A stretch of 64,000 bases of DNA, taken from assembly GCF_017348835.2 (NCBI RefSeq), contig NZ_CP071375.1; one strand, given 5' to 3'. This document shows positions 1-64,000 of this stretch, piece by piece. The position numbers were made by a program, and so were the translations under genes. The DNA is from Escherichia coli (GTDB lineage: Bacteria > Pseudomonadota > Gammaproteobacteria > Enterobacterales > Enterobacteriaceae). Numbering within the stretch: position 1 is the first letter of the stretch; every line of letters starts with the position of its first letter. The notes beneath the pieces are model-generated. The model made no database searches and was not told the DNA's origin. It worked only from the letters and a program-made list of their open reading frames with translations.

Positions 1-320
1 CCTTTCGCCAGATCGCCTTCTTCCGTATCGGGATGCAACTGCGCCACGCTCATTGAGGGCGTGGGTGTGACGTAATTGGGGCTGACCACTTCCAGCAGGC
101 GCTGGGTGAAACGGGGGAATTCAGCGTCAATTTTTAGCTGCGTGCGGGCGGTCAGGAAGCTGAAGGCCTCGACCATTCGCTCTACATACGGATCGGCAAT
201 ATCCGTTCCCTGCATGCCCAGCCGGGCGGCGACTTTGGGATGACGGGCGGCAAATTCGGCTCCCGTTTCCCGCAGATAGCTTAGTTCGCGGTTGTAGTAT
301 TCCAGTAGCCGTGGATCCAT
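1..320 (-). CDS. tssF: T6SS baseplate subunit TssF, N-terminal part only (gene runs off the window start)
   Basis: Reverse-strand translation from the ATG at 320 gives [71 protein letters not shown]..., matching the conserved TssF/ImpG N-terminus. Not in the ORF track because no stop lies within the window. Confidence 0.7.
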
Positions 321-425
321 CGGTCTCTCTCTGAATTAAAAAAACGTAATGCGGCTCTGCTCCATATCCAGCGCGCTACGTACGCGGGTTCAGCCGTAAC
401 CGATGTATCTGGTGCCGCCGAGGAG

Positions 426-2591
426 ATGGCAGAACAGGCAGCGGCGGACCTGTTTGGTGCGTTGCCGGAACCGTCAGGTCTGGTTAAAGCCGCAGTAGCT
501 GCTGCGCAGGCTGCCGCTGCAGCAGCAGGGATCCCGGATATGGCTGGTGCAGTTCAGGATGCGGCGGCGTCGATTGCTGCCGGTGGACCGGGGGCGCATA
601 ACGTCACAGTAAGTGGTAGTGCGGTGCCGCCGCAGCTGCTTTTGTTTGCAGGCATGAATGGTTCGGAAGGGCTTGGAAACCTGTTTTCCTACACAGTACA
701 GCTTAAAACCCCGGATACCCTGAACCTCGGATATGTCTCCCCCGCAGCCAACCTGCCGCTCAAGCCGATGGTGGGCAAAGACCTGTGCGTCAGTATCGAA
801 CTGGACGGCGGCGGCAAACGGCATATCAGCGGGCTGGTGACAGCGGCGCGGGTGGTGGGCTATGAGGGCCGCTCGGTAACGTATGAATTACGCCTTGAGC
901 CGTGGCTGAAACTGCTGACCCATACCAGCGACTACAAAGCGTTCCAGAATAAAACCGTGGTGGATATTCTCGATGAAGTACTGGATGAATATTCCTTTCC
1001 GGTGGAAAAGCGGCTGGTGGAAAATTATCCACCCCGCGCCTGGCAGGTGCAGTATGGTGAAACCGACTTCGATTTCATCCAGCGCCTGATGCAGGAATGG
1101 GGGATTTACTGGTGGTTTGAGCACAGCGAGAACAGCCACACGCTGGTGCTGGCGGATGCCATCAATGGTCATAAAGCGTGCCCTGACTCGCCGCTGGTGG
1201 AGTGGCACCAGGAAGGGCTGAAACTGGACAAGGAATTTATCCACACCATTACGGCCAGTGAGAGGCTGCGTACTGGAAAGTGGGTGATGGACGATTTTGA
1301 TTTTATGAAGCCTCGTTCGCTGCTTAAAAGTACCGTGGCTAGTCCGCGTGATACCGGTCATGCTGAATACGAGCATTATGAATGGCCTGGTGATTACTTC
1401 ACTACGGGCGAAGGCGAGATGCTGACGCGCATTCGTATGGAAGCGCAGCGCAGCCCCGGCAGCCGGGCACATGGGGCAGGTCATATCCGCACCCTCATGA
1501 CGGGTTACACCTTTACGCTGATGAATCATCCAACGGCAGAGGTCAACCAGGAATACCTACTGGTACAGACCACGCTGTTTTTACGGGATAATGCGCAGCA
1601 CAGCGGTCAGGAGCAGCATTTTACCTATGTCACCACGTTTGAACTGCACCCCACCAGCGAAGTTTACCGCCCACAGCGAACCCTAAGCAAACCCCACACC
1701 AAAGGCCCGCAGAGCGCCATCGTCACCGGCCCGGCAGGGCAGGAAATCTGGACGGATAAATATGGCCGGGTGAAGGTGCAGTTTGGCTGGGACCGTTACC
1801 TGTACGATGCGGAACAGCCGTACACGCCGGTGGCCGCCATCACGGGGCGCGGAGAGAGCCGGAAAATCTGGTATTACCACACGGACCTGACGGGCACGGT
1901 ACAGGAGGTGACCGCGCCGGACGGGACGCTGGTGTGGGCGGGCTATCAGGCGGGATTTGGTGAAAACCGGGGCGACATCAGCAACAGCGGGGCGTACTTT
2001 GAGCAGCCGCTGCGGCTGCCGGGGCAGTATTATGATGAAGAGACGGGGCTGCACTATAATCTGTTCAGATATTATGCGCCGGAGTGCGGGAGGTTTATCA
2101 GTCAGGATCCGATTTCGATCCGTGGGGGGCTGAATCTTTACCGGTATGCGCCTAATCCGCTGAGATGGATTGATCCGCTTGGATTAGACTGGAATTATCA
2201 TTTAACAGATAGTGATGGTAAGGTTTATTATCATGGACGTGCAAGTGATAATGCGTCAATGGAAGATGTTGCCCGTCGTCACAGCAATACAACAGGAGCT
2301 GATAAGGCAAGATTTGGAGAAACAGATACCATGACACGAATAACTGAGCCGGGTACGCCAAAATTAACAGCACAAGGTGTGGAAGGTATTGCCATAGGTG
2401 ATAATACTATCGGGCGAAGAGCTGATAACGGTAATAGGGGTCGGGGTAATAATATTCGGGGTGTTAATCCCAATGCAACCAATGCTACTGAAAAACTAAA
2501 TGCGGGTAAAGAATTTTTAAATGGACGAATACCAAGTGAAATGACTGGTGAAACATTGACAGGTAAGGAGTATTTTGAATCAAAATGTTAA
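426..2591 (+). CDS. Chimeric VgrG N-terminal domain fused in frame to Rhs core C-terminus plus C-terminal toxin tip (CT1)
   Basis: 721-aa ORF. Residues ~70-455 carry VgrG motifs ([61 protein letters not shown]). From nt ~1800 the sequence becomes Rhs core ([21 protein letters not shown] ... PxxxxDPLGL, motif at 2172-2186), followed by a ~135-aa AT-rich unique tip. The true start may lie downstream of 426. Confidence 0.7.
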
Positions 2592-3463
2592 AATTAACCG
2601 ATGTAAATAAAAATGCATTAAGAATACTTAAAAAATATAACGTGCTGGCAGAAGGTGACATAATAAGAGGTCATCCATTAAGTGAGCGGGATTTGAAATA
2701 TGTTGAGGCGCATTGTATTACAACTGAAGAACGAGCCTTTTTAAATGAAAAAGGTTTGGGGTTCGGATTTATTTCTGTGACTCATGATGAAGCATTAAGA
2801 GATTCGTTTACATATTTTAAATCTTCTAATAAAAATGATGTGACAGCTTCTTTTCTGGTGAGCCTGAGTAGTGCCAGATTAGACTACAGAAGTGGATTGT
2901 CTGCATTTGCAATTATGCAAACAATGCCGATGCATGGCTTTGAACCAAATCAGGCTTCTTTTTGTAAAGTATGTTCCGCAGAAAAATATAAAAAGCATTT
3001 TGATCTAACCAGCTTAAATCAGACTCGTTTCTTTAGTGGTTCTCTAGCAGTCTTTAAAACTCCTTATGAAATTTCTTTTTTTCTGGAGCAACAATCAAAA
3101 TTGGAAGTCGTTCAGCCAACCGAAAAAGATTTCTCTATCTTTAATGCGATTTTGAAAATAATTGTTGACGCAGAATCTGGCGAAAAACTGACATCAATAA
3201 TTAAAAAAATTAGAGCGATTGATGGCTTCAGGATAACTACAGATCAGTGTCGATGTCTTCTGGAAACGCTGGGATTTTGTGGGATTCTGGAAACGAAGGA
3301 ACACAAAGGGTATCTGACTTACTTTACTAATCCTGGACTGGCTCCGAGTAAATCTCATAGTTCTAACTGGGCCTATCCGGTTGATTTCTGGACCGGAGGG
3401 GATGGAATAAATCGCGAAGCGTTAAAATTCTGGTTTGGTGAATATAAAGAAATTGTTATCTGA
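2585..3463 (+). CDS. Putative immunity protein for CT1 (292 aa, no recognised family)
   Basis: Start codon overlaps the CT1 stop (aATGTTAA); AT-rich like the toxin tip; position immediately after an Rhs CT is typical for immunity genes. Confidence 0.55.
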
Positions 3464-3557
3464 TTAATTATTTTATAAATTTTTAATCGAGGGACGGATG
3501 GAAATCAATGCCGGATCCCCACCAGTACTAACAGGCGAAAATCCGGGAGAACTGATC

Positions 3558-4020
3558 TTACGGTTGAATAAGATCGTCAATAAACACCGCACCGTCAACG
3601 GTACGCAACCAGCGTGGCGCTTTCAGTTTTGCCGCAAAGAACCAGACCAGTTCACAAAGCAGCCCCGTCAGGGGTTGTTCCATTTTAGATCCCTGCGCCT
3701 GTTCCGTCAGGAGCTGGAGTAATACCTCGCAATATTCACACAATTGCTCAGGATCCAGGTCAAAGTGCGGAAATGAGGCAGGCAGGTCGTCGAGTGTCAG
3801 GCTGTCTACCAGATGGGGTGGAATAGGATCGTTCAGCGTGGGAGACAGAATGGCGATACAGGCGCGAAGTCGTCCGAACAACGCCATTTTCAGCGCCGGA
3901 TCGTGACACTCTATAAGGGTTCAGCGAAGCGATCGCAGTGATCGGCCAGGTCTGTGAAATCGGTGGCAGAACTGAAAGGAATGGACAATAAATCATAATC
4001 AGGGGTGAGGACTGTAGCCA
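3558..4020 (-). pseudogene. Hypothetical gene of unknown function, apparently frameshifted
   Basis: ATG at 4020 preceded by a GGAGG Shine-Dalgarno; 36 codons then stop at 3910-3912. A second frame continues as the 109-aa ORF 3558..3887. No family recognised. Confidence 0.3.
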
Positions 4021-4097
4021 TAAGGCAACCTCCGATAAGTAGGCGTTAAAACCACCACCGAAGAGACCAATCTTACGGGTGGTGGAACCGGGCGGAG

Positions 4098-6932
4098 TTG
4101 GTCTTACCGGCCTTATCGGATACCGGCGCATCTTTCGATGCCACCGCCCGGCCCACCATTGAGGTACAGCCGTGCGTGCAACACAAAAAAGACGCTGGCG
4201 CGTCATGTGTCGCCGATAAGACTTATTCAGGAGACCAATCCCGACGCCTGATTTTGCAGACGCGGCATAACGATACAACGATCGCGAAATGGCGACAAAC
4301 CCCTTTCCCGGAAGGCGGCTCGCAAAATCAGAAATATCACAGGGAAAGACAGAGCGCCGCAACGCGGCGGGATGTACCGCTTCACGTACAACGAAAACCA
4401 TTTTCCGGTAGCGGTGGAACTCCCCGGCGAACGCAGGTAACGCTGGAATACGACACCCTGAGCCGGGTGGTGAAAGAGACGGACCCGGCAGGCCGGGTGA
4501 CACAGACGCAGTGGAACGGCAGTTTTGCTGAAATCACGCGCCGGGCACTGGATGACGACCACGTATGGAAGGCGGATTACAACGAACACGGCCAGGTGAT
4601 ACGGGAGACGGACCCGGAAGGGCGCGTCACGCGCTACGGGTATGATGAACAGGGGCTGGCGGTCAGCCGCACGGATGCGCGGGGCGGCGAGGCTGCGCTG
4701 GCGCATGATGCGCGCGGCCAGCTGAGGCGTTACACCGACTGTTCAGGGCGTGCCACGGGTTATGAATACGATGAAGACGGCAACCTGACGGTGGTGACGG
4801 ACGCGGAGGGGAAAACGGTACGTATCCGCTATAACCGTCTGGGACTGCCGGAGACGGTAAATCATCCCGGTAAACAGCAGGACCGTTACACGTGGAACGC
4901 GCTGGGGTTACTGAGCAGCCACCGTCGCATCACAGGCAGTGTGCAGTCCTGGCAGTATACGCCGCGCGGTCTGCTGGCGCTCCACGTAGATGAAGAGAAA
5001 CGGGAGACGCGCTGGCATTATACCGCGGAGGGATGGATTGCCAGTCTGAGCAACGGCAACGGAGCGCTTTACCGGTTCAGTCACGATGCGGACGGACGGC
5101 TGACGGGAGAACAGCGCCCGGACGGTCTGATACGGATGTTTGTGCTGAATGCGGGCGGGTATCCGGTCATCATCCAGACGCAGGGTACAGAAGGCGGGGG
5201 GCGCAATGAACAGCAGGAGCGTGACGCGCTGGGCCGCCTGCTGCGCAGTGACACGCAGCACAGTACACGGACCTTCAGCTACAACCGTCTTGACCAGATA
5301 ACGGAAGTGACGCTCACCCCGACGAAAGAAGGGGAACGGCTGCACCACATGCAGGCGGACACGGTGCGCTTTGCGTATGACCGCAGCGGCTGGCTGACGG
5401 CAGAGCACAGCGTGCACGGCAGCATAAAATATCAGCGTGACGCGCTGGGCAATCCCACCGATATCACGTTGCCGGACGGGCAGCATCTCAGTCATCTTTA
5501 CTACGGCAGCGGACATCTGCTCCAGACGGCACTGGACGGTATCACGGTCAGCGAATATGAGCGTGACAGTCTGCACCGTCAGGTGATGCGCACGCAGGGG
5601 AAACTGGCGACGTTCAGCGGCTACAACGCCGACAACCGGTTAAGCTGGCAGCGCAGTCTGCCAGGTGGCAGCCAGAATCCACAGCAGACCGGTAACCCCC
5701 CGGCGCAGAACGACAGCGTGACGGCGCGGGACTATATCTGGAATGCGGACGGTGAGGTCGGCGGCATCAATGACAAACTGCGCGGTTGCCTGGTGTTCAG
5801 CTATGACCGCAGCGGCTGGCTGACCAGTCGCACGGGTCAGATGTACGACCATGACCATTATTATTACGACAAAGCGGGCAACCTGCTGACGGACGAGTAT
5901 CAGAGCGCGGTGATGGATAACCGCCTGCCGGGCTACGGGCGTGACCGTTACCGCTATAACGAATGGGGCGAACTGACAGAGCGCAGGGACCAGCAACTGG
6001 AGTGGAATGCGCAGGGCCAGTTAACGCGGGTCATCAGCAGCAACAGCGAGACGCGGTATCAGTATGATGCGCTGGGCAGGCGTATCAGCAAGGCGACCAG
6101 CAATCTCCATACCGACCGGGGAGAACGAAGCCGGACAACGTTTGTGTGGGAAGGGGTCCGGCTGTTGCAGGAGACAACGTGGCAGGGAAAGCGGACGTAC
6201 CTGTACGACGCGGAACAGCCGTACACGCCGGTGGCCGCCATCACCGGGCGCGGAGAGAGCCGGAAAATCTGGTATTACCACACGGACCTGACGGGCACGG
6301 TACAGGAGGTGACCGCGGCGGACGGGACGCTGGTGTGGGCGGGCTATCAGGCGGGGTTCGGAGAAAACCGGGGCGACATCAGCAACAGCGGGGCGTATTT
6401 TGAACAGCCGCTGCGGCTGCCGGGGCAGTATTATGATGAAGAGACGGGGCTGCACTATAATCTGTTCAGATATTATGCGCCGGAGTGCGGGAGGTTCGTA
6501 AGCCAGGATCCGATTTCGATCCGGGGTGGTCTGAATCTTTACCGGTATGCGCCGAATCCGATTACTTGGATCGATCCGTGGGGATTGGCAAAGGGGGATT
6601 ATGGTAAAATGCCTACGTTCCCTGGTTGGCAGAAACATCATAATATTCCACAAAATATGGCTACTCATTCGGCAATTGTTGACTCTGGATTTGATATACA
6701 TAATAGTCGTAACATTACAACCTTGCCAAAAACTGGAAGTATAGATACTGCCAGAACAGTGCACAGTGGAATGCACACAGGAGATTATGACAGGATGGTA
6801 AAAAATGCTTTAGATCAAATTGACTCGTTGAATGCTTCCCCTGAGATCAAAAAAATGCATATAGAAGCCTTATCTGATGATATTGGCAATAAATTGAGAA
6901 CAAAACAAATTACGTTAAATGCTGCATGTTGA
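4098..6932 (+). CDS. Orphan rhs fragment (N-terminally truncated core with YD repeats) with toxin tip CT2
   Basis: 944-aa ORF; YD-repeat Rhs core similarity begins near nt 4330 with a frame break just upstream. Core ends at DPWGL (6573-6587), then a ~115-aa tip containing WQKHHNIPQ and a downstream His (HSGMHTGDY), possibly an HNH/AHH-type nuclease. Confidence 0.7.
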   Translation: MVLPALSDTGASFDATARPTIEVQPCVQHKKDAGASCVADKTYSGDQSRRLILQTRHNDTTIAKWRQTPFPEGGSQNQKYHRERQSAATRRDVPLHVQRKPFSGSGGTPRRTQVTLEYDTLSRVVKETDPAGRVTQTQWNGSFAEITRRALDDDHVWKADYNEHGQVIRETDPEGRVTRYGYDEQGLAVSRTDARGGEAALAHDARGQLRRYTDCSGRATGYEYDEDGNLTVVTDAEGKTVRIRYNRLGLPETVNHPGKQQDRYTWNALGLLSSHRRITGSVQSWQYTPRGLLALHVDEEKRETRWHYTAEGWIASLSNGNGALYRFSHDADGRLTGEQRPDGLIRMFVLNAGGYPVIIQTQGTEGGGRNEQQERDALGRLLRSDTQHSTRTFSYNRLDQITEVTLTPTKEGERLHHMQADTVRFAYDRSGWLTAEHSVHGSIKYQRDALGNPTDITLPDGQHLSHLYYGSGHLLQTALDGITVSEYERDSLHRQVMRTQGKLATFSGYNADNRLSWQRSLPGGSQNPQQTGNPPAQNDSVTARDYIWNADGEVGGINDKLRGCLVFSYDRSGWLTSRTGQMYDHDHYYYDKAGNLLTDEYQSAVMDNRLPGYGRDRYRYNEWGELTERRDQQLEWNAQGQLTRVISSNSETRYQYDALGRRISKATSNLHTDRGERSRTTFVWEGVRLLQETTWQGKRTYLYDAEQPYTPVAAITGRGESRKIWYYHTDLTGTVQEVTAADGTLVWAGYQAGFGENRGDISNSGAYFEQPLRLPGQYYDEETGLHYNLFRYYAPECGRFVSQDPISIRGGLNLYRYAPNPITWIDPWGLAKGDYGKMPTFPGWQKHHNIPQNMATHSAIVDSGFDIHNSRNITTLPKTGSIDTARTVHSGMHTGDYDRMVKNALDQIDSLNASPEIKKMHIEALSDDIGNKLRTKQITLNAAC

Positions 6933-6947
6933 ATAACGAGGGAATAT

Positions 6948-7538
6948 ATGATTTATTTTTTATCTGATAAAAAAAATACCTTCGGGTTGTTGCATTATGA
7001 TCATAAAACTTCGATCGACTACACAGTATTTAATGAGGGGGTTAGCATAACAGGAATAGACATTAATATTAAATATACATCAAACAATAAAAATGATTTA
7101 AAACGGCTCGAAAAGTGTAACATTATAGAAACGACAGGTCCGACATTGATAAATAATAAGATTAGACATGTTTTTGAAAAATATGCAAGCAATGCGGTTG
7201 AATTTTTTGATGTAGACATTAACGATGATATAGATTTATCAAGGAAGTTTTGTGCGATTAATTTATTATGGGTCTTACCATGTTGTGATATGGAAAAGAG
7301 TGAATTTACATTAAGTAATTTCGATCTTGCCAATCCTAACTATATGTTTATGTATAAAGTTCTAAAAAATGATATTAATAGAGAGGTGGATATATTTCGG
7401 TGTAAGGAGCAGCATACTGAAATTGTTGTAAGTGAAGGAGTTAAGCAAGCATGTATGGACGCGGGAATTAAAGGATTGCGTTTTTGTACGGCTATTGATT
7501 TAACTCCAAAAAATAGATCTGAGTGTGTATTTATTTAA
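6948..7538 (+). CDS. Putative immunity protein for CT2 (196 aa)
   Basis: AT-rich ORF 15 bp downstream of the CT2 stop, same strand. Confidence 0.5.
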   Translation: MIYFLSDKKNTFGLLHYDHKTSIDYTVFNEGVSITGIDINIKYTSNNKNDLKRLEKCNIIETTGPTLINNKIRHVFEKYASNAVEFFDVDINDDIDLSRKFCAINLLWVLPCCDMEKSEFTLSNFDLANPNYMFMYKVLKNDINREVDIFRCKEQHTEIVVSEGVKQACMDAGIKGLRFCTAIDLTPKNRSECVFI

Positions 7539-7559
7539 TATATATGTATCACGCGGTGC

Positions 7560-9656
7560 GGGTATGACGAACAGTTCCTGCCGGAGACGGTCAGCCACCC
7601 CGGTAAACAGCAGGACCGTTACACCTGGAACGCACTGGGGTTACTGAGCAGCCATCGTCGCATCACGGGCAGTGTGCAGTCCTGGCAGTATACGCCGCGC
7701 GGGATGCTGGCGCGCCATACGGATGAAGAGAAACGGGAGACGCGCTGGCAGTACACCCCGGAAGGGCTGGTTGCCAGTCTGAGCAACGGCAACGGAGCGC
7801 TTTACCGGTTCAGTCACGATGCGGACGGACGGCTGACGGGAGAACAGCGCCCGGACGGTCTGATACGGATGTTTGTGCTGAATGCGGGCGGGTATCCGGT
7901 CATCATCCAGACGCAGGGTACAGAAGGCGGGGGGCGCAATGAACAGCAGGAGCGTGACGCGCTGGGCCGCCTGCTGCGCAGTGACACGCAGCACAGTACA
8001 CGGACCTTCAGCTACAACCGTCTTGACCAGATAACGGAAGTGACGCTCACCCCCACGGAAGAAGGGGAACGGCTGCACCACATGCAGGCGGACACGGTGC
8101 GCTTTGCGTATGACCGCAGCGGCTGGCTGACGGCAGAGCACAGCGTGCACGGCAGCATAAAATATCAGCGTGACGCGCTGGGCAATCCCACCGACATCAC
8201 GTTACCGAACGGGCAGCACCTCAGCCATCTTTACTACGGCAGCGGGCATCTGCTCCAGACGGCACTGGACGGTATCACGGTCAGTGAATATGAGCGTGAC
8301 AGTCTGCACCGTCAGGTGATGCGCACGCAGGGGAAACTGGCGACGTTCAGCGGCTACAACGCCGACAACCGGTTAAGCTGGCAGCGCAGCCTGCCAGGTG
8401 GCAGCCAGAACCCACAGCAGGCCGGTAACCCCCCGGCGCAGAAAGACAGCGTGACAGCGCGGGATTATATCTGGAACGCAGACGGTGAAGTCGGCGGCAT
8501 CAATGACAAACTGCGCGGTTGCCTGGTGTTCAGCTATGACCGCAGCGGCTGGCTGACCAGTCGCACGGGTCAGATGTACGACCATGACCATTATTATTAC
8601 GACAAAGCGGGCAATCTGCAGACGGATGAGCATCAGGGAGCGGTGCCGGATAACCGCCTGCCGGGCTACGGGCGTGACCGCTACCGCTATAACGAATGGG
8701 GCGAACTGACAGAGCGCAGGGACCAGCAACTGGAGTGGAATACGCAGGGCCAGTTAACGCGGGTCATCAGCAGCAACAGCGAGACGCGGTATCAGTATGA
8801 TGCGCTGGGCAGGCGTATCAGCAAGGCGACCAGCAATCTCCATACCGACCGGGGAGAACGAAGCCGGACAACGTTTGTGTGGGAAGGGTTCCGGCTGTTG
8901 CAGGAGACAACGTGGCAGGGAAAGCGGACATACCTGTACGACGCGGAACAGCCGTACACGCCGGTGGCGGCCATCACGGGGCGCGGAGAGAGCCAGAAAA
9001 TCTGGTATTACCACACGGACCTGACGGGCACGGTACACGAGGTAACCGCGCCGGACGGGACGCTGGTGTGGGCGGGCTACCAGGCGGGATTTGGCGAAAA
9101 CCGGGGCGACATCAGCAACAGCGGGGCGTACTTTGAGCAGCCGCTGCGACTGCCGGGGCAGTACTTTGACGAAGAAACAGGGCTGCATTACAATCTGTTC
9201 AGGTATTATGCGCCGGAGTGCGGGAGGTTCGTAAGCCAGGATCCGATAGGGTTGCTTGGTGGGCTGAACTTATATGCTTATGCGCCTAATCCGCTGTCAT
9301 GGATCGATCCGTTAGGTTTGACTCCATGTGCAAATGGGGGGAATGCTAAAAAACATGGTGGCACAGGACATAATAATTTTATTGATAATCTTATTGCGGA
9401 TGCTCGCAGTCAGGGTGCTACAAATATCAGGAAAAACCAATGGCAGGTAGATGTTAATGGAAATGTTGTTGGTAAAAATAGACCGGATGTTCAATTTGAT
9501 TTAAATGGTAAACATTATAATATTGAGGTTGATACAACAATAAAAGGCAGCGTTGGTCACCAAAATACTATACCTACACTTGATCCCAACTCAAGAAATA
9601 CATTTTGGCTAATTGATGACTTAGGGAATATTTTAAATGGCCACTCAACCATCTGA
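7560..9656 (+). CDS. Orphan rhs fragment with toxin tip CT3
   Basis: Rhs core similarity starts ~7560 (ORF-track start 7674). DPLGL at 9306-9320, then a ~110-aa tip with RPDVQF ... NIEVDTTIK, possibly a PD-(D/E)xK-like nuclease. Core is near-identical to the next fragment at an offset of 2586 bp. Confidence 0.7.
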   Translation, partial: GYDEQFLPETVSHPGKQQDRYTWNALGLLSSHRRITGSVQSWQYTPRGMLARHTDEEKRETRWQYTPEGLVASLSNGNGALYRFSHDADGRLTGEQRPDGLIRMFVLNAGGYPVIIQTQGTEGGGRNEQQERDALGRLLRSDTQHSTRTFSYNRLDQITEVTLTPTEEGERLHHMQADTVRFAYDRSGWLTAEHSVHGSIKYQRDALGNPTDITLPNGQHLSHLYYGSGHLLQTALDGITVSEYERDSLHRQVMRTQGKLATFSGYNADNRLSWQRSLPGGSQNPQQAGNPPAQKDSVTARDYIWNADGEVGGINDKLRGCLVFSYDRSGWLTSRTGQMYDHDHYYYDKAGNLQTDEHQGAVPDNRLPGYGRDRYRYNEWGELTERRDQQLEWNTQGQLTRVISSNSETRYQYDALGRRISKATSNLHTDRGERSRTTFVWEGFRLLQETTWQGKRTYLYDAEQPYTPVAAITGRGESQKIWYYHTDLTGTVHEVTAPDGTLVWAGYQAGFGENRGDISNSGAYFEQPLRLPGQYFDEETGLHYNLFRYYAPECGRFVSQDPIGLLGGLNLYAYAPNPLSWIDPLGLTPCANGGNAKKHGGTGHNNFIDNLIADARSQGATNIRKNQWQVDVNGNVVGKNRPDVQFDLNGKHYNIEVDTTIKGSVGHQNTIPTLDPNSRNTFWLIDDLGNILNGHSTI

Positions 9657-10221
9657 TAATAAAAAATTAGTGTTTGCTGTAGTGAACAGTGATTTTAATG
9701 ATATAGAAAGAACTATCCATAATGGATTGAACTGGCCGAGTGAACCAATAAGTAGTCGAAAACTTATTGAGGAAATACACTTGACTATTCAACGTGGTGG
9801 GGTCTTGCCGTCCGAGGGGGTTTTCTATTATCCGTGTATAAATGACAGCAAATTAATTTTTCTGTCTAATTTATCTGATGGATGGGACTCTTTACTTTAT
9901 TGCCTGTCAAAACAGAATAAATCTAGCTATCTACTGTTTAGGTTATTGATGGGGGAATACCCTCTGATGGAAATGAGTTTTATAGAGTCAGGGAAAACAA
10001 TACGTTTAATTAGAGTGATAAAAGAAAATAAATGGATTTTTTATGAGGTCGGGGAACCGTTATGGTTTGAAGAAAAGGAAAACTATTCAAAAAGAAGAAT
10101 CGCAGATAGAATTACTTATGATCTCTTACTCTCCTATTCACGGAAAAATGGCATTGACTTTGATTCCCCCGCATTTTTTAAAACGGAAAAAGAATCACTA
10201 TGGTTGAATGAAATACGATAG
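9637..10221 (+). CDS. Putative immunity protein for CT3 (194 aa)
   Basis: Overlaps the CT3 stop by 20 bp; AT-rich. Confidence 0.5.
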   Translation: MATQPSDNKKLVFAVVNSDFNDIERTIHNGLNWPSEPISSRKLIEEIHLTIQRGGVLPSEGVFYYPCINDSKLIFLSNLSDGWDSLLYCLSKQNKSSYLLFRLLMGEYPLMEMSFIESGKTIRLIRVIKENKWIFYEVGEPLWFEEKENYSKRRIADRITYDLLLSYSRKNGIDFDSPAFFKTEKESLWLNEIR

Positions 10222-10234
10222 TTTATTTAAATAA

Positions 10235-10272
10235 AAAGCCGGAAAAGAAATTAAACTTTCCCGGCTTTTTTA
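10235..10272. terminator. Hairpin plus T-tract, likely bidirectional intrinsic terminator
   Basis: aaagccgg ... ccggcttttttatt between the immunity-3 stop and the convergent SymE-like gene. Confidence 0.5.
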
Positions 10273-10276
10273 TTAT

Positions 10277-10457
10277 TTAACTCTCGTTCAGCACACTAAA
10301 CATCCCGTCCCGCATCCCCTTAACTGCCTGTTTAACCTGATAAAGCTCCCTGCGCAGTTCCTGTACTTCGTTGTTATCCGCAAGCAGGATCAGACATCCC
10401 TCCGAGATCTTCACGGTAACGCCCGTGCCGATCTCAAATCCCGCTTCTCTCAGCCAT
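10277..10457 (-). pseudogene. SymE-like toxin gene, 5'-truncated by the adjacent rhs fragment boundary
   Basis: C-terminal 60 aa (AKWLREAGFEIGTGVTVKISEGCLILLADNNEVQELRRELYQVKQAVKGMRDGMFSVLNES) resemble SymE ([28 protein letters not shown]). Similarity ends where rhs core sequence starts at ~10458. Confidence 0.55.
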
Positions 10458-12335
10458 TTGGCGCTGAATGCGGGCGGGTTTCCGGTCATCATCCAGACGC
10501 AGGGCACAGAGGGCGGGGTGCGTAATGAGCGGCAGGAGCGTGATGCGCTGGGCCGCCTGCTGCGCAGTGACACGCAGCACAGTACACGGACCTTCAGCTA
10601 CAACCGTCTTGACCAGATAACGGAAGTGACGCTCACCCCCACGGAAGAAGGGGAACGGCTGCACCACATGCAGGCGGACACGGTGCGCTTTGCGTATGAC
10701 CGCAGCGGCTGGCTGACGGCAGAGCACAGCGTGCACGGCAGCATAAAATATCAGCGTGACGCGCTGGGCAATCCCACCGACATCACGTTACCGAACGGGC
10801 AGCACCTCAGCCATCTTTACTACGGCAGCGGGCATCTGCTCCAGACGGCACTGGACGGTATCACGGTCAGTGAATATGAGCGTGACAGTCTGCACCGTCA
10901 GGTGATGCGCACGCAGGGGAAACTGGCGACGTTCAGCGGCTACAACGCCGACAACCGGTTAAGCTGGCAGCGCAGCCTGCCAGGTGGCAGCCAGAACCCA
11001 CAGCAGGCCGGTAACCCCCCGGCGCAGAAAGACAGCGTGACAGCGCGGGATTATATCTGGAACGCAGACGGTGAAGTCGGCGGCATCAATGACAAACTGC
11101 GCGGTTGCCTGGTGTTCAGCTATGACCGCAGCGGCTGGCTGACCAGTCGCACGGGTCAGATGTACGACCATGACCATTATTATTACGACAAAGCGGGCAA
11201 TCTGCAGACGGATGAGCATCAGGGAGCGGTGCCGGATAACCGCCTGCCGGGCTACGGGCGTGACCGCTACCGCTATAACGAATGGGGCGAACTGACAGAG
11301 CGCAGGGACCAGCAACTGGAGTGGAATACGCAGGGCCAGTTAACGCGGGTCATCAGCAGCAACAGCGAGACGCGGTATCAGTATGATGCGCTGGGCAGGC
11401 GTATCAGCAAGGCGACCAGCAATCTCCATACCGACCGGGGAGAACGAAGCCGGACAACGTTTGTGTGGGAAGGGTTCCGGCTGTTGCAGGAGACAACGTG
11501 GCAGGGAAAGCGGACATACCTGTACGACGCGGAACAGCCGTACACGCCGGTGGCGGCCATCACGGGGCGCGGAGAGAGCCAGAAAATCTGGTATTACCAC
11601 ACGGACCTGACGGGCACGGTACACGAGGTAACCGCGCCGGACGGGACGCTGGTGTGGGCGGGCTACCAGGCGGGATTTGGTGAAAACCGGGGCGACATCA
11701 GCAACAGCGGGGCGTACTTTGAGCAGCCGCTGCGGCTGCCGGGGCAGTATTATGATGAAGATACGGGGCTGCACTATAATCTGTTCAGATATTATGCGCC
11801 GGAGTGCGGGCGGTTTATCAGTCAGGACCCGATAGGGCTGGCGGGAGGAATAAACCTATATGCTTATGCGCCTAATCCGCTAAGTTATATTGATCCTCTT
11901 GGGCTTTGTAAATTAAGGGGAAGCGATGGGCGCTACAGAAGTGCACAGAATATTCAGGAAGAAATAGGCGGCCTACCCAATTTTGCAGGAAAAACTCCAG
12001 GAGAAATACGACAAACTTTGCGTAATCGAGGTTATTCGTCGGTACAAGCGTATAGTGGAGGAGAGGTCTGGACAAAAGCATTACCTGACGGAAATACTGT
12101 TGCAGTGAGGCTTGATCCGGCAAATCCTCGCTCACCTTCACATTATGCTGATGCTGTACCTCATGCTCATATTGAAACAGTTCCAACATCCAGTGTTTCT
12201 AATGGGAATTATCGCCCGCGAGACGTGACTGGCAGGCATACTGCCACTGGTGGGGTTTCTGATCGAGGAACAAATCCGAATCATAACGCTGATGTTTACA
12301 TTCCAATGTCTCCGGGACGATTCCCATATGATTAA
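10458..12335 (+). CDS. Orphan rhs fragment with toxin tip CT4
   Basis: Rhs core similarity from ~10458 (ORF-track start 10371 is a read-through of the SymE antisense). DPLGL at 11892-11906, then a ~143-aa unique tip with no recognised family. Confidence 0.7.
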   Translation: MALNAGGFPVIIQTQGTEGGVRNERQERDALGRLLRSDTQHSTRTFSYNRLDQITEVTLTPTEEGERLHHMQADTVRFAYDRSGWLTAEHSVHGSIKYQRDALGNPTDITLPNGQHLSHLYYGSGHLLQTALDGITVSEYERDSLHRQVMRTQGKLATFSGYNADNRLSWQRSLPGGSQNPQQAGNPPAQKDSVTARDYIWNADGEVGGINDKLRGCLVFSYDRSGWLTSRTGQMYDHDHYYYDKAGNLQTDEHQGAVPDNRLPGYGRDRYRYNEWGELTERRDQQLEWNTQGQLTRVISSNSETRYQYDALGRRISKATSNLHTDRGERSRTTFVWEGFRLLQETTWQGKRTYLYDAEQPYTPVAAITGRGESQKIWYYHTDLTGTVHEVTAPDGTLVWAGYQAGFGENRGDISNSGAYFEQPLRLPGQYYDEDTGLHYNLFRYYAPECGRFISQDPIGLAGGINLYAYAPNPLSYIDPLGLCKLRGSDGRYRSAQNIQEEIGGLPNFAGKTPGEIRQTLRNRGYSSVQAYSGGEVWTKALPDGNTVAVRLDPANPRSPSHYADAVPHAHIETVPTSSVSNGNYRPRDVTGRHTATGGVSDRGTNPNHNADVYIPMSPGRFPYD

Positions 12336-12346
12336 TGTGAGGTTTT

Positions 12347-12610
12347 ATGAATATCCGAAATCAATATAATGAAGCCTTAAATAAATTAGAAGTTGATGTT
12401 AATGATGGTTTGAGAGATTTAATAAACATATATTGTGTGGCTATTGATTCTTTTGAAAATGATATCGTTGACTCGATTGCTTTATACGTGATTGATATGG
12501 GAAATAAAGATACTTGTCGATATCTACAAGAAGTCTTATCAGAGAATGAAGATCCTTATTTAGTAAAAGAATTTAATGCATGGATAAAAGAAATTAAGAA
12601 AAAATATTAA
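12347..12610 (+). CDS. Putative immunity protein for CT4 (87 aa)
   Basis: AT-rich ORF 11 bp after the CT4 stop. Confidence 0.5.
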   Translation: MNIRNQYNEALNKLEVDVNDGLRDLINIYCVAIDSFENDIVDSIALYVIDMGNKDTCRYLQEVLSENEDPYLVKEFNAWIKEIKKKY

Positions 12611-12615
12611 AATAA

Positions 12616-12655
12616 AAGCCGGGAAGGTTATAAAATCTTCCCGGCTTTTTATTTT
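12616..12655. terminator. Intrinsic terminator hairpin (9-bp stem gccgggaag/cttcccggc) with T-tract
   Basis: Perfect inverted repeat followed by tttttattttt. Confidence 0.6.
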
Positions 12656-12900
12656 TAATTCTCGTTCAGTACACTAAACATCCCGTCCCGCATCCCCTTA
12701 ACCGCCTGTTTAACCTGATAAAGTTCCCTGCGCAGTTCCTGTACTTCGTTGTTATCGGCAAGCAGGATCAGGCAGCCTTCCGAGATCTTCACAGTAACGC
12801 CCGTGCCGATCGAAAATTCCGCTTCTCTCAGCCATTTGGCGCTGATTTTGATCACCGGCGTGTCGCTGCTGTTGGGCAGATATCCTACGGTACAACGGCG
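12655..12900 (-). CDS. SymE-like toxin homologue (AbrB-fold type I toxin family), possibly defective at its start
   Basis: 66-aa track ORF begins at a GTG; the SymE-like frame extends further upstream (TPEVTISKTQRRCTVGY...) with no in-frame ATG, while an ATG sits in another frame. Confidence 0.5.
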   Translation of the reverse strand, partial: RRCTVGYLPNSSDTPVIKISAKWLREAEFSIGTGVTVKISEGCLILLADNNEVQELRRELYQVKQAVKGMRDGMFSVLNEN

Positions 12901-13001
12901 TTGTGTTTTGGAAATGGTGACTTCTGGCGTAATATCATGTTTAAGTTAGGGGCTTTCGTAGTCATACCCCGACTCTCCCCGGCCCTAAACACAACCCCCA
13001 C

Positions 13002-13781
13002 TCACCACAACCTAAACTCATCCGCATCCTGCCATGCCGGAAACTTTTCTCTATATTCCCGCAATGCCATCATCGACAGCTCCGCATCAATGCGCGTTGC
13101 CTGATGCGCGTCGGCAGTAGCGATAATCTCGCCTTGTGGATTAATCACCCGGCTGTCACCGCGATAATGGCAGCCGTTGCCATCGCTGCCGACGCGATTG
13201 CATCCCGCCACATACGCCTGATTCTCAATCGCGCGGGCCGTCAGCAATGCCTGCCAGTGCAGAGAGCGCGGAGCAGGCCAGTTGGCGACGTACAGGGCGA
13301 GGTCATAATCGTTGAGATTGCGCGACCACACAGGAAAACGTAAGTCGTAGCACACCAGCGGCAAAATACGCCAGCCGCGCCATTCCACAATCACTCGCGC
13401 ATTGCCCGCTTTATAATGCAGATGCTCATCAGCCATTCGGAACAGATGACGCTTATCATAAAAATGTACCGTGCCGCCCGGCTCAACCAGCAAAAAGCGG
13501 TTAACTGAACCAGACTCCGTTTGTAATGCAACACTGCCTGCAATCAGCGCATTGCACTGCTGCGCTTTAGCTGTCATCCAGTTCACTACGTCATCTTGCG
13601 CTAGCGACGAAGCTGCCGCTTCCATGGCAAAGCCGCTGGTAAACATCTCCGGTAGAACGATCACATCGCGCCCGGTAATACCTTCCAGTTGACGATCAAA
13701 ATGACGCAGGTTGGCAGGACCATCCATCCACACCAGTGGTTGCTGCAAAAGCGTAATCTTCAAACCAGGCACGGTGTACAA
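13002..13781 (-). CDS. yafV: Omega-amidase / nitrilase-family hydrolase YafV
   Basis: 259-aa product ...PGLKITLLQQPLVWMDGPANLRHF... matches YafV. Confidence 0.9.
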   Translation of the reverse strand: MYTVPGLKITLLQQPLVWMDGPANLRHFDRQLEGITGRDVIVLPEMFTSGFAMEAAASSLAQDDVVNWMTAKAQQCNALIAGSVALQTESGSVNRFLLVEPGGTVHFYDKRHLFRMADEHLHYKAGNARVIVEWRGWRILPLVCYDLRFPVWSRNLNDYDLALYVANWPAPRSLHWQALLTARAIENQAYVAGCNRVGSDGNGCHYRGDSRVINPQGEIIATADAHQATRIDAELSMMALREYREKFPAWQDADEFRLW

Positions 13782-13925
13782 CTCCTTTATGCGAAGGGTT
13801 TTATAACTTTAACACCTTATCAGGCAGTTGCCTTAGCGCAGAATAAATTGATAACAAATGCTGATATTGGAAATATCTGATTTGCAAATTATCGTGTTAT
13901 CGCCAGGCTTTAGGAGGTTAATAAC

Positions 13926-14399
13926 ATGGGCAGGATAAGCTCGGGAGGAATGATGTTTAAGGCAATAACGACAGTCGCCGCTCTGGTCATCGCCACCAGT
14001 GCAATGGCGCAGGATGATTTAACCATTAGTAGCCTTGCAAAGGGCGAAACCACCAAAGCTGCGTTTAATCAGATGGTGCAAGGGCATAAGCTGCCTGCAT
14101 GGGTGATGAAAGGCGGTACTTATACTCCCGCACAAACCGTAACGTTGGGAGATGAGACGTATCAGGTGATGAGCGCGTGCAAACCGCATGACTGTGGCTC
14201 GCAACGTATCGCTGTGATGTGGTCCGAGAAATCTAATCAGATGACGGGGCTGTTCTCGACTATTGATGAGAAAACGTCGCAAGAGAAACTCACCTGGTTG
14301 AATGTGAACGATGCGCTTTCGATTGATGGTAAAACGGTGCTGTTCGCGGCGTTGACCGGCAGCCTGGAAAACCATCCGGATGGCTTTAATTTTAAATAA
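13926..14399 (+). CDS. ivy: Inhibitor of vertebrate lysozyme
   Basis: 157-aa product with signal peptide and the CKPHDCG motif. Confidence 0.9.
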   Translation: MGRISSGGMMFKAITTVAALVIATSAMAQDDLTISSLAKGETTKAAFNQMVQGHKLPAWVMKGGTYTPAQTVTLGDETYQVMSACKPHDCGSQRIAVMWSEKSNQMTGLFSTIDEKTSQEKLTWLNVNDALSIDGKTVLFAALTGSLENHPDGFNFK

Positions 14400-14413
14400 T
14401 TAGCGGATAAAGA

Positions 14414-14440
14414 AACGGAGCCTTTCGGCTCCGTTATTCA
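14414..14440. terminator. Bidirectional terminator hairpin between ivy and fadE
   Basis: acggagcctttcggctccgtt. Confidence 0.5.
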
Positions 14441-14441
14441 A

Positions 14442-16886
14442 TTACGCGGCTTCAACTTTCCGCACTTTCTCCGGCAACTTTACCGGCTTCGTCGCCAGCT
14501 CTTCCGGATCAAAGTCATCAACGTTAATACTGCGCAGACGGCTTTCTTCCGCTTTCACCAAAATGGCGGCTTCATCTTTATCAATCAGCCCCTTCGCCAG
14601 CGCGTTGTGCGCCAGTTCATCCAGACGGGTAAATGGCAGATTTTTACCCAGCTCTTTACAGATCCGCTGATGAATCGGGTCGGCGGCAATCACATCCACC
14701 AACGCCTCTTCCAGTAAACCAACCGGATTATGCTCGCTCGGCGTCAGGTACTGACCGCGACCAATACGTGAGCGAGTGGCGTTCGGCACTTGTAAAATCT
14801 TCGCCACTTTATGATCCAGCTTGTCAGACGGTGCCAGATAATGACGTCCGGTCGGGAAGATCACTACATTCAGCAGCCCGGCAACCACGCGGTTCGGGAA
14901 GTTTTGCAGTAAATCGTCCATCGCCTGTTCAGCCTTATACAGCGCATCCTGTACGCCCCAGTGCACCAGCGGCAGATCGGCTTCATTACGGCCTTCGTCG
15001 TCATAACGCTTCAGAACGGCGGAGGCGAGGTAGAGCTGGCTTAAAATATCCCCCAGACGTGCCGAGATACGCTCACGACGTTTCAGGCTGCCGCCCAGCA
15101 CTGCCATCGAGACATCAGAAAGCAGGGCGAGGTTGGCGCTCAGGCGGTTAAGATGCTGATAGTAGCGTTTAGTGGCATCGCCGGTTGGCGTGCTGCTGGT
15201 TAAACCGCGCGTCAGGCCCAGCCAGAAGCTGCGAACTTTGTTGCTACCGACGTGACCGATATGTTTGAACAACAGTTTATCGAACGCGTTAACGTCATTG
15301 TTCTTCGCTGCTTCCATCTCTTCCAGCACGTACGGATGGCAACGAATCGCCCCCTGGCCGAAGATCATCATGCTGCGGGTCAGAATGTTAGCCCCTTCAA
15401 CGGTGATGGCAATCGGTGCGCCCTGGTAAGCACGCGCCAGGAAGTTGCTTTGCCCGAGCATAATGCCTTTGCCACCAGTGATATCCATCGCATCAATAAT
15501 CGACTGCTGCCCGCGGTGGGTACAGTGATACTTAACGATAGCCGACAGCACGGCAGGTTTTTCGCCGAGCATAATGCCGTAGGTAATCAGCGATGCCGCA
15601 GCATCCATTACATAAGCGTTCCCGGCAATACGCGCCAGCGGCTCTTCAATCCCTTCCATCTTACCAATAGAAATTTTGAACTGACGACGAATGTGCGCAT
15701 ACGCACCCGTTGCCAGCGCTACTGATTTCACGCCGCCGGTTGAGTTGGAAGGCAAGGTGATGCCGCGGCCTACCGAGAGGCACTCCACCAGCATCCGCCA
15801 GCCTTGCCCGGCCATTTTTGGTCCGCCGATGATGTAATCGATCGGTACGAAGACATCTTTACCGCGCGTCGGTCCGTTCTGGAAAGGTACGTTAAGCGGG
15901 AAGTGGCGACGACCAATTTCCACGCCCGGCGTGGTGGTCGGGATCAGCGCACAGGTAATACCTAAATCTTCTGCGCCACCCAGCAGCTTTTCCGGGTCGG
16001 AGAGTTTAAACGCCAGCCCAAGCACAGTCGCAATCGGTGCCAGCGTAATGTAGCGTTTGTTCCAGGTCAGACGCATCCCCAGCACCTGCTGGCCCTGCCA
16101 TTCGCCCATGCAGACAATCCCGGTGTCCGGAATCGCGCCCGCATCGGAACCCGCTTCCGGGCTGGTTAGTGCAAAGCAAGGGATTTCCTGACCACGCGCC
16201 AGACGCGGCAGATAGTGATCTTTCTGCTCGTCAGTGCCGTAATGTTGCAGCAGCTCGCCCGGGCCTAATGAGTTCGGCACGCCGACGGTAATCGCCAGGA
16301 TCCCGCTCACGCCGGAGAGTTTTTGCAGCACGCGAGACTGGGCATAAGCCGAGAACTCCAGCCCGCCGTACTCTTTTTTGATGATCATCGCGAAGAAACG
16401 ATGCTCTTTAAGGTACGCCCACAACTCCGGCGGCAGATCCGCCAGTTCATGGGTGATCTGGAAATCATTCGCCATCCGGCAGGCTTCTTCTACCGGGCCG
16501 TCGAGAAACGCTTGCTCTTCAGCCGTCAGGCGCGGCTGCGGATAGTTATGCAGCTTTTTCCAGTCCGGCTTGCCCTGGAACAAGTCGCCCTCCCACCAGG
16601 TGGTGCCCGCATCAATCGCTTCTTTCTCAGTGCGCGACATCGGCGGCATCACCTTACGGAAACCACGAAATACCGGCGCGGAAATCATCGACTTACGCAT
16701 AGGCGCAAAGTTAAATGGCACGAGGATAATGGCCAGAGGCACCAGTACCCACGCCGACCACAGACCAGCAACGCCGAGGGCGGCTGTCCAGGCGAGCAAA
16801 ATCAGACTGCTGATAAATAAGCTCACGCGGTGATAGAACAACGCGCCGAGCAGGACAACCGTAGCGAGAATACTCAAAATCATCAT
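14442..16886 (-). CDS. fadE: Acyl-CoA dehydrogenase FadE
   Basis: Track ORF 14442..16964; start placed at the internal [13 protein letters not shown]. Confidence 0.9.
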
Positions 16887-17125
16887 AACGAAAAGCCCCT
16901 TACTTGTAGGAGGTCTGACCACTTGTGATGATATGGTTGTAGTGGATGTAAAAACATTTAGCAATGTGTTTACAATATAATTACAACAAAGCTCACATTG
17001 TTGCTGTTTTTATCCGCACTTCAGGTCAAAAAGTCCTGGTCATAGCACCTGCCCGTACTTCTCGCTTTTGGCGGTATCCGGTACACTGCATTTTGTCTAT
17101 TACATTTATGCTGAAGGATATCCTC

Positions 17126-17704
17126 ATGTACCAGGATCTTATTCGTAACGAACTGAACGAAGCGGCGGAAACGCTGGCTAACTTTTTAAAAGATGACGCC
17201 AATATTCACGCCATTCAGCGCGCGGCGGTCCTGTTAGCAGATAGCTTTAAAGCCGGTGGCAAAGTGCTTTCCTGCGGCAACGGCGGCTCCCATTGCGACG
17301 CCATGCACTTTGCCGAAGAACTGACAGGTCGCTACCGTGAAAACCGTCCGGGCTACCCGGCGATTGCCATTTCTGACGTTAGTCATATTTCCTGCGTCGG
17401 TAATGATTTCGGTTTCAATGATATTTTCTCCCGCTATGTTGAAGCGGTAGGTCGCGAAGGCGATGTACTGCTGGGGATCTCCACCTCCGGTAACTCTGCA
17501 AACGTGATCAAAGCGATCGCAGCGGCGCGTGAGAAGGGGATGAAAGTGATCACCCTGACCGGTAAAGACGGCGGCAAAATGGCTGGTACGGCGGATATCG
17601 AAATTCGCGTTCCGCACTTTGGTTATGCCGACCGCATTCAGGAGATTCACATTAAAGTAATCCATATCCTGATCCAGTTAATTGAAAAAGAGATGGTTAA
17701 GTAA
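17126..17704 (+). CDS. gmhA: Phosphoheptose isomerase
   Basis: [21 protein letters not shown]...; track ORF has an upstream in-frame extension that I trimmed. Confidence 0.9.
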
Positions 17705-17850
<146 letters not shown>

Positions 17851-17909
17851 AAATTCTTAAATCAATCTTCGCCGGGGGCCATGCGCTCCCGCTGTTGTGG
17901 AGGTTACCC

Positions 17910-18677
17910 ATGTGCGAATTGCTCGGGATGAGCGCCAACGTCCCTACCGATATCTGCTTTAGTTTCACCGGTCTGGTGCAGCGTGGTGGTGGAACCGGGC
18001 CACATAAAGATGGCTGGGGCATTACCTTTTACGAAGGTAAAGGCTGTCGCACATTTAAAGATCCACAACCCAGCTTTAATTCCCCCATCGCCAAACTTGT
18101 CCAGGACTACCCGATAAAATCCTGTTCGGTGGTGGCTCATATTCGCCAGGCTAATCGGGGCGAGGTGGCGCTGGAAAATACTCACCCATTTACCCGCGAG
18201 TTATGGGGGCGTAACTGGACTTATGCCCATAACGGACAACTGACGGGCTACAAATCACTGGAAACCGGCAACTTCCGCCCGGTAGGCGAAACCGACAGCG
18301 AAAAAGCCTTCTGCTGGCTCCTGCATAAATTAACGCAGCGTTACCCGCGCACACCGGGCAACATGGCGGCGGTATTTAAATATATCGCCTCACTGGCGGA
18401 TGAACTGCGGCAGAAGGGCGTTTTCAACATGCTGCTTTCTGACGGGCGCTATGTAATGGCGTATTGCTCGACTAATTTACACTGGATCACCCGCCGCGCG
18501 CCGTTTGGCGTGGCAACGTTGCTGGATCAGGATGTGGAAATCGACTTCAGCTCGCAGACCACACCGAATGATGTGGTCACGGTGATTGCAACACAGCCGC
18601 TGACGGGCAATGAAACCTGGCAAAAGATTATGCCAGGCGAATGGCGCTTATTTTGCCTCGGGGAGCGTGTAGTTTGA
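17910..18677 (+). CDS. yafJ: Class II glutamine amidotransferase-like protein YafJ
   Basis: [19 protein letters not shown]... (N-terminal Cys nucleophile). Confidence 0.85.
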
Positions 18678-19388
18678 TGCCAGCTGTGGTTGCACAACTT
18701 CGTGGCTTAACGGCTTGCTGACCACGTAACGACCATTGACCACAGAAACGGTCGGTGGCTTACGGGTTTGCTCAAAGTAGTCGTAACCCGGCTTCAGTTG
18801 CTCCCAGAAGTCCTTAAAGTTGGAATATTTATGGCGCTTCATATTGGCGTCGGTCATGCGGAACGGGTAAATACTCACTTGCACGCTCGGCTGACCAAAC
18901 ACCAGCGCACCAGTAACGAACTGGAAGATCTCATCAATACCCTGATTGGTCATTGCGTAGCAGCCGATGGAAACACAATCGCCGTGGATCATCAGATATT
19001 TCCCTTCATAACCATGCGCACGGTCATAGGCATTGGGGAATCCAATATTAATCGCTTTGTAGTAACGGCTGTCTGGTTTTAATTGATTACGCTGGACGCT
19101 ATAAAACCCTTCCGGGCTTTTGAAATCGCCCTGACGCTGTTTTGGCCCTAAGCCGCCGGAATATTTACAGATTTTATAGCTGTCGAGCAGTTGATATTGC
19201 TCGCCCATTTTGACGTAGAGATCGAGCGTACGTTCTTCCTTGAAGATCTGGATGTAGACAGGGGATCCCATCAACTGCTGCTTATACTCTTTGCTCACTG
19301 GCGTGGTCGAGCTACTGCTGCCCAGCAAACCGGCAAACGAAACGCACGGGATCAACAACATCGCAAGAATTAATGCGATTTTACGCAT
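18648..19388 (-). CDS. yafK: L,D-transpeptidase-family periplasmic protein YafK
   Basis: 246-aa product with signal peptide. Confidence 0.85.
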
Positions 19389-19543
19389 ACTGCTTATTCC
19401 TTGATAAAACGGTTACACACGCCAGGACGGCAAAATGGATCCCAAATCGGAATAGTCTGGATTTGGAAGGCTCACATTATCACCAAAAGAGTTTTACGCA
19501 AGCCTGTCGGCGCAGGGTTTACAAATTTCATCGGAAGCGGGCT

Positions 19544-19822
19544 TTACCCAAAGAGCACCGCGTGAGTTCCAGTTCTCTCAAATCGTAAAAGTTTATCGGT
19601 AAGTTTGTAAATCAGGAGCCAGTCCGGTTCGACATGAGCATCGCGATAACCTTTCCATGAACCCTGCAGCGGGTGGTCTTTATAAACAGCTGGAAGCGGT
19701 AAAGTATTATTGATAAGAAGCGTCATAAGATATTTCAATTTATTCATATCATTATGACGCTTTTGTGCAAGTTTTACATCCTTTGAAAATTGTCCCGAGT
19801 ATTCAATATCCCTTTGAATCAT
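19544..19822 (-). CDS. yafQ: Type II toxin YafQ (RelE-like mRNA interferase)
   Basis: 92-aa product MIQRDIEYSGQFSKDVKLAQKRH... Confidence 0.9.
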   Translation of the reverse strand: MIQRDIEYSGQFSKDVKLAQKRHNDMNKLKYLMTLLINNTLPLPAVYKDHPLQGSWKGYRDAHVEPDWLLIYKLTDKLLRFERTGTHAVLFG

Positions 19823-19824
19823 AT

Positions 19825-20085
19825 TTAAATTCCTAATTTATCAAATAAATCATCGGCGTCTTTGGCCTTATGAACATCAACGCCAGCTTCGCTGTTTTTG
19901 ATTGATTGAATGGTTAATTGATTAGGCTCGCGTAAATCAAACGGCAATGCCTTTTCACGCGCGACCTTTGTGAGGGTTATGCGAACCAGGTCAGAGATGG
20001 TCAGCCCCATCCCGGCCAGTACGTCCGCCGCCTGATTCTTCAGATCTTCATCGATTCGGGCGCGAACAAATGCATTTGCAGCCAT
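19825..20085 (-). CDS. dinJ: Antitoxin DinJ
   Basis: 86-aa product MAANAFVRARIDEDLKNQAADVLAGMGLTISD... Confidence 0.9.
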   Translation of the reverse strand: MAANAFVRARIDEDLKNQAADVLAGMGLTISDLVRITLTKVAREKALPFDLREPNQLTIQSIKNSEAGVDVHKAKDADDLFDKLGI

Positions 20086-20101
20086 TGGGGTATCTCCTGT
20101 G

Positions 20102-20117
20102 CTGTATATATATTCAG
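20102..20117. promoter_or_regulatory. Putative LexA (SOS) box upstream of dinJ-yafQ
   Basis: CTGTATATATATTCAG, one mismatch to CTGT-N8-ACAG. Confidence 0.5.
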
Positions 20118-20294
20118 CTTGAATTGTAGCTCAATTGAGCAACAGCGGCAATTCATGAGCAATTCAATAAACTGATGTATTTACATAATTCACTGAAATA
20201 TATATGTTAATTTTATAATAATGGTTTATTAAGTTTGTTCAGAAACGATCCGGGATACACTGCAACATTAAAGCATGACCAGCCATTATTGAGT

Positions 20295-21044
20295 ATGTCC
20301 TTGCCGTCGATTCCATCCTTTGTATTGTCGGGATTACTGTTGATTTGTTTGCCGTTTTCTTCATTTGCCAGCGCCACCACATCACATATCTCTTTCAGCT
20401 ACGCCGCCCGCCAGCGGATGCAAAACCGTGCGCGTTTATTAAAACAGTACCAAATCCATCTGAAAAAACAGGCCAGCTATATTGTGGAAGGCAATGCCGA
20501 AAGCAGAAGGGCGCTACGCCTGCACAACCGCGAACAGATAAAACAGCACCCGGAGTGGTTTCCTGGTCCGCTCAAGGCGAACGACCGACGCTGGCAGGCG
20601 CTCGCAGAAAACAACCATTTCTTAAGCAGCGACCACCTGCATAACATCACCGAAGTGGCGATTCACCGCCTAGAGCAGCAGCTTGGCAAGCCTTACGTCT
20701 GGGGCGGCACGCGGCCCGATAAAGGCTTCGACTGTAGCGGGTTGGTTTTTTATGCCTACAACAAGATCCTTGAGGCGAAGCTCCCGCGCACGGCCAATGA
20801 GATGTATCACTACCGCCGGGCAACGATTGTGGCGAATAACGACCTGCGCCGGGGAGATTTGCTGTTTTTCCATATTCACAGTCGTGAGATTGCCGACCAT
20901 ATGGGGGTGTATCTGGGCGATGGGCAATTTATCGAGTCGCCACGCACCGGGGAAACCATTCGGGTAAGCCAGTTAGCTGAACCTTTCTGGCAGGACCATT
21001 TTTTGGGCGCGCGCAGGATTTTGACGGAAGAGACGATTTTGTAA
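20295..21044 (+). CDS. yafL: NlpC/P60-family lipoprotein peptidase YafL
   Basis: MSLPSIPSFVLSGLLLICLPFSSFA... signal/lipobox-like N-terminus; Cys-containing DCSGLV motif. Confidence 0.85.
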   Translation: MSLPSIPSFVLSGLLLICLPFSSFASATTSHISFSYAARQRMQNRARLLKQYQIHLKKQASYIVEGNAESRRALRLHNREQIKQHPEWFPGPLKANDRRWQALAENNHFLSSDHLHNITEVAIHRLEQQLGKPYVWGGTRPDKGFDCSGLVFYAYNKILEAKLPRTANEMYHYRRATIVANNDLRRGDLLFFHIHSREIADHMGVYLGDGQFIESPRTGETIRVSQLAEPFWQDHFLGARRILTEETIL

Positions 21045-21100
21045 ATGGGTAATATTGACGAACTGGCAAAAGGCCGGATGCCACACGGCATCCGACTTGT

Positions 21101-21457
21101 TTACATCTGGGCTGAAAACTCACGTTCTAAGACATCAACAATGAGCTGGTTTTTTGAAATGGAATGTTGTCTGGCGACGATGGTCAGCCGCGAATCAATG
21201 TGATGAGGAACACGAAGCGTCAGGCGTTTTTGCTCTTCTTCTTCACGAAAAGGGGCAATACCGTCCTCTTCACAATCCGCCATCCACTCATCCAGCGCGC
21301 TTTCGCCCTCACGATATAATGCCTCAATGCTTGTGGCTACAAAGTCACAATAACCGTTTACATTGAGGAATTTGCCGCGAAATGCATTGATATCGGCTTC
21401 AAATGTCACTGCGGCTGGTTGACCTTTAATTGTGATAATGTTCGATGCTTTATTCAT
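21101..21457 (-). CDS. HicB-like antitoxin (N-terminal HicB fold, C-terminal ribbon-helix-helix)
   Basis: 118 aa; ...FEADINAFRGKFLNVNGYCDFVATSIEAL...EDGIAPF... then RLTLRVPHHIDSRLTIVARQHSISKNQLIVDVLEREF. Confidence 0.5.
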   Translation of the reverse strand: MNKASNIITIKGQPAAVTFEADINAFRGKFLNVNGYCDFVATSIEALYREGESALDEWMADCEEDGIAPFREEEEQKRLTLRVPHHIDSRLTIVARQHSISKNQLIVDVLEREFSAQM

Positions 21458-21749
21458 AATCTACCCCTACACAGTTAACAAACCACTCCTTAAGACCTGC
21501 TACTGCGCCTTTATCCATCACATTCTTTGGATGTGGCTCATGTGTACTGAATTTGGTCGTTCCAATCTGAAATTTCCTTCTGGACCCATTGTTATTTTTT
21601 ATTGTTCCACCCACCGCTTTAATGAGCGCAACAACATCATCCCATTTAATTCCAGATTTTGGCGGCTCCGTCATTACATCGTCGAATGTTTTTCTATGGC
21701 GGGAGCCTAGCGCGCTGACCTTAATCATACTATCAATCCATGACATCAT
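21450..21749 (-). CDS. HicA-like toxin (start uncertain; may be shorter than the 99-aa ORF)
   Basis: ...GSRRKFQIGTTKFSTHEPHPKNVMDKGAVAGLKEWF resembles the HicA signature; stop overlaps the HicB-like start. Confidence 0.45.
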   Translation of the reverse strand: MMSWIDSMIKVSALGSRHRKTFDDVMTEPPKSGIKWDDVVALIKAVGGTIKNNNGSRRKFQIGTTKFSTHEPHPKNVMDKGAVAGLKEWFVNCVGVDYE

Positions 21750-21832
21750 TGTATGGTGTCATCGTAGTATGTTTGCAATGTGACGTCAATCAATGGTGTC
21801 AGATGCATGCAAAGCATGGAAAAGAATCCCCA

Positions 21833-23572
21833 TCAACTCAACGCCCCCATAATCTTCAACTCCAGCTCATCCGGCACTTCGTTATACGACAGCACATGCA
21901 GCCCCGGCGCAAACAACCTTGCGTAGCGCGCTAGCAAAGGGCGCAGCTGCGGCGGCACCAGCAGCACCGGGTCTTTCCCCGCCGCTTTCATCTGCTCCTT
22001 CACCTGCGGCATCGTGCTCTGGAACTGGTTGAGCATATTCGGGTCGACCGGCACGCTGTCGAGCATCACTTTGCCGCCCTGTTGCGCCTGATTCACCACG
22101 TTGGTCAGCAGATTTTCCAGCTCATTATTCAGCGTATACACCGTCAGCTCCTGCTTGCGAACGAAAGGATGAGTAATGCTGCGCCGCAGCGCCAGGCGCA
22201 CATCGGCCGCCAGCAGAATATGATCTTTGGTCACCGCGCTACTGGCGACCAGCACGGTGGCGATGGTGACGATGTCGCGCAGGGAAACGCCTTCGGTCAG
22301 CAGCGCACGGTACACTTTCAGCAACTGGCTGTAATTCAGCGCCGCGCTCAAATCCTCCGCCAGGCGCGGTGCCATTGACGACAAACGGTTATGCAACTGC
22401 GTGATGTCATCATAGTTAAACAAATCAGGAATATAACTGCGCACAATCTTATTCACATGGGTGGCAATCACGCTGGCGCTGTCGATCACCTGATACCCCA
22501 TATTCAGCGCCTTCGCTTTCTGCGCAGGCTGGATCCAGGTGACTGGCATCCCATACGCCGGGTCGTTCCCCAGCACGCCGTCTATCTCGCCGTAGGTTTC
22601 GCTGGAGGGCAGGGCCATCAGTTTATCCGCCGGAATATCCGCTTCATCAGCCTTAATGCCGTTGATGAAAATGGCGTACTGGCTGGGCTTGAGGCGGAAA
22701 TTTTCCCTAATGCGGATCTCCGGCAGCAGCACGCCGTTGCCGTCGGATATCACCTGCCGCACGCCGCGGATCCGCTGGGTGAGCGGGTTACCCTGTGCTT
22801 TATCGACCAGCGCTACTAGCTTGTAGCCAAGGCTTAAGCTGATGGGTTCGATCAGCGGAATGGTTTCCCAACTGACCTGTTGCTCGCTGGTTTCAGTGAT
22901 GGTGCGGGTCAGCGTTTCGAGGCTTTTCTCCTCCGCCTCTGCCGCCTGCGGCTGTTTGCTCATTCGCCAGCCGGTAAAGCCAAGCAGGGCGCTGAACATC
23001 AGGAACGGCAGGTGCGGCATCCCCGGCACCACTGCCAGCACAAACATAATTCCGGTAGCGGTGTAGAGCACCGACGGGCTTGCCAGCAGTTGGTTACGCA
23101 CGTCATGGGCGATATCGCCGTTGTCGCTGACGCGGGTGACGATAATCGCCGCTGCGGTGGAGAGCAGCAGGGAAGGGATCTGCGCCACCAGCCCATCGCC
23201 GATGGTCATCAGCACATATTGCTGGAAGGCGGCATCGGCGCTCAGGTTGTATTTGAAGATCCTGATACAGACGCCGCCGATCAGGTTGATCGCCAGAATC
23301 ATCATCCCGGCGATGGCATCCCCGCGCACAAACTTCGATGCCCCGTCCATCGCGCCGTAGAAATCGGCTTCGCTGGCGACATCTTTACGCCGGGTTTGCG
23401 CCTGCGCCTGGTTGATCAATCCGGCGTTAAGGTCGGCGTCAATCGCCATCTGCTTGCCGGGCATCGCGTCAAGGGTAAAGCGGGCAGAAACCTCGGAAAT
23501 ACGCTCGGCCCCTTTGGTGACGACAATAAAGTTGATTGTCAACAGCGTCAGTAAATCCGAGCGTGAAAGCAT
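21833..23572 (-). pseudogene. lfhA: FlhA-family export protein remnant lacking its N-terminal membrane domain (Flag-2 remnant)
   Basis: 579-aa product homologous to the FlhA central and C-terminal regions; first ~110 aa absent. Confidence 0.8.
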
Positions 23573-24302
23573 TATCGCCGCGCTGCACGGGCAGTCGATT
23601 TTTAACGGTGGTGGGCTGTCGCCGTTAAATAAAATCAGCCCGTCTCATCCGCCAAAACCTGCCACCGTGGCGGTGCCGGAAGAGACGGAGAAAAAAGCGC
23701 GTGATGTGAATGAGAAAACGGCGCTGCTGAAGAAGAAATCCGCCACCGAGCTTGGCGAGTTGGCAACCAGTATCAACACCATTGCCCGTGATGCGCATAT
23801 GGAAGCGAATCTGGAGATGGAGATTGTTCCCCAGGGATTACGCGTGCTGATTAAAGACGACCAGAATCGCAATATGTTCGAACGCGGCAGCGCGAAGATT
23901 ATGCCGTTCTTTAAAACGCTGCTGGTGGAGCTAGCGCCAGTGTTCGACTCGCTCGATAACAAAATTATTATTACCGGGCATACCGATGCGATGGCCTACA
24001 AAAACAATATCTACAACAACTGGAACCTTTCGGGCGATCGCGCGCTTTCAGCTCGTCGGGTGCTGGAAGAGGCCGGAATGCCGGAAGATAAAGTGATGCA
24101 GGTAAGCGCAATGGCGGACCAGATGCTGCTGGATGCCAAAAATCCGCAAAGCGCGGGCAATCGGCGTATTGAGATTATGGTGCTGACCAAAAGTGCGTCC
24201 GATACGCTGTATCAATACTTTGGTCAGCATGGGGATAAAGTGGTGCAGCCACTGGTGCAAAAGCTGGATAAGCAGCAGGTGCTTTCGCAGCGAACGCGTT
24301 AA
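23412..24302 (+). pseudogene. lafU: MotB/OmpA-like protein remnant (Flag-2 remnant); true start uncertain, ORF overlaps lfhA
   Basis: C-terminal OmpA-like domain (IIITGHTDAMAYKNNIYNNWNLSGDRALSARRVLEE); no N-terminal transmembrane segment. Confidence 0.65.
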
Positions 24303-24338
24303 ATGCTGAATCTTTACGCATTTCTCAAACCCTGAAAT

Positions 24339-24358
24339 CACTGTATACTTTACCAGTG
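24339..24358. promoter_or_regulatory. LexA box of the dinB promoter
   Basis: CACTGTATACTTTACCAGTG 15 bp upstream of the dinB ATG. Confidence 0.7.
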
Positions 24359-24372
24359 TTGAGAGGTGAGCA

Positions 24373-25428
24373 ATGCGTAAAATCATTCATGTGGATATGG
24401 ACTGCTTTTTCGCAGCGGTGGAGATGCGCGACAATCCCGCCCTGCGCGATATCCCTATTGCTATTGGCGGCAGCCGCGAACGTCGAGGGGTGATCAGCAC
24501 CGCCAATTATCCCGCGCGTAAATTTGGCGTACGTAGCGCTATGCCGACAGGGATGGCGCTCAAATTATGCCCACATCTCACCTTGCTTCCGGGGCGCTTT
24601 GACGCCTACAAAGAAGCCTCAAATCATATCCGTGAAATCTTCTCGCGCTACACCTCGCGCATTGAACCGTTGTCACTGGATGAAGCCTATCTCGATGTCA
24701 CCGATAGCGTCCATTGCCACGGTTCTGCGACCCTCATCGCCCAGGAAATCCGCCAGACGATTTTCAGCGAGCTGCAACTGACGGCGTCTGCGGGCGTGGC
24801 ACCAGTAAAGTTTCTCGCCAAAATCGCCTCCGACATGAATAAACCCAACGGCCAGTTTGTGATTACGCCGGCAGAAGTTCCGGCATTTTTACAAACCTTA
24901 CCACTGGCAAAAATCCCCGGCGTCGGCAAAGTCTCGGCGGCAAAACTGGAAGCGATGGGGCTGCGGACCTGCGGTGATGTACAAAAGTGTGATCTGGTGA
25001 TGCTGCTTAAACGCTTTGGCAAATTTGGCCGCATTTTGTGGGAGCGTAGTCAGGGGATTGACGAACGCGATGTTAACAGCGAACGGTTGCGAAAATCCGT
25101 CGGCGTGGAACGCACGATGGCGGAAGATATTCATCACTGGTCTGAATGTGAAGCGATTATCGAGCGGCTGTATCCGGAACTTGAACGCCGTCTGGCAAAG
25201 GTAAAACCTGATTTACTGATTGCTCGCCAGGGGGTGAAATTAAAGTTCGACGATTTTCAGCAAACCACTCAGGAGCACGTCTGGCCGCGGCTGAATAAAG
25301 CTGACTTAATCGCCACCGCGCGTAAAACCTGGGATGAACGCCGCGGCGGGCGCGGTGTGCGACTGGTGGGGCTGCATGTGACGTTGCTTGACCCGCAAAT
25401 GGAAAGACAACTGGTGCTGGGATTATGA
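24373..25428 (+). CDS. dinB: DNA polymerase IV
   Basis: 351-aa product [33 protein letters not shown]... Confidence 0.95.
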
Positions 25429-25877
25429 ATAACATACAAATAAGAAACTATCAGCCTGGCGATTTTCAGCAACTATGCGCTATTTTCATTAGAGCGGTTA
25501 TGATGACCGCCAGTCAGCATTATTCACCACAACAAATTGCCGCCTGGGCGCAGATTGACGAATCTCGCTGGAAGGAGAAACTCGCGAAATCACAAGTGCG
25601 GGTTGCAGTCATTAATGCACAACCGGTTGGTTTTATTTCCCGCATTGAACATTATATCGATATGTTATTTGTTGACCCTGAATACACCCGCCGTGGGGTT
25701 GCCAGCGCTTTGTTAAAACCTTGGATTAAGTCTGAATCCGAACTTACGGTGGACGCAAGCATAACCGCAAAACCCTTTTTTGAACGTTATGGTTTTCAGA
25801 CAGTTAAGCAGCAGCGCGTTGAATGCCGGGGAGCGTGGTTTACTAATTTTTCTATGCGATATAAACCGCAACATTAA
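25425..25877 (+). CDS. yafP: GNAT-family acetyltransferase YafP
   Basis: 150-aa product; ATG overlaps the dinB stop. Confidence 0.85.
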
Positions 25878-26183
25878 ATCCAGCTTGCAATGAAAATAAC
25901 GCCCGCCTGGTATGTGCGCGTTTTCTTATTCCACAAACTGCAAGGAGGTAAATCATGACAAATCCTTTATCAATGACTCTTTGCAGACCTTTCCAGGATT
26001 AATTCTTTTTTTCTTGCCCTGGATTCGTCTGCCATTTCCTGATTTTTAATATTTATATACTCTAAATAATTCGAGTTGCAGGAAGGTGACAAGCGAGTGA
26101 ATCGCCAGGAGCTTACTAAAGTAAGTGACTGGGGTGAACGAACGCAGTCGCAGTACATGCAACTTGAAGTATGACGAGTATAA

Positions 26184-26400
26184 ATGGAATGGTACATGGG
26201 CAAATATATTCGTCCCTTATCCGATGCGGTATTTACCATCGCATCTGATGACCTGTGGATCGAGAGTTTAGCGATCCAACAATTACACACCACGGCAAAT
26301 TTACCCAACATGCAGCGCGTAGTGGGGATGCCAGATTTACACCCCGGACGCGGCTACCCGATTGGCGCAGCGTTCTTCTCTGTTGGTCGTTTTTACCCGA
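26184..26400 (+). pseudogene. ykfJ: RtcB-family fragment
   Basis: [16 protein letters not shown] motif typical of the RtcB N-terminus; only ~70 aa before a frame change into prfH. Confidence 0.6.
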
Positions 26401-26828
26401 CAAGACGTCGCGGTAACAGTGCTGGAAACAGAAACAGGTCGTTACTCTGACACCCTGCGTTCAGCGCTGGTTTCTCTGAATGGCGACAACGCATGGGCAT
26501 TAAGCGAAAGCTGGTATGGCACTATTCAGTGGATTTGTCGGAGTCCGTATCGCCCACATCATGGGCGTAAAAACTGGTTTCTGGGCATTGGGCGTTTTAC
26601 TGCTGATGAGCAGGAACAATCCGACGCGGTCCGTTATGAGACGCTGCGTTCGTCGGGGCCGGGCGGTCAACATGTCAATAAAACCGATTCGGCGGTGCGC
26701 GCCACGCATCTGGCTACCTGGATTAGCGTGAAGGTTCAGTCAGAGCGCAGCCAGCATGCCAACAAGCGGCTGGCACGATTGCTGATTGAACCGCCCCGGG
26801 TTTCCTGGAGAGTGTTTTATCTGTGAAC

Positions 26829-27716
26829 TCAGGCTGCCAGATCATTATTTCCGATGGAAGCATAATAAGCTTTTTCTGCTTCTGCCGGAGGAATATGGCC
26901 CAGCCTTTCCAGCAATCGTCGATTGTTATACCAGTCCACCCACGTTAGTGTGGCCAGTTCCACTTCTGTCCGGTTTTTCCAGCTCTTACGGTGTATTACC
27001 TCCGCTTTGTAAAGACCATTGATGCTCTCCGCCATCGCGTTGTCATACGAGTCGCCAGTACTCCCTGTTGATGCCAGTAATCCGGCTTCCTTAAGCCGCT
27101 GCGTGTAGGCCAGCGATACATACTGAGAACCTTTATCACTGTGATGGATTGTGCCGGACGGCCGACGGGCCCACAACGCCTGCTCCAGTGCATCCAGCAC
27201 GAATGTTGTTTCCATGGATGATGAGACCTGCCATCCCACGATGTATCCGGCGAACACATCAATGATGAACGCCACATAAACGAAGCCCTGCCATGTGCTT
27301 ACCCAGGTAAAATCAGCCACCCACAACTGGTCTGGACGTTCTGCCACGAACTGACGGTTTACGCGGTCGCATGCGGCAACGGCTTTCCGGCTGACGGTAG
27401 TGCGGACCTTTTTACCCCGGAGAACACCGGCAAGTCCCATAACTGCCATGAGACGTGCCACAGTGCATCTGGCCACTCTGATACCTTCCCGTAACAACTG
27501 ACGCCAGACTTTACGCACACCGTATACCTGGTGATTTTCATCGTATACGCGCTGTATCTCTTTCTTCAGCCAGTCATCGTGCTGCGCACGGGCACTGCGT
27601 TTATCCGGATGATGTCGCTGTTGCTGACAATGGTAATACGTTGACGGGGCAATATGCAGTTCGCTGCATACCGGTCCGACCCCGTACTGCTCACGCAGCT
27701 TATCCAGCAGTGGCAT
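26829..27716 (-). CDS. IS629-like transposase OrfB (DDE catalytic domain)
   Basis: 295 aa; start overlaps the orfA stop, consistent with IS3-type frameshifting. Confidence 0.85.
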   Translation of the reverse strand: MPLLDKLREQYGVGPVCSELHIAPSTYYHCQQQRHHPDKRSARAQHDDWLKKEIQRVYDENHQVYGVRKVWRQLLREGIRVARCTVARLMAVMGLAGVLRGKKVRTTVSRKAVAACDRVNRQFVAERPDQLWVADFTWVSTWQGFVYVAFIIDVFAGYIVGWQVSSSMETTFVLDALEQALWARRPSGTIHHSDKGSQYVSLAYTQRLKEAGLLASTGSTGDSYDNAMAESINGLYKAEVIHRKSWKNRTEVELATLTWVDWYNNRRLLERLGHIPPAEAEKAYYASIGNNDLAA

Positions 27717-28042
27717 TATTTTTTCCAGAGGCGGTCGAACTCCGCCTTCGCAAAATAAGCGGAAGCCTGGCGAAGGATATCGTTACTGCGGCGCAGTTCA
27801 CGATTTTCACGTTCCAGCTCTTTCAGACGCTGACGTTCAGCGGTGGTGAGTCCACCATCACCACTCCCGGTATCCCGCTCATGCTGGCGAACCCAGACAC
27901 GCAGAGTCTCCGGCGTACAGCCAATCTTTGGGGCAATGGAACAAATTGCCGCCCACTGTGAGTCATATTCATCCTGACTTTCCAGAACCATACGAATCGC
28001 CCGCTGACGGACTTCGGGGGAAAAACGAGTATTTTTAGTCAT
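27716..28042 (-). CDS. IS629-like transposase OrfA
   Basis: 108 aa, [26 protein letters not shown]..., helix-turn-helix. Confidence 0.85.
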
Positions 28043-28288
28043 CCTGTTTACCTCTTTCTCAGGGAGTTTAGTCTCCAGGATTTCCGGGGCGGTTCAGATT
28101 GCCTGGAAGCTGGAGCAACAGCAACAGGAAAATAGCGCAGTGCTGAAATCGCAGCGGCGAATGTTCCATCACCAGATTGAACGTGGCAACCCGCGACGAA
28201 CGTTTACAGGGATGGCTTTTATCGAAGGATAATGAAGGATGAAACTGCCGGAAGGCGATTAAACGCCATCCGGCAGCAAATCAAATAA

Positions 28289-29746
28289 TTACTTCGCTGG
28301 AATTTCTTTCAGCAGTTCAGTCAGCAGTGTCCAGTAATGACCTACGCTTTCGATGTGAACTTGCTCATCCGGAGAGTGTGGACCGGTGATTGTTGGCCCG
28401 ATAGAAACCATGTCCATTTCCGGATACGGTTTTTTGAACAGACCACATTCCAGGCCCGCGTGGATAATCTGGATGTTCGGCGTCTTGTTGAACAGACGCT
28501 GATAGGTTTCACGTACCAGATGCATCACCGGAGAGTTAGCGTCCGGCTGCCAGCCAGGATATGCGCCTTTCGCTTCGGTTTTCGCGCCAGCCAGTTTACC
28601 CAGCGAATCCAGCATGCTCACCACGTAGTCTTTACCGCTGTCGATCAGAGAACGGATCAGGCAGTGAATTTCTACATTATTGTCAGTCATGGTCACCACA
28701 CCGACGTTCAGGGAGGTTTCGACCACACCTTTTGCCACGTCGGAATTGCGGATAACACCGTTCGGGGTGGCGTTCAGCAGACGAATAAAGGTATCGCGAG
28801 ATTTCGCAATCAGGGCAGCTTTATCGTTCGCTACAGAGTCCAGCAACAAGGCCAGATTTTTCTCTTTCTCTGCCAGCTCGTTTTTCAGGATCTCCTGATA
28901 GGTATTCACCAGAGATTTCAGGGCGTCGACTTTATCAGCTGCGACAGCAATGGTCGCAAAGGCTTCACGCGGGATGGCGTTACGCAGTGTGCCGCCGTTG
29001 AAATCAATAAGACGCAGATCCAGTTCTTCTGCATGACCCGCCAGGAAGCGCACCAGCAGTTTGTTGGCATTACCCAGGCCAACGTGGATTTCACCGCCGG
29101 AGTGACCGCCTTTCAGACCTTTTAAGGTTAACTTGAAGGTTTCAAAACCAGCTGGAACCGCTTCACGATCTAAATGCAGGTTGGAGGTGAAGTCGATACC
29201 CCCCGCACAACCCATGTAGATTTCACCTTCTTCTTCGGAGTCGGTGTTAATCAGAATATCAGCCTGCAACCAGTTGCTCTGTAAGCCGAACGCACCGTCC
29301 ATACCGGCTTCTTCGGTCATGGTCAGCAGCACTTCCAGCGGACCGTGAACCACGTTTTCGTCAGCCAGAACCGCCAGCGCAGACGCCATACCAATGCCGT
29401 TATCCGCACCCAGCGTGGTGCCGCGCGCTTTAACCCATTCGCCATCAATATAAGGCTGGATAGGATCTTTCGTGAAGTCATGCACGGTGTCGTTATTTTT
29501 CTGCGGCACCATATCGAGGTGGGCCTGTAAGACGACCGGTTTACGATTTTCCATACCTGCGGTAGCAGGTTTACGAATCAGGATATTACCTACCTGATCG
29601 CGTTCGACATGGAAACCTTTCTCTTTTGCCCAACCAACAATGTATTCAGCGAGTTGCTCTTCATGATAGGACGGGTGAGGAATAGAACAGATTTTGGCAA
29701 AAATATCCCACAGCGGCTGTGGAGATAATTGAGACAGTTCAGACAC
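28289..29746 (-). CDS. pepD: Cytosol non-specific dipeptidase (aminoacyl-histidine dipeptidase)
   Basis: 485-aa product MSELSQLSPQPLWDIFAKICSIPHPS... Confidence 0.95.
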   Translation of the reverse strand: MSELSQLSPQPLWDIFAKICSIPHPSYHEEQLAEYIVGWAKEKGFHVERDQVGNILIRKPATAGMENRKPVVLQAHLDMVPQKNNDTVHDFTKDPIQPYIDGEWVKARGTTLGADNGIGMASALAVLADENVVHGPLEVLLTMTEEAGMDGAFGLQSNWLQADILINTDSEEEGEIYMGCAGGIDFTSNLHLDREAVPAGFETFKLTLKGLKGGHSGGEIHVGLGNANKLLVRFLAGHAEELDLRLIDFNGGTLRNAIPREAFATIAVAADKVDALKSLVNTYQEILKNELAEKEKNLALLLDSVANDKAALIAKSRDTFIRLLNATPNGVIRNSDVAKGVVETSLNVGVVTMTDNNVEIHCLIRSLIDSGKDYVVSMLDSLGKLAGAKTEAKGAYPGWQPDANSPVMHLVRETYQRLFNKTPNIQIIHAGLECGLFKKPYPEMDMVSIGPTITGPHSPDEQVHIESVGHYWTLLTELLKEIPAK

Positions 29747-30006
29747 GTTAAGTCTCCTTGTCGATCACCCGCAAAACAGTATTGCAGGTCACAGGGTTAG
29801 CAGAAAATGTTGTCAACACAAGACATGCTTGCGAGATATGTTTGAGAATACCACTTTATCCCGCGTCAGGGAGAGGCAGTGCGTAAAAAGACGCGGACTC
29901 ATGTGAAATACTGGTTTTTAGTGCGCCAGATCTCTATAATCTCGCGCAACCTATTTTCCCCTCGAACACTTTTTAAGCCGTAGATAAACAGGCTGGGACA
30001 CTTCAC

Positions 30007-30465
30007 ATGAGCGAAAAATACATCGTCACCTGGGACATGTTGCAGATCCATGCACGTAAACTCGCAAGCCGACTGATGCCTTCTGAACAATGGAAAGGCA
30101 TTATTGCCGTAAGCCGTGGCGGTCTGGTACCGGGTGCGTTACTGGCGCGTGAACTGGGTATTCGTCATGTCGATACCGTTTGTATTTCCAGCTACGATCA
30201 CGACAACCAGCGCGAGCTTAAAGTGCTGAAACGCGCAGAAGGCGATGGCGAAGGCTTCATCGTTATTGATGACCTGGTGGATACCGGTGGTACTGCGGTT
30301 GCGATTCGTGAAATGTATCCAAAAGCGCACTTTGTCACCATCTTTGCAAAACCGGCTGGTCGTCCGCTGGTTGATGACTATGTTGTTGATATCCCGCAAG
30401 ATACCTGGATTGAACAGCCGTGGGATATGGGTGTCGTATTCGTCCCGCCAATCTCCGGTCGCTAA
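30007..30465 (+). CDS. gpt: Xanthine-guanine phosphoribosyltransferase
   Basis: 152-aa product [23 protein letters not shown]... Confidence 0.95.
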
Positions 30466-30556
30466 TCTTTTCAACGCCTGGCACTGCCGGGCGTTGTTCT
30501 TTTTAACTTCAGGCGGGTTACAATAGTTTCCAGTAAGTATTCTGGAGGCTGCATCC

Positions 30557-31801
30557 ATGACACAGGCAAACCTGAGCGAAACCCTGTTCAAACCCCGCTT
30601 TAAACATCCTGAAACCTCGACGCTAGTCCGCCGCTTTAATCACGGCGCACAACCGCCTGTGCAGTCGGCCCTTGATGGTAAAACCATCCCTCACTGGTAT
30701 CGCATGATTAACCGTCTGATGTGGATCTGGCGCGGCATTGACCCACGTGAAATCCTCGACGTCCAGGCACGTATTGTGATGAGCGATGCCGAACGTACCG
30801 ACGATGATTTATACGATACGGTGATTGGCTACCGTGGCGGCAACTGGATTTATGAGTGGGCCACCCAGGCGATGGTGTGGCAACAAAAAGCCTGTGCGGA
30901 AGAAGATCCGCAACTCAGTGGGCGTCACTGGCTGCATGCGGCTACGTTGTACAACATTGCCGCCTATCCTCATCTGAAAGGAGATGACCTGGCCGAGCAA
31001 GCGCAGGCTTTGTCAAACCGCGCCTATGAAGAGGCCGCTCAGCGTCTACCGGGCACGATGCGGCAGATGGAGTTTACCGTACCCGGCGGTGCGCCCATCA
31101 CCGGCTTTTTGCATATGCCGAAAGGCGATGGCCCGTTCCCGACGGTATTAATGTGTGGTGGTCTGGATGCGATGCAGACGGACTATTACAGCCTGTATGA
31201 ACGTTATTTTGCGCCGCGCGGCATTGCGATGCTGACTATTGATATGCCGTCGGTGGGCTTTTCTTCAAAATGGAAGCTCACCCAGGACTCCAGCCTGTTG
31301 CATCAGCACGTCTTAAAGGCGCTGCCTAACGTACCGTGGGTGGATCACACTCGCGTCGCGGCCTTTGGTTTCCGTTTCGGCGCTAACGTTGCCGTGCGTC
31401 TGGCATACCTTGAATCGCCGCGTCTGAAAGCGGTTGCCTGTCTTGGTCCGGTAGTTCATACCCTGTTGAGTGATTTTAAGTGCCAGCAACAGGTGCCGGA
31501 AATGTATCTTGACGTTCTGGCGAGTCGTTTGGGGATGCATGATGCTTCCGACGAAGCGTTACGCGTGGAGCTGAATCGTTATTCATTAAAAGTGCAAGGA
31601 TTGCTGGGGCGTCGCTGCCCAACGCCAATGTTATCAGGCTACTGGAAGAACGATCCGTTCAGCCCGGAAGAGGACTCACGCTTAATCACCTCATCCTCTG
31701 CTGACGGTAAATTATTAGAGATCCCATTTAACCCGGTGTATCGGAATTTTGACAAAGGTCTTCAGGAAATCACGGACTGGATCGAAAAACGTTTGTGTTA
31801 A
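30557..31801 (+). CDS. frsA: Esterase FrsA
   Basis: 414-aa alpha/beta hydrolase matching FrsA. Confidence 0.9.
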
Positions 31802-32260
<459 letters not shown>

Positions 32261-32269
32261 GTGAAATGT

Positions 32270-32291
32270 GCCGGATGCATCACATCCGGCA
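32270..32291. terminator. Hairpin between convergent crl and phoE
   Basis: gccggatg-catca-catccggc. Confidence 0.5.
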
Positions 32292-32298
32292 ATAATCA

Positions 32299-33354
32299 TT
32301 AAAACTGATAGGTCATGCCAACCGCGACAATATCATCATTATTAATATTCAATTTGTTATCGCTATCCAGTTGGTTGATTTTATAATCAACAAACGCTGA
32401 CATATTTTTGTTGAAATAATATGTAGCCCCGACATCGATATAATTGACCAGATCTTCATCACCGATACCTTCAATATCTTTCCCTTTCGATAAGACATAA
32501 CCCAGCGATGGACGCAGACCAAAGTCAAACTGGTATTGAGCGACCGCTTCAAAGTTCTGTGTCTTATTGGCAAAGCCGCCAGTTATTGGCGTCATTTTGC
32601 GTGTTTCAGAATAAAAAGTTGCCAGATAAATATTATTGGCATCGTATTTCAGACCTGTTGCCCATGCTTCTGCACGCTTGCCTGTGCCACGGCTTTGCAG
32701 GTTCTGCTCGTTGGTGCGATCTGAGTTGGTATAGGCCCCACTAATGGCGAAATCGCTGCCGCCAAAGTCATATGTCAATGACGTGCCGAAGCCATCGCCG
32801 TTTTGCTTTTTAACATCGCGGTTTTCGTTTTTCCCTTGATATTGCAGGGTTAAGTTCAGGCCATCGATAACACCGAAGAAGTCGGTGTTCCGATACGTCG
32901 CCAGACCGCTGGCGCGTTTGGTCATAAAGTTGTCGGTCTGCGCCGAGGAGTCGCCACCAAATTCCGGGAACATATCGGTCCAGGCTTCCACGTCATACAA
33001 CGCGCCCAGGTTACGACCATAATCGAAAGAACCCAAATCTTTATATTTCAACCCGGCAAAAGCGAGACGCGTTTTTTGCTGTGCAGTATCACTCTCTGCT
33101 TTATTACCGGCAAACTCTGCTTCCCAACGACCATAACCAGTCAGTTGATCGTTAATTTGTGTTTCGCCTTTAAAACCAAAACGGATATAACTCTGGTCGC
33201 CATCTTTACTGTCGTTATCACTCATATAATGCATGGCTTTAACTTTGCCATAGACATCCAGTTTATTACCGTCTTTGTTATATATTTCTGCGGCCTGTAC
33301 GGATGCAGATGCCACAATGCCCATCACCACTAATGCCCGAGTACTCTTTTTCAT
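32299..33354 (-). CDS. phoE: Outer membrane phosphoporin PhoE
   Basis: Porin sequence ending ...VAVGMTYQF; start placed at [21 protein letters not shown]. Confidence 0.95.
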
Positions 33355-33389
33355 TTTCATTCCTGATTTTAATTAACGCGCGAATATTC

Positions 33390-33455
33390 AGCGGGAGAGT
33401 CCCGTTGAAAACAGGAAAGTTTTTAACCTGAGATTGTTAAAGATATATTACAGAT
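33390..33455 (-). promoter_or_regulatory. phoE promoter region with Pho-box-like repeats
   Basis: Reverse strand reads CTGTAATATATCTTTAACAATCTCAGG..., resembling PhoB-binding CTGTCATA-type repeats. Confidence 0.5.
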
Positions 33456-33641
33456 TAATAATATTCTTAAAATGTGGTAATTTATTAAATCTGTAATGAA
33501 AGCGTAAACAACTGCCGCTACGCTTGCTGATCCCGCGCAACAAAACGCCATGCTTTGCTCGCAGATGGTTGGCAACCGACGACAGTCCTGCTAAAACGTT
33601 CGTTTGATATCATTTTTCCTAAAATTGAATGGCAGAGAATC

Positions 33642-34745
33642 ATGAGTGACAGCCAGACGCTGGTGATAAAACTCGGCACCAGTGTGCTAACAGGCGGATC
33701 GCGCCGCCTGAACCGTGCCCATATCGTTGAACTTGTTCGCCAGTGCGCGCAGTTACATGCCGCCGGGCATCGGATTGTTATTGTGACGTCGGGCGCGATC
33801 GCCGCCGGACGTGAGCACCTGGGTTACCCGGAACTGCCAGCGACTATTGCCTCGAAACAACTGCTGGCGGCGGTAGGGCAGAGTCGACTGATTCAACTGT
33901 GGGAACAGCTGTTTTCGATTTATGGCATTCACGTCGGGCAGATGCTGCTGACTCGTGCTGATATGGAAGACCGTGAACGCTTCCTGAACGCCCGCGACAC
34001 CCTGCGAGCGTTGCTCGATAACAATATCGTTCCGGTAATCAATGAGAACGATGCTGTCGCTACGGCAGAGATTAAAGTCGGCGATAACGATAACCTTTCT
34101 GCACTGGCGGCGATTCTGGCGGGTGCCGATAAACTGTTGTTACTGACCGATCAAAAAGGTTTGTATACCGCTGACCCGCGCAGTAATCCGCAGGCAGAAT
34201 TGATAAAAGATGTTTACGGTATTGATGACGCACTGCGCGCGATTGCCGGTGACAGCGTTTCAGGCCTCGGAACTGGCGGCATGAGTACCAAATTGCAGGC
34301 CGCGGACGTGGCTTGCCGTGCGGGTATCGACACCATTATTGCCGCGGGCAGCAAGCCGGGCGTCATTGGTGATGTGATGGAAGGCATTTCCGTCGGTACG
34401 CTGTTCCATGCCCAGGCGACTCCGCTTGAAAACCGTAAACGCTGGATTTTCGGTGCGCCGCCTGCGGGTGAAATCACGGTAGATGAAGGGGCAACCGCCG
34501 CCATTCTTGAACGCGGCAGCTCCCTGTTGCCGAAAGGCATTAAAAGCGTGACTGGCAATTTCTCGCGTGGTGAAGTCATCCGCATTTGCAACCTCGAAGG
34601 CCGCGATATCGCCCACGGTGTCAGTCGTTATAACAGCGATGCATTACGCCGTATTGCCGGACACCACTCGCAAGAAATTGATGCAATACTGGGATATGAA
34701 TACGGCCCGGTTGCCGTTCACCGTGATGACATGATTACCCGTTAA
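33642..34745 (+). CDS. proB: Glutamate 5-kinase
   Basis: Start placed at [19 protein letters not shown] (track ORF starts earlier at 33555). Confidence 0.95.
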
Positions 34746-34756
34746 GGAGCAGGCTG

Positions 34757-36010
34757 ATGCTGGAACAAATGGGCATTGCCGCGAAGCAAGCCTCGTATAA
34801 ATTAGCGCAACTCTCCAGCCGCGAAAAAAATCGCGTGCTGGAAAAAATCGCCGATGAACTGGAAGCACAAAGCGAAATCATCCTCAACGCTAACGCCCAG
34901 GATGTTGCTGACGCGCGAGCCAATGGCCTTAGCGAAGCGATGCTTGACCGTCTGGCACTGACGCCCGCACGGCTGAAAGGCATTGCCGACGATGTACGTC
35001 AGGTGTGCAACCTCGCCGATCCGGTGGGGCAGGTAATCGATGGCGGCATACTGGACAGCGGCCTGCGTCTTGAGCGTCGTCGCGTACCGCTGGGGGTTAT
35101 TGGCGTGATTTATGAAGCGCGCCCGAACGTGACGGTTGATGTCGCTTCGCTGTGCCTGAAAACCGGTAACGCGGTGATCCTGCGCGGCGGCAAAGAAACC
35201 TGTCGCACTAACGCGGCAACGGTGGCGGTGATTCAGGACGCCCTGAAATCCTGTGGCTTACCGGCGGGTGCCGTGCAGGCAATTGATAATCCTGACCGTG
35301 CGCTGGTCAGTGAAATGCTGCGTATGGATAAATACATCGACATGCTGATCCCGCGCGGCGGGGCTGGTTTGCATAAACTGTGCCGCGAACAGTCGACGAT
35401 CCCGGTGATCACAGGTGGTATAGGCGTATGCCATATTTACGTTGATGAAAGTGCAGAGATCGCTGAAGCATTAAAAGTGATCGTCAACGCGAAAACTCAG
35501 CGTCCGAGCACATGTAATACGGTAGAAACGTTGCTGGTGAATAAAAACATCGCCGATAGCTTCCTGCCCGCATTAAGCAAACAAATGGCGGAAAGCGGCG
35601 TGACATTACACGCAGATGCAGCTGCGCTGACACAGTTGCAGGCAGGCCCCGCGAAGGTGGTGGCTGTTAAAGCGGAAGAGTATGACGATGAGTTTCTGTC
35701 ATTAGATTTGAACGTCAAAATCGTCAGCGATCTTGACGATGCCATCGCCCATATTCGTGAACACGGCACACAACACTCCGATGCGATCCTGACCCGCGAT
35801 ATGCGCAACGCCCAGCGTTTTGTTAACGAAGTGGATTCGTCCGCTGTTTACGTTAACGCCTCTACGCGTTTTACCGACGGCGGCCAGTTTGGACTGGGTG
35901 CGGAAGTGGCGGTAAGCACACAAAAACTCCACGCGCGTGGCCCAATGGGGCTGGAAGCACTGACCACTTACAAGTGGATCGGCATTGGTGATTACACCAT
36001 TCGTGCGTAA
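34757..36010 (+). CDS. proA: Gamma-glutamyl phosphate reductase
   Basis: 417-aa product. Confidence 0.95.
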
Positions 36011-36124
36011 ATAAAACCGGGTGATGCAAAAGTAGCCATTTGATTCACAAGGCCATTGACGCATCGCCCGGTTAGTTTTAACCTTGTCCACCGTGATTCA
36101 CGTTCGTGAACATGTCCTTTCAGG

Positions 36125-36200
36125 GCCGATATAGCTCAGTTGGTAGAGCAGCGCATTCGTAATGCGAAGGTCGTAGGTTCGACTCCTATTATCGGCACCA
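36125..36200 (+). tRNA. thrW: tRNA-Thr (CGU)
   Basis: GCCGATATAGCTCAGTTGGTAGAGCAGCGCATTCGTAATGCGAAGGTCGTAGGTTCGACTCCTATTATCGGCACCA; cloverleaf with CGT anticodon and encoded CCA. Confidence 0.95.
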
Positions 36201-36214
36201 TTAAAATCAATAAG

Positions 36215-37378
36215 TTACACATCATTAGTACCTTCCTTATTTTTTGACTGGGACAAATTTGGGACCGATGGGTTCAGGATCGAGTCTATTTGCCGTGCGT
36301 GTTCGGTAAGGTGATTAGGTGCAAGGTGAGCATATCGACGAACCATTTCGATAGACTCCCAGCCTCCCATTTCCTGTAAAACTGACAACGGGACTCCGGC
36401 TTGAACCAGCCAACTTGCCCAGGTGTGTCTCAAGTCGTGAAATCTGAAATCATCAATACCAGCCCGTCTCAGCGCCGCTTTCCAGGCTGTGTTTGCGTCA
36501 TACCGCATCTTCCTTACTGTTGGCGCTTTCGTTCCGTCTGGTTTGGTACAGCTTTCCTTGTACACAAATACCCAACGGTGATGATTCCCGATTTGTTTTT
36601 TCAAAACGCGACATGCAGTATCATTCAGCGCAACGCCAATTGCGCGGTTTGATTTACTCTCTTCCGGGTTTATCCATGCCACCCGGCGCTGCATGTCTAT
36701 TTGTTGCCATTCAAGGTTGATGATGTTCGAGCGTCTTAAGCCTGTTGCCAGTGCAAATTCAACAACAGACTTTAATGGCTCCGGACATTCATCAATCAGC
36801 CTTTGTGCTTCATGGGGCTCCAGCCAGCGGATCCGTTTATTCTTTGGTTGAGGCACTTTAATAATTGGTGCCTTATCCAGCATTTTCCATTCACGCTCTG
36901 CGGCTCTTAGTAGGGCCTTTATAAATGAAAGATGCGTAGCCTTCGTTGCAACGGACGCTGGTTTTGGCGTGTATTCTGGAACAGGTTTCCCTTTTTTTCT
37001 GCATGCTTCTGCCCTGAGTCTCCAGTTTTCCTCATGACGCCGGTTCGTCATTTTCTGCATTGCTGAATAAATTTTTGATTCAGTAATGTCTCTTAGTTGC
37101 ATTCCTGCGAAATGTTGAAGCCAGAATCCGATCCGGCTTTTGTCATCGTCCAGTGATTTTTTATGTGCTTTCTCTTCAAGCCACCTGACACACGCTTCCT
37201 CGAACGTTATATCAGGTATTTCACCAAGTTTGCTGACCCGCCATGCTTCAGCCTTTAGCTTGTCATGGAGTTCTGTCGCCTGCCTTTTGTCCTTTGTTCC
37301 AAGAGACTGTTTAAATCTTTTACCGTTCGGCAATGTGAAACTGGCGTACCATATTTCACCTCTGCGGAAGAGTGACAT
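36215..37378 (-). CDS. int: Phage integrase (tyrosine recombinase, P22 Int-like)
   Basis: 387 aa, [46 protein letters not shown]...; C-terminal HDLRHT...Y catalytic region. Confidence 0.9.
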
Positions 37379-37605
37379 TTTCTTTCCTCTGTTATGCCAT
37401 CACCCGCGCTCACCTGGACAGTATGCAGCGGAGACTGAAGAGCCGCAATGCAGGCTTGTCGTGTTGTGAGGTAAGGAGATTTATTCTTAGTGGGATCTTT
37501 GCGTGTTGCCTGAAGACGCCCTGTGCGTATCCAGTTAATGGCAGTCGGTCTGGATATCTTGAGAAAATGACAGGCCTCATCGAGTGTGAGGCTGTATGGC
37601 TCCAT
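37255..37605 (-). CDS. xis: Excisionase (Xis)
   Basis: 116 aa from the internal [37 protein letters not shown]...; 3' end overlaps the int start. Confidence 0.6.
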
Positions 37606-37910
37606 TATTTCACCTCTTGCTGTGACATTGTTGAAAAATGGATACCAGCTCGTTGCTGCCAGACGATCCAACCGAGAGTCATATCCCATGCCATGTATTC
37701 GTTATCGCCGTTTTTTGCTCTCCGACGATCTACTAAGTCACCGAAACGCTTTTCCATGAATAATTCATAAGCTTCGCGTTCATCTGGCTCTACTTCCAGA
37801 GATAGGAGTGCGATTTCATAAGCACGGCGCTCAATATCGTCTCGCACGTCAAGGCTGCTGATACGCTCTTTAATTTCTTTAATCAGTTCTTTGTCGGTAA
37901 AAGTGGTCAT
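37605..37910 (-). CDS. Phage early-region hypothetical protein (YfdT-like position)
   Basis: 101-aa ORF in operon-like overlap with neighbours. Confidence 0.4.
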   Translation of the reverse strand: MTTFTDKELIKEIKERISSLDVRDDIERRAYEIALLSLEVEPDEREAYELFMEKRFGDLVDRRRAKNGDNEYMAWDMTLGWIVWQQRAGIHFSTMSQQEVK

Positions 37911-38272
37911 TATGCTCCAGCCTCCGGTGCTTTTGGCATTACTGCCCAGTGAGTGATATTGACGTTTTCAAGGTCCCCAACCTGAAATGTCCACTGCCAT
38001 TCTCCGGTTTCTTTTTGTCCCCAGGTGTACCAGAGAGAACGCCAACCAATTAGCCAGCCTTCTCCGTTAGCATCGAATAACAAAACACTTTCATTTGCTG
38101 GTGGCAGTTCAGTTGACACTGGTATTACTTTGTTTTCCTGTGCTGCACATTTAGCTTCAAGCGCATCGAATTTACGCACCAGGTATTCAGCATCTGTTTC
38201 ATTTACTTTCAGATCTCGCGGTACACATCTCCCACGAAGAAACCCTTCCATTTCGAAAACATTCATGCGCAT
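37910..38272 (-). CDS. Phage early-region hypothetical protein (YfdS-like position)
   Basis: 120-aa ORF in operon-like overlap with neighbours; no family recognised. Confidence 0.4.
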   Translation of the reverse strand: MRMNVFEMEGFLRGRCVPRDLKVNETDAEYLVRKFDALEAKCAAQENKVIPVSTELPPANESVLLFDANGEGWLIGWRSLWYTWGQKETGEWQWTFQVGDLENVNITHWAVMPKAPEAGA

Positions 38273-38799
38273 TTGCGTAACTCCGATAACTCGTTAAAGC
38301 GTTCCATAAACATCCCGTAGGCATGGCCCGGTGCCAGTGGAATCACGTTGAACATCTCTGTTGCCGGGATACCTTCCAGTACAGGCCAGAAAGAGCCATC
38401 ATCAAGCCCGAGATCGCGGCGTTCGGTTGCCAGCATGATGAGATCGGCATATTTCACGGGCGTACTCATAACTGGGGGTAACCCGTATTTCTCACGGATT
38501 ACGGCGTCTATTTTTTCTTCCATTTGTTTATAGTCAGGAAGAAGGCGTTTCAGTGGTGCGGGAATGTCCTGGCAATTCGCTTCTGTTGCATCATGCATTA
38601 ACGCTTCAAAAGCAAATTCCTGCGGCACCAACTGGCTGCAAAGAACCGCATGTTGGGCGACGCTGTAGAAGTGCGAAAGATGACCGGCAAAGCGACAGAT
38701 ATTTGAAAGGGAAACCGCGATATCGTTAATATCGATGTCGTCTTTATTTATCCTGTCATAATAAAAATGCTTCCCGGAAAAAGTTTTAATAAATGACAT
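38263..38799 (-). CDS. HD-domain phosphohydrolase, YfdR-like
   Basis: MSFIKTFSGKHFYYDRINKDD...; H...HD motifs (FAGHLSHFYSVAQHAVL...MHDATEA). Confidence 0.65.
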   Translation of the reverse strand: MSFIKTFSGKHFYYDRINKDDIDINDIAVSLSNICRFAGHLSHFYSVAQHAVLCSQLVPQEFAFEALMHDATEANCQDIPAPLKRLLPDYKQMEEKIDAVIREKYGLPPVMSTPVKYADLIMLATERRDLGLDDGSFWPVLEGIPATEMFNVIPLAPGHAYGMFMERFNELSELRKCA

Positions 38800-38926
38800 T
38801 TTGTTCTCCACGTATATGCGCTGCACCGCGCTGAATTTTGGTTAAAGAAAACCCTCGCCATCAGGCGATTATTGAGTTAATTACGTTTCTATAAATGCCC
38901 CCGCAGGGGCATTTGCAGTAATGAAA

Positions 38927-39751
38927 TCAGGCGGTGAAAGTACCAATAAAGGTTTCTACTTTGCTGTCTTTGAATTTTTCAACAAGCAGATTACGAAATT
39001 CGTTAGCCATTTCTTCCTGTACTGCTTCCAGCTGAATAATGCGCAGAACCAGTACAGGGCGATCACCAGTGATAATGCTGAGGCGTAATTTAAACGGACG
39101 TTCTTTCAGGCCTTCAAACGGAACGCATTTAAACTCAAATGCTACTGGCATAATGTCTTTAGTTTTCGCTTCGACAGACTCCATCAGAGAGCGTTTGCCG
39201 CTGAAGTCATTGTCTTCAAAATCAGCGGTCTGGTTTGCTTCAATCGTGATTTTACGGACCGCCGCAGCCGCTTTTGTTGCCTGAATGGCGTCACCATTAG
39301 CATCAAAGCCCACAAGGTAGTCGGCCCAGTCTTCAATCCATTCTGCCAGTGACTTCTGGGAGTTACGCTCGCCGTTAACAGACAACAGGGCAGAGAACGG
39401 TGCTGTCTTTTTCAGTTTGAGAGTGGCGGTGTTATCTGCGTGACCTGGTTCATCAATAGTACCCAGGTTAAGCACACTGACGGCTCGCATATTATCAGCA
39501 TCGATAAAGCAGCGGGTGCCTTCATCTGCAAGATCTTTAGAATAACGGATAAAGTCATCGATGCTGGCAGTGGAAAGCGCACCACGGAAACGGAAGCGAT
39601 TTAAATTAAATTTTTCCAGATCATGAATGCGGAAATTCTCAGGCAATGCCACAGCATCGGCACCAATCTTACTGATAATTTCATTAACACTCTGAGCAGA
39701 AATAAGGGCATGGATTTGATTAATTTCGGTTGCGTCTAAGTTCTGAGACAT
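38927..39751 (-). CDS. YfdQ-like phage protein (DUF2303-type)
   Basis: 274-aa ORF adjacent to the HD-domain gene, as in P22-like early-left regions. Confidence 0.5.
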
Positions 39752-39816
39752 AATAAGTCCTCACTATATAAAGATATTCAGTGATGAGATAAATAATCAG
39801 TTAATTAAGAACGATA

Positions 39817-40197
39817 TTAATGACCTGCTGCGCGGAGTTTTCCGTCAGGTTCACCGGCAAGAGTCAGTAATTGTCCCTGGTCTTCCTGCAGAATAGTCAG
39901 GCGACCACCGCGATTGACATACATCGGTGTTTCGGTGGTGTCTTCTTCGGAAATTTTCCCGCGGTTAGTCGGGCGAACATATGAGAGTTTGTGTTTGATT
40001 TTCACACGGTTCTCATCAAATGGTTCGATTTCCAGGTTGAGCGAGACCTTACCTTTGGTTTTCGTGTTCATCACACCGGAAGCGACTTCACTGAGAACTG
40101 CGCCGATTTTGGTTTCAAATACGCCGCCGTCCAGCTCCCCGATAAATGCCTGCACATCAGTACTGCGTTCGCTAGCCATTTTGCTGCTCCTCATCAT
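39817..40197 (-). CDS. Phage hypothetical protein (YfdP-like position); start sits at the deletion junction
   Basis: 126-aa ORF whose 5' end coincides with the point where J-homologous sequence begins. Confidence 0.35.
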
Positions 40198-40199
40198 AT

Positions 40200-41874
40200 C
40201 GACCCTGCAAGGTCGGTTATCGCACGGCTGGAAGCAGAAGGCTGGTTAACGCGTAAGGCGCGTCGCCAGGGTAACGGCTGGGAGACGGCGACAGAGCTTG
40301 TTGAAGATACGCAGGCCATTCTCCGTTACGGTCGTAACGTCACGAAGATGGATGCCTTTGGCTGTACCAGCCGGGGGCAGGCGCACCGCGCCGGGCTGTG
40401 GCTGATTAAAACGGAACTACTGGAAACGCAGACCGTGGACTTCAGCGTGGGTGCGGAAGGGCTTCGCCATGTGCCGGGCGATGTCATTGAAATCTGCGAT
40501 GATGACTATGCGGGGATCAGCACCGGCGGGCGCGTGCTGGCGGTGAACAGCCAGACCCGGACGCTGACGCTCGACCGTGAAATCACGCTGCCATCCTCCG
40601 GTACCACGCTGATAAGCCTGGTTGACGGAAGTGGCAATCCGGTCAGCGTGGAGGTCCAGTCCGTCACCGACGGCGTGAAGGTAAAAGTGAGCCGTGTTCC
40701 TGACGGCGTTGCCGGATACAGCGTATGGGGGCTGAAGCTGCCGACGCTGCGCCAGCGCCTGTTCCGCTGCGTGAGTATCCGTGAGAACGACGACGGCACG
40801 TATGCCATCACCGCCGTGCAGCATGTACCGGAAAAAGAAGCCATCGTGGATAACGGGGCGCACTTTGACGGCGACCAGAGCGGCACGGTGAATGGTGTCA
40901 CGCCGCCAGCGGTGCAGCACCTGACCGCAGAAGTCACCGCAGACAGTGGGGAATACCAGGTGCTGGCGCGATGGGACACACCGAAGGTGGTGAAGGGCGT
41001 GAGCTTCCTGCTCCGTCTGACCGTAACAGCGGACGACGGCAGTGAGCGGCTGGTCAGCACGGCCCGGACGACGGAAACCACATACCGCTTCACGCAACTG
41101 GCGCTGGGGAACTACAGGCTGACAGTCCGGGCGGTAAATGCCCGGGGGCAGCAGGGTGATCCGGCGTCGGTATCGTTCCGGATTGCGATGATTAATCCTG
41201 CGAATGGCAACACAAAGCCGATGTTTGTTGGTCAGGGCGATCAGATATTCATGAACGACGTGTTCCTGAAACGCCTGACGGCTCCGACCATTACCAGTGG
41301 CGGTAATCCTCCGGCATTTTCCCTGACACCGGACGGGCGGCTGACGGCGAAAAATGCCGATATCAGCGGTAACGTGAATGCGAACTCCGGGGCGCTCAAC
41401 AACGTCACGATTAACGAGAACTGTCGGGTTCTGGGAAAATTGTCCGCCAACCAGATTGAAGGCGATCTCGTTAAAACAGTGGGCAAAGCTTTCCCCCGGG
41501 ACTCCCGTGCACCGGAACGGTGGCCATCAGGGACCATCACCGTCAGGGTTTATGACGATCAGCCGTTTGACCGGCAGATTGTTATTCCGGCGGTGGCATT
41601 CAGCGGCGCTAAACATGAGCGGGAGAATAACGATATTTATTCGTCATGCCGCCTGATAGTACGGAAAAACGGTGCTGAAATTTATAACCGTACCGCGCTG
41701 GATAATACGCTGATTTACAGTGGTGTTATTGATATGCCAGCTGGTCGCGGCCACATGACGCTGGAGTTTTCGGTGTCATCATGGCTGGTAAATGACTGGT
41801 ATCCCACAGCAAGTATCAGCGATTTGCTGGTTGTGGTGATGAAGAAAGCCACCGCAGGCATCAGTATCAGCTGA
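40200..41874 (+). pseudogene. J: Lambda J-like tail tip/host-specificity gene, 5'-truncated and with an internal deletion
   Basis: ...[94 protein letters not shown]... to the J C-terminus; only the C-terminal part present. Confidence 0.8.
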
Positions 41875-41941
41875 ATTTTATAACCCATATACGGGCGCCA
41901 GAAATGGCGCCTTTTTTATTGCAGAAAAGCGAGAGGTAATT

Positions 41942-42541
41942 ATGCGTAAAGTTTGTGCAGCCATTTTGTCCGCAGCCATCTGTCTGGCCGTATCCGGTGC
42001 GCCTGCATGGGCATCTGAGCAGCAGGCCACGCTGAGCGCAGGGTATCTTCATGCCCGTACGAACGCTTCCGGCAGCGATAATCTGAACGGGATTAACGTG
42101 AAATACCGTTATGAGTTTACGGACACGCTGGGGCTGATTACGTCATTCAGTTATGCCAACGCTGAAGATGAGCAAAAAACGCATTACAGCGATACCCGCT
42201 GGCATGAGGATTCCGTGCGTAATCGCTGGTTCAGCGTGATGGCGGGGCCGTCTGTGCGCGTGAATGAATGGTTCAGCGCGTATGCGATGGCGGGTATGGC
42301 TTACAGCCGTGTGTCGACTTTCTCCGGGGATTATCTCCGCGTAACTGACAACAAGGGGAAAAAGCACGATGTGCTGACCGGAAGTGATGACGGTCGCCAC
42401 AGCAACACGTCTCTGGCGTGGGGAGCTGGCGTGCAGTTTAACCCGACCGAATCCGTGGCCATTGATGTCGCTTATGAAGGCTCCGGCAGTGGTGACTGGC
42501 GCACTGACGGGTTCATCGTGGGTGTTGGTTATAAATTCTGA
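41942..42541 (+). CDS. lom: Lom-family outer membrane protein (Ail/Lom)
   Basis: 199 aa with signal peptide and C-terminal ...GFIVGVGYKF. Confidence 0.9.
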   Translation: MRKVCAAILSAAICLAVSGAPAWASEQQATLSAGYLHARTNASGSDNLNGINVKYRYEFTDTLGLITSFSYANAEDEQKTHYSDTRWHEDSVRNRWFSVMAGPSVRVNEWFSAYAMAGMAYSRVSTFSGDYLRVTDNKGKKHDVLTGSDDGRHSNTSLAWGAGVQFNPTESVAIDVAYEGSGSGDWRTDGFIVGVGYKF

Positions 42542-42599
42542 TTAGCCAGGTAACACAGTGTTATGACAGCCCGCCGGTTCAGGCGGGCTTTTTTGTGGG

Positions 42600-44417
42600 G
42601 TGAATATGGCAGTAAAAATTTCAGGTGTACTGAAAGACGGCACAGGAAAACCGGTACAGAACTGCACAATCCAGCTGAAAGCAAAACGTAACAGTACCAC
42701 GGTGGTGGTGAACACGCTGGCATCTGAAAATCCGGATGAAAAGGGGATAGTACAGCTCAGCAGTGCGACCAACAGCACTTCCGAGTCACTGGCGGCAACG
42801 CCAAAAGCCGTTAAGGCCGCGTATGACCTGGCTAACGGGAAATACACCGCACAGGATGCAACGACAGCACAGAAAGGGATAATCCAGCTAAGCAGCGCGA
42901 CCAACAGCACGTCTGAAACGCTGGCGGCAACGCCAAAGGCAGTAAAAGCAGCCAATGACAATGCTGAGAAACGTCTGCAGAAAGATCAGAACGGTGCGGA
43001 TATCCCTGGCAAAGACACCTTTACGAAAAATATTGGTGCCTGCCGTGCCTTCGGTGGGTCAGTAAGCACAACAACAGGAAACTGGACGACTGCACAGTTT
43101 ATCGAGTGGCTGGATTCTCAGGGAGCATTTAACCATCCATACTGGATGTGCAAGGGTTCCTGGTCTTATGGCAATAATAAAATCATTACTGATACTGGCT
43201 GCGGTAATATTCATCTCGCCGGAGCTGTCATTGAAGTAATGGGGATAAAGTCAGCGATGACGATCCGCATTACCACTCCGACCACATCCAGCGGTGGCGG
43301 AACAACCAACGCCCAGTTTACCTATATTAATCACGGAACAGATTATTCACCTGGCTGGCGAAGGGACTATAACTCCAGAAATAAGCCAACGGCATCAGAG
43401 ATCGGGGCGCTACCGTCAGGTGGAACAGCAGTATCATCAGTTAATCTGGCTTCAAAAGGTCGGGTAGCCGCGCTGACAGACAATACGCAGGGGGCAGCAG
43501 GTCTTGAGTTATACGAGGTGTATAACAACGGATATCCAACAGCGTATGGAAATATCATTCACCTGAAAGGGATGACAGCCGTTGGCGAAGGTGAGTTACT
43601 CATCGGCTGGAGTGGTACAAGTGGTGCTCATGCTCCGGCATTTATTCGTTCACGACGGGATACGACCGACGCAAACTGGTCGCCGTGGGCGCAGCTTTAC
43701 ACCTCGGCTCATCCTCCTGCAGAGTTTTATCCAGTCGGTGCACCAATCCCGTGGCCATCAGATACCGTTCCGTCTGGTTATGCCCTGATGCAGGGGCAGA
43801 CTTTTGACAAATCTGCTTACCCGAAACTTGCAGCCGCTTATCCGTCAGGCGTGATCCCTGATATGCGTGGCTGGACGATTAAGGGCAAGCCCGCCAGTGG
43901 TCGTGCCGTATTGTCTCAGGAACAGGATGGCATTAAATCGCATACCCACAGCGCCAGCGCATCCAGTACGGATTTGGGGACGAAAACCACATCGTCGTTT
44001 GATTACAGCACTAAATCCACGAATAACACTGGTGCGCATACCCATAGTTTAAGTGGCAGCACGAATGCAGCTGGTAATCACAGCCATAGAGATGGCCGTC
44101 GATTTAACCCCAGTGTTTTTAAAGATACTTATCAATATGGTTATACAAGCTCAGGTCAAAATACTTGGGGTGTACAAGGCTCAGTAGGTATGTCTACGGG
44201 GTGGTTAGCTAATACCAGTACAGATGGTAATCATAGCCACTCACTGTCCGGCACAGCAGCATCTGCAGGTGCACACGCGCATACTGTCGGTATTGGTGCT
44301 CATACGCACTCCGTTGCGATTGGTTCACATGGACACACCATCACCGTTAACGCTGCTGGTAACGCGGAAAACACCGTCAAAAACATCGCATTTAACTATA
44401 TTGTGAGGCTTGCATAA
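42600..44417 (+). CDS. stf: Side tail fibre protein Stf (shorter than lambda Stf)
   Basis: [28 protein letters not shown]... N-terminus and the conserved C-terminal His-rich repeats ([27 protein letters not shown]...[18 protein letters not shown]). Confidence 0.85.
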
Positions 44418-45001
44418 TGGCATTCAGAATGAGTGAACAACCACGGACCATAAAAATTTATAATCTGCTGGCCGGAACTAATGAATTTATTGGTGAAGGT
44501 GACGCATATATTCCGCCTCATACAGGTCTGCCAGCAAACAGTACCGATATTGCACCGCCAGATATTCCGGCTGGCTTTGTGGCTGTTTTCAACAGTGATG
44601 AGGCATCGTGGCATCTCGTTGAAGATCATCGGGGAAAAACCGTCTATGACGTGGCTTCCGGCGACGCGTTATTTATTTCTGAACTTGGCTCGTTACCGGA
44701 AAATGTCACCTGGTTATCGCCGGAAGGGGAATATCAGAAGTGGAACGGCACAGCCTGGGTGAAGGATACGGAAGCAGAAAAACTGTTCCGGATCCGGGAG
44801 GCGGAAGAAACAAAAAACAACCTGATGCAGGTAGCCAGTGAGCATATTGCGCCACTTCAGGATGCTGCAGATCTGGAAATCGCAACGGAGGAAGAAAACT
44901 CGTTGCTGGAAGCCTGGAAAAAGTATCGGGTGTTGCTGAACCGTGTTAATACAACAACTGCACCTGATATTGAGTGGCCTACGAACCCTGTCAGGGAGTA
45001 A
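44417..45001 (+). CDS. tfa: Tail fibre assembly protein Tfa
   Basis: 194-aa product; ATG overlaps the stf stop. Confidence 0.85.
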
Positions 45002-45362
45002 TCATTGGGATTATGCCGCAGAAACGTTGTATGCAATAACGTTTTGCGGTTGGCTGGTGAACTTCCGATAGTGCGGGTGTTGAATGATTTCCAGCTGCTA
45101 CCGATTTTACATATTTTTGCCTGAGAGGATTTGAACCGCCTCCACAGACTCTACATCACAGATAACCACTGTCACGAGGACTGTTAGTGCTGTGAGTTCA
45201 ACGGGGCGATGTACGCTACCTTTAATCAAGAGGGAGAGGTACGTTGCTAAGATGAGTTTATATTCATCAACTAAGTGCAGATCAGCGAATAACTAAAACT
45301 TGGCTGTCTGAACCGCCCCGGAAATCCTGGAGACTAAACTCCCTGAGAAAGAGGTAAACAGG

Positions 45363-45689
45363 ATGACTAAAAATACTCGTTTTTCCCCCGAAGTCCGTCA
45401 GCGGGCGATTCGTATGGTTCTGGAAAGTCAGGATGAATATGACTCACAGTGGGCGGCAATTTGTTCCATTGCCCCAAAGATTGGCTGTACGCCGGAGACT
45501 CTGCGTGTCTGGGTTCGCCAGCATGAGCGGGATACCGGGAGTGGTGATGGTGGACTCACCACCGCTGAACGTCAGCGTCTGAAAGAGCTGGAACGTGAAA
45601 ATCGTGAACTGCGCCGCAGTAACGATATCCTTCGCCAGGCTTCCGCTTATTTTGCGAAGGCGGAGTTCGACCGCCTCTGGAAAAAATAA
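45363..45689 (+). CDS. IS629-like transposase OrfA
   Basis: Product identical to the copy at 27716..28042. Confidence 0.85.
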
Positions 45690-46576
45690 TGCCACTGCTG
45701 GATAAGCTGCGTGAGCAGTACGGGGTCGGACCGGTATGCAGCGAACTGCATATTGCCCCGTCAACGTATTACCATTGTCAGCAACAGCGACATCATCCGG
45801 ATAAACGCAGTGCCCGTGCGCAGCACGATGACTGGCTGAAGAAAGAGATACAGCGCGTATACGATGAAAATCACCAGGTATACGGTGTGCGTAAAGTCTG
45901 GCGTCAGTTGTTACGGGAAGGTATCAGAGTGGCCAGATGCACTGTGGCACGTCTCATGGCAGTTATGGGACTTGCCGGTGTTCTCCGGGGTAAAAAGGTC
46001 CGCACTACCGTCAGCCGGAAAGCCGTTGCCGCATGCGACCGCGTAAACCGTCAGTTCGTGGCAGAACGTCCAGACCAGTTGTGGGTGGCTGATTTTACCT
46101 GGGTAAGCACATGGCAGGGCTTCGTTTATGTGGCGTTCATCATTGATGTGTTCGCCGGATACATCGTGGGATGGCAGGTCTCATCATCCATGGAAACAAC
46201 ATTCGTGCTGGATGCACTGGAGCAGGCGTTGTGGGCCCGTCGGCCGTCCGGCACAATCCATCACAGTGATAAAGGTTCTCAGTATGTATCGCTGGCCTAC
46301 ACGCAGCGGCTTAAGGAAGCCGGATTACTGGCATCAACAGGGAGTACTGGCGACTCGTATGACAACGCGATGGCGGAGAGCATCAATGGTCTTTACAAAG
46401 CGGAGGTAATACACCGTAAGAGCTGGAAAAACCGGACAGAAGTGGAACTGGCCACACTAACGTGGGTGGACTGGTATAACAATCGACGATTGCTGGAAAG
46501 GCTGGGCCATATTCCTCCGGCAGAAGCAGAAAAAGCTTATTATGCTTCCATCGGAAATAATGATCTGGCAGCCTGA
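45689..46576 (+). CDS. IS629-like transposase OrfB
   Basis: Product identical to the copy at 26829..27716. Confidence 0.85.
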   Translation: MPLLDKLREQYGVGPVCSELHIAPSTYYHCQQQRHHPDKRSARAQHDDWLKKEIQRVYDENHQVYGVRKVWRQLLREGIRVARCTVARLMAVMGLAGVLRGKKVRTTVSRKAVAACDRVNRQFVAERPDQLWVADFTWVSTWQGFVYVAFIIDVFAGYIVGWQVSSSMETTFVLDALEQALWARRPSGTIHHSDKGSQYVSLAYTQRLKEAGLLASTGSTGDSYDNAMAESINGLYKAEVIHRKSWKNRTEVELATLTWVDWYNNRRLLERLGHIPPAEAEKAYYASIGNNDLAA

Positions 46577-46618
46577 GTTCACAGATAAAACACTCTCCAG
46601 GAAACCCGGGGCGGTTCA

Positions 46619-48420
46619 TCTCCCGTCGCGCTATGCACGCCGACCTCCACAAAATGCCCGGCAAAGGTCGACTGCTGGTACTCCTTGCTCAGTGTTCCGA
46701 ATTCAATGCTCTCTTCCGCTGTCAGTCTGCCGCCTGCGGTGGCCTCATGTAGCGTGGCGCTTCGGGTACCGTTGGTAATCTTGCCGTCGGCAAACTGCGA
46801 CTGCTCAGGATCAAACCCGACTGCCGAGGCAATCATTTCGCGAAGCTTCACACAGGCGGCGTAAACGCCGGAGGTGGAGGTATTCGCGCCCCATTGTCCA
46901 CCAGAACCCGCAGAAACCGGGAAACTGGAATCGCCGAGGTGAACCGCAACCTGCTCCAGCGGTACGCCAAGCATTTCCGCTGCCGTCTGGGCCAGAATGG
47001 TGTAGCTGCCGGTGCCAATGTCGGTCATGTCCGTTTCCACGGTAACGGTGCCGTTTGGTTCGAGGTGAACCCGAGCCCCCGATTTTTCCAGCAGATTATT
47101 GCGAAAGCCCGCCGCGACGCCGTGGCCGACTAGCCACTCTCCGTCGCGTACCTGTCCAGGTGTGGCGTTGCGCTGCTTCCAGCCAAATTTATCCGCTCCG
47201 GCGCGCAAGCACTCGATAAGCTGACGGCGAGAGAAGCGGCGCGTCGGGTCGGCGGGGTCAACCTGAGTGTCATTCAGGATGCGAAACTCGACGGGATCGA
47301 TGCCCGCTTTTTCCGCCAGTTCGTCGATCGCGATTTCGAGCGCCATCAGACCGGGGGCTTCGCCGGGCGCACGCATGGCGTTCCCTTCCGGCAAATCAAG
47401 CGTGGCGAGCCGCAGGCCGGTATGACGGTTTGCCCCGGCGTAGAGTAATTCGCTTTGCTGTACCGCCGTTTCCGGCGTGCCGCCGGGCAGGTTTCCGGAC
47501 CAGCTTTCATGTGAGATAGCGGTGATTTTCCCGCTCTGGTCGGCACCGATACGCAAGTGCTGAAGGGTGGCGGGGCGGTGCGTGGTGTTATTGGGAATAG
47601 AGGGGCGGGGGAGCATCACTTTAACCGGACGTTTCACCGCTCGGGCGGCGAGGGCTGCCAGCAGCGCATCGCTTCTCAGGAAGAGCTTGCCGCCAAACCC
47701 TCCGCCGATATACGGGGAGATAATACGCACATTCTCCACGGGCACTTTCAGCGTTTTTGCCAGATCGGTGCGGCACCAGTCAATCATCTGATTTGAGGTC
47801 CAGAGAGTAAGCTTATTTCCATCCCAGACGGCCATCGAGGCATGCGGCTCCATCGCCATATGGCTCTGGTCCGGGGTCGTGTAGGTAGCATCAATCTTCA
47901 CCGCAGCGGAGGAGAAAGCCCCGTCAAAGTCACCGACGTTTTTGTCGGGCGTGCCTTCCGGCGGCTGATTGACGGCCTGTTTTTCGTCCGCCAGGGAGTA
48001 AGCTCCTTTATTACGGCGATAGTGCGCCTGCACCAGCGAGGCCGCCGCTCGCGCCTGTTCGAAGGTCTCGGCCACTACCAGCGCAATGGCCTGATGATAG
48101 TGCTCAATAGTGGGGCCGCCTAACAGCCTGGCGGTGTTTTTGTCGCCTTTGCCGAGTGCCCCGGCGTTACTGGCGGTAATGACAGCCAGTACGCCCGGCG
48201 CTTTTTGCGCGGCGTCCGTATCAAGGGCGGTGAGGCGTCCTTTGGCAATGGCGGAACCGACGATATAGCCATAGGCGGCGTTGGGGGATTCTTCATGCCA
48301 TTCGTAGGCGTAGCGTGCCGTGCCGGTAGTTTTCAGCGGTCCGTCGATGCGGTCATAGGGACGACCGACAACCTTCAGCTGATCGATCGGGTTTTCCCCT
48401 GCGGGTTTATCAAATTTCAT
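46619..48420 (-). pseudogene. paoC: Aldehyde oxidoreductase molybdopterin-binding subunit PaoC (YagR), 3'-truncated by the IS
   Basis: Track ORF 46579..48420 reads into the IS terminal repeat (C-terminus ...[11 protein letters not shown] is IS-encoded); native protein is ~730 aa, ~600 aa remain. Confidence 0.8.
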
Positions 48421-49373
48421 GCTTGTGCCCTCGCTTCAGCCAGTACGGAGGCAAGCGTTCGCTTCGCCAACAGGAGTTTAAAGGTGTTTTCAGCGGTGGG
48501 ATGGGCGCTGGCGAACAGCGCGTCATATACGGCCTGCGCCCCCTGGGATAGCTGAGCATCCGCAGCCTCAATGCGCCAGGGCTTATGTGCTACTCCGCCC
48601 AGCGCGACGCGCCCGCTGCCGTCAGGCTGAATAATCGCTGCGACCGATACCAGGGCAAAGGCGTAGGAGGCGCGATCGCGCACCTTACGGTAGATATGTT
48701 TTCCGCCGAGCGGCGGAGGTAACGTCACCGCAACGATAAGCTCACCGGGAAGCAGGGCGGTTTCAATGTGCGGCGTTTTCCCCGGTGGGTGATAAAAATC
48801 AGCCAGTGTGATACTGCGAGTCTTTCCCTCCGGCGTGATGGTTTCCACCACCGCATCCAGCAACCGCATTGCGACCGCCATATCGCTCGGATGGGTGGCA
48901 ATGCAGGCTTCGCTTACGCCTACCACCGCGTGCTGACGGCTAAAGCCTTCAAGCGCCGCGCAGCCGCTCCTGGGCAGGCGCTTATTGCAGGGCTGATTGG
49001 TGTCGTAAAAATAGGGGCAGCGCGTGCGCTGGAGCAGATTACCTGCGGTGGTTGCCTGATTGCGTAACTGACCAGACGCGCCAGCGAGCAGGGCGCGGGA
49101 GAGTACCGCGTAATCACGACGCACGCGCTCGTGAGCCGCCAGGTCGGTGTTCCGTACCAGTGCGCCGATGCGCAGCCCACCCGCGTCGGTCACTTCGATC
49201 TTATCGAGCCCGAGCCCGTTCACATCGATAAGGTGGGTGGGCGTTTCAATTTCCAGCTTCATCAGGTCCAGCAGATTGGTCCCGCCCGCGATAAATTTTG
49301 CGCCGGGTACGCGCTGAGCGCTAAGTGCCGCCTCGGCGGGGGTGTTCACTCGTTCATAGGTAAACGCCTTCAT
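48417..49373 (-). CDS. paoB: Aldehyde oxidoreductase FAD-binding subunit PaoB (YagS)
   Basis: 318-aa product with FAD-binding CO-dehydrogenase-type motifs. Confidence 0.85.
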
Positions 49374-50059
49374 GATTTTATCTCCCCCGCAGCGTCTTCA
49401 ATGGCGGCAAGGATGTTAGCGTATGCACCACAGCGACAGATGTTGCCGCTCATACGTTCACGGATCTCATCGGCAGTTGTTTCTGGAGCGGAAACCAAAT
49501 CGACCGTGACGTGACTGGGAATGCCGTCCTGAATCTCTTTTAGCACCGCTACTGATGAGCAAATTTGCCCGGAGGTGCAGTAGCCGCACTGGAAGCCATC
49601 ATGCTTGATAAAGGCCGCCTGCATGGGGTGAAGATTATCTGGTGAACCCAGGCCTTCAATGGTGGTGATCTCGGCCCCCTGATGCATGACTGCAAGCGTC
49701 AGGCAGGCATTAAGCCTGCGACCATTGACCAGCACGGTACAGGCTCCGCACTGTCCGTGATCGCAACCTTTCTTGGTACCGATCAAATGCAGATTTTCAC
49801 GCAAAGCGTCCAGTAGCGTGGTTCGGGTATCCACTTCAAGCTGCTCGGTTTTGCCGTTCACCTTAAGTGTCAGGGGCATTATCTCAGGCGCGGGTGTAGC
49901 TGCCGGAACGCTTGCCGCAAGCGTAGAATGAGGATAAACCACGGCGGTCGCCGCCGTTGCGGCGCTCACTTTAATCAGATCGCGACGGGTCAAACTAAAA
50001 TCGTGCGGCTCGTGCTTCCCAACCCGATTATCTTCGGGGTATTCGCCTTGGTTGCTCAT
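49370..50059 (-). CDS. paoA: Aldehyde oxidoreductase 2Fe-2S subunit PaoA (YagT), Tat-exported
   Basis: Twin-arginine motif LTRRDLIK; two Cys clusters ([18 protein letters not shown]...CRCGAY). Confidence 0.85.
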
Positions 50060-50475
50060 ACCAGGCCTCCGGTATTCTAAAGGGGAAAATAAGAGTGCGT
50101 TGCGAGAGTGCTGATGCTTTTTTAAACGTTAAGCATAGTCGGCGACAGCAGGAGGATTATTCTTAAAACGCGAATGCAGCTATGAGCCCGGCTAATAAAT
50201 TCATGTTCGCCGGGATGTTGATGATGATGGGAGCTGGTTTATTGCTTTAGTTGTACGATGCAAAACCGATAAGGAAACCTGTGATTGTCAGCTCTGCATC
50301 ACCCTGCAAATCTATGTCACTTCTAATATAAAAATAGGGAGAAATGATGGTGCTTATATTCATTGGCGATTAGGCAACCATCATGTTATACAAAACAATA
50401 CAGTTCTTTACATTTGCCTTGTTTTATGAATACTCCTAAAGAGGTGTATAACATAATGGTACAAGCAGGGTAGAT

Positions 50476-51090
50476 ATGAATATATTTGAACAAACTCCAC
50501 CGAACCGCAGACGTTATGGTCTTGCTGCATTCATTGGGCTGATTGCTGGCGTTGTTTCCGCATTTGTGAAGTGGGGGGCTGAAGTTCCATTGCCGCCACG
50601 TAGCCCGGTGGATATGTTTAATGCAGCGTGTGGCCCGGAATCATTAATCAGGGCTGCTGGGCAAATTGATTGCTCGCGTAATTTTCTCAATCCTCCGTAT
50701 ATTTTTCTTCGAGACTGGCTGGGGCTGACAGATCCCAATGCGGCTGTTTATACCTTTGCCGGGCATGTCTTTAACTGGGTTGGTGTTACGCACATTATCT
50801 TTTCGATAGTGTTTGCTGTCGGTTATTGTGTGGTCGCTGAAGTATTTCCAAAAATTAAACTCTGGCAGGGCTTACTGGCAGGTGCTTTAGCCCAACTTTT
50901 TGTTCATATGATTTCATTCCCTCTCATGGGACTGACACCACCTCTGTTTGATCTCCCGTGGTATGAGAATGTTTCTGAAATTTTTGGACATTTAGTCTGG
51001 TTCTGGTCCATTGAAATTATTCGCAGAGATTTACGAAACAGAATTACTCATGAGCCAGACCCTGAGATCCCTTTAGGCTCAAATAGATAA
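50476..51090 (+). CDS. yagU: Inner membrane protein YagU (DUF1440)
   Basis: 204-aa polytopic membrane protein. Confidence 0.8.
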
Positions 51091-51335
51091 TGCATTGAAT
51101 GATAAAATGGCGCAAATACAGCGCCATTTTTACAGGTTAAAAACATTGCTTTTTATATTCTGATTCAGATAGTCAGTGAGTATATAGTGCTACTTCAGGA
51201 TGATGTAGATCCGAAGAACACTACAGAAGAGAGGCATTGTTGCTGGCAAATACAAGAAGTTTCGGGTTTTGTTGTCCCTGAAAACGAAGCCCCGCTATTA
51301 TCGCTGGCGGGGCAGTGCAATTAATTATTGTATGT

Positions 51336-51665
51336 TTATAACGGTGTCAGCCCGTATTTAGCCCTTGCACGATTGCAAGCCTCATTGACGACTCCGTTCT
51401 CACCAGACATGGCGAATTCTCTGCATGTGGACGATCGATTTTTATATATCGTGCAGCAGGCATTTTTGCCCGGGGTTCCTGCAAGGGCAATACATCGGGG
51501 GTTTTTCTGATTAGTTCCGCTCATGCATCGGTGAAAAGGGGATATTTGTTCAGTGAGCCTGGCGGGAATGGTACCACCAGCATCGTCGGCTTCGGCCCAG
51601 TAAAAAGAGACGCGGAAAAATGCACAACAGGCACCACACGTCATGCATGGATTCAGATTGCTCAT
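51336..51665 (-). CDS. ykgJ: Cys-rich ferredoxin-like protein YkgJ
   Basis: [28 protein letters not shown]... Confidence 0.8.
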
Positions 51666-51977
51666 AATTCACCAGTACAGCTATAAATCGTAAAGAGAAC
51701 TGCGGTACGTCGTATGCAGGGACGTATCGCGGTTGGCTGGTGTACTTTCGATAGTGTGAGTATTGAATGATTTCCAGCCGTTACCGATTTTACGTCCTAA
51801 TTAGTGAAGAAACCACTCGTTAGCAGGCCGCCTGGTACCTTTCCGTGTCTCCTGAACACTGTGGTGTGCATATGAGAAAGCCTATCGTTACAGGTGATAT
51901 TGACGATCGCTTCCACATCATTTAAACGATTTTTGAGTCTCTGAGGTGGAATTCTTCCCTCGACCGATGGATAAGTA

Positions 51978-52688
51978 TCAGTCCGCCGAAGGGGGCTTAG
52001 CCGGACAGGAATCGCTAATCTTAATGAATTTGTCGTTATAGACCAGATAGTGATTCCCCGGCTGACGTAACTCAGGCTGATGAACCACGTCTCCCGGACG
52101 TAGATACCAGGCATCGCCTTCCTCTTCGGTCGAATCACATCCTGGTTTAATCAGTAGCTTAAACCACGTGTTGCCGGTGTTACTTACCGTTCCTGTCACC
52201 TTGTCGAAGGACCATTTAAACTGAACCTGACGTGGTCGTACTACCAGAATGGTATCCATCACCACCACCGGCTCCGTGCTAACCTCACCGCCGGTAGGGC
52301 TGCGTTTTGTCAGGTTACGAGTGGGGACCTCGCGAAATGAGACCCGGTAGTAGCGCTCGCGGTTATCCTGTGGCCCATGATAGTAAAATTTAAAATACTC
52401 GCTCTCACCAGCCTGCAACGCCAGCTGGCGGGGGGCGAAAAGTAGTTCACCATCCACCGGTCGGGTGCGCAATTCACTGCTGCCCGGGCTATCAATAGCA
52501 CTGATGGCAATACGGTATATCCGTGCGCTTTTGTTGTTATTCACTACACGTTTGCTGACAAAGTCAGTCTCGGACGGCAGTGAAAAAGTCAGATTGCCGA
52601 CCGAAATCGCCTGTGTCAAAGGTGCCGCCAGCATACAGACCACTGTCAGCAGGGCCTTAGTTAATGTTACGCCACGTCGCCTGAACAT
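51978..52688 (-). CDS. ecpE: E. coli common pilus chaperone EcpE (YagV)
   Basis: Start placed at [27 protein letters not shown]. Confidence 0.8.
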
Positions 52689-54300
52689 GAATCTCTCCTG
52701 AAGCGCTGACTTCGCCAAACCAGCCGTTATCATCTACCGTACGCAGAGAAATGGCGTTATCCATTGGAATCGAAAATTTGACTGTGGTCTTATCCATCTG
52801 CCCCACTTCGCCAGAGATATCAGTCCACGGTGTGGTCAACCACAGAGCATCGGTCATATCCCGCCAGCTATCATCGCACCCGGCATCGTAGGTTTTTGTA
52901 GCTCCGTTGCGGGTAATAAAGGAAAGTGTCGCCGGGAACGGTACTTTCGCCTTACCGTCATCGGAGCTGAAGACACAATAGGAGCGCCCGCCAATCACCT
53001 GCGCGGGTCCGGTCACCTTGATCAGCACTTCGTCGGCAGCTGTTTTACCGCTGGTGGTTACGATATAGCCGAAATCGAGTGCCGACTCGCCGCTGCCAAC
53101 ATATCCCTCCCGCGACGGTGTCTGAGTATATTCATCGGAGATAATACTGATGCTGAAATCACGGGGTTTGATAATCAGCGTGTTGGAGGTAGAAAATTCA
53201 TACCAGCCAGACTCCGGTGATGTGGTGTTCTGAAAGCGAAAGTTGAATAGATCTTTGGTGTTGATATCGCTGATCCCGAGGTTCACCATCTGCTTAAAGA
53301 AGTTGCTCGAGAAGAAAACATAGATCGAGTCTGCGCTCTTCATCTCGTTGAAGGTGTAGTAATAGGCAGTATTGCTCACCGGTTTCCATGAACTGCCATT
53401 CAGACTGAACTGCATATCGTACGCCCCGACGGACGAGGCTAACGACGAGTTGGCGATCGCCGGGAATATATGGATTGAGGTGTTGCTGAGTCCGTTTGTT
53501 TGCAGGGTATAGTTAACCATCTTACAACTTAATCCTGAACGGCTGCCGATGGTTTGCGTCCGGCAGTCGGCGTTCCCTTCGCCCAGAGTCGGTACTCCGT
53601 CGCTGTTGATAAATACTTCCGCCAGCGAGTGGGTATTTATCAACCGTAGATTTGCTGCTTTCGTATGGGTGACGTTGCGAACATACCAGTTGCCGGAGGC
53701 CTGATCCTTACAGCGTGCGCCGCTGCTGGCGTCATAGTTCACAGAGGTCTGGCAGGCATTGATGGTCATTGTAAAGCTGCTGCCGACGGGCATTTGTTGC
53801 AGATACTGGTAAAACGCGTCTGACAACATGCCGTGCATCCACTTCGCGCCGCCGCTGGTCACCGTCGCGCCATAAAATCCACTGGCGTCGGTGGTTTGCG
53901 GCAGGATAAGACTGGTGGTCATATTACACCCTGCGTACCAGTTGATGCAGCGTAAGCCAGTTAAAGGAGATGAAACCGGCGAATTTTCCAGCCACATATC
54001 AAACTTCCAGTTGGTATAGAGGCCGGTGTTGTAACCGTTATCAATGTAGCCGAGGCTTTGCTGATAGATGGTTCCTGAACCATTGTATTTTAAACCGGTC
54101 CAGCGGTTGGCACCGGTCAGGCGCGGATCCAGCGCCCCGCCAGGAGTGACGAAAAAGTTGTCGTCTGAGTTGTTTTCGACAAACACAAACTCGCGTGCCG
54201 GTGCATCCGCCCAGGTTGTTTTGCTCACTGCCGCTCTGAGCGCAGTTACTGGCCAGATTAGCGCAAAGATTATCATCGCTATCAGTAGGTTAACTCTCAT
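52657..54300 (-). CDS. ecpD: E. coli common pilus tip adhesin EcpD (YagW)
   Basis: 547 aa with signal peptide. Confidence 0.8.
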
Positions 54301-56815
54301 TCTCTTCTCCTGTCTGCGTCACCGCCGCCCACGATGAGAGGCCGCTGCAGACCACATCACCGACCCAGACGGCACCGCGCGCCTGGTTGAGTTCCAGTGC
54401 CACTTCGCAGGTTTTATTGCCACTGTAGCGAAAATCGATAGTGGGGTATTTCTTATCCACGTCCATGACAAACTCGCCGTTTTCATCGGTTCGGGTTCGG
54501 CCGATATGGTTGTTAATCCGTGCGTTAGCCAGCAGTGTGCCGTCTTCCGCACGGATACGACCGGAGACGGTAACCATCTGCTTCACCTCTGGCTCAATGA
54601 CAGCGACATTGCCTGGATAGAGAGTCAGATGACTTTTGCGACCGCTGACGATATCGTAACTGTCGAGTGAGTTTTTGCTGTTCTGTAACTCCACCTCATA
54701 TCTTCCATAGGGAGAGAGCGGGAGATAGTTACGCTTGCCGTTAAGCGGGAAAATCCGCCCGTTGATTTTGGCGCTGATCTGACCGTCGTCCTCCAGCCCG
54801 GTGTTGAATATCACCCCAGCGTTGCCATCAGTCCGCCCGCTAGCAGCAATGTTTTTACCCTGCCAGCCGACGCTGCCATTGGCGGTCAAGTTGGTATTGA
54901 CGTAGCCGTCCGCCGCGCTATTGACGTTCAGCGTTCCGCTGGCGTAGCGAGCGTCGAACTGTGCATACGCCCCACCACTGAGAGTTTTGTCATCACCGGT
55001 ATCGCCGGAGATGGCTCGTGACAGATTGGCACCAACAGTGCGAATGGTCCCTTCATCAAACTGCTTGCGTGCTGACAGGTTTGCCATGGTGTAGCCGTTT
55101 TGATGAGTCATCCCTGCGCTAAACCAGTTGCCCAGTGGTAGCGAGAGATCGAGAGCGATATATTTCCCTGTATTGGCGTTGCTGTCGCCGTTGTTATAGC
55201 GCTGAATACCGGCCCGCAGGCCAAGCGAACCAAAGGGACCGCTGTAGACATTTTGATAGTAATCTGCCGTGTAATAATGGCTGTTGTAACGGCGGTCATC
55301 ATTGTAGCTGATGCTGAATGTGCCCAGCTTCGACCACAGTGAGTTCAGGTTGAGTGTGCCGCCGATTGCACGGTTGTCGGCATCGCTACGTCGCAATTGA
55401 TTGCCAATGCGGGTTTTTTCCTGGTTAACCCACAGCGAACTAAAGCCTCCCGGTAGAGTGGCGCTGATGCTGGCGATGTTGCTCCATGAGCTGTCACTGG
55501 CCAGCATATTTTGCAGGTTAACGTTGATCGCCCCCCCAAGCGGCAGCGTCAGACGGGTTTCACCCACCGCCTGATTATCGTATCCATATCCCGTTGCCGC
55601 CCAGCTAAGCGTACTCAGTGAGCCGGAGGTCGAAGCACCTGCTAGCCAACTCTCTTTAGCTGGTCGCGTCTTTTTCCCGTTTTCCGACCAGCGATCCATA
55701 TGAAAGCTACCGCCCCATACCTGCCACGCCAGTGGTGCACCGACGCCGCGCCCCCGGCTAAACAGCTTATTGACCCGCTGGGTACGTTTGCTGATCACGC
55801 GACCGTTAACGATCACCTCAACTTCCACATCGTAAATACCGTACGGTAGACCCCGGGTATCCACTTCATGATTGCCCATGGTGAAGTTCTGAACGCTTAG
55901 TAGCCGCCCATCACGGGTGAGATGTACTTCGCCCGCCGCCGGTAAAAAGGCGATCACTGGCGTGCCTGACTGGCTGCTGTCGAAGATGGTGGAGCTGGCC
56001 TGGTTTCCCCAGGAAAGGCCGTAAATCTTCCCTGCTGAAATGGCGGTCATCGGCCCTAACGACTGCAAGTTCCAGGTGTCGAGCATTCCACCGGCAAATC
56101 GGTGACCGGCAAAATCGCGCTCATACATCGCTTTATATAATTCACTGTCCTGTTGACCGCTACCGATCCCGTACAGCGAGCCGTCGAGCACCACATGATG
56201 TTCGCGCAGTGCAGTAACGTTATTCAGCGACAGATAGCTGGATGTGTTGCTCCCGCCGTTACGCAACTGGTTGTTATAGATGCCGAAGTTATAGCTCAGA
56301 TTACTGCTGAGGGTGTTAACACTGGACTGCCCGATGTCTTCGCTACGTGAGCGTAGTACAGTGCCCAGCGCTTCGCGCTTGACCACCAGCTGCAGCAGCA
56401 GTTGGCGCAAGCTGAGATCCAGCTGCGCGTTGTCAGTCAGGGGGATGGTAAGGGCCTCATTGAACGGGGCGTTTGCCAGAGCCATCAGCTGCTGTCGAGT
56501 TTGTTCGCTGACACTGGCGTTATCTTCACTCTCTTCCAGCTGTATTTTCCGGATGCGTAGCTGTCCATCATCCAGCCAGATAAAAGCGCTGCCGATTCGC
56601 TGATCGTCCTGGCGACCCTGACTACCGGCGAGATGAATATAGAGCGGGACGCTCATGCCGTCCTGAAGCGCCTGACTGAAGGCCTGCGGAATAATCACCC
56701 CACCTATTTGCTGCGCACTTATGTCAGCAGCGCTGGCATCGGGCTGAACGAACAAAAAGACCATGCCGAAGGCAAACTGGGCTTTCAGTCCTGGGGAGAA
56801 CCGTCGTAAAGGCAT
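54290..56815 (-). CDS. ecpC: E. coli common pilus usher EcpC (YagX)
   Basis: 841-aa outer-membrane usher-sized product. Confidence 0.8.
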
Positions 56816-56840
56816 TGTCGTTATCCATCTGCACAGCTAT

Positions 56841-57509
56841 CTATTTCACGGGAATGAACTTATCACCCTGCCAAAGTGCAACCCGTCCTTTGTTATCCGC
56901 CGTGTCCACGCGGGTAAAACGACGCGACTTGCCCGGCATCAGGTAGTAATTCTCTTTACACTCTTTACCATTGGCGGCTTTCAGGCAGGGGCCGTAGGCG
57001 AGGATCCGCAGCGTCGCATTTCCTGTATTTGTCAGGGAGCCGTTGGCGTATTGAAAGTGGTAGTTTGCCTGGCGGGGTGCGACGACCAGAATGGTGCCGA
57101 TGCGGGCGGAAGCAGTGGCCACAGCGCTGCGGTTGGCATTATCGCGCTGCGCATCACTGAGGGCCTGATCAAACCAGACAATGCGGTAGTAGCGCTCTTT
57201 TTCATCTGCGGGTCCCTTATAGAAGAAGCGGATCACTTCGCTGGCTTGGGCGGGTAGCAGCAAGCTGGCGGGAGTGAGTAGCAACTCATCCGGCTTGTCC
57301 ATTGCGATAACCTGCCCGTCGTCAAGCGGTGAAGAGAGCCGTTCGAGACGGATATTGATGAGGCGACCACTGTCGGTACTGTTTTTGATCGTTTTGCTCA
57401 GCGTGCTGCTGTCACTGTTCATAAACGATGATATATCGCCGACATCCAGCGCCTGGGCCGGAGATATTCCGGATAACAGCAGAGCGAGAAGCAGAAGGTG
57501 CTTTTTCAT
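56841..57509 (-). CDS. ecpB: E. coli common pilus chaperone EcpB (YagY)
   Basis: 222 aa with signal peptide. Confidence 0.8.
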
Positions 57510-57566
57510 AACAATTCCGTCCAGGAATAAAGCAGGGGGGCTACCCCTGCTGGTACATCAGAGAGA

Positions 57567-58154
57567 TTAACTGGTCCAGGTCGCGTCGAACTGTACGCTA
57601 ACGTCGCCGCTCCAGATGCCTTCCGGTAGAGTGCTGTAATCGGTTACTGCGGTGGTACCATTGGTGGTGCCGCTGATGATGGAGAAGGTGAAACCATCCT
57701 GTGCGGTGGTACGATTGCTGGCATTGTAACCGTTAGCCAGCGGGCTAAGGTTGCCGCCCAGTACGCCGTTGGCGGTATCGATCATCACGGTATCACCAGT
57801 TTTTTCGACTGCCGCGCCGTTATAATCCACGCCCACATTCAGTGTGGAACCTGAGGTATCCAACTGGGTTAATGTGTTGGTGATAAGACGTGAGGTCAGT
57901 TTAAAGGCGGTAGCCGTTGAGTCACCCTCGATAGCCACGTCAAATAGACCTTTCTGTGAGTTAAAACCTTTAATGCCTTCGGCATACTGGAACGCCAGGC
58001 TACCGAGTGGCGTCACAACCAGCTTACTGGTGGTGTCTTTTTTGGCTGTTGCCGACCAGGTCGCTACCGCCTGAGCTGTTACGTCAGCAGCCTGCGCCAC
58101 ACCTATACCGGTAAACACCGTTACCAGAGCTATTGCCAGAACCTTTTTTTTCAT
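57567..58154 (-). CDS. ecpA: E. coli common pilus major subunit EcpA (YagZ/MatB)
   Basis: 195 aa, [40 protein letters not shown]... Confidence 0.85.
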
Positions 58155-58228
58155 TGCTTTTCTTCCCGAGTTGAATTGAGGACATGAAGTCCCGGTGAGT
58201 CATTTTTTAAAACTAACTTGCCTGGAGT

Positions 58229-58840
<612 letters not shown>

Positions 58841-59854
58841 TTACAGGTACATTCAGTTTCTTTAGTAAATCGGAAGTAAATAAGATACGTAGCACATATC
58901 AATATAGGTTAAACGAGATTAAGTTTTAATTATTTCGATTAGGTTTAAATTTATGTTTTTTTCCTGATGAGTGTCAATATGTGAACAGAAAATGAATTCC
59001 ATGGTTAAGTCAATATTTACAAAAAATGAAAATATTGCTTTTTTGATAAGAAGAAAAAGACATTCAGTTTCATAAGGTTATTGGCAATATAACGTTCAAT
59101 TCTTACTTGCATTTTATATTAGCCAGGAACTTTGCTCTGAGGTGTTAGGAATAGTCTTAATGTGTTGTGTAATGGACTAGTAAAAAAACAAGTCTAAATG
59201 ATAAGAAATAGAATATAAAACTATCATGAGTCATAATTAAAGATGATTTGCCAATCAGCAAGGTGTTTTAATGGATTAACATGCCGCACAAAATGGTTAT
59301 GGGTGTTCATCCTAATAAGTGATGAAAAATTAAACAGGTGTAAGTACGTCATCTGTCCGGTAAGCCCCCTAAGAGCCAAATTAAGTGAAGTTAAACGAAG
59401 ACTGCCAGTTGTCACAGGAACGATGGCCTCTTTGCCAGGGCACTGCATTCAGTCATCTGTGCGCGTTACTCTGACTGGCACTCGAACGTCGGCGATGGGG
59501 TTACCGGTGGATCAGGCCGTTCCTGTGGCGTAAACGTTTTTATGTCAGTACCAACAGATTTACCACATTTATCATCTTAACAGTTTGAGTGTAAATGCAG
59601 GCTGCGTCGCAAAGGGAGGAAACTGAGTGGCGTGTTCAGTCTAAAAGAGGGTTGATGCCAGCATACATGGCGAAGCTGGTCAACAAGTCAACATTAATAT
59701 AATGGAATATTCGGAGAGAAACGTCAGGCAGTTGACCTTAAATGAACAGGAAGATACATCCCCAGGAAAATTAATGCTGGTGTAATAAATACACCAACAT
59801 TAATCCGGTCTGATTATTAATCAGACAAATATCGTTAATTCGTCGAATTTTAAA

Positions 59855-59995
59855 TCAACGTTTTTTCTTACGACCCTGAACGGCCTTAAAACGTGGATTA
59901 GATTTACAAATCACATACAGCCGTCCTTTTCGCTTCACAATCTGACAGTCTGGATGGCGTTCTTTTGCGGTACGCAGAGAGTTAAGGACTTTCAT
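59855..59995 (-). CDS. ykgO: Ribosomal protein L36 paralogue (zinc-independent)
   Basis: 46-aa product [46 protein letters not shown]; below the ORF-track size cut-off; start overlaps the ykgM stop. Confidence 0.85.
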
Positions 59996-60258
59996 CATGC
60001 CCCCTTTTTCGTGCTAACAAAACGACCAAAACGTTGGGTGAACCGTGCAACATTTCCTTCTGATGCCACTGTTCTCAGCTTCCCTGTATAGAACGGGTGC
60101 GATTTAGAAGAGACATCAATTGTCACGTATGGATACGTTACGCCATCCAGCTCAATCTCACGGTCTGTTTTGATAGTCGAGCCGATTTTAAAGTACTCAT
60201 CAACACTGGTGTCATGGAACACCACAGTACGATACTCAGGATGGATATTGGGTTTCAT
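59995..60258 (-). CDS. ykgM: Ribosomal protein L31 paralogue type B (zinc-independent)
   Basis: [60 protein letters not shown]... Confidence 0.9.
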
Positions 60259-60265
60259 CATTTTT

Positions 60266-60290
60266 ACCTGTTATGTTATAACATAACTGT
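60266..60290. promoter_or_regulatory. Putative Zur box upstream of ykgM-ykgO
   Basis: Palindrome GTTATGTTATAACATAAC immediately upstream of ykgM. Confidence 0.5.
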
Positions 60291-61195
60291 AAAGATACAT
60301 GCTCATCCGGATCATTTCAACACCCAATCCCTATGACCCTTTGTGGATGTGGAATTTCCGCAACGGGGAACTCTGGCATTGTTAACAGCCATTGGCGACG
60401 CTCCCATAAACGCCTGGATGAGTGATTGATGATAATTTCGCTGAGAGTATGGATTTTTCGAGAATGGAGGTTATCTCCACTTTACTGGCCGATGATTTAT
60501 CGCAGTATGATTGATTACCTGACAGCGTGTATTCCTCTCCCACGGATATAATAATTACTTACAAAAAGGGAGAGGATGCATATTTTAAATATCACTGAAG
60601 TGAACAGTTTATTGCCGTTATTAATAGAAGTGGAGAAATAAATAGGCGTATTCTACAATTGCGACAAAAACAACGATATTAATCAGTTTATGACTGATTT
60701 GTTGTACTTTATTCTCTTTCATTGGTACTTCCTCGCTTTAAAAAAGAGCGCACTTCGTAAGTGCCCTTATATAAATAACGAGTTTGGTCAACCAATTTTT
60801 TGACATGTATCACAAATTTGAATAGATGTATTACATCGGCTATCTTTTATTGCACCAACGTCATTGATATATGTCGCCTGAAGTCAGTTCCGGGAATGAG
60901 TCTGATCTCAAGACTGGCCCAGTCCTGGCGTTGATTGGCGCTGAGGAGCATATCGCATCTCATCATAATGTCGTATCTCCTGGGGTGTTATACAAGATAT
61001 CGTTGTTGGTAACCTGGGCGAGGAATTGAGCTCTATTAAACCGTCAACTATGCCGGATACATACTGGATTACACTGCAGGCACGCCTTATGAGAGAACGT
61101 GCCGCAGTGACGGGTTAATTATCTGAAAGAATTTGTGAGGCTGTATCGGTTACTCATTGATTTGATAGTTTTACTCTCGGGAGAGTAATAGATAT

Positions 61196-62338
61196 TTAAT
61201 CCATTAACGGAAACCAGCCAGTTCCTTTCGATGCCTGAATTTGATCCCATAGTTTATCCGGAATGGTTAATTCAGGAACAAGTTGTGGATTAAGGGTTGT
61301 TTGAATTTCATGGCCTCTACCTGATTCAGCTAAAGTCACCCATTCTGGATTTATCACCAGCCCTTTACCGATCGCAACAAGTGGCAGGCCAGTGGAAATT
61401 GCTTCTTGTGCCTGAGACGGTGTGCGTATTTTACCTGCAGCGATTACCGGCACTCTGCCTGCAATATGATTTAAAATCAATTCAATAGTTCGGGGGCCAT
61501 TTGGCGACTCAACAGGGTAGCTATCGTTAATACTGACCAGCGAGGTATGTATATACGAAATACCGGATGAAATGAGCCGATCAAGGAGTTTATAAGTATC
61601 CTCTATCCGCAGCCCCCCTGTTGCAGATTCTTCAGGAGATATTCTGTAACCGATGGCAAAGGGCTTTGTCGCATATTCATAGACTACATTTTTTACTTCC
61701 TGTAATACGGCCAGCGGGAAGCGCATACGTCCTTCGAGATCTCCTCCCCATCGGTCATTACGCTGGTTAAATAGAGGGGAGAAGAAATTCTGTAGAAGGA
61801 ATCCGTGCGCACCATGAAGTTCAATGCCATCAAAACCTGCTTTAATCGCCCTTTTTGTGACATCTCCGAATGCTCTAATGGTTTCCTGAATTTCGTTTTC
61901 AGTCATTTCCCTGCTTTGTACCACTCTCTTCATAAAGTCACCAGATTTTACGCTTGATGCGCTGGCACTAATAACATCGTTATTTGGTACAAGCTCCGGG
62001 ATGGCTTTATTACCGGCGTGGAAAATCTGCAAAATAGCCGGAGCACCGCCACTTTTGGCTGCCGCTGCTAACTTTTCAAGGCTGTTAATGAAACGGTCGT
62101 CATACGCGGCAAATTCATGAGTAAACCCAATGCCGCTTGGCGTGACATAGGTACATCCTGTTATTACTAAACCAACATTTTGTGAGCGACGTTTATAAAA
62201 TTCGAGTTCTTGCTCAGAGATGGTTCCATCAGGATTCGCTGACCAGGTCGTCATAGGAGCCATAACGATACGATTACGTAGCTTTATTTTTTCTGTCAGC
62301 ATAAAAGGAGAAAACAATGATGGGTGTTTATTTGTCAT
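61196..62338 (-). CDS. Old Yellow Enzyme-family NADH:flavin oxidoreductase
   Basis: 380 aa; TIM-barrel OYE motifs (MAPMTTW...; HGAHGFLLQNFFSPLFNQRNDRWGG). Confidence 0.7.
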   Translation of the reverse strand: MTNKHPSLFSPFMLTEKIKLRNRIVMAPMTTWSANPDGTISEQELEFYKRRSQNVGLVITGCTYVTPSGIGFTHEFAAYDDRFINSLEKLAAAAKSGGAPAILQIFHAGNKAIPELVPNNDVISASASSVKSGDFMKRVVQSREMTENEIQETIRAFGDVTKRAIKAGFDGIELHGAHGFLLQNFFSPLFNQRNDRWGGDLEGRMRFPLAVLQEVKNVVYEYATKPFAIGYRISPEESATGGLRIEDTYKLLDRLISSGISYIHTSLVSINDSYPVESPNGPRTIELILNHIAGRVPVIAAGKIRTPSQAQEAISTGLPLVAIGKGLVINPEWVTLAESGRGHEIQTTLNPQLVPELTIPDKLWDQIQASKGTGWFPLMD

Positions 62339-62582
62339 AACAATACCTCAAATGTTTATCTGATTTTGATGCGTATGTTTTAACTGGTTAGTTGTTGCCA
62401 GCTTTGGAATCAAGATTTCTGGCTTTATTTATAATCCCTTCAAAGGGTTTCTAATAATCTTAATAATTGAGTTGCTGCTTTTTTGTTTCTTTAATGAAAT
62501 TTCTTTTTGAGTAATTTTATTATTGTTGTGTAGTCAATAAAGGATAAATATAAGGGAGATAAGGAATCTCCCTGTAAAATTA

Positions 62583-63503
62583 TTACAAATGTGTTTTATA
62601 AAAAGGAATTAATTTATCGAGTGCCTGTTTCACAGGTTCTGGCTTATCATACAGGTCGTAATGTGAATAACCTTCAACCACGACCAGCTCTTTATGTTTT
62701 GAGGCAGCGCGGCCAATAATTTCGCAGCCGTCACGGTAGGCACCAAATGCGCCCACTCTATCGCCCACCACAACCATTATTGGTTGAGTTAACAGCACTT
62801 CTGCAAGATGAAATGCATCCCAACCCACGGCAACAGTCTGATGTGAGAATAGCGAACGATTTACCCCATTAGGTGCACAGCCTCGTGGCGAACGATAATA
62901 TTCTGTGGCTTCAAAAAGGTCTATTTCTGTTAATCCCGCTTCAAGAGCTGCATCCGGAGAAGAGGGGAGTAAATCATCTACGCGAAGTTTTGCGCCGTTA
63001 GCTTCGTCTGTTCTTTGTTGCGCCATTGCTTCGAGTGCTCCGATAGGATTAAACGCTGTAAATCCCTCACGCATAAGACGCCCGTAGTTTGCACCCGTGA
63101 CAGTACCAATAGCTTTAATTCGACGTTCTGTCATTGCGGCATTAATGGCATATCCACCTCCACCACAAATACCCAGTACACCAATACGCCCGGCATCAAC
63201 GTAAGGTAAGCTGGTAAGGTAATCAACGACAATGCTGAAGTCTTTTACTCGCATTGTTGGATCTTCCAGATAACGCGGTTCCCCACCGCTGCTTCCCTGA
63301 AAACTGGCATCAAAAGCAATGACGATAAAGCCAGCTTTTGCCAGGGCGGCACCATACACACTACCCGATGTCTGTTCTTTGCAGCTTCCAATTGGATGGG
63401 CGCTGATAATGGCAGGATACTTTTTTTCACTATTAAAATCGTCAGGGAAATAGATATCAGCAGCTATATCCCAGTAAGTGTGTTTTATCGAAACAGTTTT
63501 CAT
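62583..63503 (-). CDS. Alpha/beta-hydrolase-fold protein (dienelactone-hydrolase-like)
   Basis: 306 aa; nucleophile-elbow-like GICGGGGYAI. Confidence 0.55.
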   Translation of the reverse strand: MKTVSIKHTYWDIAADIYFPDDFNSEKKYPAIISAHPIGSCKEQTSGSVYGAALAKAGFIVIAFDASFQGSSGGEPRYLEDPTMRVKDFSIVVDYLTSLPYVDAGRIGVLGICGGGGYAINAAMTERRIKAIGTVTGANYGRLMREGFTAFNPIGALEAMAQQRTDEANGAKLRVDDLLPSSPDAALEAGLTEIDLFEATEYYRSPRGCAPNGVNRSLFSHQTVAVGWDAFHLAEVLLTQPIMVVVGDRVGAFGAYRDGCEIIGRAASKHKELVVVEGYSHYDLYDKPEPVKQALDKLIPFYKTHL

Positions 63504-63659
63504 TTCAAGCTCCGGGGATTTGCCTAAACAGATTTAAATATCATTTCTATTATCCGCAACTGGCATTCGTGTTCATATCGAGAACGGCGTAATAGTATGA
63601 CTTGTATTGGTTATCATCAATGGTCTAATATCTATCACAGTGTTAAGTTAAGGTTTACA

Positions 63660-64000
63660 ATGATGAAAATAGAGCCTTCAATTTTGCCTTCTCTTGCCTG
63701 GTTTGCGCTTATTGTTCGTGCCGGCAGTTTTTCCAGAGCCGCTTCTGAAATGGGTATTACGCGGGCCGCATTGTCCCAGAATTTAAAATCTCTTGAGGAA
63801 CGTCTTAACACCAAGCTGATATACCGTACGACCCGCAATATGTCGCTTACTGAGGAAGGACAGCGTCTGTATGAAGTGCTGGTGTCGGCTTTGGGGCAAA
63901 TTGATGATGCTTTGAAAGATGTTGGTGATACCCAACTTGAACCTACAGGCCTGTTGAGAATAAATTCCTCCCGTGTTGCAGCACGGATGCTTGTTGAGCC
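63660..64000 (+). CDS. LysR-family transcriptional regulator, N-terminal part (runs off the window end)
   Basis: N-terminal HTH FSRAASEMGITRAALSQNLKSLEERLNTKLIYRTTRNMSLTEEG; divergent from the hydrolase gene. Confidence 0.7.
   Translation, partial: MMKIEPSILPSLAWFALIVRAGSFSRAASEMGITRAALSQNLKSLEERLNTKLIYRTTRNMSLTEEGQRLYEVLVSALGQIDDALKDVGDTQLEPTGLLRINSSRVAARMLVE

What the first reader, a model, noticed from the sequence alone, without database searches (positions are those of the whole stretch)
40200..44417. J and stf are shortened variants
The J fragment is missing its N-terminal part and goes from ...PASVSFRIA directly to [30 protein letters not shown], skipping a central stretch I remember from lambda J. 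Stf is 605 aa with lambda-like ends but a shorter, different middle. Tail-fibre receptor-binding regions are typical recombination hotspots; here they are cargo of a dead prophage but could still donate host-range modules.
Basis: partly seen in the sequence, partly recalled or inferred. Interest (0 to 1): 0.35.

Follow-up and report, generated by a model that had tools for sequence, protein, structure and literature searches.

The report
Deleted tail genes in dead prophage
The short J and Stf tail-fibre genes are real, but they are ordinary deletion scars in a decayed 9-kb E. coli prophage remnant, which keeps the receptor-binding ends and has lost the parts needed to build a phage tail.

Summary
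The window carries a roughly 9-kb prophage remnant at tRNA-Thr (thrW) in E. coli.

I compared it with the closest full-length prophage, strain 200164, which is 98.8-99.8% identical in DNA. J has lost its first ~405 codons. It has also lost 657 nt (219 codons; lambda residues 713-903) in frame, between two copies of a 9-bp direct repeat, CCGGATTGC. Stf has lost 1260 nt (420 codons, residues 46-465) in frame, at a junction with 2 nt of microhomology. That takes it from 1023 to 603 aa.

Among 5,426 complete E. coli genomes, each junction is contiguous only in strain PE164, while thousands carry the undeleted flanks. An independent draft assembly has all the junctions, so misassembly is very unlikely.

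The deletions remove structural parts:
- J loses hub domains, FNIII-2, the helical shaft and the top of the fibre.
- Stf loses half of the collar domain and the proximal coiled coil.

The receptor-binding ends of both, lom and tfa are intact. Stf's "different middle" compared with lambda is a Mu S-like module, and full-length relatives have it too. No repressor, replication, lysis, head or late-promoter genes remain.

This is ordinary prophage decay. Donating host-range modules by recombination is plausible in principle but was not tested.

The parts
36125..36200 (+). tRNA-Thr (CGT), thrW. This is the integration site and left boundary of the prophage remnant.
   Evidence: ARAGORN, Rfam tRNA, and the PGAP annotation of the identical PE164 locus.
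36215..37378 (-). Tyrosine integrase of the remnant. The ORF is intact.
   Evidence: ORF list. PGAP names it 'tyrosine-type recombinase/integrase'. Pfam Phage_integrase is recorded for the identical contig.
37255..40197 (-). Leftward early genes of a CPS-53-like lambdoid prophage: an HTH/xis-like gene, yfdT, a phage protein, yfdR, yfdQ and yfdP.
   Evidence: PGAP annotation of the 100% identical PE164 locus and the ORF list.
40218..40275 (+). A 58-nt internal fragment of a 942-nt helix-turn-helix gene. In intact relatives this gene lies downstream of ymfL and a DUF4222 gene. The fragment is stranded between two deletions. It joins yfdP-upstream DNA at a TA microhomology and joins J' in frame at TAAC (40272-40275).
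   Evidence: (98.3% match to L006 4001-4059) and the junction alignment.
40272..41186 (+). J' segment A, equal to lambda J residues 408-712. It holds the C-terminal half of the Phage-tail_3 hub domain and the first Ig/FNIII domain. There is no start codon and no promoter.
   Evidence: 96% nt identity to lambda and 99.8% to strain 200164. 98% aa identity to lambda J 408-712. Pfam. PGAP marks it a pseudogene 'missing N-terminus'.
41178..41186 (+). Junction of the internal J deletion. One copy of the 9-bp direct repeat CCGGATTGC remains; the parent has two copies 657 nt apart.
   Evidence: Junction alignment. Contiguous only in PE164 among 5,426 genomes.
41187..41874 (+). J' segment B, equal to lambda J residues 904-1132. 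It holds the lower central fibre and the C-terminal receptor-binding domain. The domain is of a non-lambda type, 59% aa identical to lambda.
   Evidence: Pfam Phage_Tail_Tip positions 58-138 and a complete Ig_GpJ_C. PDB sequence matches 9wca and 8xcj.
41893..41912 (+). Terminator-like hairpin with a T-run, after J'.
41942..42541 (+). lom, an intact gene for an Ail/Lom outer-membrane beta-barrel protein of 199 aa. It is 44% identical to lambda Lom.
   Evidence: Pfam Ail_Lom, E=8e-125, full length. BLASTP.
42568..42589 (+). Terminator-like hairpin with a T-run, after lom.
42606..42740 (+). stf' N-terminal 45 codons. This is the first third of the Stf collar domain (phage_tail_N positions 1-51 of 134).
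   Evidence: PDB 9e7m lambda Stf N-domain matches residues 1-50.
42739..42740 (+). Junction of the 1260-nt in-frame stf deletion, with AA microhomology. Parent codon 45 is joined to codon 466.
   Evidence: Junction alignment. Contiguous only in PE164 among 5,426 genomes.
42741..44417 (+). stf' distal part, parent residues 466-1023. It holds two Phage_fiber_2 repeats (42741-42827 and 42873-42959), a Mu S-like module, the collar domain and a T4 gp37-like, His-rich receptor-binding tip.
   Evidence: 98.8% nt identity to strain 200164 and 98.2% to phage PhiR68_2. Pfam. PDB 8ju3, E=1.7e-86, and 2xgf, E=8.6e-84. Repeats.
44417..45001 (+). tfa, an intact tail-fibre assembly chaperone of 194 aa. It is 94% identical to lambda Tfa.
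   Evidence: Pfam Caudo_TAP, E=8.8e-43.
45309..46618 (+). IS3-family insertion sequence. It cuts off the right end of the prophage and the 3' end of paoC. No target duplication and no attR were found.
   Evidence: Rfam ALIL frameshift pseudoknot at 45644-45760.

Best explanation
The region is the tail-tip end of a defective lambdoid prophage integrated at thrW. It has been whittled down by at least four illegitimate (microhomology-mediated) deletions and cut off on the right by an IS3-family element.

Two deletions removed everything between the early-left operon (yfdP) and J codon ~405. They left a 58-nt scrap of a replication-region HTH gene fused in frame to J'. A third deletion removed 657 nt inside J, between two copies of a 9-bp direct repeat. 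This is the pattern expected of slipped-strand or RecA-independent deletion. A fourth removed 1260 nt inside stf at a 2-nt microhomology.

The products cannot build a tail. J' lacks its hub domains, FNIII-2, the alpha-helical shaft and the top of the central fibre. Stf' lacks two thirds of the collar domain that clamps it to the tail tube, and the whole proximal coiled coil.

The late promoter and Q antiterminator are gone, and terminators precede lom and stf'. J', stf' and tfa are therefore most likely silent pseudogene-like remnants. lom may still be expressed on its own.

Shown: the deletions, their junctions, their rarity and which domains are lost. Inferred: the deletion mechanism, the lack of expression and the loss of function.
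For: - The window is 99.8%, 99.5% and 98.8% identical, in three blocks, to one full-length J-lom-stf-tfa prophage in strain 200164. The offsets between blocks are exactly 657 and 1260 nt.
- Junction sequences show the 9-bp repeat CCGGATTGC, and the AA, TAAC and TA microhomologies.
- 120-nt probes across each junction are contiguous in 1 of 5,426 complete E. coli genomes (PE164). By contrast, 3,981 and 3,671 genomes match one or other half, and 2,957 genomes cover at least 80% of a longer probe (window 40100-42900); all 29 listed besides PE164 match it in three or four separated pieces, as the full-length genes would.
- An independent draft assembly, GCA_019365205.1, is 100% identical across window 32606-45383.
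- Pfam shows which domains are lost, comparing the remnant proteins with the full-length ones.
- Published lambda structures place Stf residues 1-91 as the collar domain and 102-393 as the proximal coiled coil (PMC12617516). In gpJ they place FNIII-1, FNIII-2, the helical shaft, the central straight fibre and the receptor-binding domain in that order (PMC11101478).
- The remnant has no repressor, replication, lysis, head or tail-tube genes and no attR.
- No + strand promoter-like site lies between 39700 and 45400, and there are terminators after J' and after lom.
- No credible in-frame start precedes J'.
- PGAP already flags J' as a pseudogene and the stf 5' piece as partial.
Against: - All three gene-internal junctions (HTH fragment to J', J internal, stf internal) preserve the reading frame. 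The chance of that is about 1/27, which could hint at selection for translatable products.
- stf' and tfa are uninterrupted ORFs, and lom is intact.
- Expression was not measured. The promoter scan is a crude consensus search.
- The order and mechanism of the deletions are inferred from junction sequences only. No intermediate with a single deletion was found.
Confidence: 0.9

Rival explanations
1. The short forms are functional, selected alleles. Examples would be a 'mini' side fibre (Stf' with Tfa) or a soluble receptor-binding J fragment. The host might use these for receptor blocking or superinfection exclusion, or passing phages might use them in trans.
For: - Both internal deletions and the HTH-J' fusion are in frame.
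- The stf' and tfa ORFs are intact, and the receptor-binding domains are complete.
Against: - J' has no start codon or promoter.
- Stf' keeps only 45 of ~91 residues of the collar domain that attaches it to the tail.
- The late promoter and antiterminator are absent, and terminators lie upstream.
- The alleles occur in a single lineage, 1 of 5,426 complete genomes.
- Three in-frame junctions by chance has p of about 0.04, which is weak evidence.
Confidence: 0.04
2. The shortening is the product of modular recombination between tail-fibre genes, the 'recombination hotspot' reading, rather than of deletion.
For: - Stf is clearly mosaic. It has a lambda-like N-terminus, Mu S-like middle modules, and a T4 gp37/lambda-like tip.
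- The right end of the stf deletion lies 4 codons into a conserved Phage_fiber_2 repeat.
- The J specificity region is known to be an independently exchanged module (PMC6646904).
Against: - DNA on both sides of each junction is 98.8-99.8% identical to one and the same full-length prophage. No foreign module was brought in.
- The junctions share only 2 and 9 nt of homology.
- The mosaic middle is already present in the full-length relatives.
Confidence: 0.04
3. The deletions are assembly artefacts, for example collapsed repeats.
For: stf contains 87-nt repeats about 80% identical, and the neighbourhood has two identical IS copies.
Against: - The junctions are not in those repeats.
- The same junctions occur in the complete PE164 genome and in an independent 17.4-kb draft contig reported for 5 samples. 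Two further similar places were not shown.
- The window differs from PE164 by an IS-mediated inversion, so it is a separate assembly.
Confidence: 0.02

Closest known systems
Lambda gpJ (tip attachment protein J; NCBIfam NF049904 lambda_TipJ; PDB 8iyk, 8xcj)
   Same: Residues 408-712 are 98% identical to lambda J. The lower central fibre and the C-terminal Ig-like receptor-binding domain (Pfam Ig_GpJ_C) are complete.
   Different: It lacks residues 1-407 and 713-903 in lambda numbering. It scores 993 bits against a family cut-off of 1950. It has no start codon. The receptor-binding region is only 59% identical to lambda's, so the receptor need not be LamB.
Ur-lambda side tail fibre Stf (774 aa) and the full-length Stf of lambdoid prophages and phages such as PhiR68_2 (1025 aa) and E. 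coli 200164 (1023 aa)
   Same: The first 45-47 residues match (91% to lambda, 98% to 200164). The distal 558 residues are ~97% aa identical to 200164 Stf and 98.2% nt identical to PhiR68_2. The C-terminal 229 residues are 71% identical to lambda Stf. An intact tfa follows.
   Different: It is missing 420 residues (46-465): most of the collar domain, the linker and the proximal coiled coil. Compared with lambda it also has a second Phage_fiber_2 repeat and a Mu S-like module (PDB 8ju3) in place of lambda's hinge and distal coiled coil.
Defective lambdoid prophages of E. coli K-12 that retain truncated tail-fibre genes (Rac stfR/tfaR, Qin stfQ/tfaQ, CPS-53 yfd genes)
   Same: It has the same kind of remnant structure: an integrase, a few early genes and a stf-tfa block, with everything else deleted and IS elements at the edge. 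The early genes yfdP, yfdQ, yfdR and yfdT match CPS-53. Lambda has been shown to recombine with the stf/tfa of such remnants (PMC3945230).
   Different: The integration site (thrW), the deletion endpoints and the Stf module set all differ. Recombination with incoming phages has not been shown for this remnant.

Membership tests
lambda TipJ family (gpJ) | Full-length match to the family model above the curated cut-off (NF049904, 1950 bits) | tested here: not met
   993 bits in two stretches, covering model positions 408-711 and the C-terminal part. It is a fragment of a family member, not a complete member.
lambda TipJ family (gpJ) | Domain set: FNIII-A, Phage-tail_3 hub, Ig_J, Ig_J_second, Phage_Tail_Tip, Ig_GpJ_C | tested here: not met
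   FNIII-A and Ig_J_second are absent. Phage-tail_3 is present only from profile position 78. Phage_Tail_Tip is present only from position 58. Ig_J and Ig_GpJ_C are complete. The full-length relative has all six.
lambda TipJ family (gpJ) | Genomic context: downstream of tail genes H, M, L, K and I, and upstream of lom | tested here: not met
   lom follows, but yfdP and a gene scrap lie upstream instead of tail genes. The full-length relative has the tape-measure gene, L, K and I upstream.
Lambdoid side tail fibre Stf | Complete N-terminal collar domain (Pfam PF08400 phage_tail_N, 134 positions; lambda StfN residues 1-91) | tested here: not met
   Only profile positions 1-51 are present. The deletion starts after residue 45. 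The domain definition comes from PMC12617516.
Lambdoid side tail fibre Stf | Distal Phage_fiber_2 repeat(s), collar domain and gp37-like receptor-binding tip, followed by a Tfa chaperone gene | tested here: met
   Pfam Phage_fiber_2 twice and Collar. PDB 2xgf T4 gp37 tip, E=8.6e-84. tfa is intact with Caudo_TAP, E=8.8e-43.
Lambdoid side tail fibre Stf | Assembly onto a phage tail and binding of a surface receptor | not testable with these tools
   This needs virion or adsorption experiments.
Defective (cryptic) prophage | Integrase next to a tRNA attachment site | tested here: met
   tRNA-Thr lies at 36125-36200 and the integrase at 36215-37378.
Defective (cryptic) prophage | Lack of genes essential for lytic growth | tested here: met
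   Between int and the IS, the only genes are early yfd genes, J', lom, stf' and tfa. Repressor, replication, lysis, head and tail-tube genes are absent. Intact relatives have them.
Defective (cryptic) prophage | Loss of one attachment site | tested here: met
   No repeat of 10 nt or more of the thrW 3' region was found in 40000-46000, or of 15 nt in the whole window. The right end is replaced by an IS with no target duplication.

The most novel reading that the evidence does not exclude
The remnant is a working reservoir. Its intact non-lambda J receptor-binding domain and its Mu S-like/gp37-like Stf tip with Tfa are flanked by 82-96% homology to lambda-type phages. Superinfecting lambdoid phages could pick them up by Red-type relaxed recombination and change host range. 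Alternatively, the three frame-preserving junctions reflect selection for an expressed Stf' or J' product with a host function.
Probability: 0.07. Interest if true: 0.3.

Novelty: already known. Interest (0 to 1): 0.08.

Why it matters
It matters little beyond annotation hygiene. The result documents, to the base pair, how a lambdoid prophage decays. There are four microhomology-mediated deletions, one of them between 9-bp direct repeats, plus truncation by an IS element.

It corrects three readings:
- The 627-aa and 605-aa mechanical ORFs are not genes as listed.
- PGAP splits one continuous stf' ORF into a pseudogene and a 435-aa 'phage tail protein'.
- The identical protein is named 'short-chain dehydrogenase' in GenBank.

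The intact receptor-binding ends are potential raw material for recombination with incoming phages. That phenomenon is already established for the Rac and Qin prophages.

Tried and rejected
- NCBIfam gave no family for Stf'.
- Searches for attR (repeats of the thrW 3' end) found nothing.
- The promoter scan found no + strand site in 39700-45400 and no excess over shuffles.
- I looked for other genomes with only one of the two internal deletions, to order the events. None was found among 5,426 complete genomes.
- The 90% protein cluster of Stf' contains 555-568-aa members that looked like further short alleles. On inspection they were not. One (L010) comes from an intact 1023-codon stf with an internal gene call. 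Another (L009) is a different 5' truncation, at parent nt 1023. They are not the same event.
- I considered and rejected assembly collapse at the 87-nt Phage_fiber_2 repeats, because the stf junction lies outside them.
- I searched for the paper I recall on lambda J recombining with a relict prophage in E. coli B. It was not found in the library, so it is not cited.
- I did not use structure prediction or the large metagenome and genome scans. Sequence comparison already settled the question.
Full report
**Where the region sits.** The window is E. coli chromosome. Downstream of proA (34757-36010) lies tRNA-Thr (36125-36200). Next come an integrase (36215-37378, minus strand) and the leftward early genes yfdT, yfdR, yfdQ and yfdP of a CPS-53-like lambdoid prophage. 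On the plus strand follow a J fragment, lom, stf and tfa, then an IS3-family element (about 45309-46618) that abuts a truncated paoC. From window 36000 to the right end of the IS, the DNA is 100% identical to E. coli PE164, a pig isolate (NZ_CP114128). In that genome PGAP already marks J as a pseudogene 'missing N-terminus' and the 5' piece of stf as partial.

**Checking the observation against lambda.** BLASTN against lambda (L002) gives two J blocks:
- Window 40273-41186 matches lambda J nt 1222-2135 at 96%.
- Window 41191-41424 matches lambda J from nt 2713 at 82%.

At protein level, J' residues 1-305 match lambda J 408-712 at 98% identity, and residues 303-532 match lambda J 901-1131 at 59%.

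For Stf, residues 1-47 match lambda Stf 1-47 at 91%. Residues 375-603 match the C-terminal ORF of lambda's split stf at 71%. The conserved [15 protein letters not shown] repeat also matches. The rest has no lambda counterpart. The homologous start is the ATG at 42606, giving 603 aa. The 605-aa figure comes from an upstream GTG.

**The nearest full-length relative defines the events.** A search of 5,426 complete E. coli genomes with window 40100-42900 found PE164 as the only single-piece match. The next best is strain 200164, which matches in three pieces at 99.6% over 4,552 nt of record, against 2,635 nt of query. Aligning the window to that prophage (L005) gives three blocks:

| Window block | L005 block | Identity |
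|---|---|---|
| 40266-41186 | 5001-5921 | 99.8% |
| 41178-42740 | 6570-8132 | 99.5% |
| 42739-44979 | 9391-11631 | 98.8% |

The offsets differ by exactly 657 nt (219 codons of a 1159-aa J) and 1260 nt (420 codons of a 1023-aa Stf; 1023 - 420 = 603).

Base-level junctions show two things:
- The J deletion lies between two copies of the 9-bp direct repeat CCGGATTGC. These encode the 'RIA' of ...SFRIA|APAAPS... and of ...[12 protein letters not shown]...
- The stf deletion joins ...ENPDE (codon 45) to KGIVQL... (codon 466) with only AA shared.

**The left end is compound.**
- Window 39950-40219 is yfdP and its normal upstream DNA.
- Window 40218-40275 is a 58-nt internal piece of a 942-nt helix-turn-helix gene. 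In intact relatives this gene follows ymfL and a DUF4222 gene.
- J homology begins at 40272.

The junctions share TA and TAAC, and the HTH fragment is fused in frame to J' (...[25 protein letters not shown]...). At least two deletions therefore removed the immunity, replication, lysis, head and tail genes. The mechanical 627-aa ORF (39991-41874) runs through antisense yfdP and this scrap. The only in-frame start codons are a GTG at 39991 and an ATG at 40348, inside J, and neither is convincing.

**Are these deletions or natural alleles or artefacts?** 120-nt probes centred on each internal junction are contiguous in only one of 5,426 genomes, PE164. Meanwhile 3,981 and 3,671 genomes match one half or the other.

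The exact 603-aa protein exists in GenBank as EFC6684800.1, misnamed 'short-chain dehydrogenase', on three contigs. One of these is a 17.4-kb draft contig of GCA_019365205.1 (L008), whose entry lists five samples. It is 100% identical to window 32606-45383, including all junctions, and ends in the IS copies on both sides. The window also differs from PE164 by an inversion between two IS copies, so at least three assemblies agree.

The junctions are not in the 87-nt Phage_fiber_2 repeats. Misassembly is therefore very unlikely. These are rare, lineage-specific deletions of a common prophage type.

**What was lost and what was kept.**

*J.* Pfam on the full-length relative finds FNIII-A_GpJ (86-207), Phage-tail_3 (330-498), Ig_J (610-714), Ig_J_second (716-818), Phage_Tail_Tip (872-1000) and Ig_GpJ_C (1029-1159). 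J' keeps only Phage-tail_3 from profile position 78, Ig_J, Phage_Tail_Tip from position 58, and a complete Ig_GpJ_C. [quoted passage not shown] The internal deletion therefore removes FNIII-2, the shaft and the top of the fibre. The 5' truncation removes most of the hub.

*Stf.* The full-length relative has phage_tail_N 1-134, whereas Stf' has profile positions 1-51 only. In Ur-lambda, Stf residues 1-91 form the collar domain that clamps onto the gpV/gpM junction, 92-101 form a linker, and 102-393 form the proximal coiled coil (PMC12617516). Stf' has lost all of this after residue 45.

Stf' retains:
- two Phage_fiber_2 repeats;
- a module matching the phage Mu S/S' fibre (PDB 8ju3, E=1.7e-86, residues 119-303);
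- the collar domain;
- a T4 gp37-like tip (PDB 2xgf, E=8.6e-84, residues 374-603).

The same modules are in the full-length relatives: PhiR68_2 Stf is 98.4% aa identical to 200164 Stf. So the 'different middle' compared with lambda is pre-existing mosaicism, not part of the shortening.

*Flanking genes.* tfa (94% to lambda Tfa) and lom (a full-length Ail_Lom match) are intact.

**Expression.** No sigma-70-like site was found on the plus strand between 39700 and 45400. Strong terminator-like hairpins follow J' (41893-41912) and lom (42568-42589). In an intact lambdoid phage these genes are read by the Q-antiterminated late transcript (established knowledge). Q and the late promoter are absent here. 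I infer that J', stf' and tfa are silent. In lambda, lom is known to be expressed from the prophage (my own knowledge, not tested here).

**Mechanism and rivals.** The best explanation is stepwise prophage decay by illegitimate deletion plus IS-associated loss of the right end (confidence about 0.9).

One loose thread remains. All three gene-internal junctions preserve the reading frame, which has a chance probability of about 1/27. I regard this as weak evidence and, given the missing start, promoter and attachment domains, most likely coincidence. It does keep a small probability for a selected product.

Module exchange as the cause of the shortening is rejected, because both sides of each junction derive from the same parent type.

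**Can the remnant donate host-range modules?** Donor capacity is plausible. Lambda recombines with the stf/tfa of Rac and Qin through 88-95% identical stretches (PMC3945230), and the J specificity region (residues 960-1132) behaves as an independently exchanged module in nature (PMC6646904).

Here, however, the best left-hand homology to lambda lies upstream of the deletions: J' 40273-41186 at 96%, and the stf N-terminus within the block 42414-42740 at 87%. A crossover there would import a crippled gene. Clean transfer would need crossovers in the shorter, 82-86% identical stretches (41191-41424; 42740-42816) and in tfa (93.5%). This was not tested.

**Verdict.** This is an ordinary, already annotated kind of feature. 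Interest is low.

Noticed in passing
window 26787-28098 (-) and 45307-46618 (+): Two 100% identical, inverted copies of a ~1310-bp IS3-family element bracket a 17.2-kb segment (phoE-proBA-thrW-prophage remnant). The termini read TGAACCGCCCCGG..., which from memory looks IS629-like. In strain PE164 this segment is inverted relative to the window. The window keeps the K-12-like gene order. The left copy has matching 3-bp flanks (ATC); the right copy has none.
   Followed up: partly
window 46619-48420 (-): paoC (yagR) is truncated at its 3' end by the IS. The mechanical 613-aa ORF runs into the IS, and paoD is absent. The IS therefore removed the prophage right end, attR and part of the pao operon.
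   Followed up: partly
window 44760-44958 (+): A full-length, high-scoring Rfam hit to IS009 (RF02111, 226 bits against a cut-off of 117). IS009 is a candidate small RNA. Here it lies entirely inside the tfa coding sequence, so the family may simply be tracking conserved tfa DNA.
   Followed up: no
window 42606-44417, and PE164 locus L001 9607-11418: Annotation oddities for one continuous 603-codon ORF. PGAP splits it into a 'tail fiber protein' pseudogene (missing C-terminus) and a separate 435-aa 'phage tail protein' (WP_410054728.1). GenBank EFC6684800.1, the identical 603-aa protein, is named 'short-chain dehydrogenase'. A 39-aa ORF at window 45005-45124 is named 'capsid protein'.
   Followed up: partly
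window 40218-40275, 41178-41186 and 42739-42740: All three gene-internal deletion junctions (HTH fragment to J', J internal, stf internal) preserve the reading frame. The chance of that is about 1 in 27. No start codon or promoter was found that would make this meaningful.
   Followed up: partly
window 41187-41874: The J receptor-binding region is of a non-lambda type. It is 59% identical to lambda J 901-1131 and closer to 'A8 gpJ 713' (PDB 9wca). Its receptor is unknown. The same type is common in E. coli prophages, for example strain 200164.
   Followed up: partly
L009 5658-7707 (GCA_910664855.1) and related loci: Another E. coli genome carries a different 5'-truncated copy of the same stf type, starting at parent nt 1023, with tfa, next to an invasin-like gene. 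Independent stf-tfa remnants of this fibre type therefore recur.
   Followed up: partly
other E. coli genomes: H27, H29, H36 and H45: In several other strains, the annotated features under the match to this window region include an Avs2 (AVAST type 2) anti-phage gene. No such gene is present in the window's remnant.
   Followed up: no

What the first reader, a model, noticed from the sequence alone, without database searches (positions are those of the whole stretch)
45046..45113. Diverged ~66-bp repeat, first copy after tfa (second copy near 51729)
gcggttggctggtgaacttccgatagtgcgggtgttgaatgatttccagctgctaccgattttac at 45046-45113 recurs with about eight mismatches at 51729-51794, between ykgJ and ecpE. 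One copy lies just inside the prophage right end and the other ~6.6 kb away in backbone DNA. These could be relics of a former prophage boundary or attachment-region duplication, a small non-coding gene family, or an unrecognised repeat class.
Basis: seen in the sequence. Interest (0 to 1): 0.45.

Follow-up and report, generated by a model that had tools for sequence, protein, structure and literature searches.

The report
Lambdoid prophage dinI-downstream non-coding module
The two copies are real homologues of a short non-coding module found at the tail-fibre end of lambda-like phages, where it usually forms the untranslated tail and terminator of an SOS-inducible dinI-like gene. The "backbone" copy belongs to an ancient, decayed prophage end that nearly all E. 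coli carry.

Summary
The repeat is real. Window 45046-45110 and 51729-51793 match at 58/65 bases, and the homology extends to 87 bp (E 2e-21). There are only two copies in the window.

It belongs to a family found in 5390 of 5426 complete E. coli genomes (median 3 copies) and in 192 phage records, including lambda's b region. Each member has a GC-rich hairpin that keeps its pairing through compensatory changes (10 of 13 pairs), followed by a nearly invariant block of about 61 nt.

Read on the minus strand, the order is block, hairpin, then a U-rich tail in 43 of 71 variants. That is the end of a leftward transcript. The upstream gene is most often a dinI-like gene with two LexA boxes; otherwise it is int, sib-attP-int or b-region cargo.

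Copy 2 lies in a fossil prophage end: tfa relic, ykgJ, hairpin plus block, dinI pseudogene. Copy 1 is the lambda-type version, with no dinI and no U-tail.

The homology is already published as "attB-in-PP_2" and annotated as "attP" in HK633. In four phage types I checked, the real att lies elsewhere, and the chromosomal copy is unoccupied in about 4950 genomes.

Function is inferred: a 3'UTR plus terminator, possibly an SOS-induced regulatory RNA. No transcript data were available.

The parts
44417..45001 (+). Intact tail fibre assembly gene tfa, the last late gene of the resident lambda-like prophage. Copy 1 follows it.
   Evidence: ORF list. PGAP annotation of the identical sequence in strain PE164. 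Rfam IS009 hit inside it at 44760-44958.
45016..45049 (-). Copy 1 hairpin: CCGCAGAAACGTT, 9-nt loop, AACGTTTTGCGG. On the minus strand it is followed by CAUAAUCC, so this copy has no U-tract.
   Evidence: Sequence. Fold of -12.8 kcal/mol (L001 row). Aligned with the homologous hairpins in A2.
45050..45110 (-). Copy 1 conserved block. It is the lambda-type variant, 91.7% identical to lambda over 96 nt.
45111..45309 (.). Lambda b-region-type right flank ('class C'). Its first ~130 bp are homologous to lambda. It is cut by an IS3-family element that starts at 45310.
   Evidence: BLAST against lambda: window 45014-45189 matches at 84%. Flank classes. IS annotation and ALIL pseudoknot at 45644-45760.
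51096..51293 (+). Relic of a tfa 3' end. It corresponds to Rfam IS009 and lies in the yagU/ykgJ spacer where the published sRNA EcsR2 is located.
   Evidence: Rfam 169 bits. tblastn of Tfa residues 136-175 hits 51160-51277. blastn of 44822-44938 against 51160-51274, 72%. PMC4350180.
51336..51665 (-). ykgJ (CxxCxxCC domain). Paralogues at 83-85% identity sit in the same slot, between tail fibre genes and the hairpin, in phage contigs.
   Evidence: Pfam PF03692. Loci L043, L022 and L055.
51700..51732 (-). Copy 2 hairpin. Relative to copy 1 it keeps pairing through changes on both sides. On the minus strand it is followed by the moderately U-rich GUUCUCUUUA.
   Evidence: (L003 row, -12.5 kcal/mol).
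51733..51793 (-). Copy 2 conserved block.
51804..51943 (-). Degraded dinI-like pseudogene covering residues ~29-82 of 82. Its stop codon lies ~10 nt from the block, as in intact phage copies.
   Evidence: tblastn E 7e-5 in two collinear segments. DNA homology of 51794-51858 to phage dinI 3' ends.

Best explanation
Both copies belong to one conserved module of about 100 bp, carried by Escherichia lambdoid (pro)phages at the junction between the tail-fibre genes and the accessory/integration region.

Read on the minus strand of the window, the module is the end of a leftward transcription unit. It has a nearly invariant block of about 61 nt, then a GC-rich hairpin whose sequence drifts while its pairing is kept, then in most copies a U-rich tail. 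Together these form a 3' untranslated region plus a Rho-independent terminator.

In the commonest arrangement the unit is a dinI-like gene. Its promoter carries two LexA boxes, so the block would be transcribed during the SOS response. In other phages the same module follows int, follows sib/tI-attP-int, or sits inside lambda's b region.

Copy 2 is what remains of such a phage end. It was captured long ago and is now fixed in E. coli as: tfa fragment, ykgJ, hairpin plus block, dinI pseudogene. Copy 1 is the lambda-type version in the resident prophage. It has no dinI and no U-tail.

Shown: the homology, the anatomy, the covariation, the contexts and the fossil. Inferred: the transcribed strand, the terminator activity and any regulatory role of the block.
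For: - Family size: 5390 of 5426 E. coli genomes, median 3 places; 192 phage records including lambda, HK630, phi80 and Stx phages.
- Hairpin: 10 of 13 pairs show changes on both sides, 88% of cells are paired, 0 of 500 shuffles reach the observed score, and slid controls give 30-38% paired. Every variant folds, at -9 to -24 kcal/mol.
- Strand asymmetry: at least 5 U in the 9 nt after the stem on the minus strand in 43 of 71 variants. On the plus strand the stem is always followed by YTGGCTGG.
- Context: an 82-aa DinI-like ORF ends ~10 nt from the block in about 60 of 108 element-bearing stretches. Its DinI identity is supported by phrog_189, E 6e-31.
- SOS control: the promoter has a TTGACA -35 and two CTG-N10-CAG LexA boxes.
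- Selection: within dinI-linked copies, nucleotide diversity is 0.24-0.27 in the hairpin, 0.004-0.10 in the block and 0.05-0.16 in the dinI coding sequence. The block is therefore conserved beyond what linkage explains.
- Fossil: dinI and tfa pseudogene matches flank copy 2. Phage contigs carry intact ykgJ-hairpin-block-dinI in the same order.
- Fixation: ykgJ-block-ecpE is contiguous in 4951 of 5426 genomes.
Against: - No transcript data were examined, so the strand, the 3' end and RNA stability are all inferred.
- Copy 1 and lambda lack the U-tract and lack an upstream dinI. There the module cannot be a classical terminator.
- No sigma-70 promoter or terminator was called by the simple scans.
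- The stem inside the block (GGCUGG/CCAGCC) has only one compensated change (GGATGG/CCATCT in L141 and L154) and several uncompensated ones. Wobble patterns do not clearly favour either strand.
- Rfam's CssrB model, based on a ~180-nt Shigella northern band, places this hairpin at the 3' end of a plus-strand RNA.
- A published study reports prophages flanked by this sequence and treats it as an att site.
- Most homologues were collected with exact anchors inside the block, which inflates its apparent invariance.
Confidence: 0.6

Rival explanations
1. The element is an attachment site (published as the 96-bp 'attB-in-PP_2', annotated 'attP' in HK633). An integrase recombines within it, and that is why it is conserved between variable flanks and why the chromosome and prophages share it.
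For: - Nakamura et al. 2021 describe lambda-like prophages bounded by this 96-bp sequence inside other prophages. They note its ~81% identity to the ykgJ/ecpE spacer.
- The HK633 depositors annotated it as attP.
- A conserved core between variable flanks is what an att core looks like.
Against: - In HK633-type phages, homology between prophage and phage stops at the argW core TGGTGTCCCCTGCAG beyond int, not at the element.
- A dinI-linked phage sits next to dusA, with its int between.
- The Stx2a phage of 12E129 has its 21-bp yecE att 223 bp beyond dinI.
- A lambda-int phage has sib, the attP core GCTTTTTTATACTAA and int to the right of the element.
- In lambda itself the element lies between ea47 and ea31 in the b region; lambda's own attP is not within the stretch examined.
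- The chromosomal copy is uninterrupted in 4951 genomes, and no split copies appeared in the ranking.
- The hairpin stems covary rather than keep a fixed sequence.
- The PPompW 'attB-in-PP_2' is itself a decayed ykgJ'-hairpin-block-dinI' relic.
- Because most lambdoid prophages carry the element at one end, tandem or nested prophages will appear flanked by it without recombination in it. This last point is my inference, not a test.
Confidence: 0.12
2. The module has no function of its own beyond a hairpin. It is a module-junction 'linker' that persists because homologous recombination between co-resident lambdoid prophages keeps copying it.
For: - The flanks on both sides change abruptly at the same two boundaries across at least five flank classes.
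- Genomes hold up to 9 copies.
- The element is restricted to Escherichia among the species representatives searched, so the pool is young and recombining.
Against: Homogenisation by recombination should conserve the adjacent hairpin equally. Yet hairpin diversity is 0.24-0.27 against 0.004-0.10 for the block within the same dinI-linked set, and the hairpin changes are compensatory. That points to selection on structure in one part and on sequence in the other.
Confidence: 0.2
3. The block encodes a small protein. PGAP calls a 39-aa 'capsid protein' at 45005-45124 (+), and some lambda records call a 65-aa ORF that overlaps it.
For: Annotated in PE164 and other RefSeq genomes and in a lambda record.
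Against: - No NCBIfam or PHROG family matches it.
- Copy 2 and K-12 have an in-frame TGA.
- Homologues carry 1-nt insertions and deletions inside the block.
- The start of the ORF lies in the covarying hairpin and in non-homologous flanks.
- The differences between the two copies are not concentrated at synonymous positions (my reading).
Confidence: 0.02

Closest known systems
attB-in-PP_2, the 96-bp 'att sequence in prophages' of Nakamura et al. 2021, PLoS Pathog (PMC8112680); also the 'attP' misc_feature of phage HK633 (NC_019719)
   Same: It is the same sequence family. The paper reports ~81-84% identity between this prophage sequence and the K-12 ykgJ/ecpE spacer. Records from that study carry the element where expected: LC567841 at 88680-88761 next to dinI, with a decayed copy in PPompW.
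   Different: The paper reads it as an integration target that phages copied from the chromosome. Here the chromosomal locus looks derived from a phage, because pseudogenes of tfa and dinI flank it. In four phage types the functional att lies elsewhere.
[quoted passage not shown]
   Same: Both are non-coding sequence between the stop codon of a LexA-controlled dinI gene and its terminator. In DinR the base-pairing region lies just upstream of the terminator.
   Different: DinR belongs to the chromosomal dinI, and its pairing region is described as Klebsiella-specific. The chromosomal dinI 3'UTR of E. coli K-12 has no trace of this block. No Hfq binding, processing or target is known for the phage element. 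I did not compare its sequence with DinR.
Lambda sib/tI, the retroregulator and terminator downstream of int
   Same: Both are leftward-reading hairpin elements downstream of the int/accessory genes at the same end of the phage map. In one lambda-int phage the element abuts the tI hairpin directly.
   Different: They are different sequences. sib acts through RNase III on N-antiterminated read-through transcripts. Nothing comparable was tested here.
CssrB (Rfam RF02799), chromosome-encoded Shigella flexneri sRNA B (PMC3071730)
   Same: The last ~45 nt of the CssrB model are this hairpin with its A-rich leader.
   Different: Only 27 bits against a gathering score of 76. The 127-nt body is absent from the window. 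CssrB is modelled on the opposite (plus) strand and ends at the hairpin, so it does not contain the conserved block.
EcsR2 / Rfam IS009 (PMC4350180)
   Same: It is a neighbouring piece of the same fossil prophage end: a tfa 3' fragment in the yagU-ykgJ spacer.
   Different: It is a separate sequence about 400 bp away on the other side of ykgJ. It is not homologous to the repeat.

Membership tests
Phage/bacterial attachment site (attB-in-PP_2 / attP) | Same sequence as the published 96-bp att sequence | tested here: inconclusive
   The published sequence is only in figures, which I could not read. The text gives ~81% identity to the ykgJ/ecpE spacer. Records from the study carry the element at the described positions.
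Phage/bacterial attachment site (attB-in-PP_2 / attP) | The prophage-host junction (end of phage homology) falls inside the element | tested here: not met
   HK633-type: the junction is at the argW core beyond int. 12E129 Stx2a phage: a 21-bp att lies 223 bp beyond dinI. Lambda-int phage: the attP core lies ~190 bp to the right. dusA-adjacent prophage.
Phage/bacterial attachment site (attB-in-PP_2 / attP) | The chromosomal site is found occupied by prophages in some strains | tested here: not met
   4951 of 5426 genomes have ykgJ-element-ecpE contiguous. The remaining matches are low-identity phage copies. Only the best place per record was listed, so rare cases could be missed.
Phage/bacterial attachment site (attB-in-PP_2 / attP) | The two window copies bracket one integrated element as near-identical direct repeats | tested here: not met
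   7 of 65 mismatches. The interval holds an IS3-family element, paoC'BA, yagU and ykgJ.
Rho-independent terminator (leftward) | Stable GC-rich stem-loop conserved as a structure | tested here: met
Rho-independent terminator (leftward) | U-tract immediately 3' of the stem | tested here: inconclusive
   Present in 43 of 71 variants. Moderate in copy 2 (GUUCUCUUUA). Absent in copy 1 and lambda. The generic scan called no terminator in the window.
Rho-independent terminator (leftward) | Transcripts actually end there | not testable with these tools
   No expression data were available.
[quoted passage not shown] | Lies between the stop codon of an expressed gene and its terminator | tested here: met
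   Met in dinI-linked phage copies. Copy 2 keeps only a dinI pseudogene. Copy 1 has no upstream gene.
[quoted passage not shown] | Stable processed RNA, Hfq binding, and a base-pairing target | not testable with these tools
   No mention in the text or held supplements of Tree 2014 or Waters 2017 under the search terms dinI, ykgJ or tail fibre.
[quoted passage not shown] | Sequence homology to Klebsiella DinR or to the enterobacterial chromosomal dinI 3'UTR | tested here: not met
   The K-12 dinI 3'UTR has no similarity. The DinR sequence itself was not available.
Any Rfam family | Score at or above the gathering threshold | tested here: not met

The most novel reading that the evidence does not exclude
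The nearly invariant ~61-nt block is an SOS-induced, prophage-encoded regulatory RNA: a 3'UTR-derived sRNA or RNA sponge released from dinI or int transcripts. It is shared by most Escherichia lambdoid phages, including lambda, acts on a host or phage target through the invariant stretch AAAUCAUUCAAUACUCGCACUAUCG, and has no Rfam family.
Probability: 0.25. Interest if true: 0.7.

Novelty: new member of a known kind. Interest (0 to 1): 0.4.

Why it matters
- It explains a repeat present in almost every E. coli genome, and it revises a published reading. The ykgJ/ecpE spacer looks like a fossil phage end rather than the chromosomal source of a phage "att" sequence.
- ykgJ itself then appears to be a domesticated phage cargo gene.
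- Annotating this element as attP or attB, or as a "capsid protein", is probably wrong.
- Phage biologists get a concrete candidate: about 61 nt conserved more tightly than the neighbouring coding sequence. It sits behind a LexA-controlled promoter in many prophages and is present in lambda's dispensable b region. It can be tested directly with existing SOS-induction RNA-seq or Hfq data sets.
- If it is only a terminator or junction sequence, the finding is ordinary.

Tried and rejected
- **Own sigma-70 promoter.** The conserved right edge reads TAAAAT on the minus strand, but none of the five flank classes has a usable -35 at 16-18 nt (my reading). The scans found nothing.
- **Small ORF.** Rejected.
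- **Known RNA family.** None. There is only a partial CssrB hairpin match.
- **HK633 'attP'.** The true argW-type core is at L006 4000-4014, and prophage homology ends there.
- **Mimic of the rpoS leader that sponges DsrA.** I noticed this by eye. The duplex is -18.4 kcal/mol, with p = 0.034 against 1000 shuffles. The sRNA was chosen post hoc and its sequence came from memory, so I do not count this as support.
- **Chi site.** GCTGGTGA is one base off Chi, and those two positions vary among homologues.
- **tRNA fragment in the copy-1 flank.** There is a GGTTCAAATCC motif, but ARAGORN and Rfam find nothing.
- **Literature on EHEC Hfq-bound sRNAs.** AgvB and AsxR are at the PR' moron site and are unrelated. 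The supplements have no hit for dinI or ykgJ.
- **RNAalifold on a plain MAFFT alignment.** It gave no structure because indels in the hairpin put it out of register. I replaced it with per-sequence folds and explicit pair counts.
- **Two scripts that tried to locate the U-tail by refolding.** They mis-set the window and I discarded them.

Full report
**1. The observation**

The 65-mer at 45046-45110 recurs at 51729-51793 on the same strand with 7 mismatches. Homology continues leftwards to 87 bp: 45024-45110 against 51707-51793, 85% identity, E 2.4e-21. A degenerate pattern built from the pair finds nothing else in the window, against 0.00 expected by chance. A profile built from 71 homologues finds only these two full copies.

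**2. How common it is**

A 96-nt query around copy 1 matches 5390 of 5426 complete E. coli genomes, with a median of 3 places and up to 9. It also matches 192 phage records: lambda, lambda imm21, HK629/HK630, phi80, phage 21, HK633, HK75, mEp phages and many Stx1/Stx2 phages.

In lambda it lies in the b region between ea47 and ea31. An exact 24-mer pattern scanned over one genome per bacterial species hit only Escherichia. Three tiny contigs in unrelated assemblies also matched; two of them are 95-96% identical to the E. coli ykgJ-ecpE region and look like contamination.

**3. Anatomy**

I aligned 71 distinct homologues from viral contigs, K-12, PE164 and HK633. In the window's plus orientation the module reads:
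- an A-rich run;
- a GC-rich hairpin (typically CCGCAGCACGT, loop CGTATGCAAGA, ACGTGCTGCGG);
- a nearly invariant block, GGYTGGCTGGYGAACTTTCGATAGTGCGAGTATTGAATGATTTCCAGCCGTTACCGATTTTAC.

Homology stops abruptly after the block and the sequences fall into a few flank classes.

The hairpin is a conserved structure, not a conserved sequence. Ten of its 13 pairs show changes on both sides, 0 of 500 shuffles reach the observed covariation, and slid controls pair at only 30-38%. Every variant folds at -9 to -24 kcal/mol. The two window copies already show this: AAACGTT/AACGTTT in copy 1 against TACGTC/GACGTA in copy 2.

The A-rich run lies on the left of the hairpin only. The U-tract that a terminator needs therefore exists on the minus strand, in 43 of 71 variants with at least 5 U in 9 nt. 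The plus-strand side is always YTGGCTGG. On that basis I read the module on the minus strand: block, then hairpin, then U-tail.

**4. What lies upstream on the minus strand**

- **Largest flank class (about 60 of 108 stretches).** The block begins ~10 nt after the stop codon of an 82-aa leftward ORF. This ORF is a DinI-like protein: phrog_189 at E 6e-31, and NCBIfam DinI at 2e-20, below the equivalog cut-off. It is annotated dinI in LC567841.
- **Its promoter.** It has a TTGACA -35 and two LexA boxes, CACTGTTTATCCATACAGTT and TACTGTATACAAACACAGTA.
- **HK633-like phages.** The module lies 72 nt downstream of int.
- **A lambda-int phage.** The module abuts the sib/tI hairpin, with the attP core ~190 bp away and int beyond.
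- **Lambda and copy 1.** The module is followed by a ~95-nt conserved stretch and then variable cargo genes.

The chromosomal dinI of K-12 has a short, unrelated 3'UTR.

**5. Evidence for selection**

Among 37 distinct dinI-linked copies, nucleotide diversity is:

| Region | Diversity |
|---|---|
| Hairpin | 0.24-0.27 |
| Conserved block | 0.004-0.10 |
| dinI coding sequence | 0.05-0.16 |

Two adjacent segments therefore evolve in opposite ways. The hairpin varies freely but compensates, and the block barely varies. Hitch-hiking or gene conversion alone does not explain this. One caveat applies: the homologues were fetched with exact anchors inside the block, so part of its invariance is built in.

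The stem inside the block (GGCUGG/CCAGCC) has one compensated change and several uncompensated ones. Wobble patterns do not settle the strand.

**6. Copy 2 is part of a fossil prophage end**

Four features sit in a row:
- Rfam IS009 hits both the intact tfa (44760-44958) and the yagU-ykgJ spacer (51096-51293). Tfa residues 136-175 align there. This spacer is where the published sRNA EcsR2 lies.
- ykgJ follows.
- The hairpin and block follow.
- To the right of the block, DinI residues 29-82 align to 51943-51804 in two collinear pieces, E 7e-5.

Phage contigs carry the intact version in the same order and orientation: tail fibre genes, a ykgJ paralogue at 83-85% identity, hairpin, block, complete dinI with its LexA boxes. 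The chromosomal arrangement is contiguous in 4951 of 5426 genomes.

The simplest reading is phage to chromosome. That is the reverse of the direction proposed in the literature.

**7. Copy 1**

It is 91.7% identical to lambda over 96 nt, and its right flank matches lambda for ~130 bp. It starts 45 bp after tfa. It has no U-tract and no dinI, and its flank is cut by an IS3-family element at 45310. In this copy the module is probably inert or, at most, a stabilising hairpin.

**8. What is already published**

Nakamura et al. 2021 (PMC8112680) describe a 96-bp 'attB-in-PP_2' in prophages, ~81-84% identical to the ykgJ/ecpE spacer. They treat it as an integration target taken from the chromosome. 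The HK633 record annotates the element as attP.

My tests do not support att as its general function:
- HK633's argW-type core lies beyond int, and prophage homology ends exactly there.
- Three other phage types have their att elsewhere.
- In lambda itself the element sits between ea47 and ea31 in the b region.
- The chromosomal site is not seen occupied.
- The PPompW copy is a decayed ykgJ'-hairpin-block-dinI' relic.

I could not examine the reported prophage-in-prophage cases directly. Because nearly every lambdoid prophage carries the element at one end, nested or tandem prophages will look flanked by it anyway. That point is inference, not a test.

**9. Function**

The best-supported reading is a 3'UTR plus intrinsic terminator of leftward accessory transcripts, most often SOS-inducible dinI. 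It would also shield the convergent tail-fibre genes from antisense read-through. The sequence-level conservation of the block suggests something more specific.

The closest working analogy is Klebsiella DinR, an Hfq-dependent sRNA cut from the dinI 3' end that represses ftsZ. There is no sequence relationship to the E. coli chromosomal dinI UTR and no expression evidence. I put this regulatory-RNA reading at about 0.25.

Evidence against a purely leftward reading is the CssrB model, which places the hairpin at the end of a plus-strand Shigella RNA.

**10. Verdict**

The repeat is real and its family, origin and anatomy are now explained. Its existence is already in the literature under a different interpretation. 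Its molecular role remains an inference that existing or simple experiments could settle.

Noticed in passing
window 51096-51293: Rfam IS009 (169 bits) in the yagU-ykgJ spacer. It is a tfa 3' fragment and lies in the spacer where the published E. coli-specific sRNA EcsR2 is located. A second IS009 hit lies inside the intact tfa at 44760-44958.
   Followed up: partly
window 27645-27761 (-) and 45644-45760 (+); IS left end at 45310: There are two IS3-family copies in inverted orientation, detected as ALIL frameshift pseudoknot hits. In strain PE164, whose sequence is otherwise identical, the copy-1 and copy-2 regions lie 23 kb apart on opposite strands. That suggests an IS-mediated inversion or rearrangement. 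The IS at 45310 truncates the prophage flank and abuts a shortened paoC (46579-48420).
   Followed up: partly
window 45111-45205; lambda L005 about 2597-2690: About 95 nt immediately right of copy 1 are conserved in lambda's b region and in ~40 prophage contigs. Unrelated cargo genes follow in either orientation, so this looks like a cargo or defence hot spot. It contains a T-loop-like GGTTCAAATCC motif, but ARAGORN and Rfam find nothing.
   Followed up: partly
window 61074-61108: The hairpin CTGCAGGCACG..CGTGCCGCAG resembles the element's hairpin, with a similar loop (nhmmer E 0.009). It lies just 3' of an Old Yellow Enzyme-family oxidoreductase gene (61196-62338, minus). The conserved block does not follow it convincingly.
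   Followed up: partly
window 45005-45124 (+): RefSeq/PGAP annotates a 39-aa 'capsid protein' (WP_106121378.1) across the hairpin and block. No family supports it and it is not conserved as an ORF. It is probably a mis-annotation propagated through many genomes.
   Followed up: yes
window 4075-4263 (-), 17715-17792 (+), 36125-36197 (+): Rfam hits at gathering score: C4 antisense RNA and isrK side by side, naRNA4 (a REP-type element), and a tRNA inside the prophage.
   Followed up: no
L131 (Lysobacter sp. A03, 401-nt contig) and L135 (Chryseobacterium, 262-nt contig): These tiny contigs in unrelated assemblies are 95-96% identical to the E. coli ykgJ-ecpE region. They are almost certainly E. 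coli contamination in those assemblies.
   Followed up: yes
L127 2740-2769 (K-12 Rac right end, between ynaM and ttcC'): A 30-nt match to the hairpin part only (87% identity), near the Rac prophage boundary. It may be another decayed copy.
   Followed up: no

What the first reader, a model, noticed from the sequence alone, without database searches (positions are those of the whole stretch)
51729..51794. Second copy of the ~66-bp repeat, between ykgJ and ecpE
Partner of the 45046-45113 copy; it lies in otherwise conserved backbone intergenic DNA upstream of the ecp operon end.
Basis: seen in the sequence. Interest (0 to 1): 0.35.

Follow-up and report, generated by a model that had tools for sequence, protein, structure and literature searches.

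The report
Fossil prophage dinI terminator module
The repeat is real but ordinary: it is the non-coding tail (a conserved 60-base core plus a terminator hairpin) that follows a DNA-damage-inducible dinI-like gene at the end of lambda-type prophages, and the copy beside ecpE is an ancient leftover of such a prophage that now sits where RNAs running out of the ecp pilus operon end.

Summary
Chance expectation is below 1e-16.

The repeat is not an att site or an insertion boundary. It is a module found in phage lambda itself and in more than 100 lambdoid prophage contigs. It reads on the window's minus strand as: stop codon of an 82-aa SOS-regulated DinI-like gene, then a 60-nt conserved core, then a covarying hairpin, then a U-rich tail.

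Copy 1 belongs to a degraded prophage at thrW. Copy 2 is a fossil, flanked by a truncated, frameshifted dinI-like remnant (51801-51958), ykgJ, and a tail-fibre-assembly remnant (Rfam IS009/EcsR2). The whole block is fixed in about 5,000 E. coli genomes.

Published Term-seq places an RNA 3' end 4-5 nt past the hairpin of the K-12 orthologue, on the ecp/ykgJ strand. The opposite strand carries CssrB/EcOnc47-type RNAs over the same hairpin.

The core varies far less than linked synonymous sites, in prophages and in the chromosome alike. Its own role is unresolved. This is an unannotated member of a known kind, of modest interest.

The parts
51733..51793 (-). Conserved 60-61-nt core, copy 2 (the finding). 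Minus-strand sequence: GTAAAATCGGTAACGGCTGGAAATCATTCAATACTCACACTATCGAAAGTACACCAGCCAA.
   Evidence: Among 10 orthologous E. coli loci, 2 of 61 core sites vary, against 29 of 184 in the rest of the intergenic region.
51700..51732 (-). Hairpin, copy 2 (CCGCGATACGTC-loop-GACGTACCGCAG). The left 26 nt of the 87-nt repeat fall in it.
   Evidence: Folds. Covariation in the family: 9 of 12 pairs show compensatory changes, and 0 of 500 shuffles reach the observed values.
51666..51699 (-). U-rich tail (UUCUCUUUACGAUUU) and spacer up to the ykgJ start codon. The RNA 3' end predicted by orthology with K-12 is at 51695-51696.
   Evidence: K-12 Term-seq 3' end at 304212/304213 (-), which is 4-5 nt past the hairpin (PMC7815308 supplements 1 and 3; mapping).
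51801..51958 (-). Remnant of a prophage dinI-like gene. It aligns to nt 71-249 of the phage coding sequence, carries a 22-nt internal deletion, and lacks the start codon and the SOS promoter. It begins 19 nt after the ecpE stop codon.
   Evidence: The intact phage gene and its two LexA boxes are shown.
51978..52688 (-). ecpE, the last gene of the ecp operon.
51336..51665 (-). ykgJ. Homologues, intact or decayed, lie immediately 3' of the same module in prophage contigs, so it is probably old prophage cargo.
51096..51293 (+). Remnant of the 3' part of a tail-fibre-assembly gene. It corresponds to Rfam IS009 and the published sRNA EcsR2.
   Evidence: 169 bits; the intact tfa at 44760-44958 scores 226 bits. 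family D9. PMC4350180.
45050..45110 (-). Core, copy 1.
45016..45049 (-). Hairpin, copy 1. It lies 14 nt after the tfa stop codon and has no U tail on the minus strand.
44417..45001 (+). Intact tail-fibre-assembly gene of the young, degraded lambdoid prophage.
45111..45301 (.). Prophage DNA to the right of copy 1. The first ~80 nt are homologous to lambda (the lambda match 24161-24339 corresponds to window 45015-45190). It is cut off by the IS element.
45302..46618 (+). IS3-family element with an ALIL frameshift pseudoknot. It truncates the prophage and paoC. An identical inverted copy lies at 26787-28103.
36125..37378 (.). tRNA-Thr (thrW, 36125-36200, + strand) and the adjacent integrase gene (36215-37378, - strand). 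This is the integration end of the young prophage.

Best explanation
The repeat is the 3' non-coding module that lambdoid prophages carry behind an SOS-regulated dinI-like cargo gene. That gene is transcribed towards the tail-fibre genes, on the window's minus strand. The module has three parts: a sequence-conserved 60-nt core, a hairpin kept by compensatory changes, and usually a U-rich tail. The hairpin marks the boundary between the two converging transcription units and ends RNAs there. Copy 1 belongs to a recent, degraded prophage at thrW. Copy 2 is a fossil of an older prophage end: tfa remnant, ykgJ, module, dinI remnant. This fossil became fixed next to ecpE and now supplies the RNA 3' end between the ecp operon and ykgJ. 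Shown: the homology, the genomic context, hairpin covariation, reduced variation in the core, and a mapped RNA 3' end in K-12. Inferred: that the hairpin terminates transcription rather than only protecting a processed end; that the RNA ending there comes from the ecp operon; and that the core acts at the RNA level.
For: The module is present in lambda between ea31 and ea47, and in 189 phage records. It was found in 107 places across the window and the fetched loci, almost all of them IMG/VR viral contigs. On its own strand, a DinI-like gene lies 5' of it in 60 of 94 loci with enough flank. In a sample chosen by the DinI-like protein alone, 76 of 80 genes are followed by the core 6-7 nt after the stop codon. 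The phage gene has a TTGACA hexamer plus two CTGT-N8-ACAG LexA boxes upstream. The 3' neighbours are convergent tfa (27), convergent pin invertase (22), or same-strand ykgJ-like genes (13). Hairpin: 9 of 12 pairs show changes on both sides, 47 such cells, and 0 of 500 shuffles reach this. At least 5 U in the next 8 nt occurs in 45 of 74 distinct copies on this strand, whereas the other strand always continues YUGGCUGG. K-12 Term-seq shows a 3' end at 304212/304213 (-), 4-5 nt past the hairpin, in all three growth conditions, with Rho score 1.44 (not significant). No 3' end is recorded closer to ecpE. Fossil status of copy 2: the dinI remnant; tfa remnant/IS009; prophages carrying the order dinI-like, module, ykgJ-like. 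Constraint on the core: nucleotide diversity (pi) is 0.0125 in its central 31 nt against 0.093 at dinI third codon positions. In 10 chromosomal orthologues, 2 of 61 core sites vary against 29 of 184 elsewhere in the intergenic region (p = 0.013).
Against: The K-12 intrinsic-terminator score is 2.78, below the 3.0 cut-off used by the authors. The loop is 9 nt, and the simple terminator scan did not flag the site. Copy 1 and other copies that abut tfa lack a U tail. The MFE fold of this window's copy 2 prefers an alternative pairing over the hairpin. Wobble pairs are about equally frequent on the two strands (40 against 35). RNAs on the opposite strand also involve the hairpin: the Rfam CssrB model ends in it, and the EHEC Hfq peak EcOnc47 lies over it after coordinate conversion. 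A terminator role does not explain why the core sequence is conserved. The 5' end and promoter of the K-12 RNA are unknown. Compensatory-looking changes in a DNA palindrome can also arise by template switching.
Confidence: 0.7

Rival explanations
1. The core plus hairpin is the body of an uncharacterised small regulatory RNA. It would be either cut from the 3' UTR of dinI-like mRNAs after SOS induction or, at the chromosomal copy, made from ecp transcripts. The conserved core would serve as the pairing or protein-binding region, and the hairpin plus U tail as an Hfq-type 3' module.
For: The core is much less variable than linked synonymous sites, both in prophages and in the chromosome. The layout is stem-loop, then terminator hairpin, then U tail. 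A discrete 3' end is recorded in K-12 although overall coverage of the locus is low. No ORF is conserved.
Against: No 5' end is known. No Rfam family matches the core. ykgJ and ecpE do not appear in the interaction tables of the EPEC RIL-seq or E. coli Hfq-CLASH supplements that could be searched, although some of those files were truncated when stored. The core stem shows no compensatory change. The one Hfq peak found at a prophage copy is on the other strand.
Confidence: 0.2
2. The element acts only at the DNA level, as a shared 'linker' at which lambdoid phages exchange cargo genes by homologous or palindrome-mediated recombination. In this view its conservation reflects frequent exchange, not RNA function.
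For: Similarity ends sharply on both sides while the flanks vary. Hairpin copies bracket inserted genes: lambda 22551-22608 and 24170-24205 lie around ea47, and locus L043 has two hairpins around a tfa fragment. The hairpin diverges fast while staying paired.
Against: The fossil chromosomal copy, which is no longer part of a phage, still shows a nearly invariant core. It keeps a lineage-specific base (CACAC where prophage copies have CGCAC), which argues against homogenisation by conversion. An RNA 3' end maps at the hairpin.
Confidence: 0.12
3. The functional strand is the tail-fibre (window +) strand. The hairpin would end the late or tail-fibre transcript, or a CssrB-like sRNA, and the 66-bp core would be merely untranscribed spacer beyond it.
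For: In copy 1 the hairpin starts 14 nt after the tfa stop codon. The 3' end of Rfam CssrB, a ~180-nt Shigella RNA seen on Northern blots, aligns to the hairpin on this strand. The Hfq-CRAC peak EcOnc47 in Sakai Sp15 falls on the A-rich tract plus hairpin on this strand, assuming a +128 to +142 coordinate shift. That shift was calibrated on AgvB at 1.94 Mb.
Against: On this strand the hairpin is never followed by a U tract; the sequence is YUGGCUGG in all 74 variants. The K-12 Term-seq sheet that lists the minus-strand 3' end shows no + strand 3' end next to it. This view leaves the conservation of the core unexplained. The CssrB match scores 27 bits against a gathering score of 76.
Confidence: 0.1
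4. The two copies are att-type or target-duplication repeats that bound an inserted or deleted segment. This is the boundary idea suggested by the first reader.
For: The copies are in direct orientation, 6.7 kb apart, and next to mobile DNA.
Against: They are only 85% identical. The same module lies inside lambda, about 3.4 kb from attP by the standard lambda map (own knowledge; module position). It occurs singly in most prophages. The young prophage's att is at thrW, and no thrW-like repeat exists elsewhere in the window. In strain PE164 the two copies are inverted relative to each other and ~23 kb apart.
Confidence: 0.02
5. The element encodes a small protein: the 39-aa ORF on the + strand that PGAP names 'capsid protein' (window 45005-45124).
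For: It is annotated in strain PE164. A comparable 39-aa ORF exists in lambda.
Against: That frame contains stop codons in 22 of 74 distinct copies, including copy 2 and K-12. The ORF would have to read through a hairpin whose arms covary. Substitutions show no three-base periodicity in the copy 1 / copy 2 comparison (read by eye).
Confidence: 0.02

Closest known systems
Intrinsic (Rho-independent) terminators at convergent gene boundaries, including bidirectional ones
   Same: A hairpin maintained by compensatory change. A U-rich tail on the dinI/ecp strand in most copies. A mapped, bicyclomycin-insensitive RNA 3' end 4-5 nt past the hairpin in K-12. A position between converging units (dinI-like gene against tfa or pin).
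   Different: The loop is long (9 nt). The published terminator score is sub-threshold (2.78). There is no U tract on the opposite strand. A 60-nt sequence-conserved core is attached, which a plain terminator does not need.
Rfam RF02799 CssrB (chromosome-encoded Shigella sRNA B; Peng et al. 2011, PMC3071730)
   Same: The last ~40 positions of the CssrB model are this hairpin and its A-rich 5' flank.
   Different: CssrB reads on the opposite strand. It does not include the 66-bp core. It matches the window at only 27 bits (gathering score 76), through the hairpin alone.
Rfam RF02111 IS009 / EcsR2 sRNA (Raghavan et al. 2015, PMC4350180)
   Same: It is another fossil of the same prophage end, a tfa remnant, lying about 400 nt away on the other side of ykgJ. 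It is conserved across E. coli, as this element is.
   Different: The sequence, strand and coordinates are all different (51096-51293). The finding is not part of it.
3'-UTR-derived Hfq-dependent sRNAs (such as CpxQ, DapZ, SroC; named from own knowledge)
   Same: A conserved segment lies immediately upstream of an mRNA's own terminator hairpin and U tail.
   Different: No processing site, chaperone binding or target has been shown.
Moron and mosaic boundary sequences of lambdoid phages (own knowledge: Juhala et al. 2000; Clark et al. 2001)
   Same: Short conserved non-coding joints, often terminators, at which different cargo genes are swapped.
   Different: Here the joint has also been retained, with low variation, in a chromosomal fossil for as long as E. 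coli has diversified.
Prophage-encoded Pas sRNAs of EPEC, especially PasB, whose flanks are rich in IS009 (bioRxiv 10.64898/2026.05.13.724894; PMC8550237)
   Same: Non-coding RNA loci of lambdoid prophages close to tail genes.
   Different: PasB lies between the tail genes I and J. Its probe sequence is absent from the window.

Membership tests
Intrinsic terminator (dinI/ecp strand) | Stable stem-loop conserved as a structure | tested here: met
   12-pair hairpin. 9 pairs show compensatory changes. 89% of cells are paired. 0 of 500 shuffles reach the observed values. Individual folds range from -8 to -22 kcal/mol, with one decayed copy (L014) at -2.0.
Intrinsic terminator (dinI/ecp strand) | U-rich tract directly 3' of the stem | tested here: inconclusive
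   At least 5 U in 8 nt occurs in 45 of 74 distinct copies, including copy 2 (UUCUCUUU). It is absent in copy 1 and in other copies that abut tfa.
Intrinsic terminator (dinI/ecp strand) | RNA 3' end a few nt after the stem in vivo, independent of Rho | tested here: met
   Published Term-seq for the K-12 orthologue shows a 3' end at 304212/304213 (-), 4-5 nt past the hairpin. The Rho score is 1.44 ('No'). The intrinsic-terminator score is 2.78, just under the 3.0 cut-off. This was not measured in the strain of the window.
Rfam RF02799 CssrB | Covariance-model score at or above the gathering threshold (76 bits) over the full model | tested here: not met
   27.3 bits. Only the terminal hairpin aligns, 127 model positions are skipped, and the match is on the opposite strand.
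Rfam RF02111 IS009 / EcsR2 | Match of the finding's coordinates to the model | tested here: not met
   IS009 matches 51096-51293 and 44760-44958, not 51707-51794.
Hfq-type 3'-UTR-derived sRNA | Terminator hairpin plus U tail, preceded by a conserved segment | tested here: met
Hfq-type 3'-UTR-derived sRNA | Evidence of chaperone binding or RNA-RNA chimeras on this strand | tested here: not met
   There are no ykgJ or ecpE entries in the EPEC RIL-seq interaction tables or the Hfq-CLASH supplements that could be searched; some files were truncated. The only Hfq peak located at a prophage copy (EcOnc47) is on the other strand.
Hfq-type 3'-UTR-derived sRNA | Defined 5' end (processing site or internal promoter) giving a discrete small RNA | not testable with these tools
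   The dRNA-seq paper was not held in the library.
Phage att site / direct repeats bounding a mobile unit | Near-identical core at both ends of one element, adjacent to its integrase or target | tested here: not met
   The copies are 85% identical. The integrase and attL are at thrW, and no second thrW-like site exists in the window. The module lies internal to lambda.
Protein-coding gene (PGAP 'capsid protein', 39 aa) | Open frame conserved across copies | tested here: not met
   Stop codons occur in 22 of 74 copies, including copy 2 and K-12.
Pas sRNAs (PasB) | Sequence identity with PasB and its position between tail genes I and J | tested here: not met
   The PasB locus in E2348/69 lies between the tail-assembly gene and gpJ. 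Its probe sequence has no match in the window at up to 3 mismatches.

The most novel reading that the evidence does not exclude
The 60-nt core is the functional part of an undescribed, SOS-inducible RNA family released from the 3' UTR of prophage dinI-like mRNAs. Phage lambda's b region would carry a copy. One copy was domesticated by E. coli at the end of the ecp operon, where it is still under purifying selection and forms an abundant RNA 3' end just upstream of ykgJ. On the other strand, CssrB/EcOnc47-type Hfq-bound RNAs converge on the same hairpin, making the locus a two-strand RNA switch.
Probability: 0.2. Interest if true: 0.6.

Novelty: new member of a known kind. Interest (0 to 1): 0.3.

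Why it matters
The finding explains a short repeat that could be mistaken for an att site or a REP-like element.

It shows that the whole yagU-ecpE interval of the E. coli chromosome is a fossil prophage end: tfa remnant/EcsR2, ykgJ, the module, and a dinI remnant.

It also identifies a well-defined 60-nt non-coding sequence with three notable properties. It is present in lambda and in many Stx and other lambdoid prophages. It is clearly less variable than neutral sites. It coincides with a mapped RNA 3' end.

If the core proves to be an RNA regulator, it would link the SOS response of prophages, and ecp/ykgJ expression in the host, to a new RNA. If not, it remains a tidy example of a phage terminator taken over by a host operon.

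Tried and rejected
- **Rfam.** Searched at gathering and at permissive thresholds on both copies and on a typical prophage copy. Nothing matched the core. The only hit was a sub-threshold CssrB match to the hairpin.
- **tRNA fragment to the right of copy 1** (the GGTTCAAATCC-like motif). ARAGORN finds only thrW.
- **Remnant of a pin-type invertase gene or its enhancer.** This was suggested by a phi458 annotation. Pin genes lie next to the module, not within it.
- **Homology with the 3' UTR of the chromosomal dinI gene.** That 3' UTR interacts with FnrS in EPEC RIL-seq, but it shows no similarity to the module.
- **PasB, AgvB, AsxR and Esr41.** All have different locations and sequences.
- **att remnant of thrW near ecpE**, as a test of tandem accretion of prophages at thrW. 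None was found, so that idea stays an inference.
- **RNAalifold on the MAFFT alignment.** It recovered only 3 pairs because of indels in the hairpin, so a hand-specified structure was counted instead.
- **Promoter-like hexamers in the core.** None were convincing by eye or in the scan.
- **Species-representative genome scan.** The exact core occurs only in Escherichia, plus a few contigs. Two of these are clear E. coli contamination, and the MAG hits were not resolved.
- **Hfq-CLASH and RIL-seq supplements.** No entries for this locus.
- **dRNA-seq TSS paper.** Not held in the library.

Full report
**Observation.** The two copies were read directly. The repeat finder gives one family, 45024-45110 and 51707-51793: 87 nt, 85% identical, ungapped (alignment). 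A binomial estimate puts the chance expectation for the 87-nt match in 64 kb at 1e-22 to 1e-16. Similarity ends abruptly at 51793/45110 and, on the left, at 51707/45024. No third copy exists in the window.

**Setting in the window.**
- The window is collinear with E. coli K-12. The order is: prfH (interrupted by an IS3-family element at 26787-28103), pepD to proBA, thrW (36125-36200), an integrase (36215-37378), a degraded lambdoid prophage ending in lom, stf and tfa (44417-45001), copy 1, about 190 bp, a second identical but inverted IS copy (45302-46618) that truncates paoC, paoBA, yagU, ykgJ (51336-51665, minus strand), copy 2, and ecpE.
- Strain PE164 is 100% identical over the tested pieces, but the segment between the two IS copies is inverted there. 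In that genome the two repeats are about 23 kb apart and in opposite orientation.
- Rfam IS009 matches the 3' part of the intact tfa (226 bits) and also the yagU-ykgJ spacer (169 bits). That spacer is the published sRNA EcsR2 (PMC4350180).

**What the repeat is.**
- BLAST against phages finds it in 189 records, including lambda itself at 24161-24339, between ea31 and ea47. A second copy of only the hairpin lies directly after lambda tfa at 22551-22608.
- An exact 16-mer scan of IMG/VR returned 120 loci. Together with the window and the earlier loci, 107 places carry the element.
- On the window's minus strand the anatomy is: variable 5' flank; a 60-nt core (GTAAAATCGGTAACGGCTGGAAATCATTCAATACTCGCACTATCGAAAGTTCACCAGCCA); a 33-35-nt hairpin (CCGCAG..ACGT, a 9-nt loop, ACGT..CTGCGG); then, in most copies, a U-rich run such as TTTTTCTTTTT or TTTCATTTAT.
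- The gene 5' of it on that strand is an 82-aa DinI-like protein in 60 of 94 loci with enough flank.
- In an independent sample picked by that protein, 76 of 80 genes are followed by the core 6-7 nt after the stop codon.
- The gene has a TTGACA hexamer and two LexA boxes, so it is an SOS gene.
- The 3' neighbours are convergent tfa (27), convergent pin invertase (22), same-strand ykgJ-like genes (13) or, in lambda, ea47.

**Copy 2 is a fossil.**
- To its right, 51801-51958 aligns with nt 71-249 of the phage dinI-like gene. It has a 22-nt internal deletion, and the start codon and SOS promoter are missing. The remnant begins 19 nt after the ecpE stop codon.
- To its left lies ykgJ. Its homologues occupy the same position behind the module in several prophage contigs and, as a pseudogene, in Sakai Sp15. 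Beyond ykgJ is the tfa remnant.
- The interval therefore preserves the order of a lambdoid prophage end: tfa, then ykgJ, module and dinI on the opposite strand.
- The interval is present in 5243 of 5426 complete E. coli genomes.
- The exact core occurs only in Escherichia among 100,044 species representatives. The only other hits are a few contigs from other taxa: two short ones are E. coli backbone sequence (contamination), and the MAG hits were not resolved.
- Both prophage ends point away from thrW. This fits successive integrations at thrW, but no att remnant supports it, so it remains an inference.

**Structure and strand.**
- With a hand-specified structure on the unfitted MAFFT alignment of 74 distinct copies, 9 of 12 hairpin pairs show changes on both sides (47 cells). 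91% of all cells are paired, against 25-62% when the 3' partners are slid. None of 500 shuffles reaches the observed values.
- The only stem predicted in the core (GGCTGG/CCAGCC) shows no compensatory change.
- Wobble pairs do not discriminate the strands (40 against 35). The U tract does: it is present on the dinI strand in 45 of 74 copies, whereas the other strand always continues YUGGCUGG.
- No reading frame is conserved. The PGAP 'capsid protein' frame has stop codons in 22 of 74 copies.

**Experimental anchors from the literature.**
1. Term-seq of E. coli MG1655 (Adams et al. 2021, PMC7815308) lists an 'orphan' 3' end at 304212/304213 on the minus strand in all three growth conditions. 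The printed sequence is the K-12 orthologue of copy 2. The end lies 4-5 nt past the hairpin and 30-31 nt upstream of the ykgJ ATG. The Rho score is 1.44 (not significant) and the intrinsic-terminator score is 2.78. No 3' end is listed nearer to ecpE. By orthology the 3' end in this window would be at 51695-51696.
2. The 3' end of the Rfam CssrB model, a ~180-nt Shigella RNA seen on Northern blots, aligns to the hairpin on the opposite strand. The score is only 27 bits.
3. In EHEC Sakai, prophage Sp15 begins with dinI-like ECs_2939, followed by the module. The Hfq-CRAC peak EcOnc47 (minus strand, old coordinates 2896476-2896522) falls on the A-rich tract plus hairpin, antisense to dinI. This holds after a +128 to +142 shift between genome versions. 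I calibrated that shift on AgvB at 1.94 Mb. The shift at 2.9 Mb was not measured directly, so this assignment is probable rather than certain.

The hairpin therefore looks like the meeting point of two converging RNAs.

**Constraint.**
- In the protein-selected prophage sample, diversity is 0.093 at dinI third codon positions, 0.040 over the whole core and 0.0125 over its central 31 nt. The hairpin region is highly diverse.
- In ten orthologous chromosomal loci (94-97% identical to the window), 2 of 61 core sites vary, and none of the central 31. By comparison, variable sites number 29 of 184 in the rest of the intergenic region (Fisher p = 0.013), 15 of 110 at ykgJ third codon positions (p = 0.033) and 6 of 33 in the hairpin.
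- The chromosomal copies keep a lineage-specific base (CACAC where prophage copies have CGCAC), which argues against homogenisation by prophage copies.

**Interpretation.**
- *Well supported:* the repeat is the 3' module of a prophage dinI-like gene; copy 2 is a fixed fossil of a prophage end; its hairpin coincides with an RNA 3' end on the ecp/ykgJ strand.
- *Inferred:* that the hairpin terminates transcription, and that the RNA comes from the ecp operon. The dinI promoter is deleted, and the stored Term-seq tables contain no entry naming ecpE.
- *Unresolved:* why the core is conserved. The leading ideas are an RNA-level role (3' UTR element or sRNA) or a DNA/protein-binding role.
- *Rejected:* att-site, boundary-repeat and small-protein readings.

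In short, this is an unannotated member of a familiar class, namely phage-derived terminator/3'-UTR modules and domesticated prophage fragments. It has a modestly intriguing conserved core.

Noticed in passing
window 1-14500 (repeats at 1797-12845; Rfam hits at 4075-4263, minus strand): A T6SS VgrG gene followed by four Rhs core-domain genes (an orphan toxin/immunity array) accounts for the 2.6-4.4-kb repeats D1-D5. Rfam C4 antisense RNA and isrK match inside this array, which is unexpected for an Rhs locus.
   Followed up: partly
window 26787-28103 and 45302-46618: Two 100% identical, inverted IS3-family copies (1317 nt, with ALIL pseudoknot). The otherwise identical genome PE164 has the ~17-kb segment between them (prfH' to thrW to prophage) in the opposite orientation. 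This indicates either IS-mediated inversion or an assembly isomer.
   Followed up: partly
lambda NC_001416 22551-22608 and 24170-24205; locus L043 about 8240-8400 and 8603-8640: The hairpin alone is duplicated on both sides of inserted genes: ea47 in lambda, and a tfa fragment in L043. The hairpin therefore looks like a recurrent recombination joint for cargo exchange.
   Followed up: partly
window 45005-45124 (+): PGAP annotates a 39-aa 'capsid protein' (WP_106121378.1) in strain PE164 that reads through the hairpin and core. The frame is broken in 22 of 74 copies, so the annotation is probably spurious.
   Followed up: yes
window 51096-51293 (+); K-12 303835 (+): The tfa remnant between yagU and ykgJ corresponds to Rfam IS009 and sRNA EcsR2. 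Term-seq lists a + strand 3' end at K-12 303835, right after a GC-rich hairpin in this stretch. This would fit the 3' end of that sRNA, but its identity was not checked.
   Followed up: partly
window 51690-51800 (-): In this strain's copy 2 the predicted MFE structure pairs GGACGUA (just 5' of the core) with UACGUCC of the hairpin's 5' arm. This competes with the terminator hairpin. K-12 and prophage copies fold into the two-hairpin form instead.
   Followed up: no
window 17711-17844: REP-like repeats (family D10), with an Rfam naRNA4/CssrE match at 17715-17792.
   Followed up: no
loci L131-L210 (IMG/VR) and Sakai NC_002695.2 2896286-2896534: The prophage DinI-like protein is almost invariant (98-100% identity in the 80 best loci). 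Its gene often sits at the very end of predicted prophages, with a promoter carrying two LexA boxes. It is a very widespread SOS-inducible cargo gene.
   Followed up: partly

What the first reader, a model, noticed from the sequence alone, without database searches (positions are those of the whole stretch)
61196..64000. OYE reductase, hydrolase and LysR regulator trio is not the gene set I expect after ykgM
An Old Yellow Enzyme reductase and an alpha/beta hydrolase are transcribed divergently from a LysR-type regulator. This is a common layout for a small electrophile or xenobiotic detoxification module under LysR control, and it occupies the position where K-12 has other genes (eaeH/ykgA region, as I recall).
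Basis: partly seen in the sequence, partly recalled or inferred. Interest (0 to 1): 0.35.

Follow-up and report, generated by a model that had tools for sequence, protein, structure and literature searches.

The report
Accessory reductase–hydrolase–regulator genes deleted in K-12
The three genes are real, intact, long-annotated E. coli accessory genes of unknown substrate, belonging to a six-gene segment that about 40% of E. coli strains carry and that K-12 lost in a 6.3-kb deletion, so the finding is correct but ordinary.

Summary
Window 61196-62338 (-) encodes a 380-aa Old Yellow Enzyme family flavoprotein. Window 62583-63503 (-) encodes a 306-aa alpha/beta hydrolase. Window 63660 to the window end (+) is the start of a divergent LysR-type regulator.

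The window is E. coli, 100% identical to strain PE164. The trio does not replace K-12 genes. It is the left half of a six-gene segment (OYE, hydrolase, LysR1, LysR2, two aldo/keto reductases) lying between ykgR and fdeC/eaeH.

K-12 carries a clean 6,307-bp deletion of this segment. The last ~30 OYE codons survive there as the annotated pseudogene ykgP. Of 5,426 complete genomes, 2,112 carry the trio and 2,826 carry the exact K-12 junction.

All six genes are under purifying selection (dN/dS 0.04-0.17).

Orthologous modules on a Klebsiella plasmid, in a Citrobacter chromosome and in Paraburkholderia read LysR <-> (YcjY-like hydrolase)-hydrolase-NAD(P)H-binding SDR-OYE. The E. coli trio is therefore a trimmed copy of a mobile, conserved operon.

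Its chemistry is untested. The most likely role is LysR-controlled processing of an ester- or lactone-type electrophile.

Two unusual features: the hydrolase has a Cys nucleophile, and the OYE has Phe where the canonical Tyr proton donor sits. Interest is low.

The parts
61196..62338 (-). OYE-family FMN oxidoreductase gene, 380 aa (WP_000182335, 'NADH-dependent flavin oxidoreductase'). Motif H175-G-A-H178-G-F180.
   Evidence: ORF. Pfam PF00724 at 260 bits covers residues 7-342. It falls below every NCBIfam equivalog cut-off. Closest solved structure is 3L5A, uncharacterised. Family alignment; residue numbering.
61196..61287 (-). The 3' end of the OYE gene (stop plus ~30 codons) that survives in K-12 as pseudogene ykgP. 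The left breakpoint of the K-12 deletion lies after 61287.
   Evidence: K-12 annotation. Alignment and exact junction. Megablast matches in genomes lacking the trio stop at query position 288.
62339..62582 (-). AT-rich hydrolase-OYE spacer of 244 bp. It is 171 bp in E2348/69 and 139 bp in Escherichia sp. E1V33, through nested indels. No detectable remnant of the SDR gene found here in relatives.
   Evidence: Alignment. The 73-bp extra segment is single copy and present in 798 genomes. Remnant search gave only noise. No Rfam match.
62553..62573 (-). Terminator-like hairpin (AGGGAGAT-TCCTT-ATCTCCCT followed by TATATTTATC), starting 10 nt after the hydrolase stop.
   Evidence: Scan. Conserved in three Escherichia lineages. 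Present in the MFE fold. Function not shown.
62583..63503 (-). YcjY/PA2218-family alpha/beta hydrolase gene ('hydA'), 306 aa. Nucleophile elbow is G-I-C113-G-G; His281 is invariant.
   Evidence: ORF. PDB 5XB6 at 228 bits and 2HDW at 155 bits, with Cys aligned to the nucleophile Ser of serine hydrolases. Invariant columns. Numbering.
63504..63659 (.). Divergent control region of 156 bp. Contains a T-N11-A dyad TATCACAGTGTTA (63633-63645) and ATTG-N8-CAAT (63606-63621), both inside a block nearly identical in the Klebsiella plasmid ortholog.
   Evidence: Alignment A5. The exact box is unique in 33 kb of L001. Binding is inferred, not shown.
63660..64000 (+). First 113 codons of LysR-type regulator 'LysR1' (308 aa in full), cut by the window end.
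   Evidence: Sequence. Full gene in L001 17661-18587. HTH_1 and LysR_substrate domains. 84.5% identical to the regulator of the Klebsiella plasmid module and 51% to the Paraburkholderia one.

Best explanation
The trio is the left half of a six-gene, about 6.4-kb accessory segment of the E. coli chromosome. The order is ykgR | OYE, hydrolase <-> LysR1, LysR2, AKR1, AKR2 | fdeC/eaeH. The segment is polymorphic in the species. K-12 and about half of sequenced strains carry one and the same 6,307-bp deletion, running from inside the OYE gene to 15 nt upstream of the AKR2 start codon. That deletion leaves the OYE tail as pseudogene ykgP.

The trio itself is a trimmed copy of a conserved, horizontally mobile operon: LysR <-> (YcjY-like hydrolase)-hydrolase-NAD(P)H-binding atypical SDR-OYE. 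That operon is found on a Klebsiella IncF plasmid, in Citrobacter and in Paraburkholderia.

Inferred mechanism. LysR1 binds the T-N11-A dyad in the 156-bp divergent region and, in response to a small-molecule ligand, controls the hydrolase promoter. It may also control the OYE gene by read-through of a weak terminator. The Cys113/His281 hydrolase cleaves an ester, lactone or thioester bond. The FMN-dependent OYE uses NAD(P)H to reduce an activated C=C, quinone or nitro group of the same compound or its product. The most specific guess is an unsaturated lactone or ester of plant or soil origin, handled in a way analogous to dienelactone hydrolase followed by maleylacetate reduction.

Shown here: gene content, the deletion polymorphism, synteny, purifying selection and active-site residues. 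Inferred: regulation, substrate and coupling of the two enzymes.
For: Gene calls and domains.

Identity and full context in strains PE164 and E2348/69.

K-12 map with ykgP, and the exact junction (deletion of L001 15289-21595; 1-nt microhomology; no IS).

Frequencies among 5,426 genomes: trio in 2,112, K-12 junction in 2,826, LysR2-AKR1-AKR2 in 1,885.

Purifying selection on all six genes, dN/dS 0.04-0.17.

Conserved module:
- Klebsiella variicola plasmid: LysR (84.5% identical) <-> hydA (90.5%) - SDR - OYE (80.8%), beside a Tn3 transposase and IS1.
- Citrobacter: PgrR-like <-> YcjY-like - hydA (87%) - SDR - OYE (82%).
- Three Paraburkholderia species: LysR1-like (51%) <-> hydB - hydA (63%) - SDR - OYE (56%).
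- E. cloacae plasmid: YcjY-like hydrolase and OYE 12 bp apart.

Active sites: Cys113 and His281 invariant in the hydrolase. The His175/His178 pair is present in the OYE and its closest clade; more distant family members have Asn in place of His178.

Conserved control block with a T-N11-A dyad.

Weak links to lactone hydrolases: Pfam DLH at 25 bits, NCBIfam UilS lactonase at 75 bits over the N-terminal half only. UilS is an experimentally shown AHL lactonase (PMC11633161).
Against: No expression, binding or enzyme data exist for these genes. A literature search on the O157 locus tags found only a SNP-typing paper.

In E. coli a conserved terminator-like hairpin and a long, indel-rich spacer lie between the hydrolase and the OYE, and no second LysR-box copy lies upstream of the OYE. 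Co-regulation of the OYE is therefore uncertain.

E. coli lacks the SDR gene that sits between the two enzymes in relatives, so the pathway may be incomplete or altered.

The OYE has Phe180 where YqjM/TOYE-type enzymes have the Tyr proton donor. Classical ene-reductase chemistry is thus not assured.

Firmicute OYE homologs (53-60% identity) occur without the hydrolase.

The paralogous K-12 unit pgrR-ycjY has been assigned to peptidoglycan recycling (PMC5934670).
Confidence: 0.6

Rival explanations
1. The hydrolase is a peptidase or amidase of peptidoglycan recycling, like the role proposed for its K-12 paralog YcjY in the PgrR regulon (ycjY-ymjDC-mpaA). The OYE is then an unrelated neighbour.
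For: The best Pfam match is Peptidase_S15, over the N-terminal part. YcjY is 41% identical. LysR2 is 47% and LysR1 31% identical to PgrR. The PgrR regulon is listed as peptidoglycan recycling in PMC5934670.
Against: The mpaA adjacency in K-12 follows deletions. ymjD and ymjC are remnants of a hydA-like gene and an SDR gene. Nissle 1917 has an intact SDR and a 290-bp gap before mpaA. The Citrobacter, Klebsiella-plasmid and Paraburkholderia operons contain reductases and no cell-wall genes. The nucleophile is Cys, not the Ser of S9/S15 peptidases. No YcjY enzyme activity turned up in the papers read.
Confidence: 0.1
2. The three genes are separate transcription units with unrelated functions, adjacent only through shared history. 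There is no 'module' in E. coli.
For: A conserved terminator-like hairpin sits right after the hydrolase stop. The spacer is 139-244 bp and tolerates indels. No LysR-box copy lies before the OYE. Firmicute OYE homologs lack the hydrolase.
Against: The order hydrolase-(SDR)-OYE beside a LysR gene is kept across Gamma- and Betaproteobacteria and on plasmids, despite 44-50% protein divergence. In O157:H7 the trio is kept intact while the neighbouring LysR2-AKR part is lost.
Confidence: 0.15
3. The segment is a recent insertion (genomic island) in the window's strain, and the K-12 arrangement is ancestral.
For: GC content is 46% for the segment and 43% for the trio, against 51% for the whole window. 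Orthologs sit on plasmids next to Tn3 and IS1. No hit was found in the representative genomes of other named Escherichia species (the scan needs exact peptide words).
Against: K-12 retains 92 nt of the OYE 3' end in frame with the full gene, and its junction falls inside that gene. The segment lies at the same site in phylogenetically distant E. coli (E2348/69, O157:H7, PE164) and in the divergent Escherichia sp. E1V33, with dS up to about 0.2. No integrase, tRNA or flanking repeats were seen. An older acquisition by an Escherichia ancestor is not excluded and does not conflict with the best explanation.
Confidence: 0.03
4. The genes are decaying leftovers without function in E. coli.
For: E. 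coli lacks two genes of the fuller operon (hydB and the SDR). Half of all strains have lost the whole segment. O157 has lost part of it.
Against: All ORFs are intact in four lineages, with dN/dS 0.04-0.17. Catalytic residues are conserved.
Confidence: 0.05

Closest known systems
E. coli K-12 pgrR (ycjZ) <-> ycjY-ymjD-ymjC(-mpaA) unit
   Same: A paralogous layout: a LysR-type regulator divergent from a YcjY-family Cys hydrolase. YcjY is 41% identical to the window hydrolase; PgrR is 31% identical to LysR1 and 47% to LysR2. In Citrobacter and on the Klebsiella plasmid the PgrR/YcjY orthologs sit in or next to the same operon as the window's hydrolase and OYE orthologs.
   Different: It is a different locus, near tpx/mppA. 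It has no OYE. K-12 keeps only fragments of the hydA-like gene (ymjD) and the SDR gene (ymjC), whereas Nissle 1917 has an intact SDR. The literature assigns it to peptidoglycan recycling, which nothing in the window locus suggests.
Plasmid-borne module of Klebsiella variicola KV1 (NZ_CP103422): LysR <-> alpha/beta hydrolase - SDR - NADH-dependent flavin oxidoreductase
   Same: Orthologous: 84.5%, 90.5% and 80.8% protein identity for regulator, hydrolase and OYE. Same order and orientation. The control region contains a near-identical block.
   Different: It carries a 211-aa NAD_binding_10 SDR gene between hydrolase and OYE that E. coli lacks. It lies on an IncF plasmid beside a Tn3 transposase and IS1. 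It is also uncharacterised.
YqjM/TOYE-type ('thermophilic-like', class II) Old Yellow Enzymes, and E. coli NemA
   Same: The same FMN TIM-barrel family (PF00724). The His-x-x-His substrate-binding pair is present, as in YqjM/TOYE.
   Different: Only about 30-35% identity. Scores are far below the NamA (180 vs 431 bits) and NemA (119 vs 403 bits) cut-offs. Phe180 replaces the Tyr proton donor. There is an extra ~40-residue C-terminal extension, shared with the closest structure 3L5A (uncharacterised, S. aureus). nemA is controlled by the TetR-type regulator NemR, not a LysR regulator.
Dienelactone hydrolase plus maleylacetate reductase under LysR control (clc/tfd chlorocatechol operons)
   Same: A working analogy only: a Cys-nucleophile alpha/beta hydrolase, an NAD(P)H-dependent C=C reduction step, and a divergent LysR regulator. 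There is a weak Pfam DLH match (25 bits vs a cut-off of 21, N-terminal half).
   Different: No dioxygenase or cycloisomerase genes are present. The reductase here is an OYE, not an iron-type alcohol-dehydrogenase-family maleylacetate reductase. The hydrolase belongs to the YcjY/PA2218 clade, not to the ClcD/TfdE enzymes. The comparison rests on established knowledge of those pathways, not on a test here.

Membership tests
Old Yellow Enzyme family (Pfam PF00724 Oxidored_FMN) | Full-length match to the FMN-binding TIM-barrel domain | tested here: met
   260 bits against a cut-off of 27; residues 7-342 align to profile positions 1-340 of 342.
Old Yellow Enzyme family (Pfam PF00724 Oxidored_FMN) | His/His or His/Asn pair that binds the substrate's electron-withdrawing group | tested here: met
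   H175 and H178 lie in ELHGAHGF, aligned to EIHAAHGY of TOYE (3KRZ). H175 is invariant in 23 family members; position 178 is His or Asn.
Old Yellow Enzyme family (Pfam PF00724 Oxidored_FMN) | Tyr proton donor two residues after the second His/Asn | tested here: not met
   Phe180 in E. coli, Citrobacter, Paraburkholderia and the closest clusters. More distant family members with HGANxY keep the Tyr.
Old Yellow Enzyme family (Pfam PF00724 Oxidored_FMN) | FMN binding and NAD(P)H-dependent reduction of activated alkenes | not testable with these tools
   Needs purified protein.
NamA/YqjM and NemA equivalogs (NCBIfam NF010047, NF007899) | Score above the curated cut-off | tested here: not met
   180 vs 431 bits and 119 vs 403 bits. 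The protein is not an ortholog of either.
YcjY/PA2218 clade of alpha/beta hydrolases | Full-length sequence similarity to YcjY (PDB 5XB6) and PA2218 (PDB 2HDW) | tested here: met
   228 bits over residues 12-304 and 155 bits over residues 12-306. 41% identity to K-12 YcjY.
YcjY/PA2218 clade of alpha/beta hydrolases | G-x-C-x-G nucleophile elbow and a conserved His | tested here: met
   G-I-C113-G-G and H281 are invariant in 8 hydA/hydB sequences. The Cys aligns with the Ser of serine hydrolases. The acid residue was not assigned, because the AlphaFold model was only mediocre (pLDDT 66.5).
Dienelactone hydrolase family (Pfam PF01738) | Match above the gathering score over the whole domain | tested here: inconclusive
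   25 bits against a cut-off of 21, but only residues 28-131 align to profile positions 12-123 of 217.
Dienelactone hydrolase family (Pfam PF01738) | Hydrolysis of dienelactones or other lactones | not testable with these tools
   Needs an enzyme assay.
LysR-type transcriptional regulators | N-terminal HTH_1 plus C-terminal LysR_substrate domain | tested here: met
   69 and 103 bits on the full-length protein from L001. Only the first 113 residues lie in the window.
LysR-type transcriptional regulators | Divergent target gene with a T-N11-A dyad in the shared control region | tested here: met
   156-bp divergent region. TATCACAGTGTTA at 63633-63645 lies inside a block conserved with the Klebsiella plasmid ortholog. 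Actual binding was not tested.
Integrative genomic island | Integrase, tRNA or attachment-site repeats at the borders | tested here: not met
   No integrase or tRNA is annotated in the flanks in PE164 or E2348/69. The K-12 junction shows 1-nt microhomology only.

The most novel reading that the evidence does not exclude
The trio, together with the pgrR-ycjY(-SDR) locus elsewhere in the chromosome, could represent the two halves of one uncharacterised, horizontally mobile four-enzyme pathway. That pathway would comprise two Cys-nucleophile YcjY-type hydrolases, an NAD(P)H-binding atypical SDR, and a Tyr-less OYE, and would act on a plant- or soil-derived unsaturated lactone or ester. If so, the 'peptidoglycan recycling' label of K-12 PgrR/YcjY would be a by-product of deletions that fused ycjY to mpaA. 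The Phe180 OYE clade would use a non-canonical proton donor.
Probability: 0.25. Interest if true: 0.4.

Novelty: new member of a known kind. Interest (0 to 1): 0.15.

Why it matters
Mostly as housekeeping. It explains a K-12 pseudogene (ykgP) and shows that the K-12 map between ykgM and eaeH is the deleted form of a common E. coli accessory segment.

It gives modest value to enzymologists. The OYE belongs to a clade with no characterised member and lacks the canonical Tyr proton donor. Its hydrolase partner has a Cys nucleophile and a solved but function-less paralog, YcjY.

The conserved synteny offers a concrete starting point for assigning a substrate to YcjY-family hydrolases, and for re-examining the PgrR regulon annotation.

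It opens no long-standing question.

Tried and rejected
1. I looked for a remnant of the SDR gene in the E. coli hydrolase-OYE spacer. A 30-aa tblastn hit with the Citrobacter protein (E 1.3, or 0.008 in a tiny search space) was not reproduced with the 91%-identical Klebsiella protein, and blastn-short gave only noise. Rejected.

2. I tested whether the 73-bp extra segment of the spacer is a repeat element. It is single copy in every genome that has it.

3. An Rfam scan of 58000-64000 at E <= 0.1 found nothing.

4. I searched for a second copy of the candidate LysR box upstream of the OYE or the AKR genes. There was none beyond chance.

5. The search for homologous proteins with the OYE returned only near-identical E. 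coli proteins and gave no distant context. One context look-up, for P0121, gave a 3.3-kb contig with an AraC-type neighbour only.

6. The AlphaFold model of the hydrolase, built from an 8-sequence alignment, reached only pLDDT 66.5. I did not use it for fold searches or for assigning the triad acid.

7. Literature searches on ykgP, the ECs0331-0333 tags and YcjY gave no functional data.

8. I did not establish whether the OYE belongs to 'class III' (YqiG/LacER). A profile of the family scores PDB 8E5H no better than YqjM, and I could not confirm what 8E5H is.
Full report

Yes.
- ORF 61196-62338 on the minus strand is 380 aa. It matches Pfam Oxidored_FMN from end to end (E 4.8e-77).
- ORF 62583-63503 on the minus strand is 306 aa and is an alpha/beta hydrolase.
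- A LysR-type regulator starts at 63660 on the plus strand and is cut by the window end. Its full form is 308 aa, with HTH_1 and LysR_substrate domains.

The window is Escherichia coli. Bases 61000-64000 are 100% identical to strain PE164, and RefSeq annotates the same three genes there.

**2. What lies at this position in K-12 and in other strains?**

In PE164 and in EPEC E2348/69 the gene order is:
- ecp operon, ecpR, ykgL, ykgO, ykgM, ykgR;
- then OYE and hydrolase (both minus strand);
- then LysR1 and LysR2 (both plus strand);
- then two aldo/keto reductases (minus strand);
- then fdeC (the intact form of K-12 eaeH), a ykgA-type regulator and rclCBA.

K-12 has ykgM, ykgR, the pseudogene ykgP, then eaeH'.

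Aligning the two shows that K-12 lacks L001 15289-21595, which is 6,307 bp. The left breakpoint is after window base 61287, inside the OYE gene. The right breakpoint is 15 nt upstream of the start codon of the second aldo/keto reductase (AKR2). The junction shows 1-nt microhomology and no IS. ykgP is therefore the last ~30 codons of this OYE gene.

The idea that the trio sits where K-12 has eaeH/ykgA is not right: those genes follow in both kinds of strain.

**3. How common is each form?**

Counts are out of 5,426 complete E. coli genomes.

| Form | Genomes |
|---|---|
| Trio present (>= 80% coverage) | 2,112 |
| LysR2-AKR1-AKR2 also present | 1,885 |
| Exact K-12 junction intact | 2,826 |

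O157:H7 Sakai shows a third allele. The trio is kept (ECs_0331 to ECs_0333), L001 18598-21020 is replaced by 842 bp of other sequence, and an ISEc8 lies between ykgM and the OYE.

The segment is at the same site in the divergent Escherichia sp. E1V33.

All six genes are intact in the lineages compared. Pairwise dN/dS is 0.04-0.17 wherever dS exceeds 0.02. Where retained, they are working genes and not debris.

**4. Is the trio a functional unit?**

Relatives say it derives from one.
- A Klebsiella variicola IncF plasmid carries, next to a Tn3 transposase and IS1, the order LysR <-> hydrolase - SDR - OYE. Identities to the window proteins are 84.5% (LysR1), 90.5% (hydrolase) and 80.8% (OYE). 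The SDR is 211 aa with an NAD_binding_10 domain.
- Citrobacter sp. Cu233 has a PgrR ortholog <-> YcjY ortholog - hydrolase (87%) - SDR - OYE (82%).
- Three Paraburkholderia species have a LysR1-like regulator (51%) <-> YcjY-like hydrolase - hydrolase (63%) - SDR - OYE (56%).
- An Enterobacter cloacae plasmid has a YcjY-like hydrolase and an OYE (53%) 12 bp apart, after a LysR gene.

The pairing of hydrolase and OYE beside a LysR gene is thus kept across two proteobacterial classes and on mobile DNA.

E. coli lacks the SDR gene. Instead it has a 139-244-bp AT-rich spacer with nested indels. The spacer begins with a conserved terminator-like hairpin right after the hydrolase stop. I found no credible SDR remnant in it. 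Whether the OYE is still co-transcribed with the hydrolase is open.

**5. The proteins**

*OYE.*
- It scores well below the cut-offs for NamA/YqjM and NemA.
- Its nearest solved structure is the uncharacterised S. aureus entry 3L5A.
- Outside Escherichia, Citrobacter and Klebsiella, its nearest relatives (53-60% identity) are in Bacillales, Paraburkholderia, rhizobia and Bacteroidota, often on plasmids.
- It has the His175/His178 pair, but Phe180 where YqjM/TOYE-type enzymes have the Tyr proton donor. The closest clade shares this; more distant members read HGANxY.

*Hydrolase.*
- It is a paralog (41% identity) of E. coli YcjY (PDB 5XB6) and a relative of P. aeruginosa PA2218 (2HDW). Both have solved structures but no assigned reaction.
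- The nucleophile elbow is G-I-C113-G-G. Cys113 and His281 are invariant in eight family members.
- Links to lactone hydrolases are weak: a partial Pfam DLH match, and a partial match to the UilS acyl-homoserine lactonase model (PMC11633161).

*Control region.* The 156-bp divergent region contains a block nearly identical between E. coli and the Klebsiella plasmid. That block holds a T-N11-A dyad, TATCACAGTGTTA (63633-63645), and ATTG-N8-CAAT (63606-63621).

**6. Most likely mechanism**

This is inference. LysR1 binds the dyad and, with a small-molecule ligand, controls the hydrolase promoter and possibly the OYE by read-through. The Cys hydrolase opens an ester, lactone or thioester. The flavoprotein reduces an activated double bond, quinone or nitro group with NAD(P)H.

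The occurrence of the fuller operon in plant- and soil-associated bacteria points to a plant or soil compound. An unsaturated lactone is the most specific guess. I hold that specific guess at about 0.2 and the general reading at about 0.6.

Rivals:
- a cell-wall recycling role, by analogy with PgrR-YcjY (0.1);
- unrelated neighbouring genes (0.15);
- a recent insertion rather than a K-12 deletion (0.03);
- non-functional leftovers (0.05).

**7. A by-product**

The K-12 locus pgrR <-> ycjY-ymjD-ymjC-mpaA is a second, differently decayed copy of the same operon type.
- YmjD (21 aa) matches the N-terminus of the hydA-type hydrolase (61% over 18 aa).
- YmjC (60 aa) matches the N-terminus of the SDR (54% over 46 aa, E 1e-12).
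- Nissle 1917 has the SDR intact at that locus: 212 aa, 65% identical to the Paraburkholderia one.

Strains such as E2348/69-type B2 isolates may therefore encode all four enzyme types of the ancestral operon, split over two loci.

**8. Verdict**

The finding is correct as an observation and ordinary in kind. It is a well-annotated, uncharacterised accessory segment whose absence from K-12 is a simple deletion already flagged by the ykgP pseudogene. No published functional work on these genes turned up.

Novelty: a new (uncharacterised) member of a known kind. Interest: 0.15.

Noticed in passing
L033 6681-6934 (K-12 ymjC, ymjD); L038 2831-3469 (Nissle 1917): The K-12 'genes' ymjD (21 aa) and ymjC (60 aa), downstream of ycjY, are N-terminal remnants of a hydA-type hydrolase and of an NAD_binding_10 SDR. 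Nissle 1917 and many other strains carry the intact 212-aa SDR there. The K-12-like state covers 3,923 of 5,426 genomes. The ycjY-mpaA 'operon' of the PgrR regulon thus arose by deletions.
   Followed up: partly
window 61801-61809 (codons for H178-G-F180 of the OYE): The OYE and its closest clade have HGAHGF, with Phe where YqjM/TOYE-type OYEs have the catalytic Tyr. More distant members of the same family read HGANxY. The alternative proton donor is unknown.
   Followed up: partly
L032 10359-12800 and 16966-17807 (O157:H7 Sakai): O157:H7 Sakai has an ISEc8 inserted between ykgM and the OYE gene. It also has an 842-bp replacement (containing ECs_0334) that removes LysR2, AKR1 and part of AKR2 while leaving the trio intact. 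This is a third allele of the region.
   Followed up: partly
window 62360-62435: A ~73-bp segment with two small hairpins is present in the hydrolase-OYE spacer of the window strain and O157, but absent from E2348/69 and Escherichia sp. E1V33. It is single copy in the 798 genomes that have it, so it is not a dispersed repeat.
   Followed up: yes
L008 1158-2006, L029 5370-6218, L023 3207-3995: In Bacillus and Neobacillus genomes, a homolog of the segment's second aldo/keto reductase (52-65% identical to AKR2) lies within a few kb of the OYE homolog. This hints that the OYE and AKR halves of the E. coli segment may be functionally linked.
   Followed up: no
L003 (whole contig), L030: A 4.4-kb contig filed under a Collinsella sp. 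MAG is 98-99% identical at protein level to the E. coli LysR2-LysR1-hydrolase-OYE stretch. A 462-bp Terrisporobacter contig carries the OYE C-terminal end (ykgP-like; residues 356-380, 92% identity). Both look like E. coli contamination of those assemblies.
   Followed up: no
L001 22146-26399 and 27666-28363 (beyond the window end): In strain PE164, fdeC is annotated as a pseudogene with an internal stop, and an IS1 lies between the ykgA-type regulator and the next aldo/keto reductase. E2348/69 has fdeC intact.
   Followed up: no
L005 2876-3217: In Citrobacter sp. Cu233 the operon lies next to a 113-aa fragment with an integrase Arm-DNA-binding domain. This is consistent with arrival on a mobile element.
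   Followed up: no
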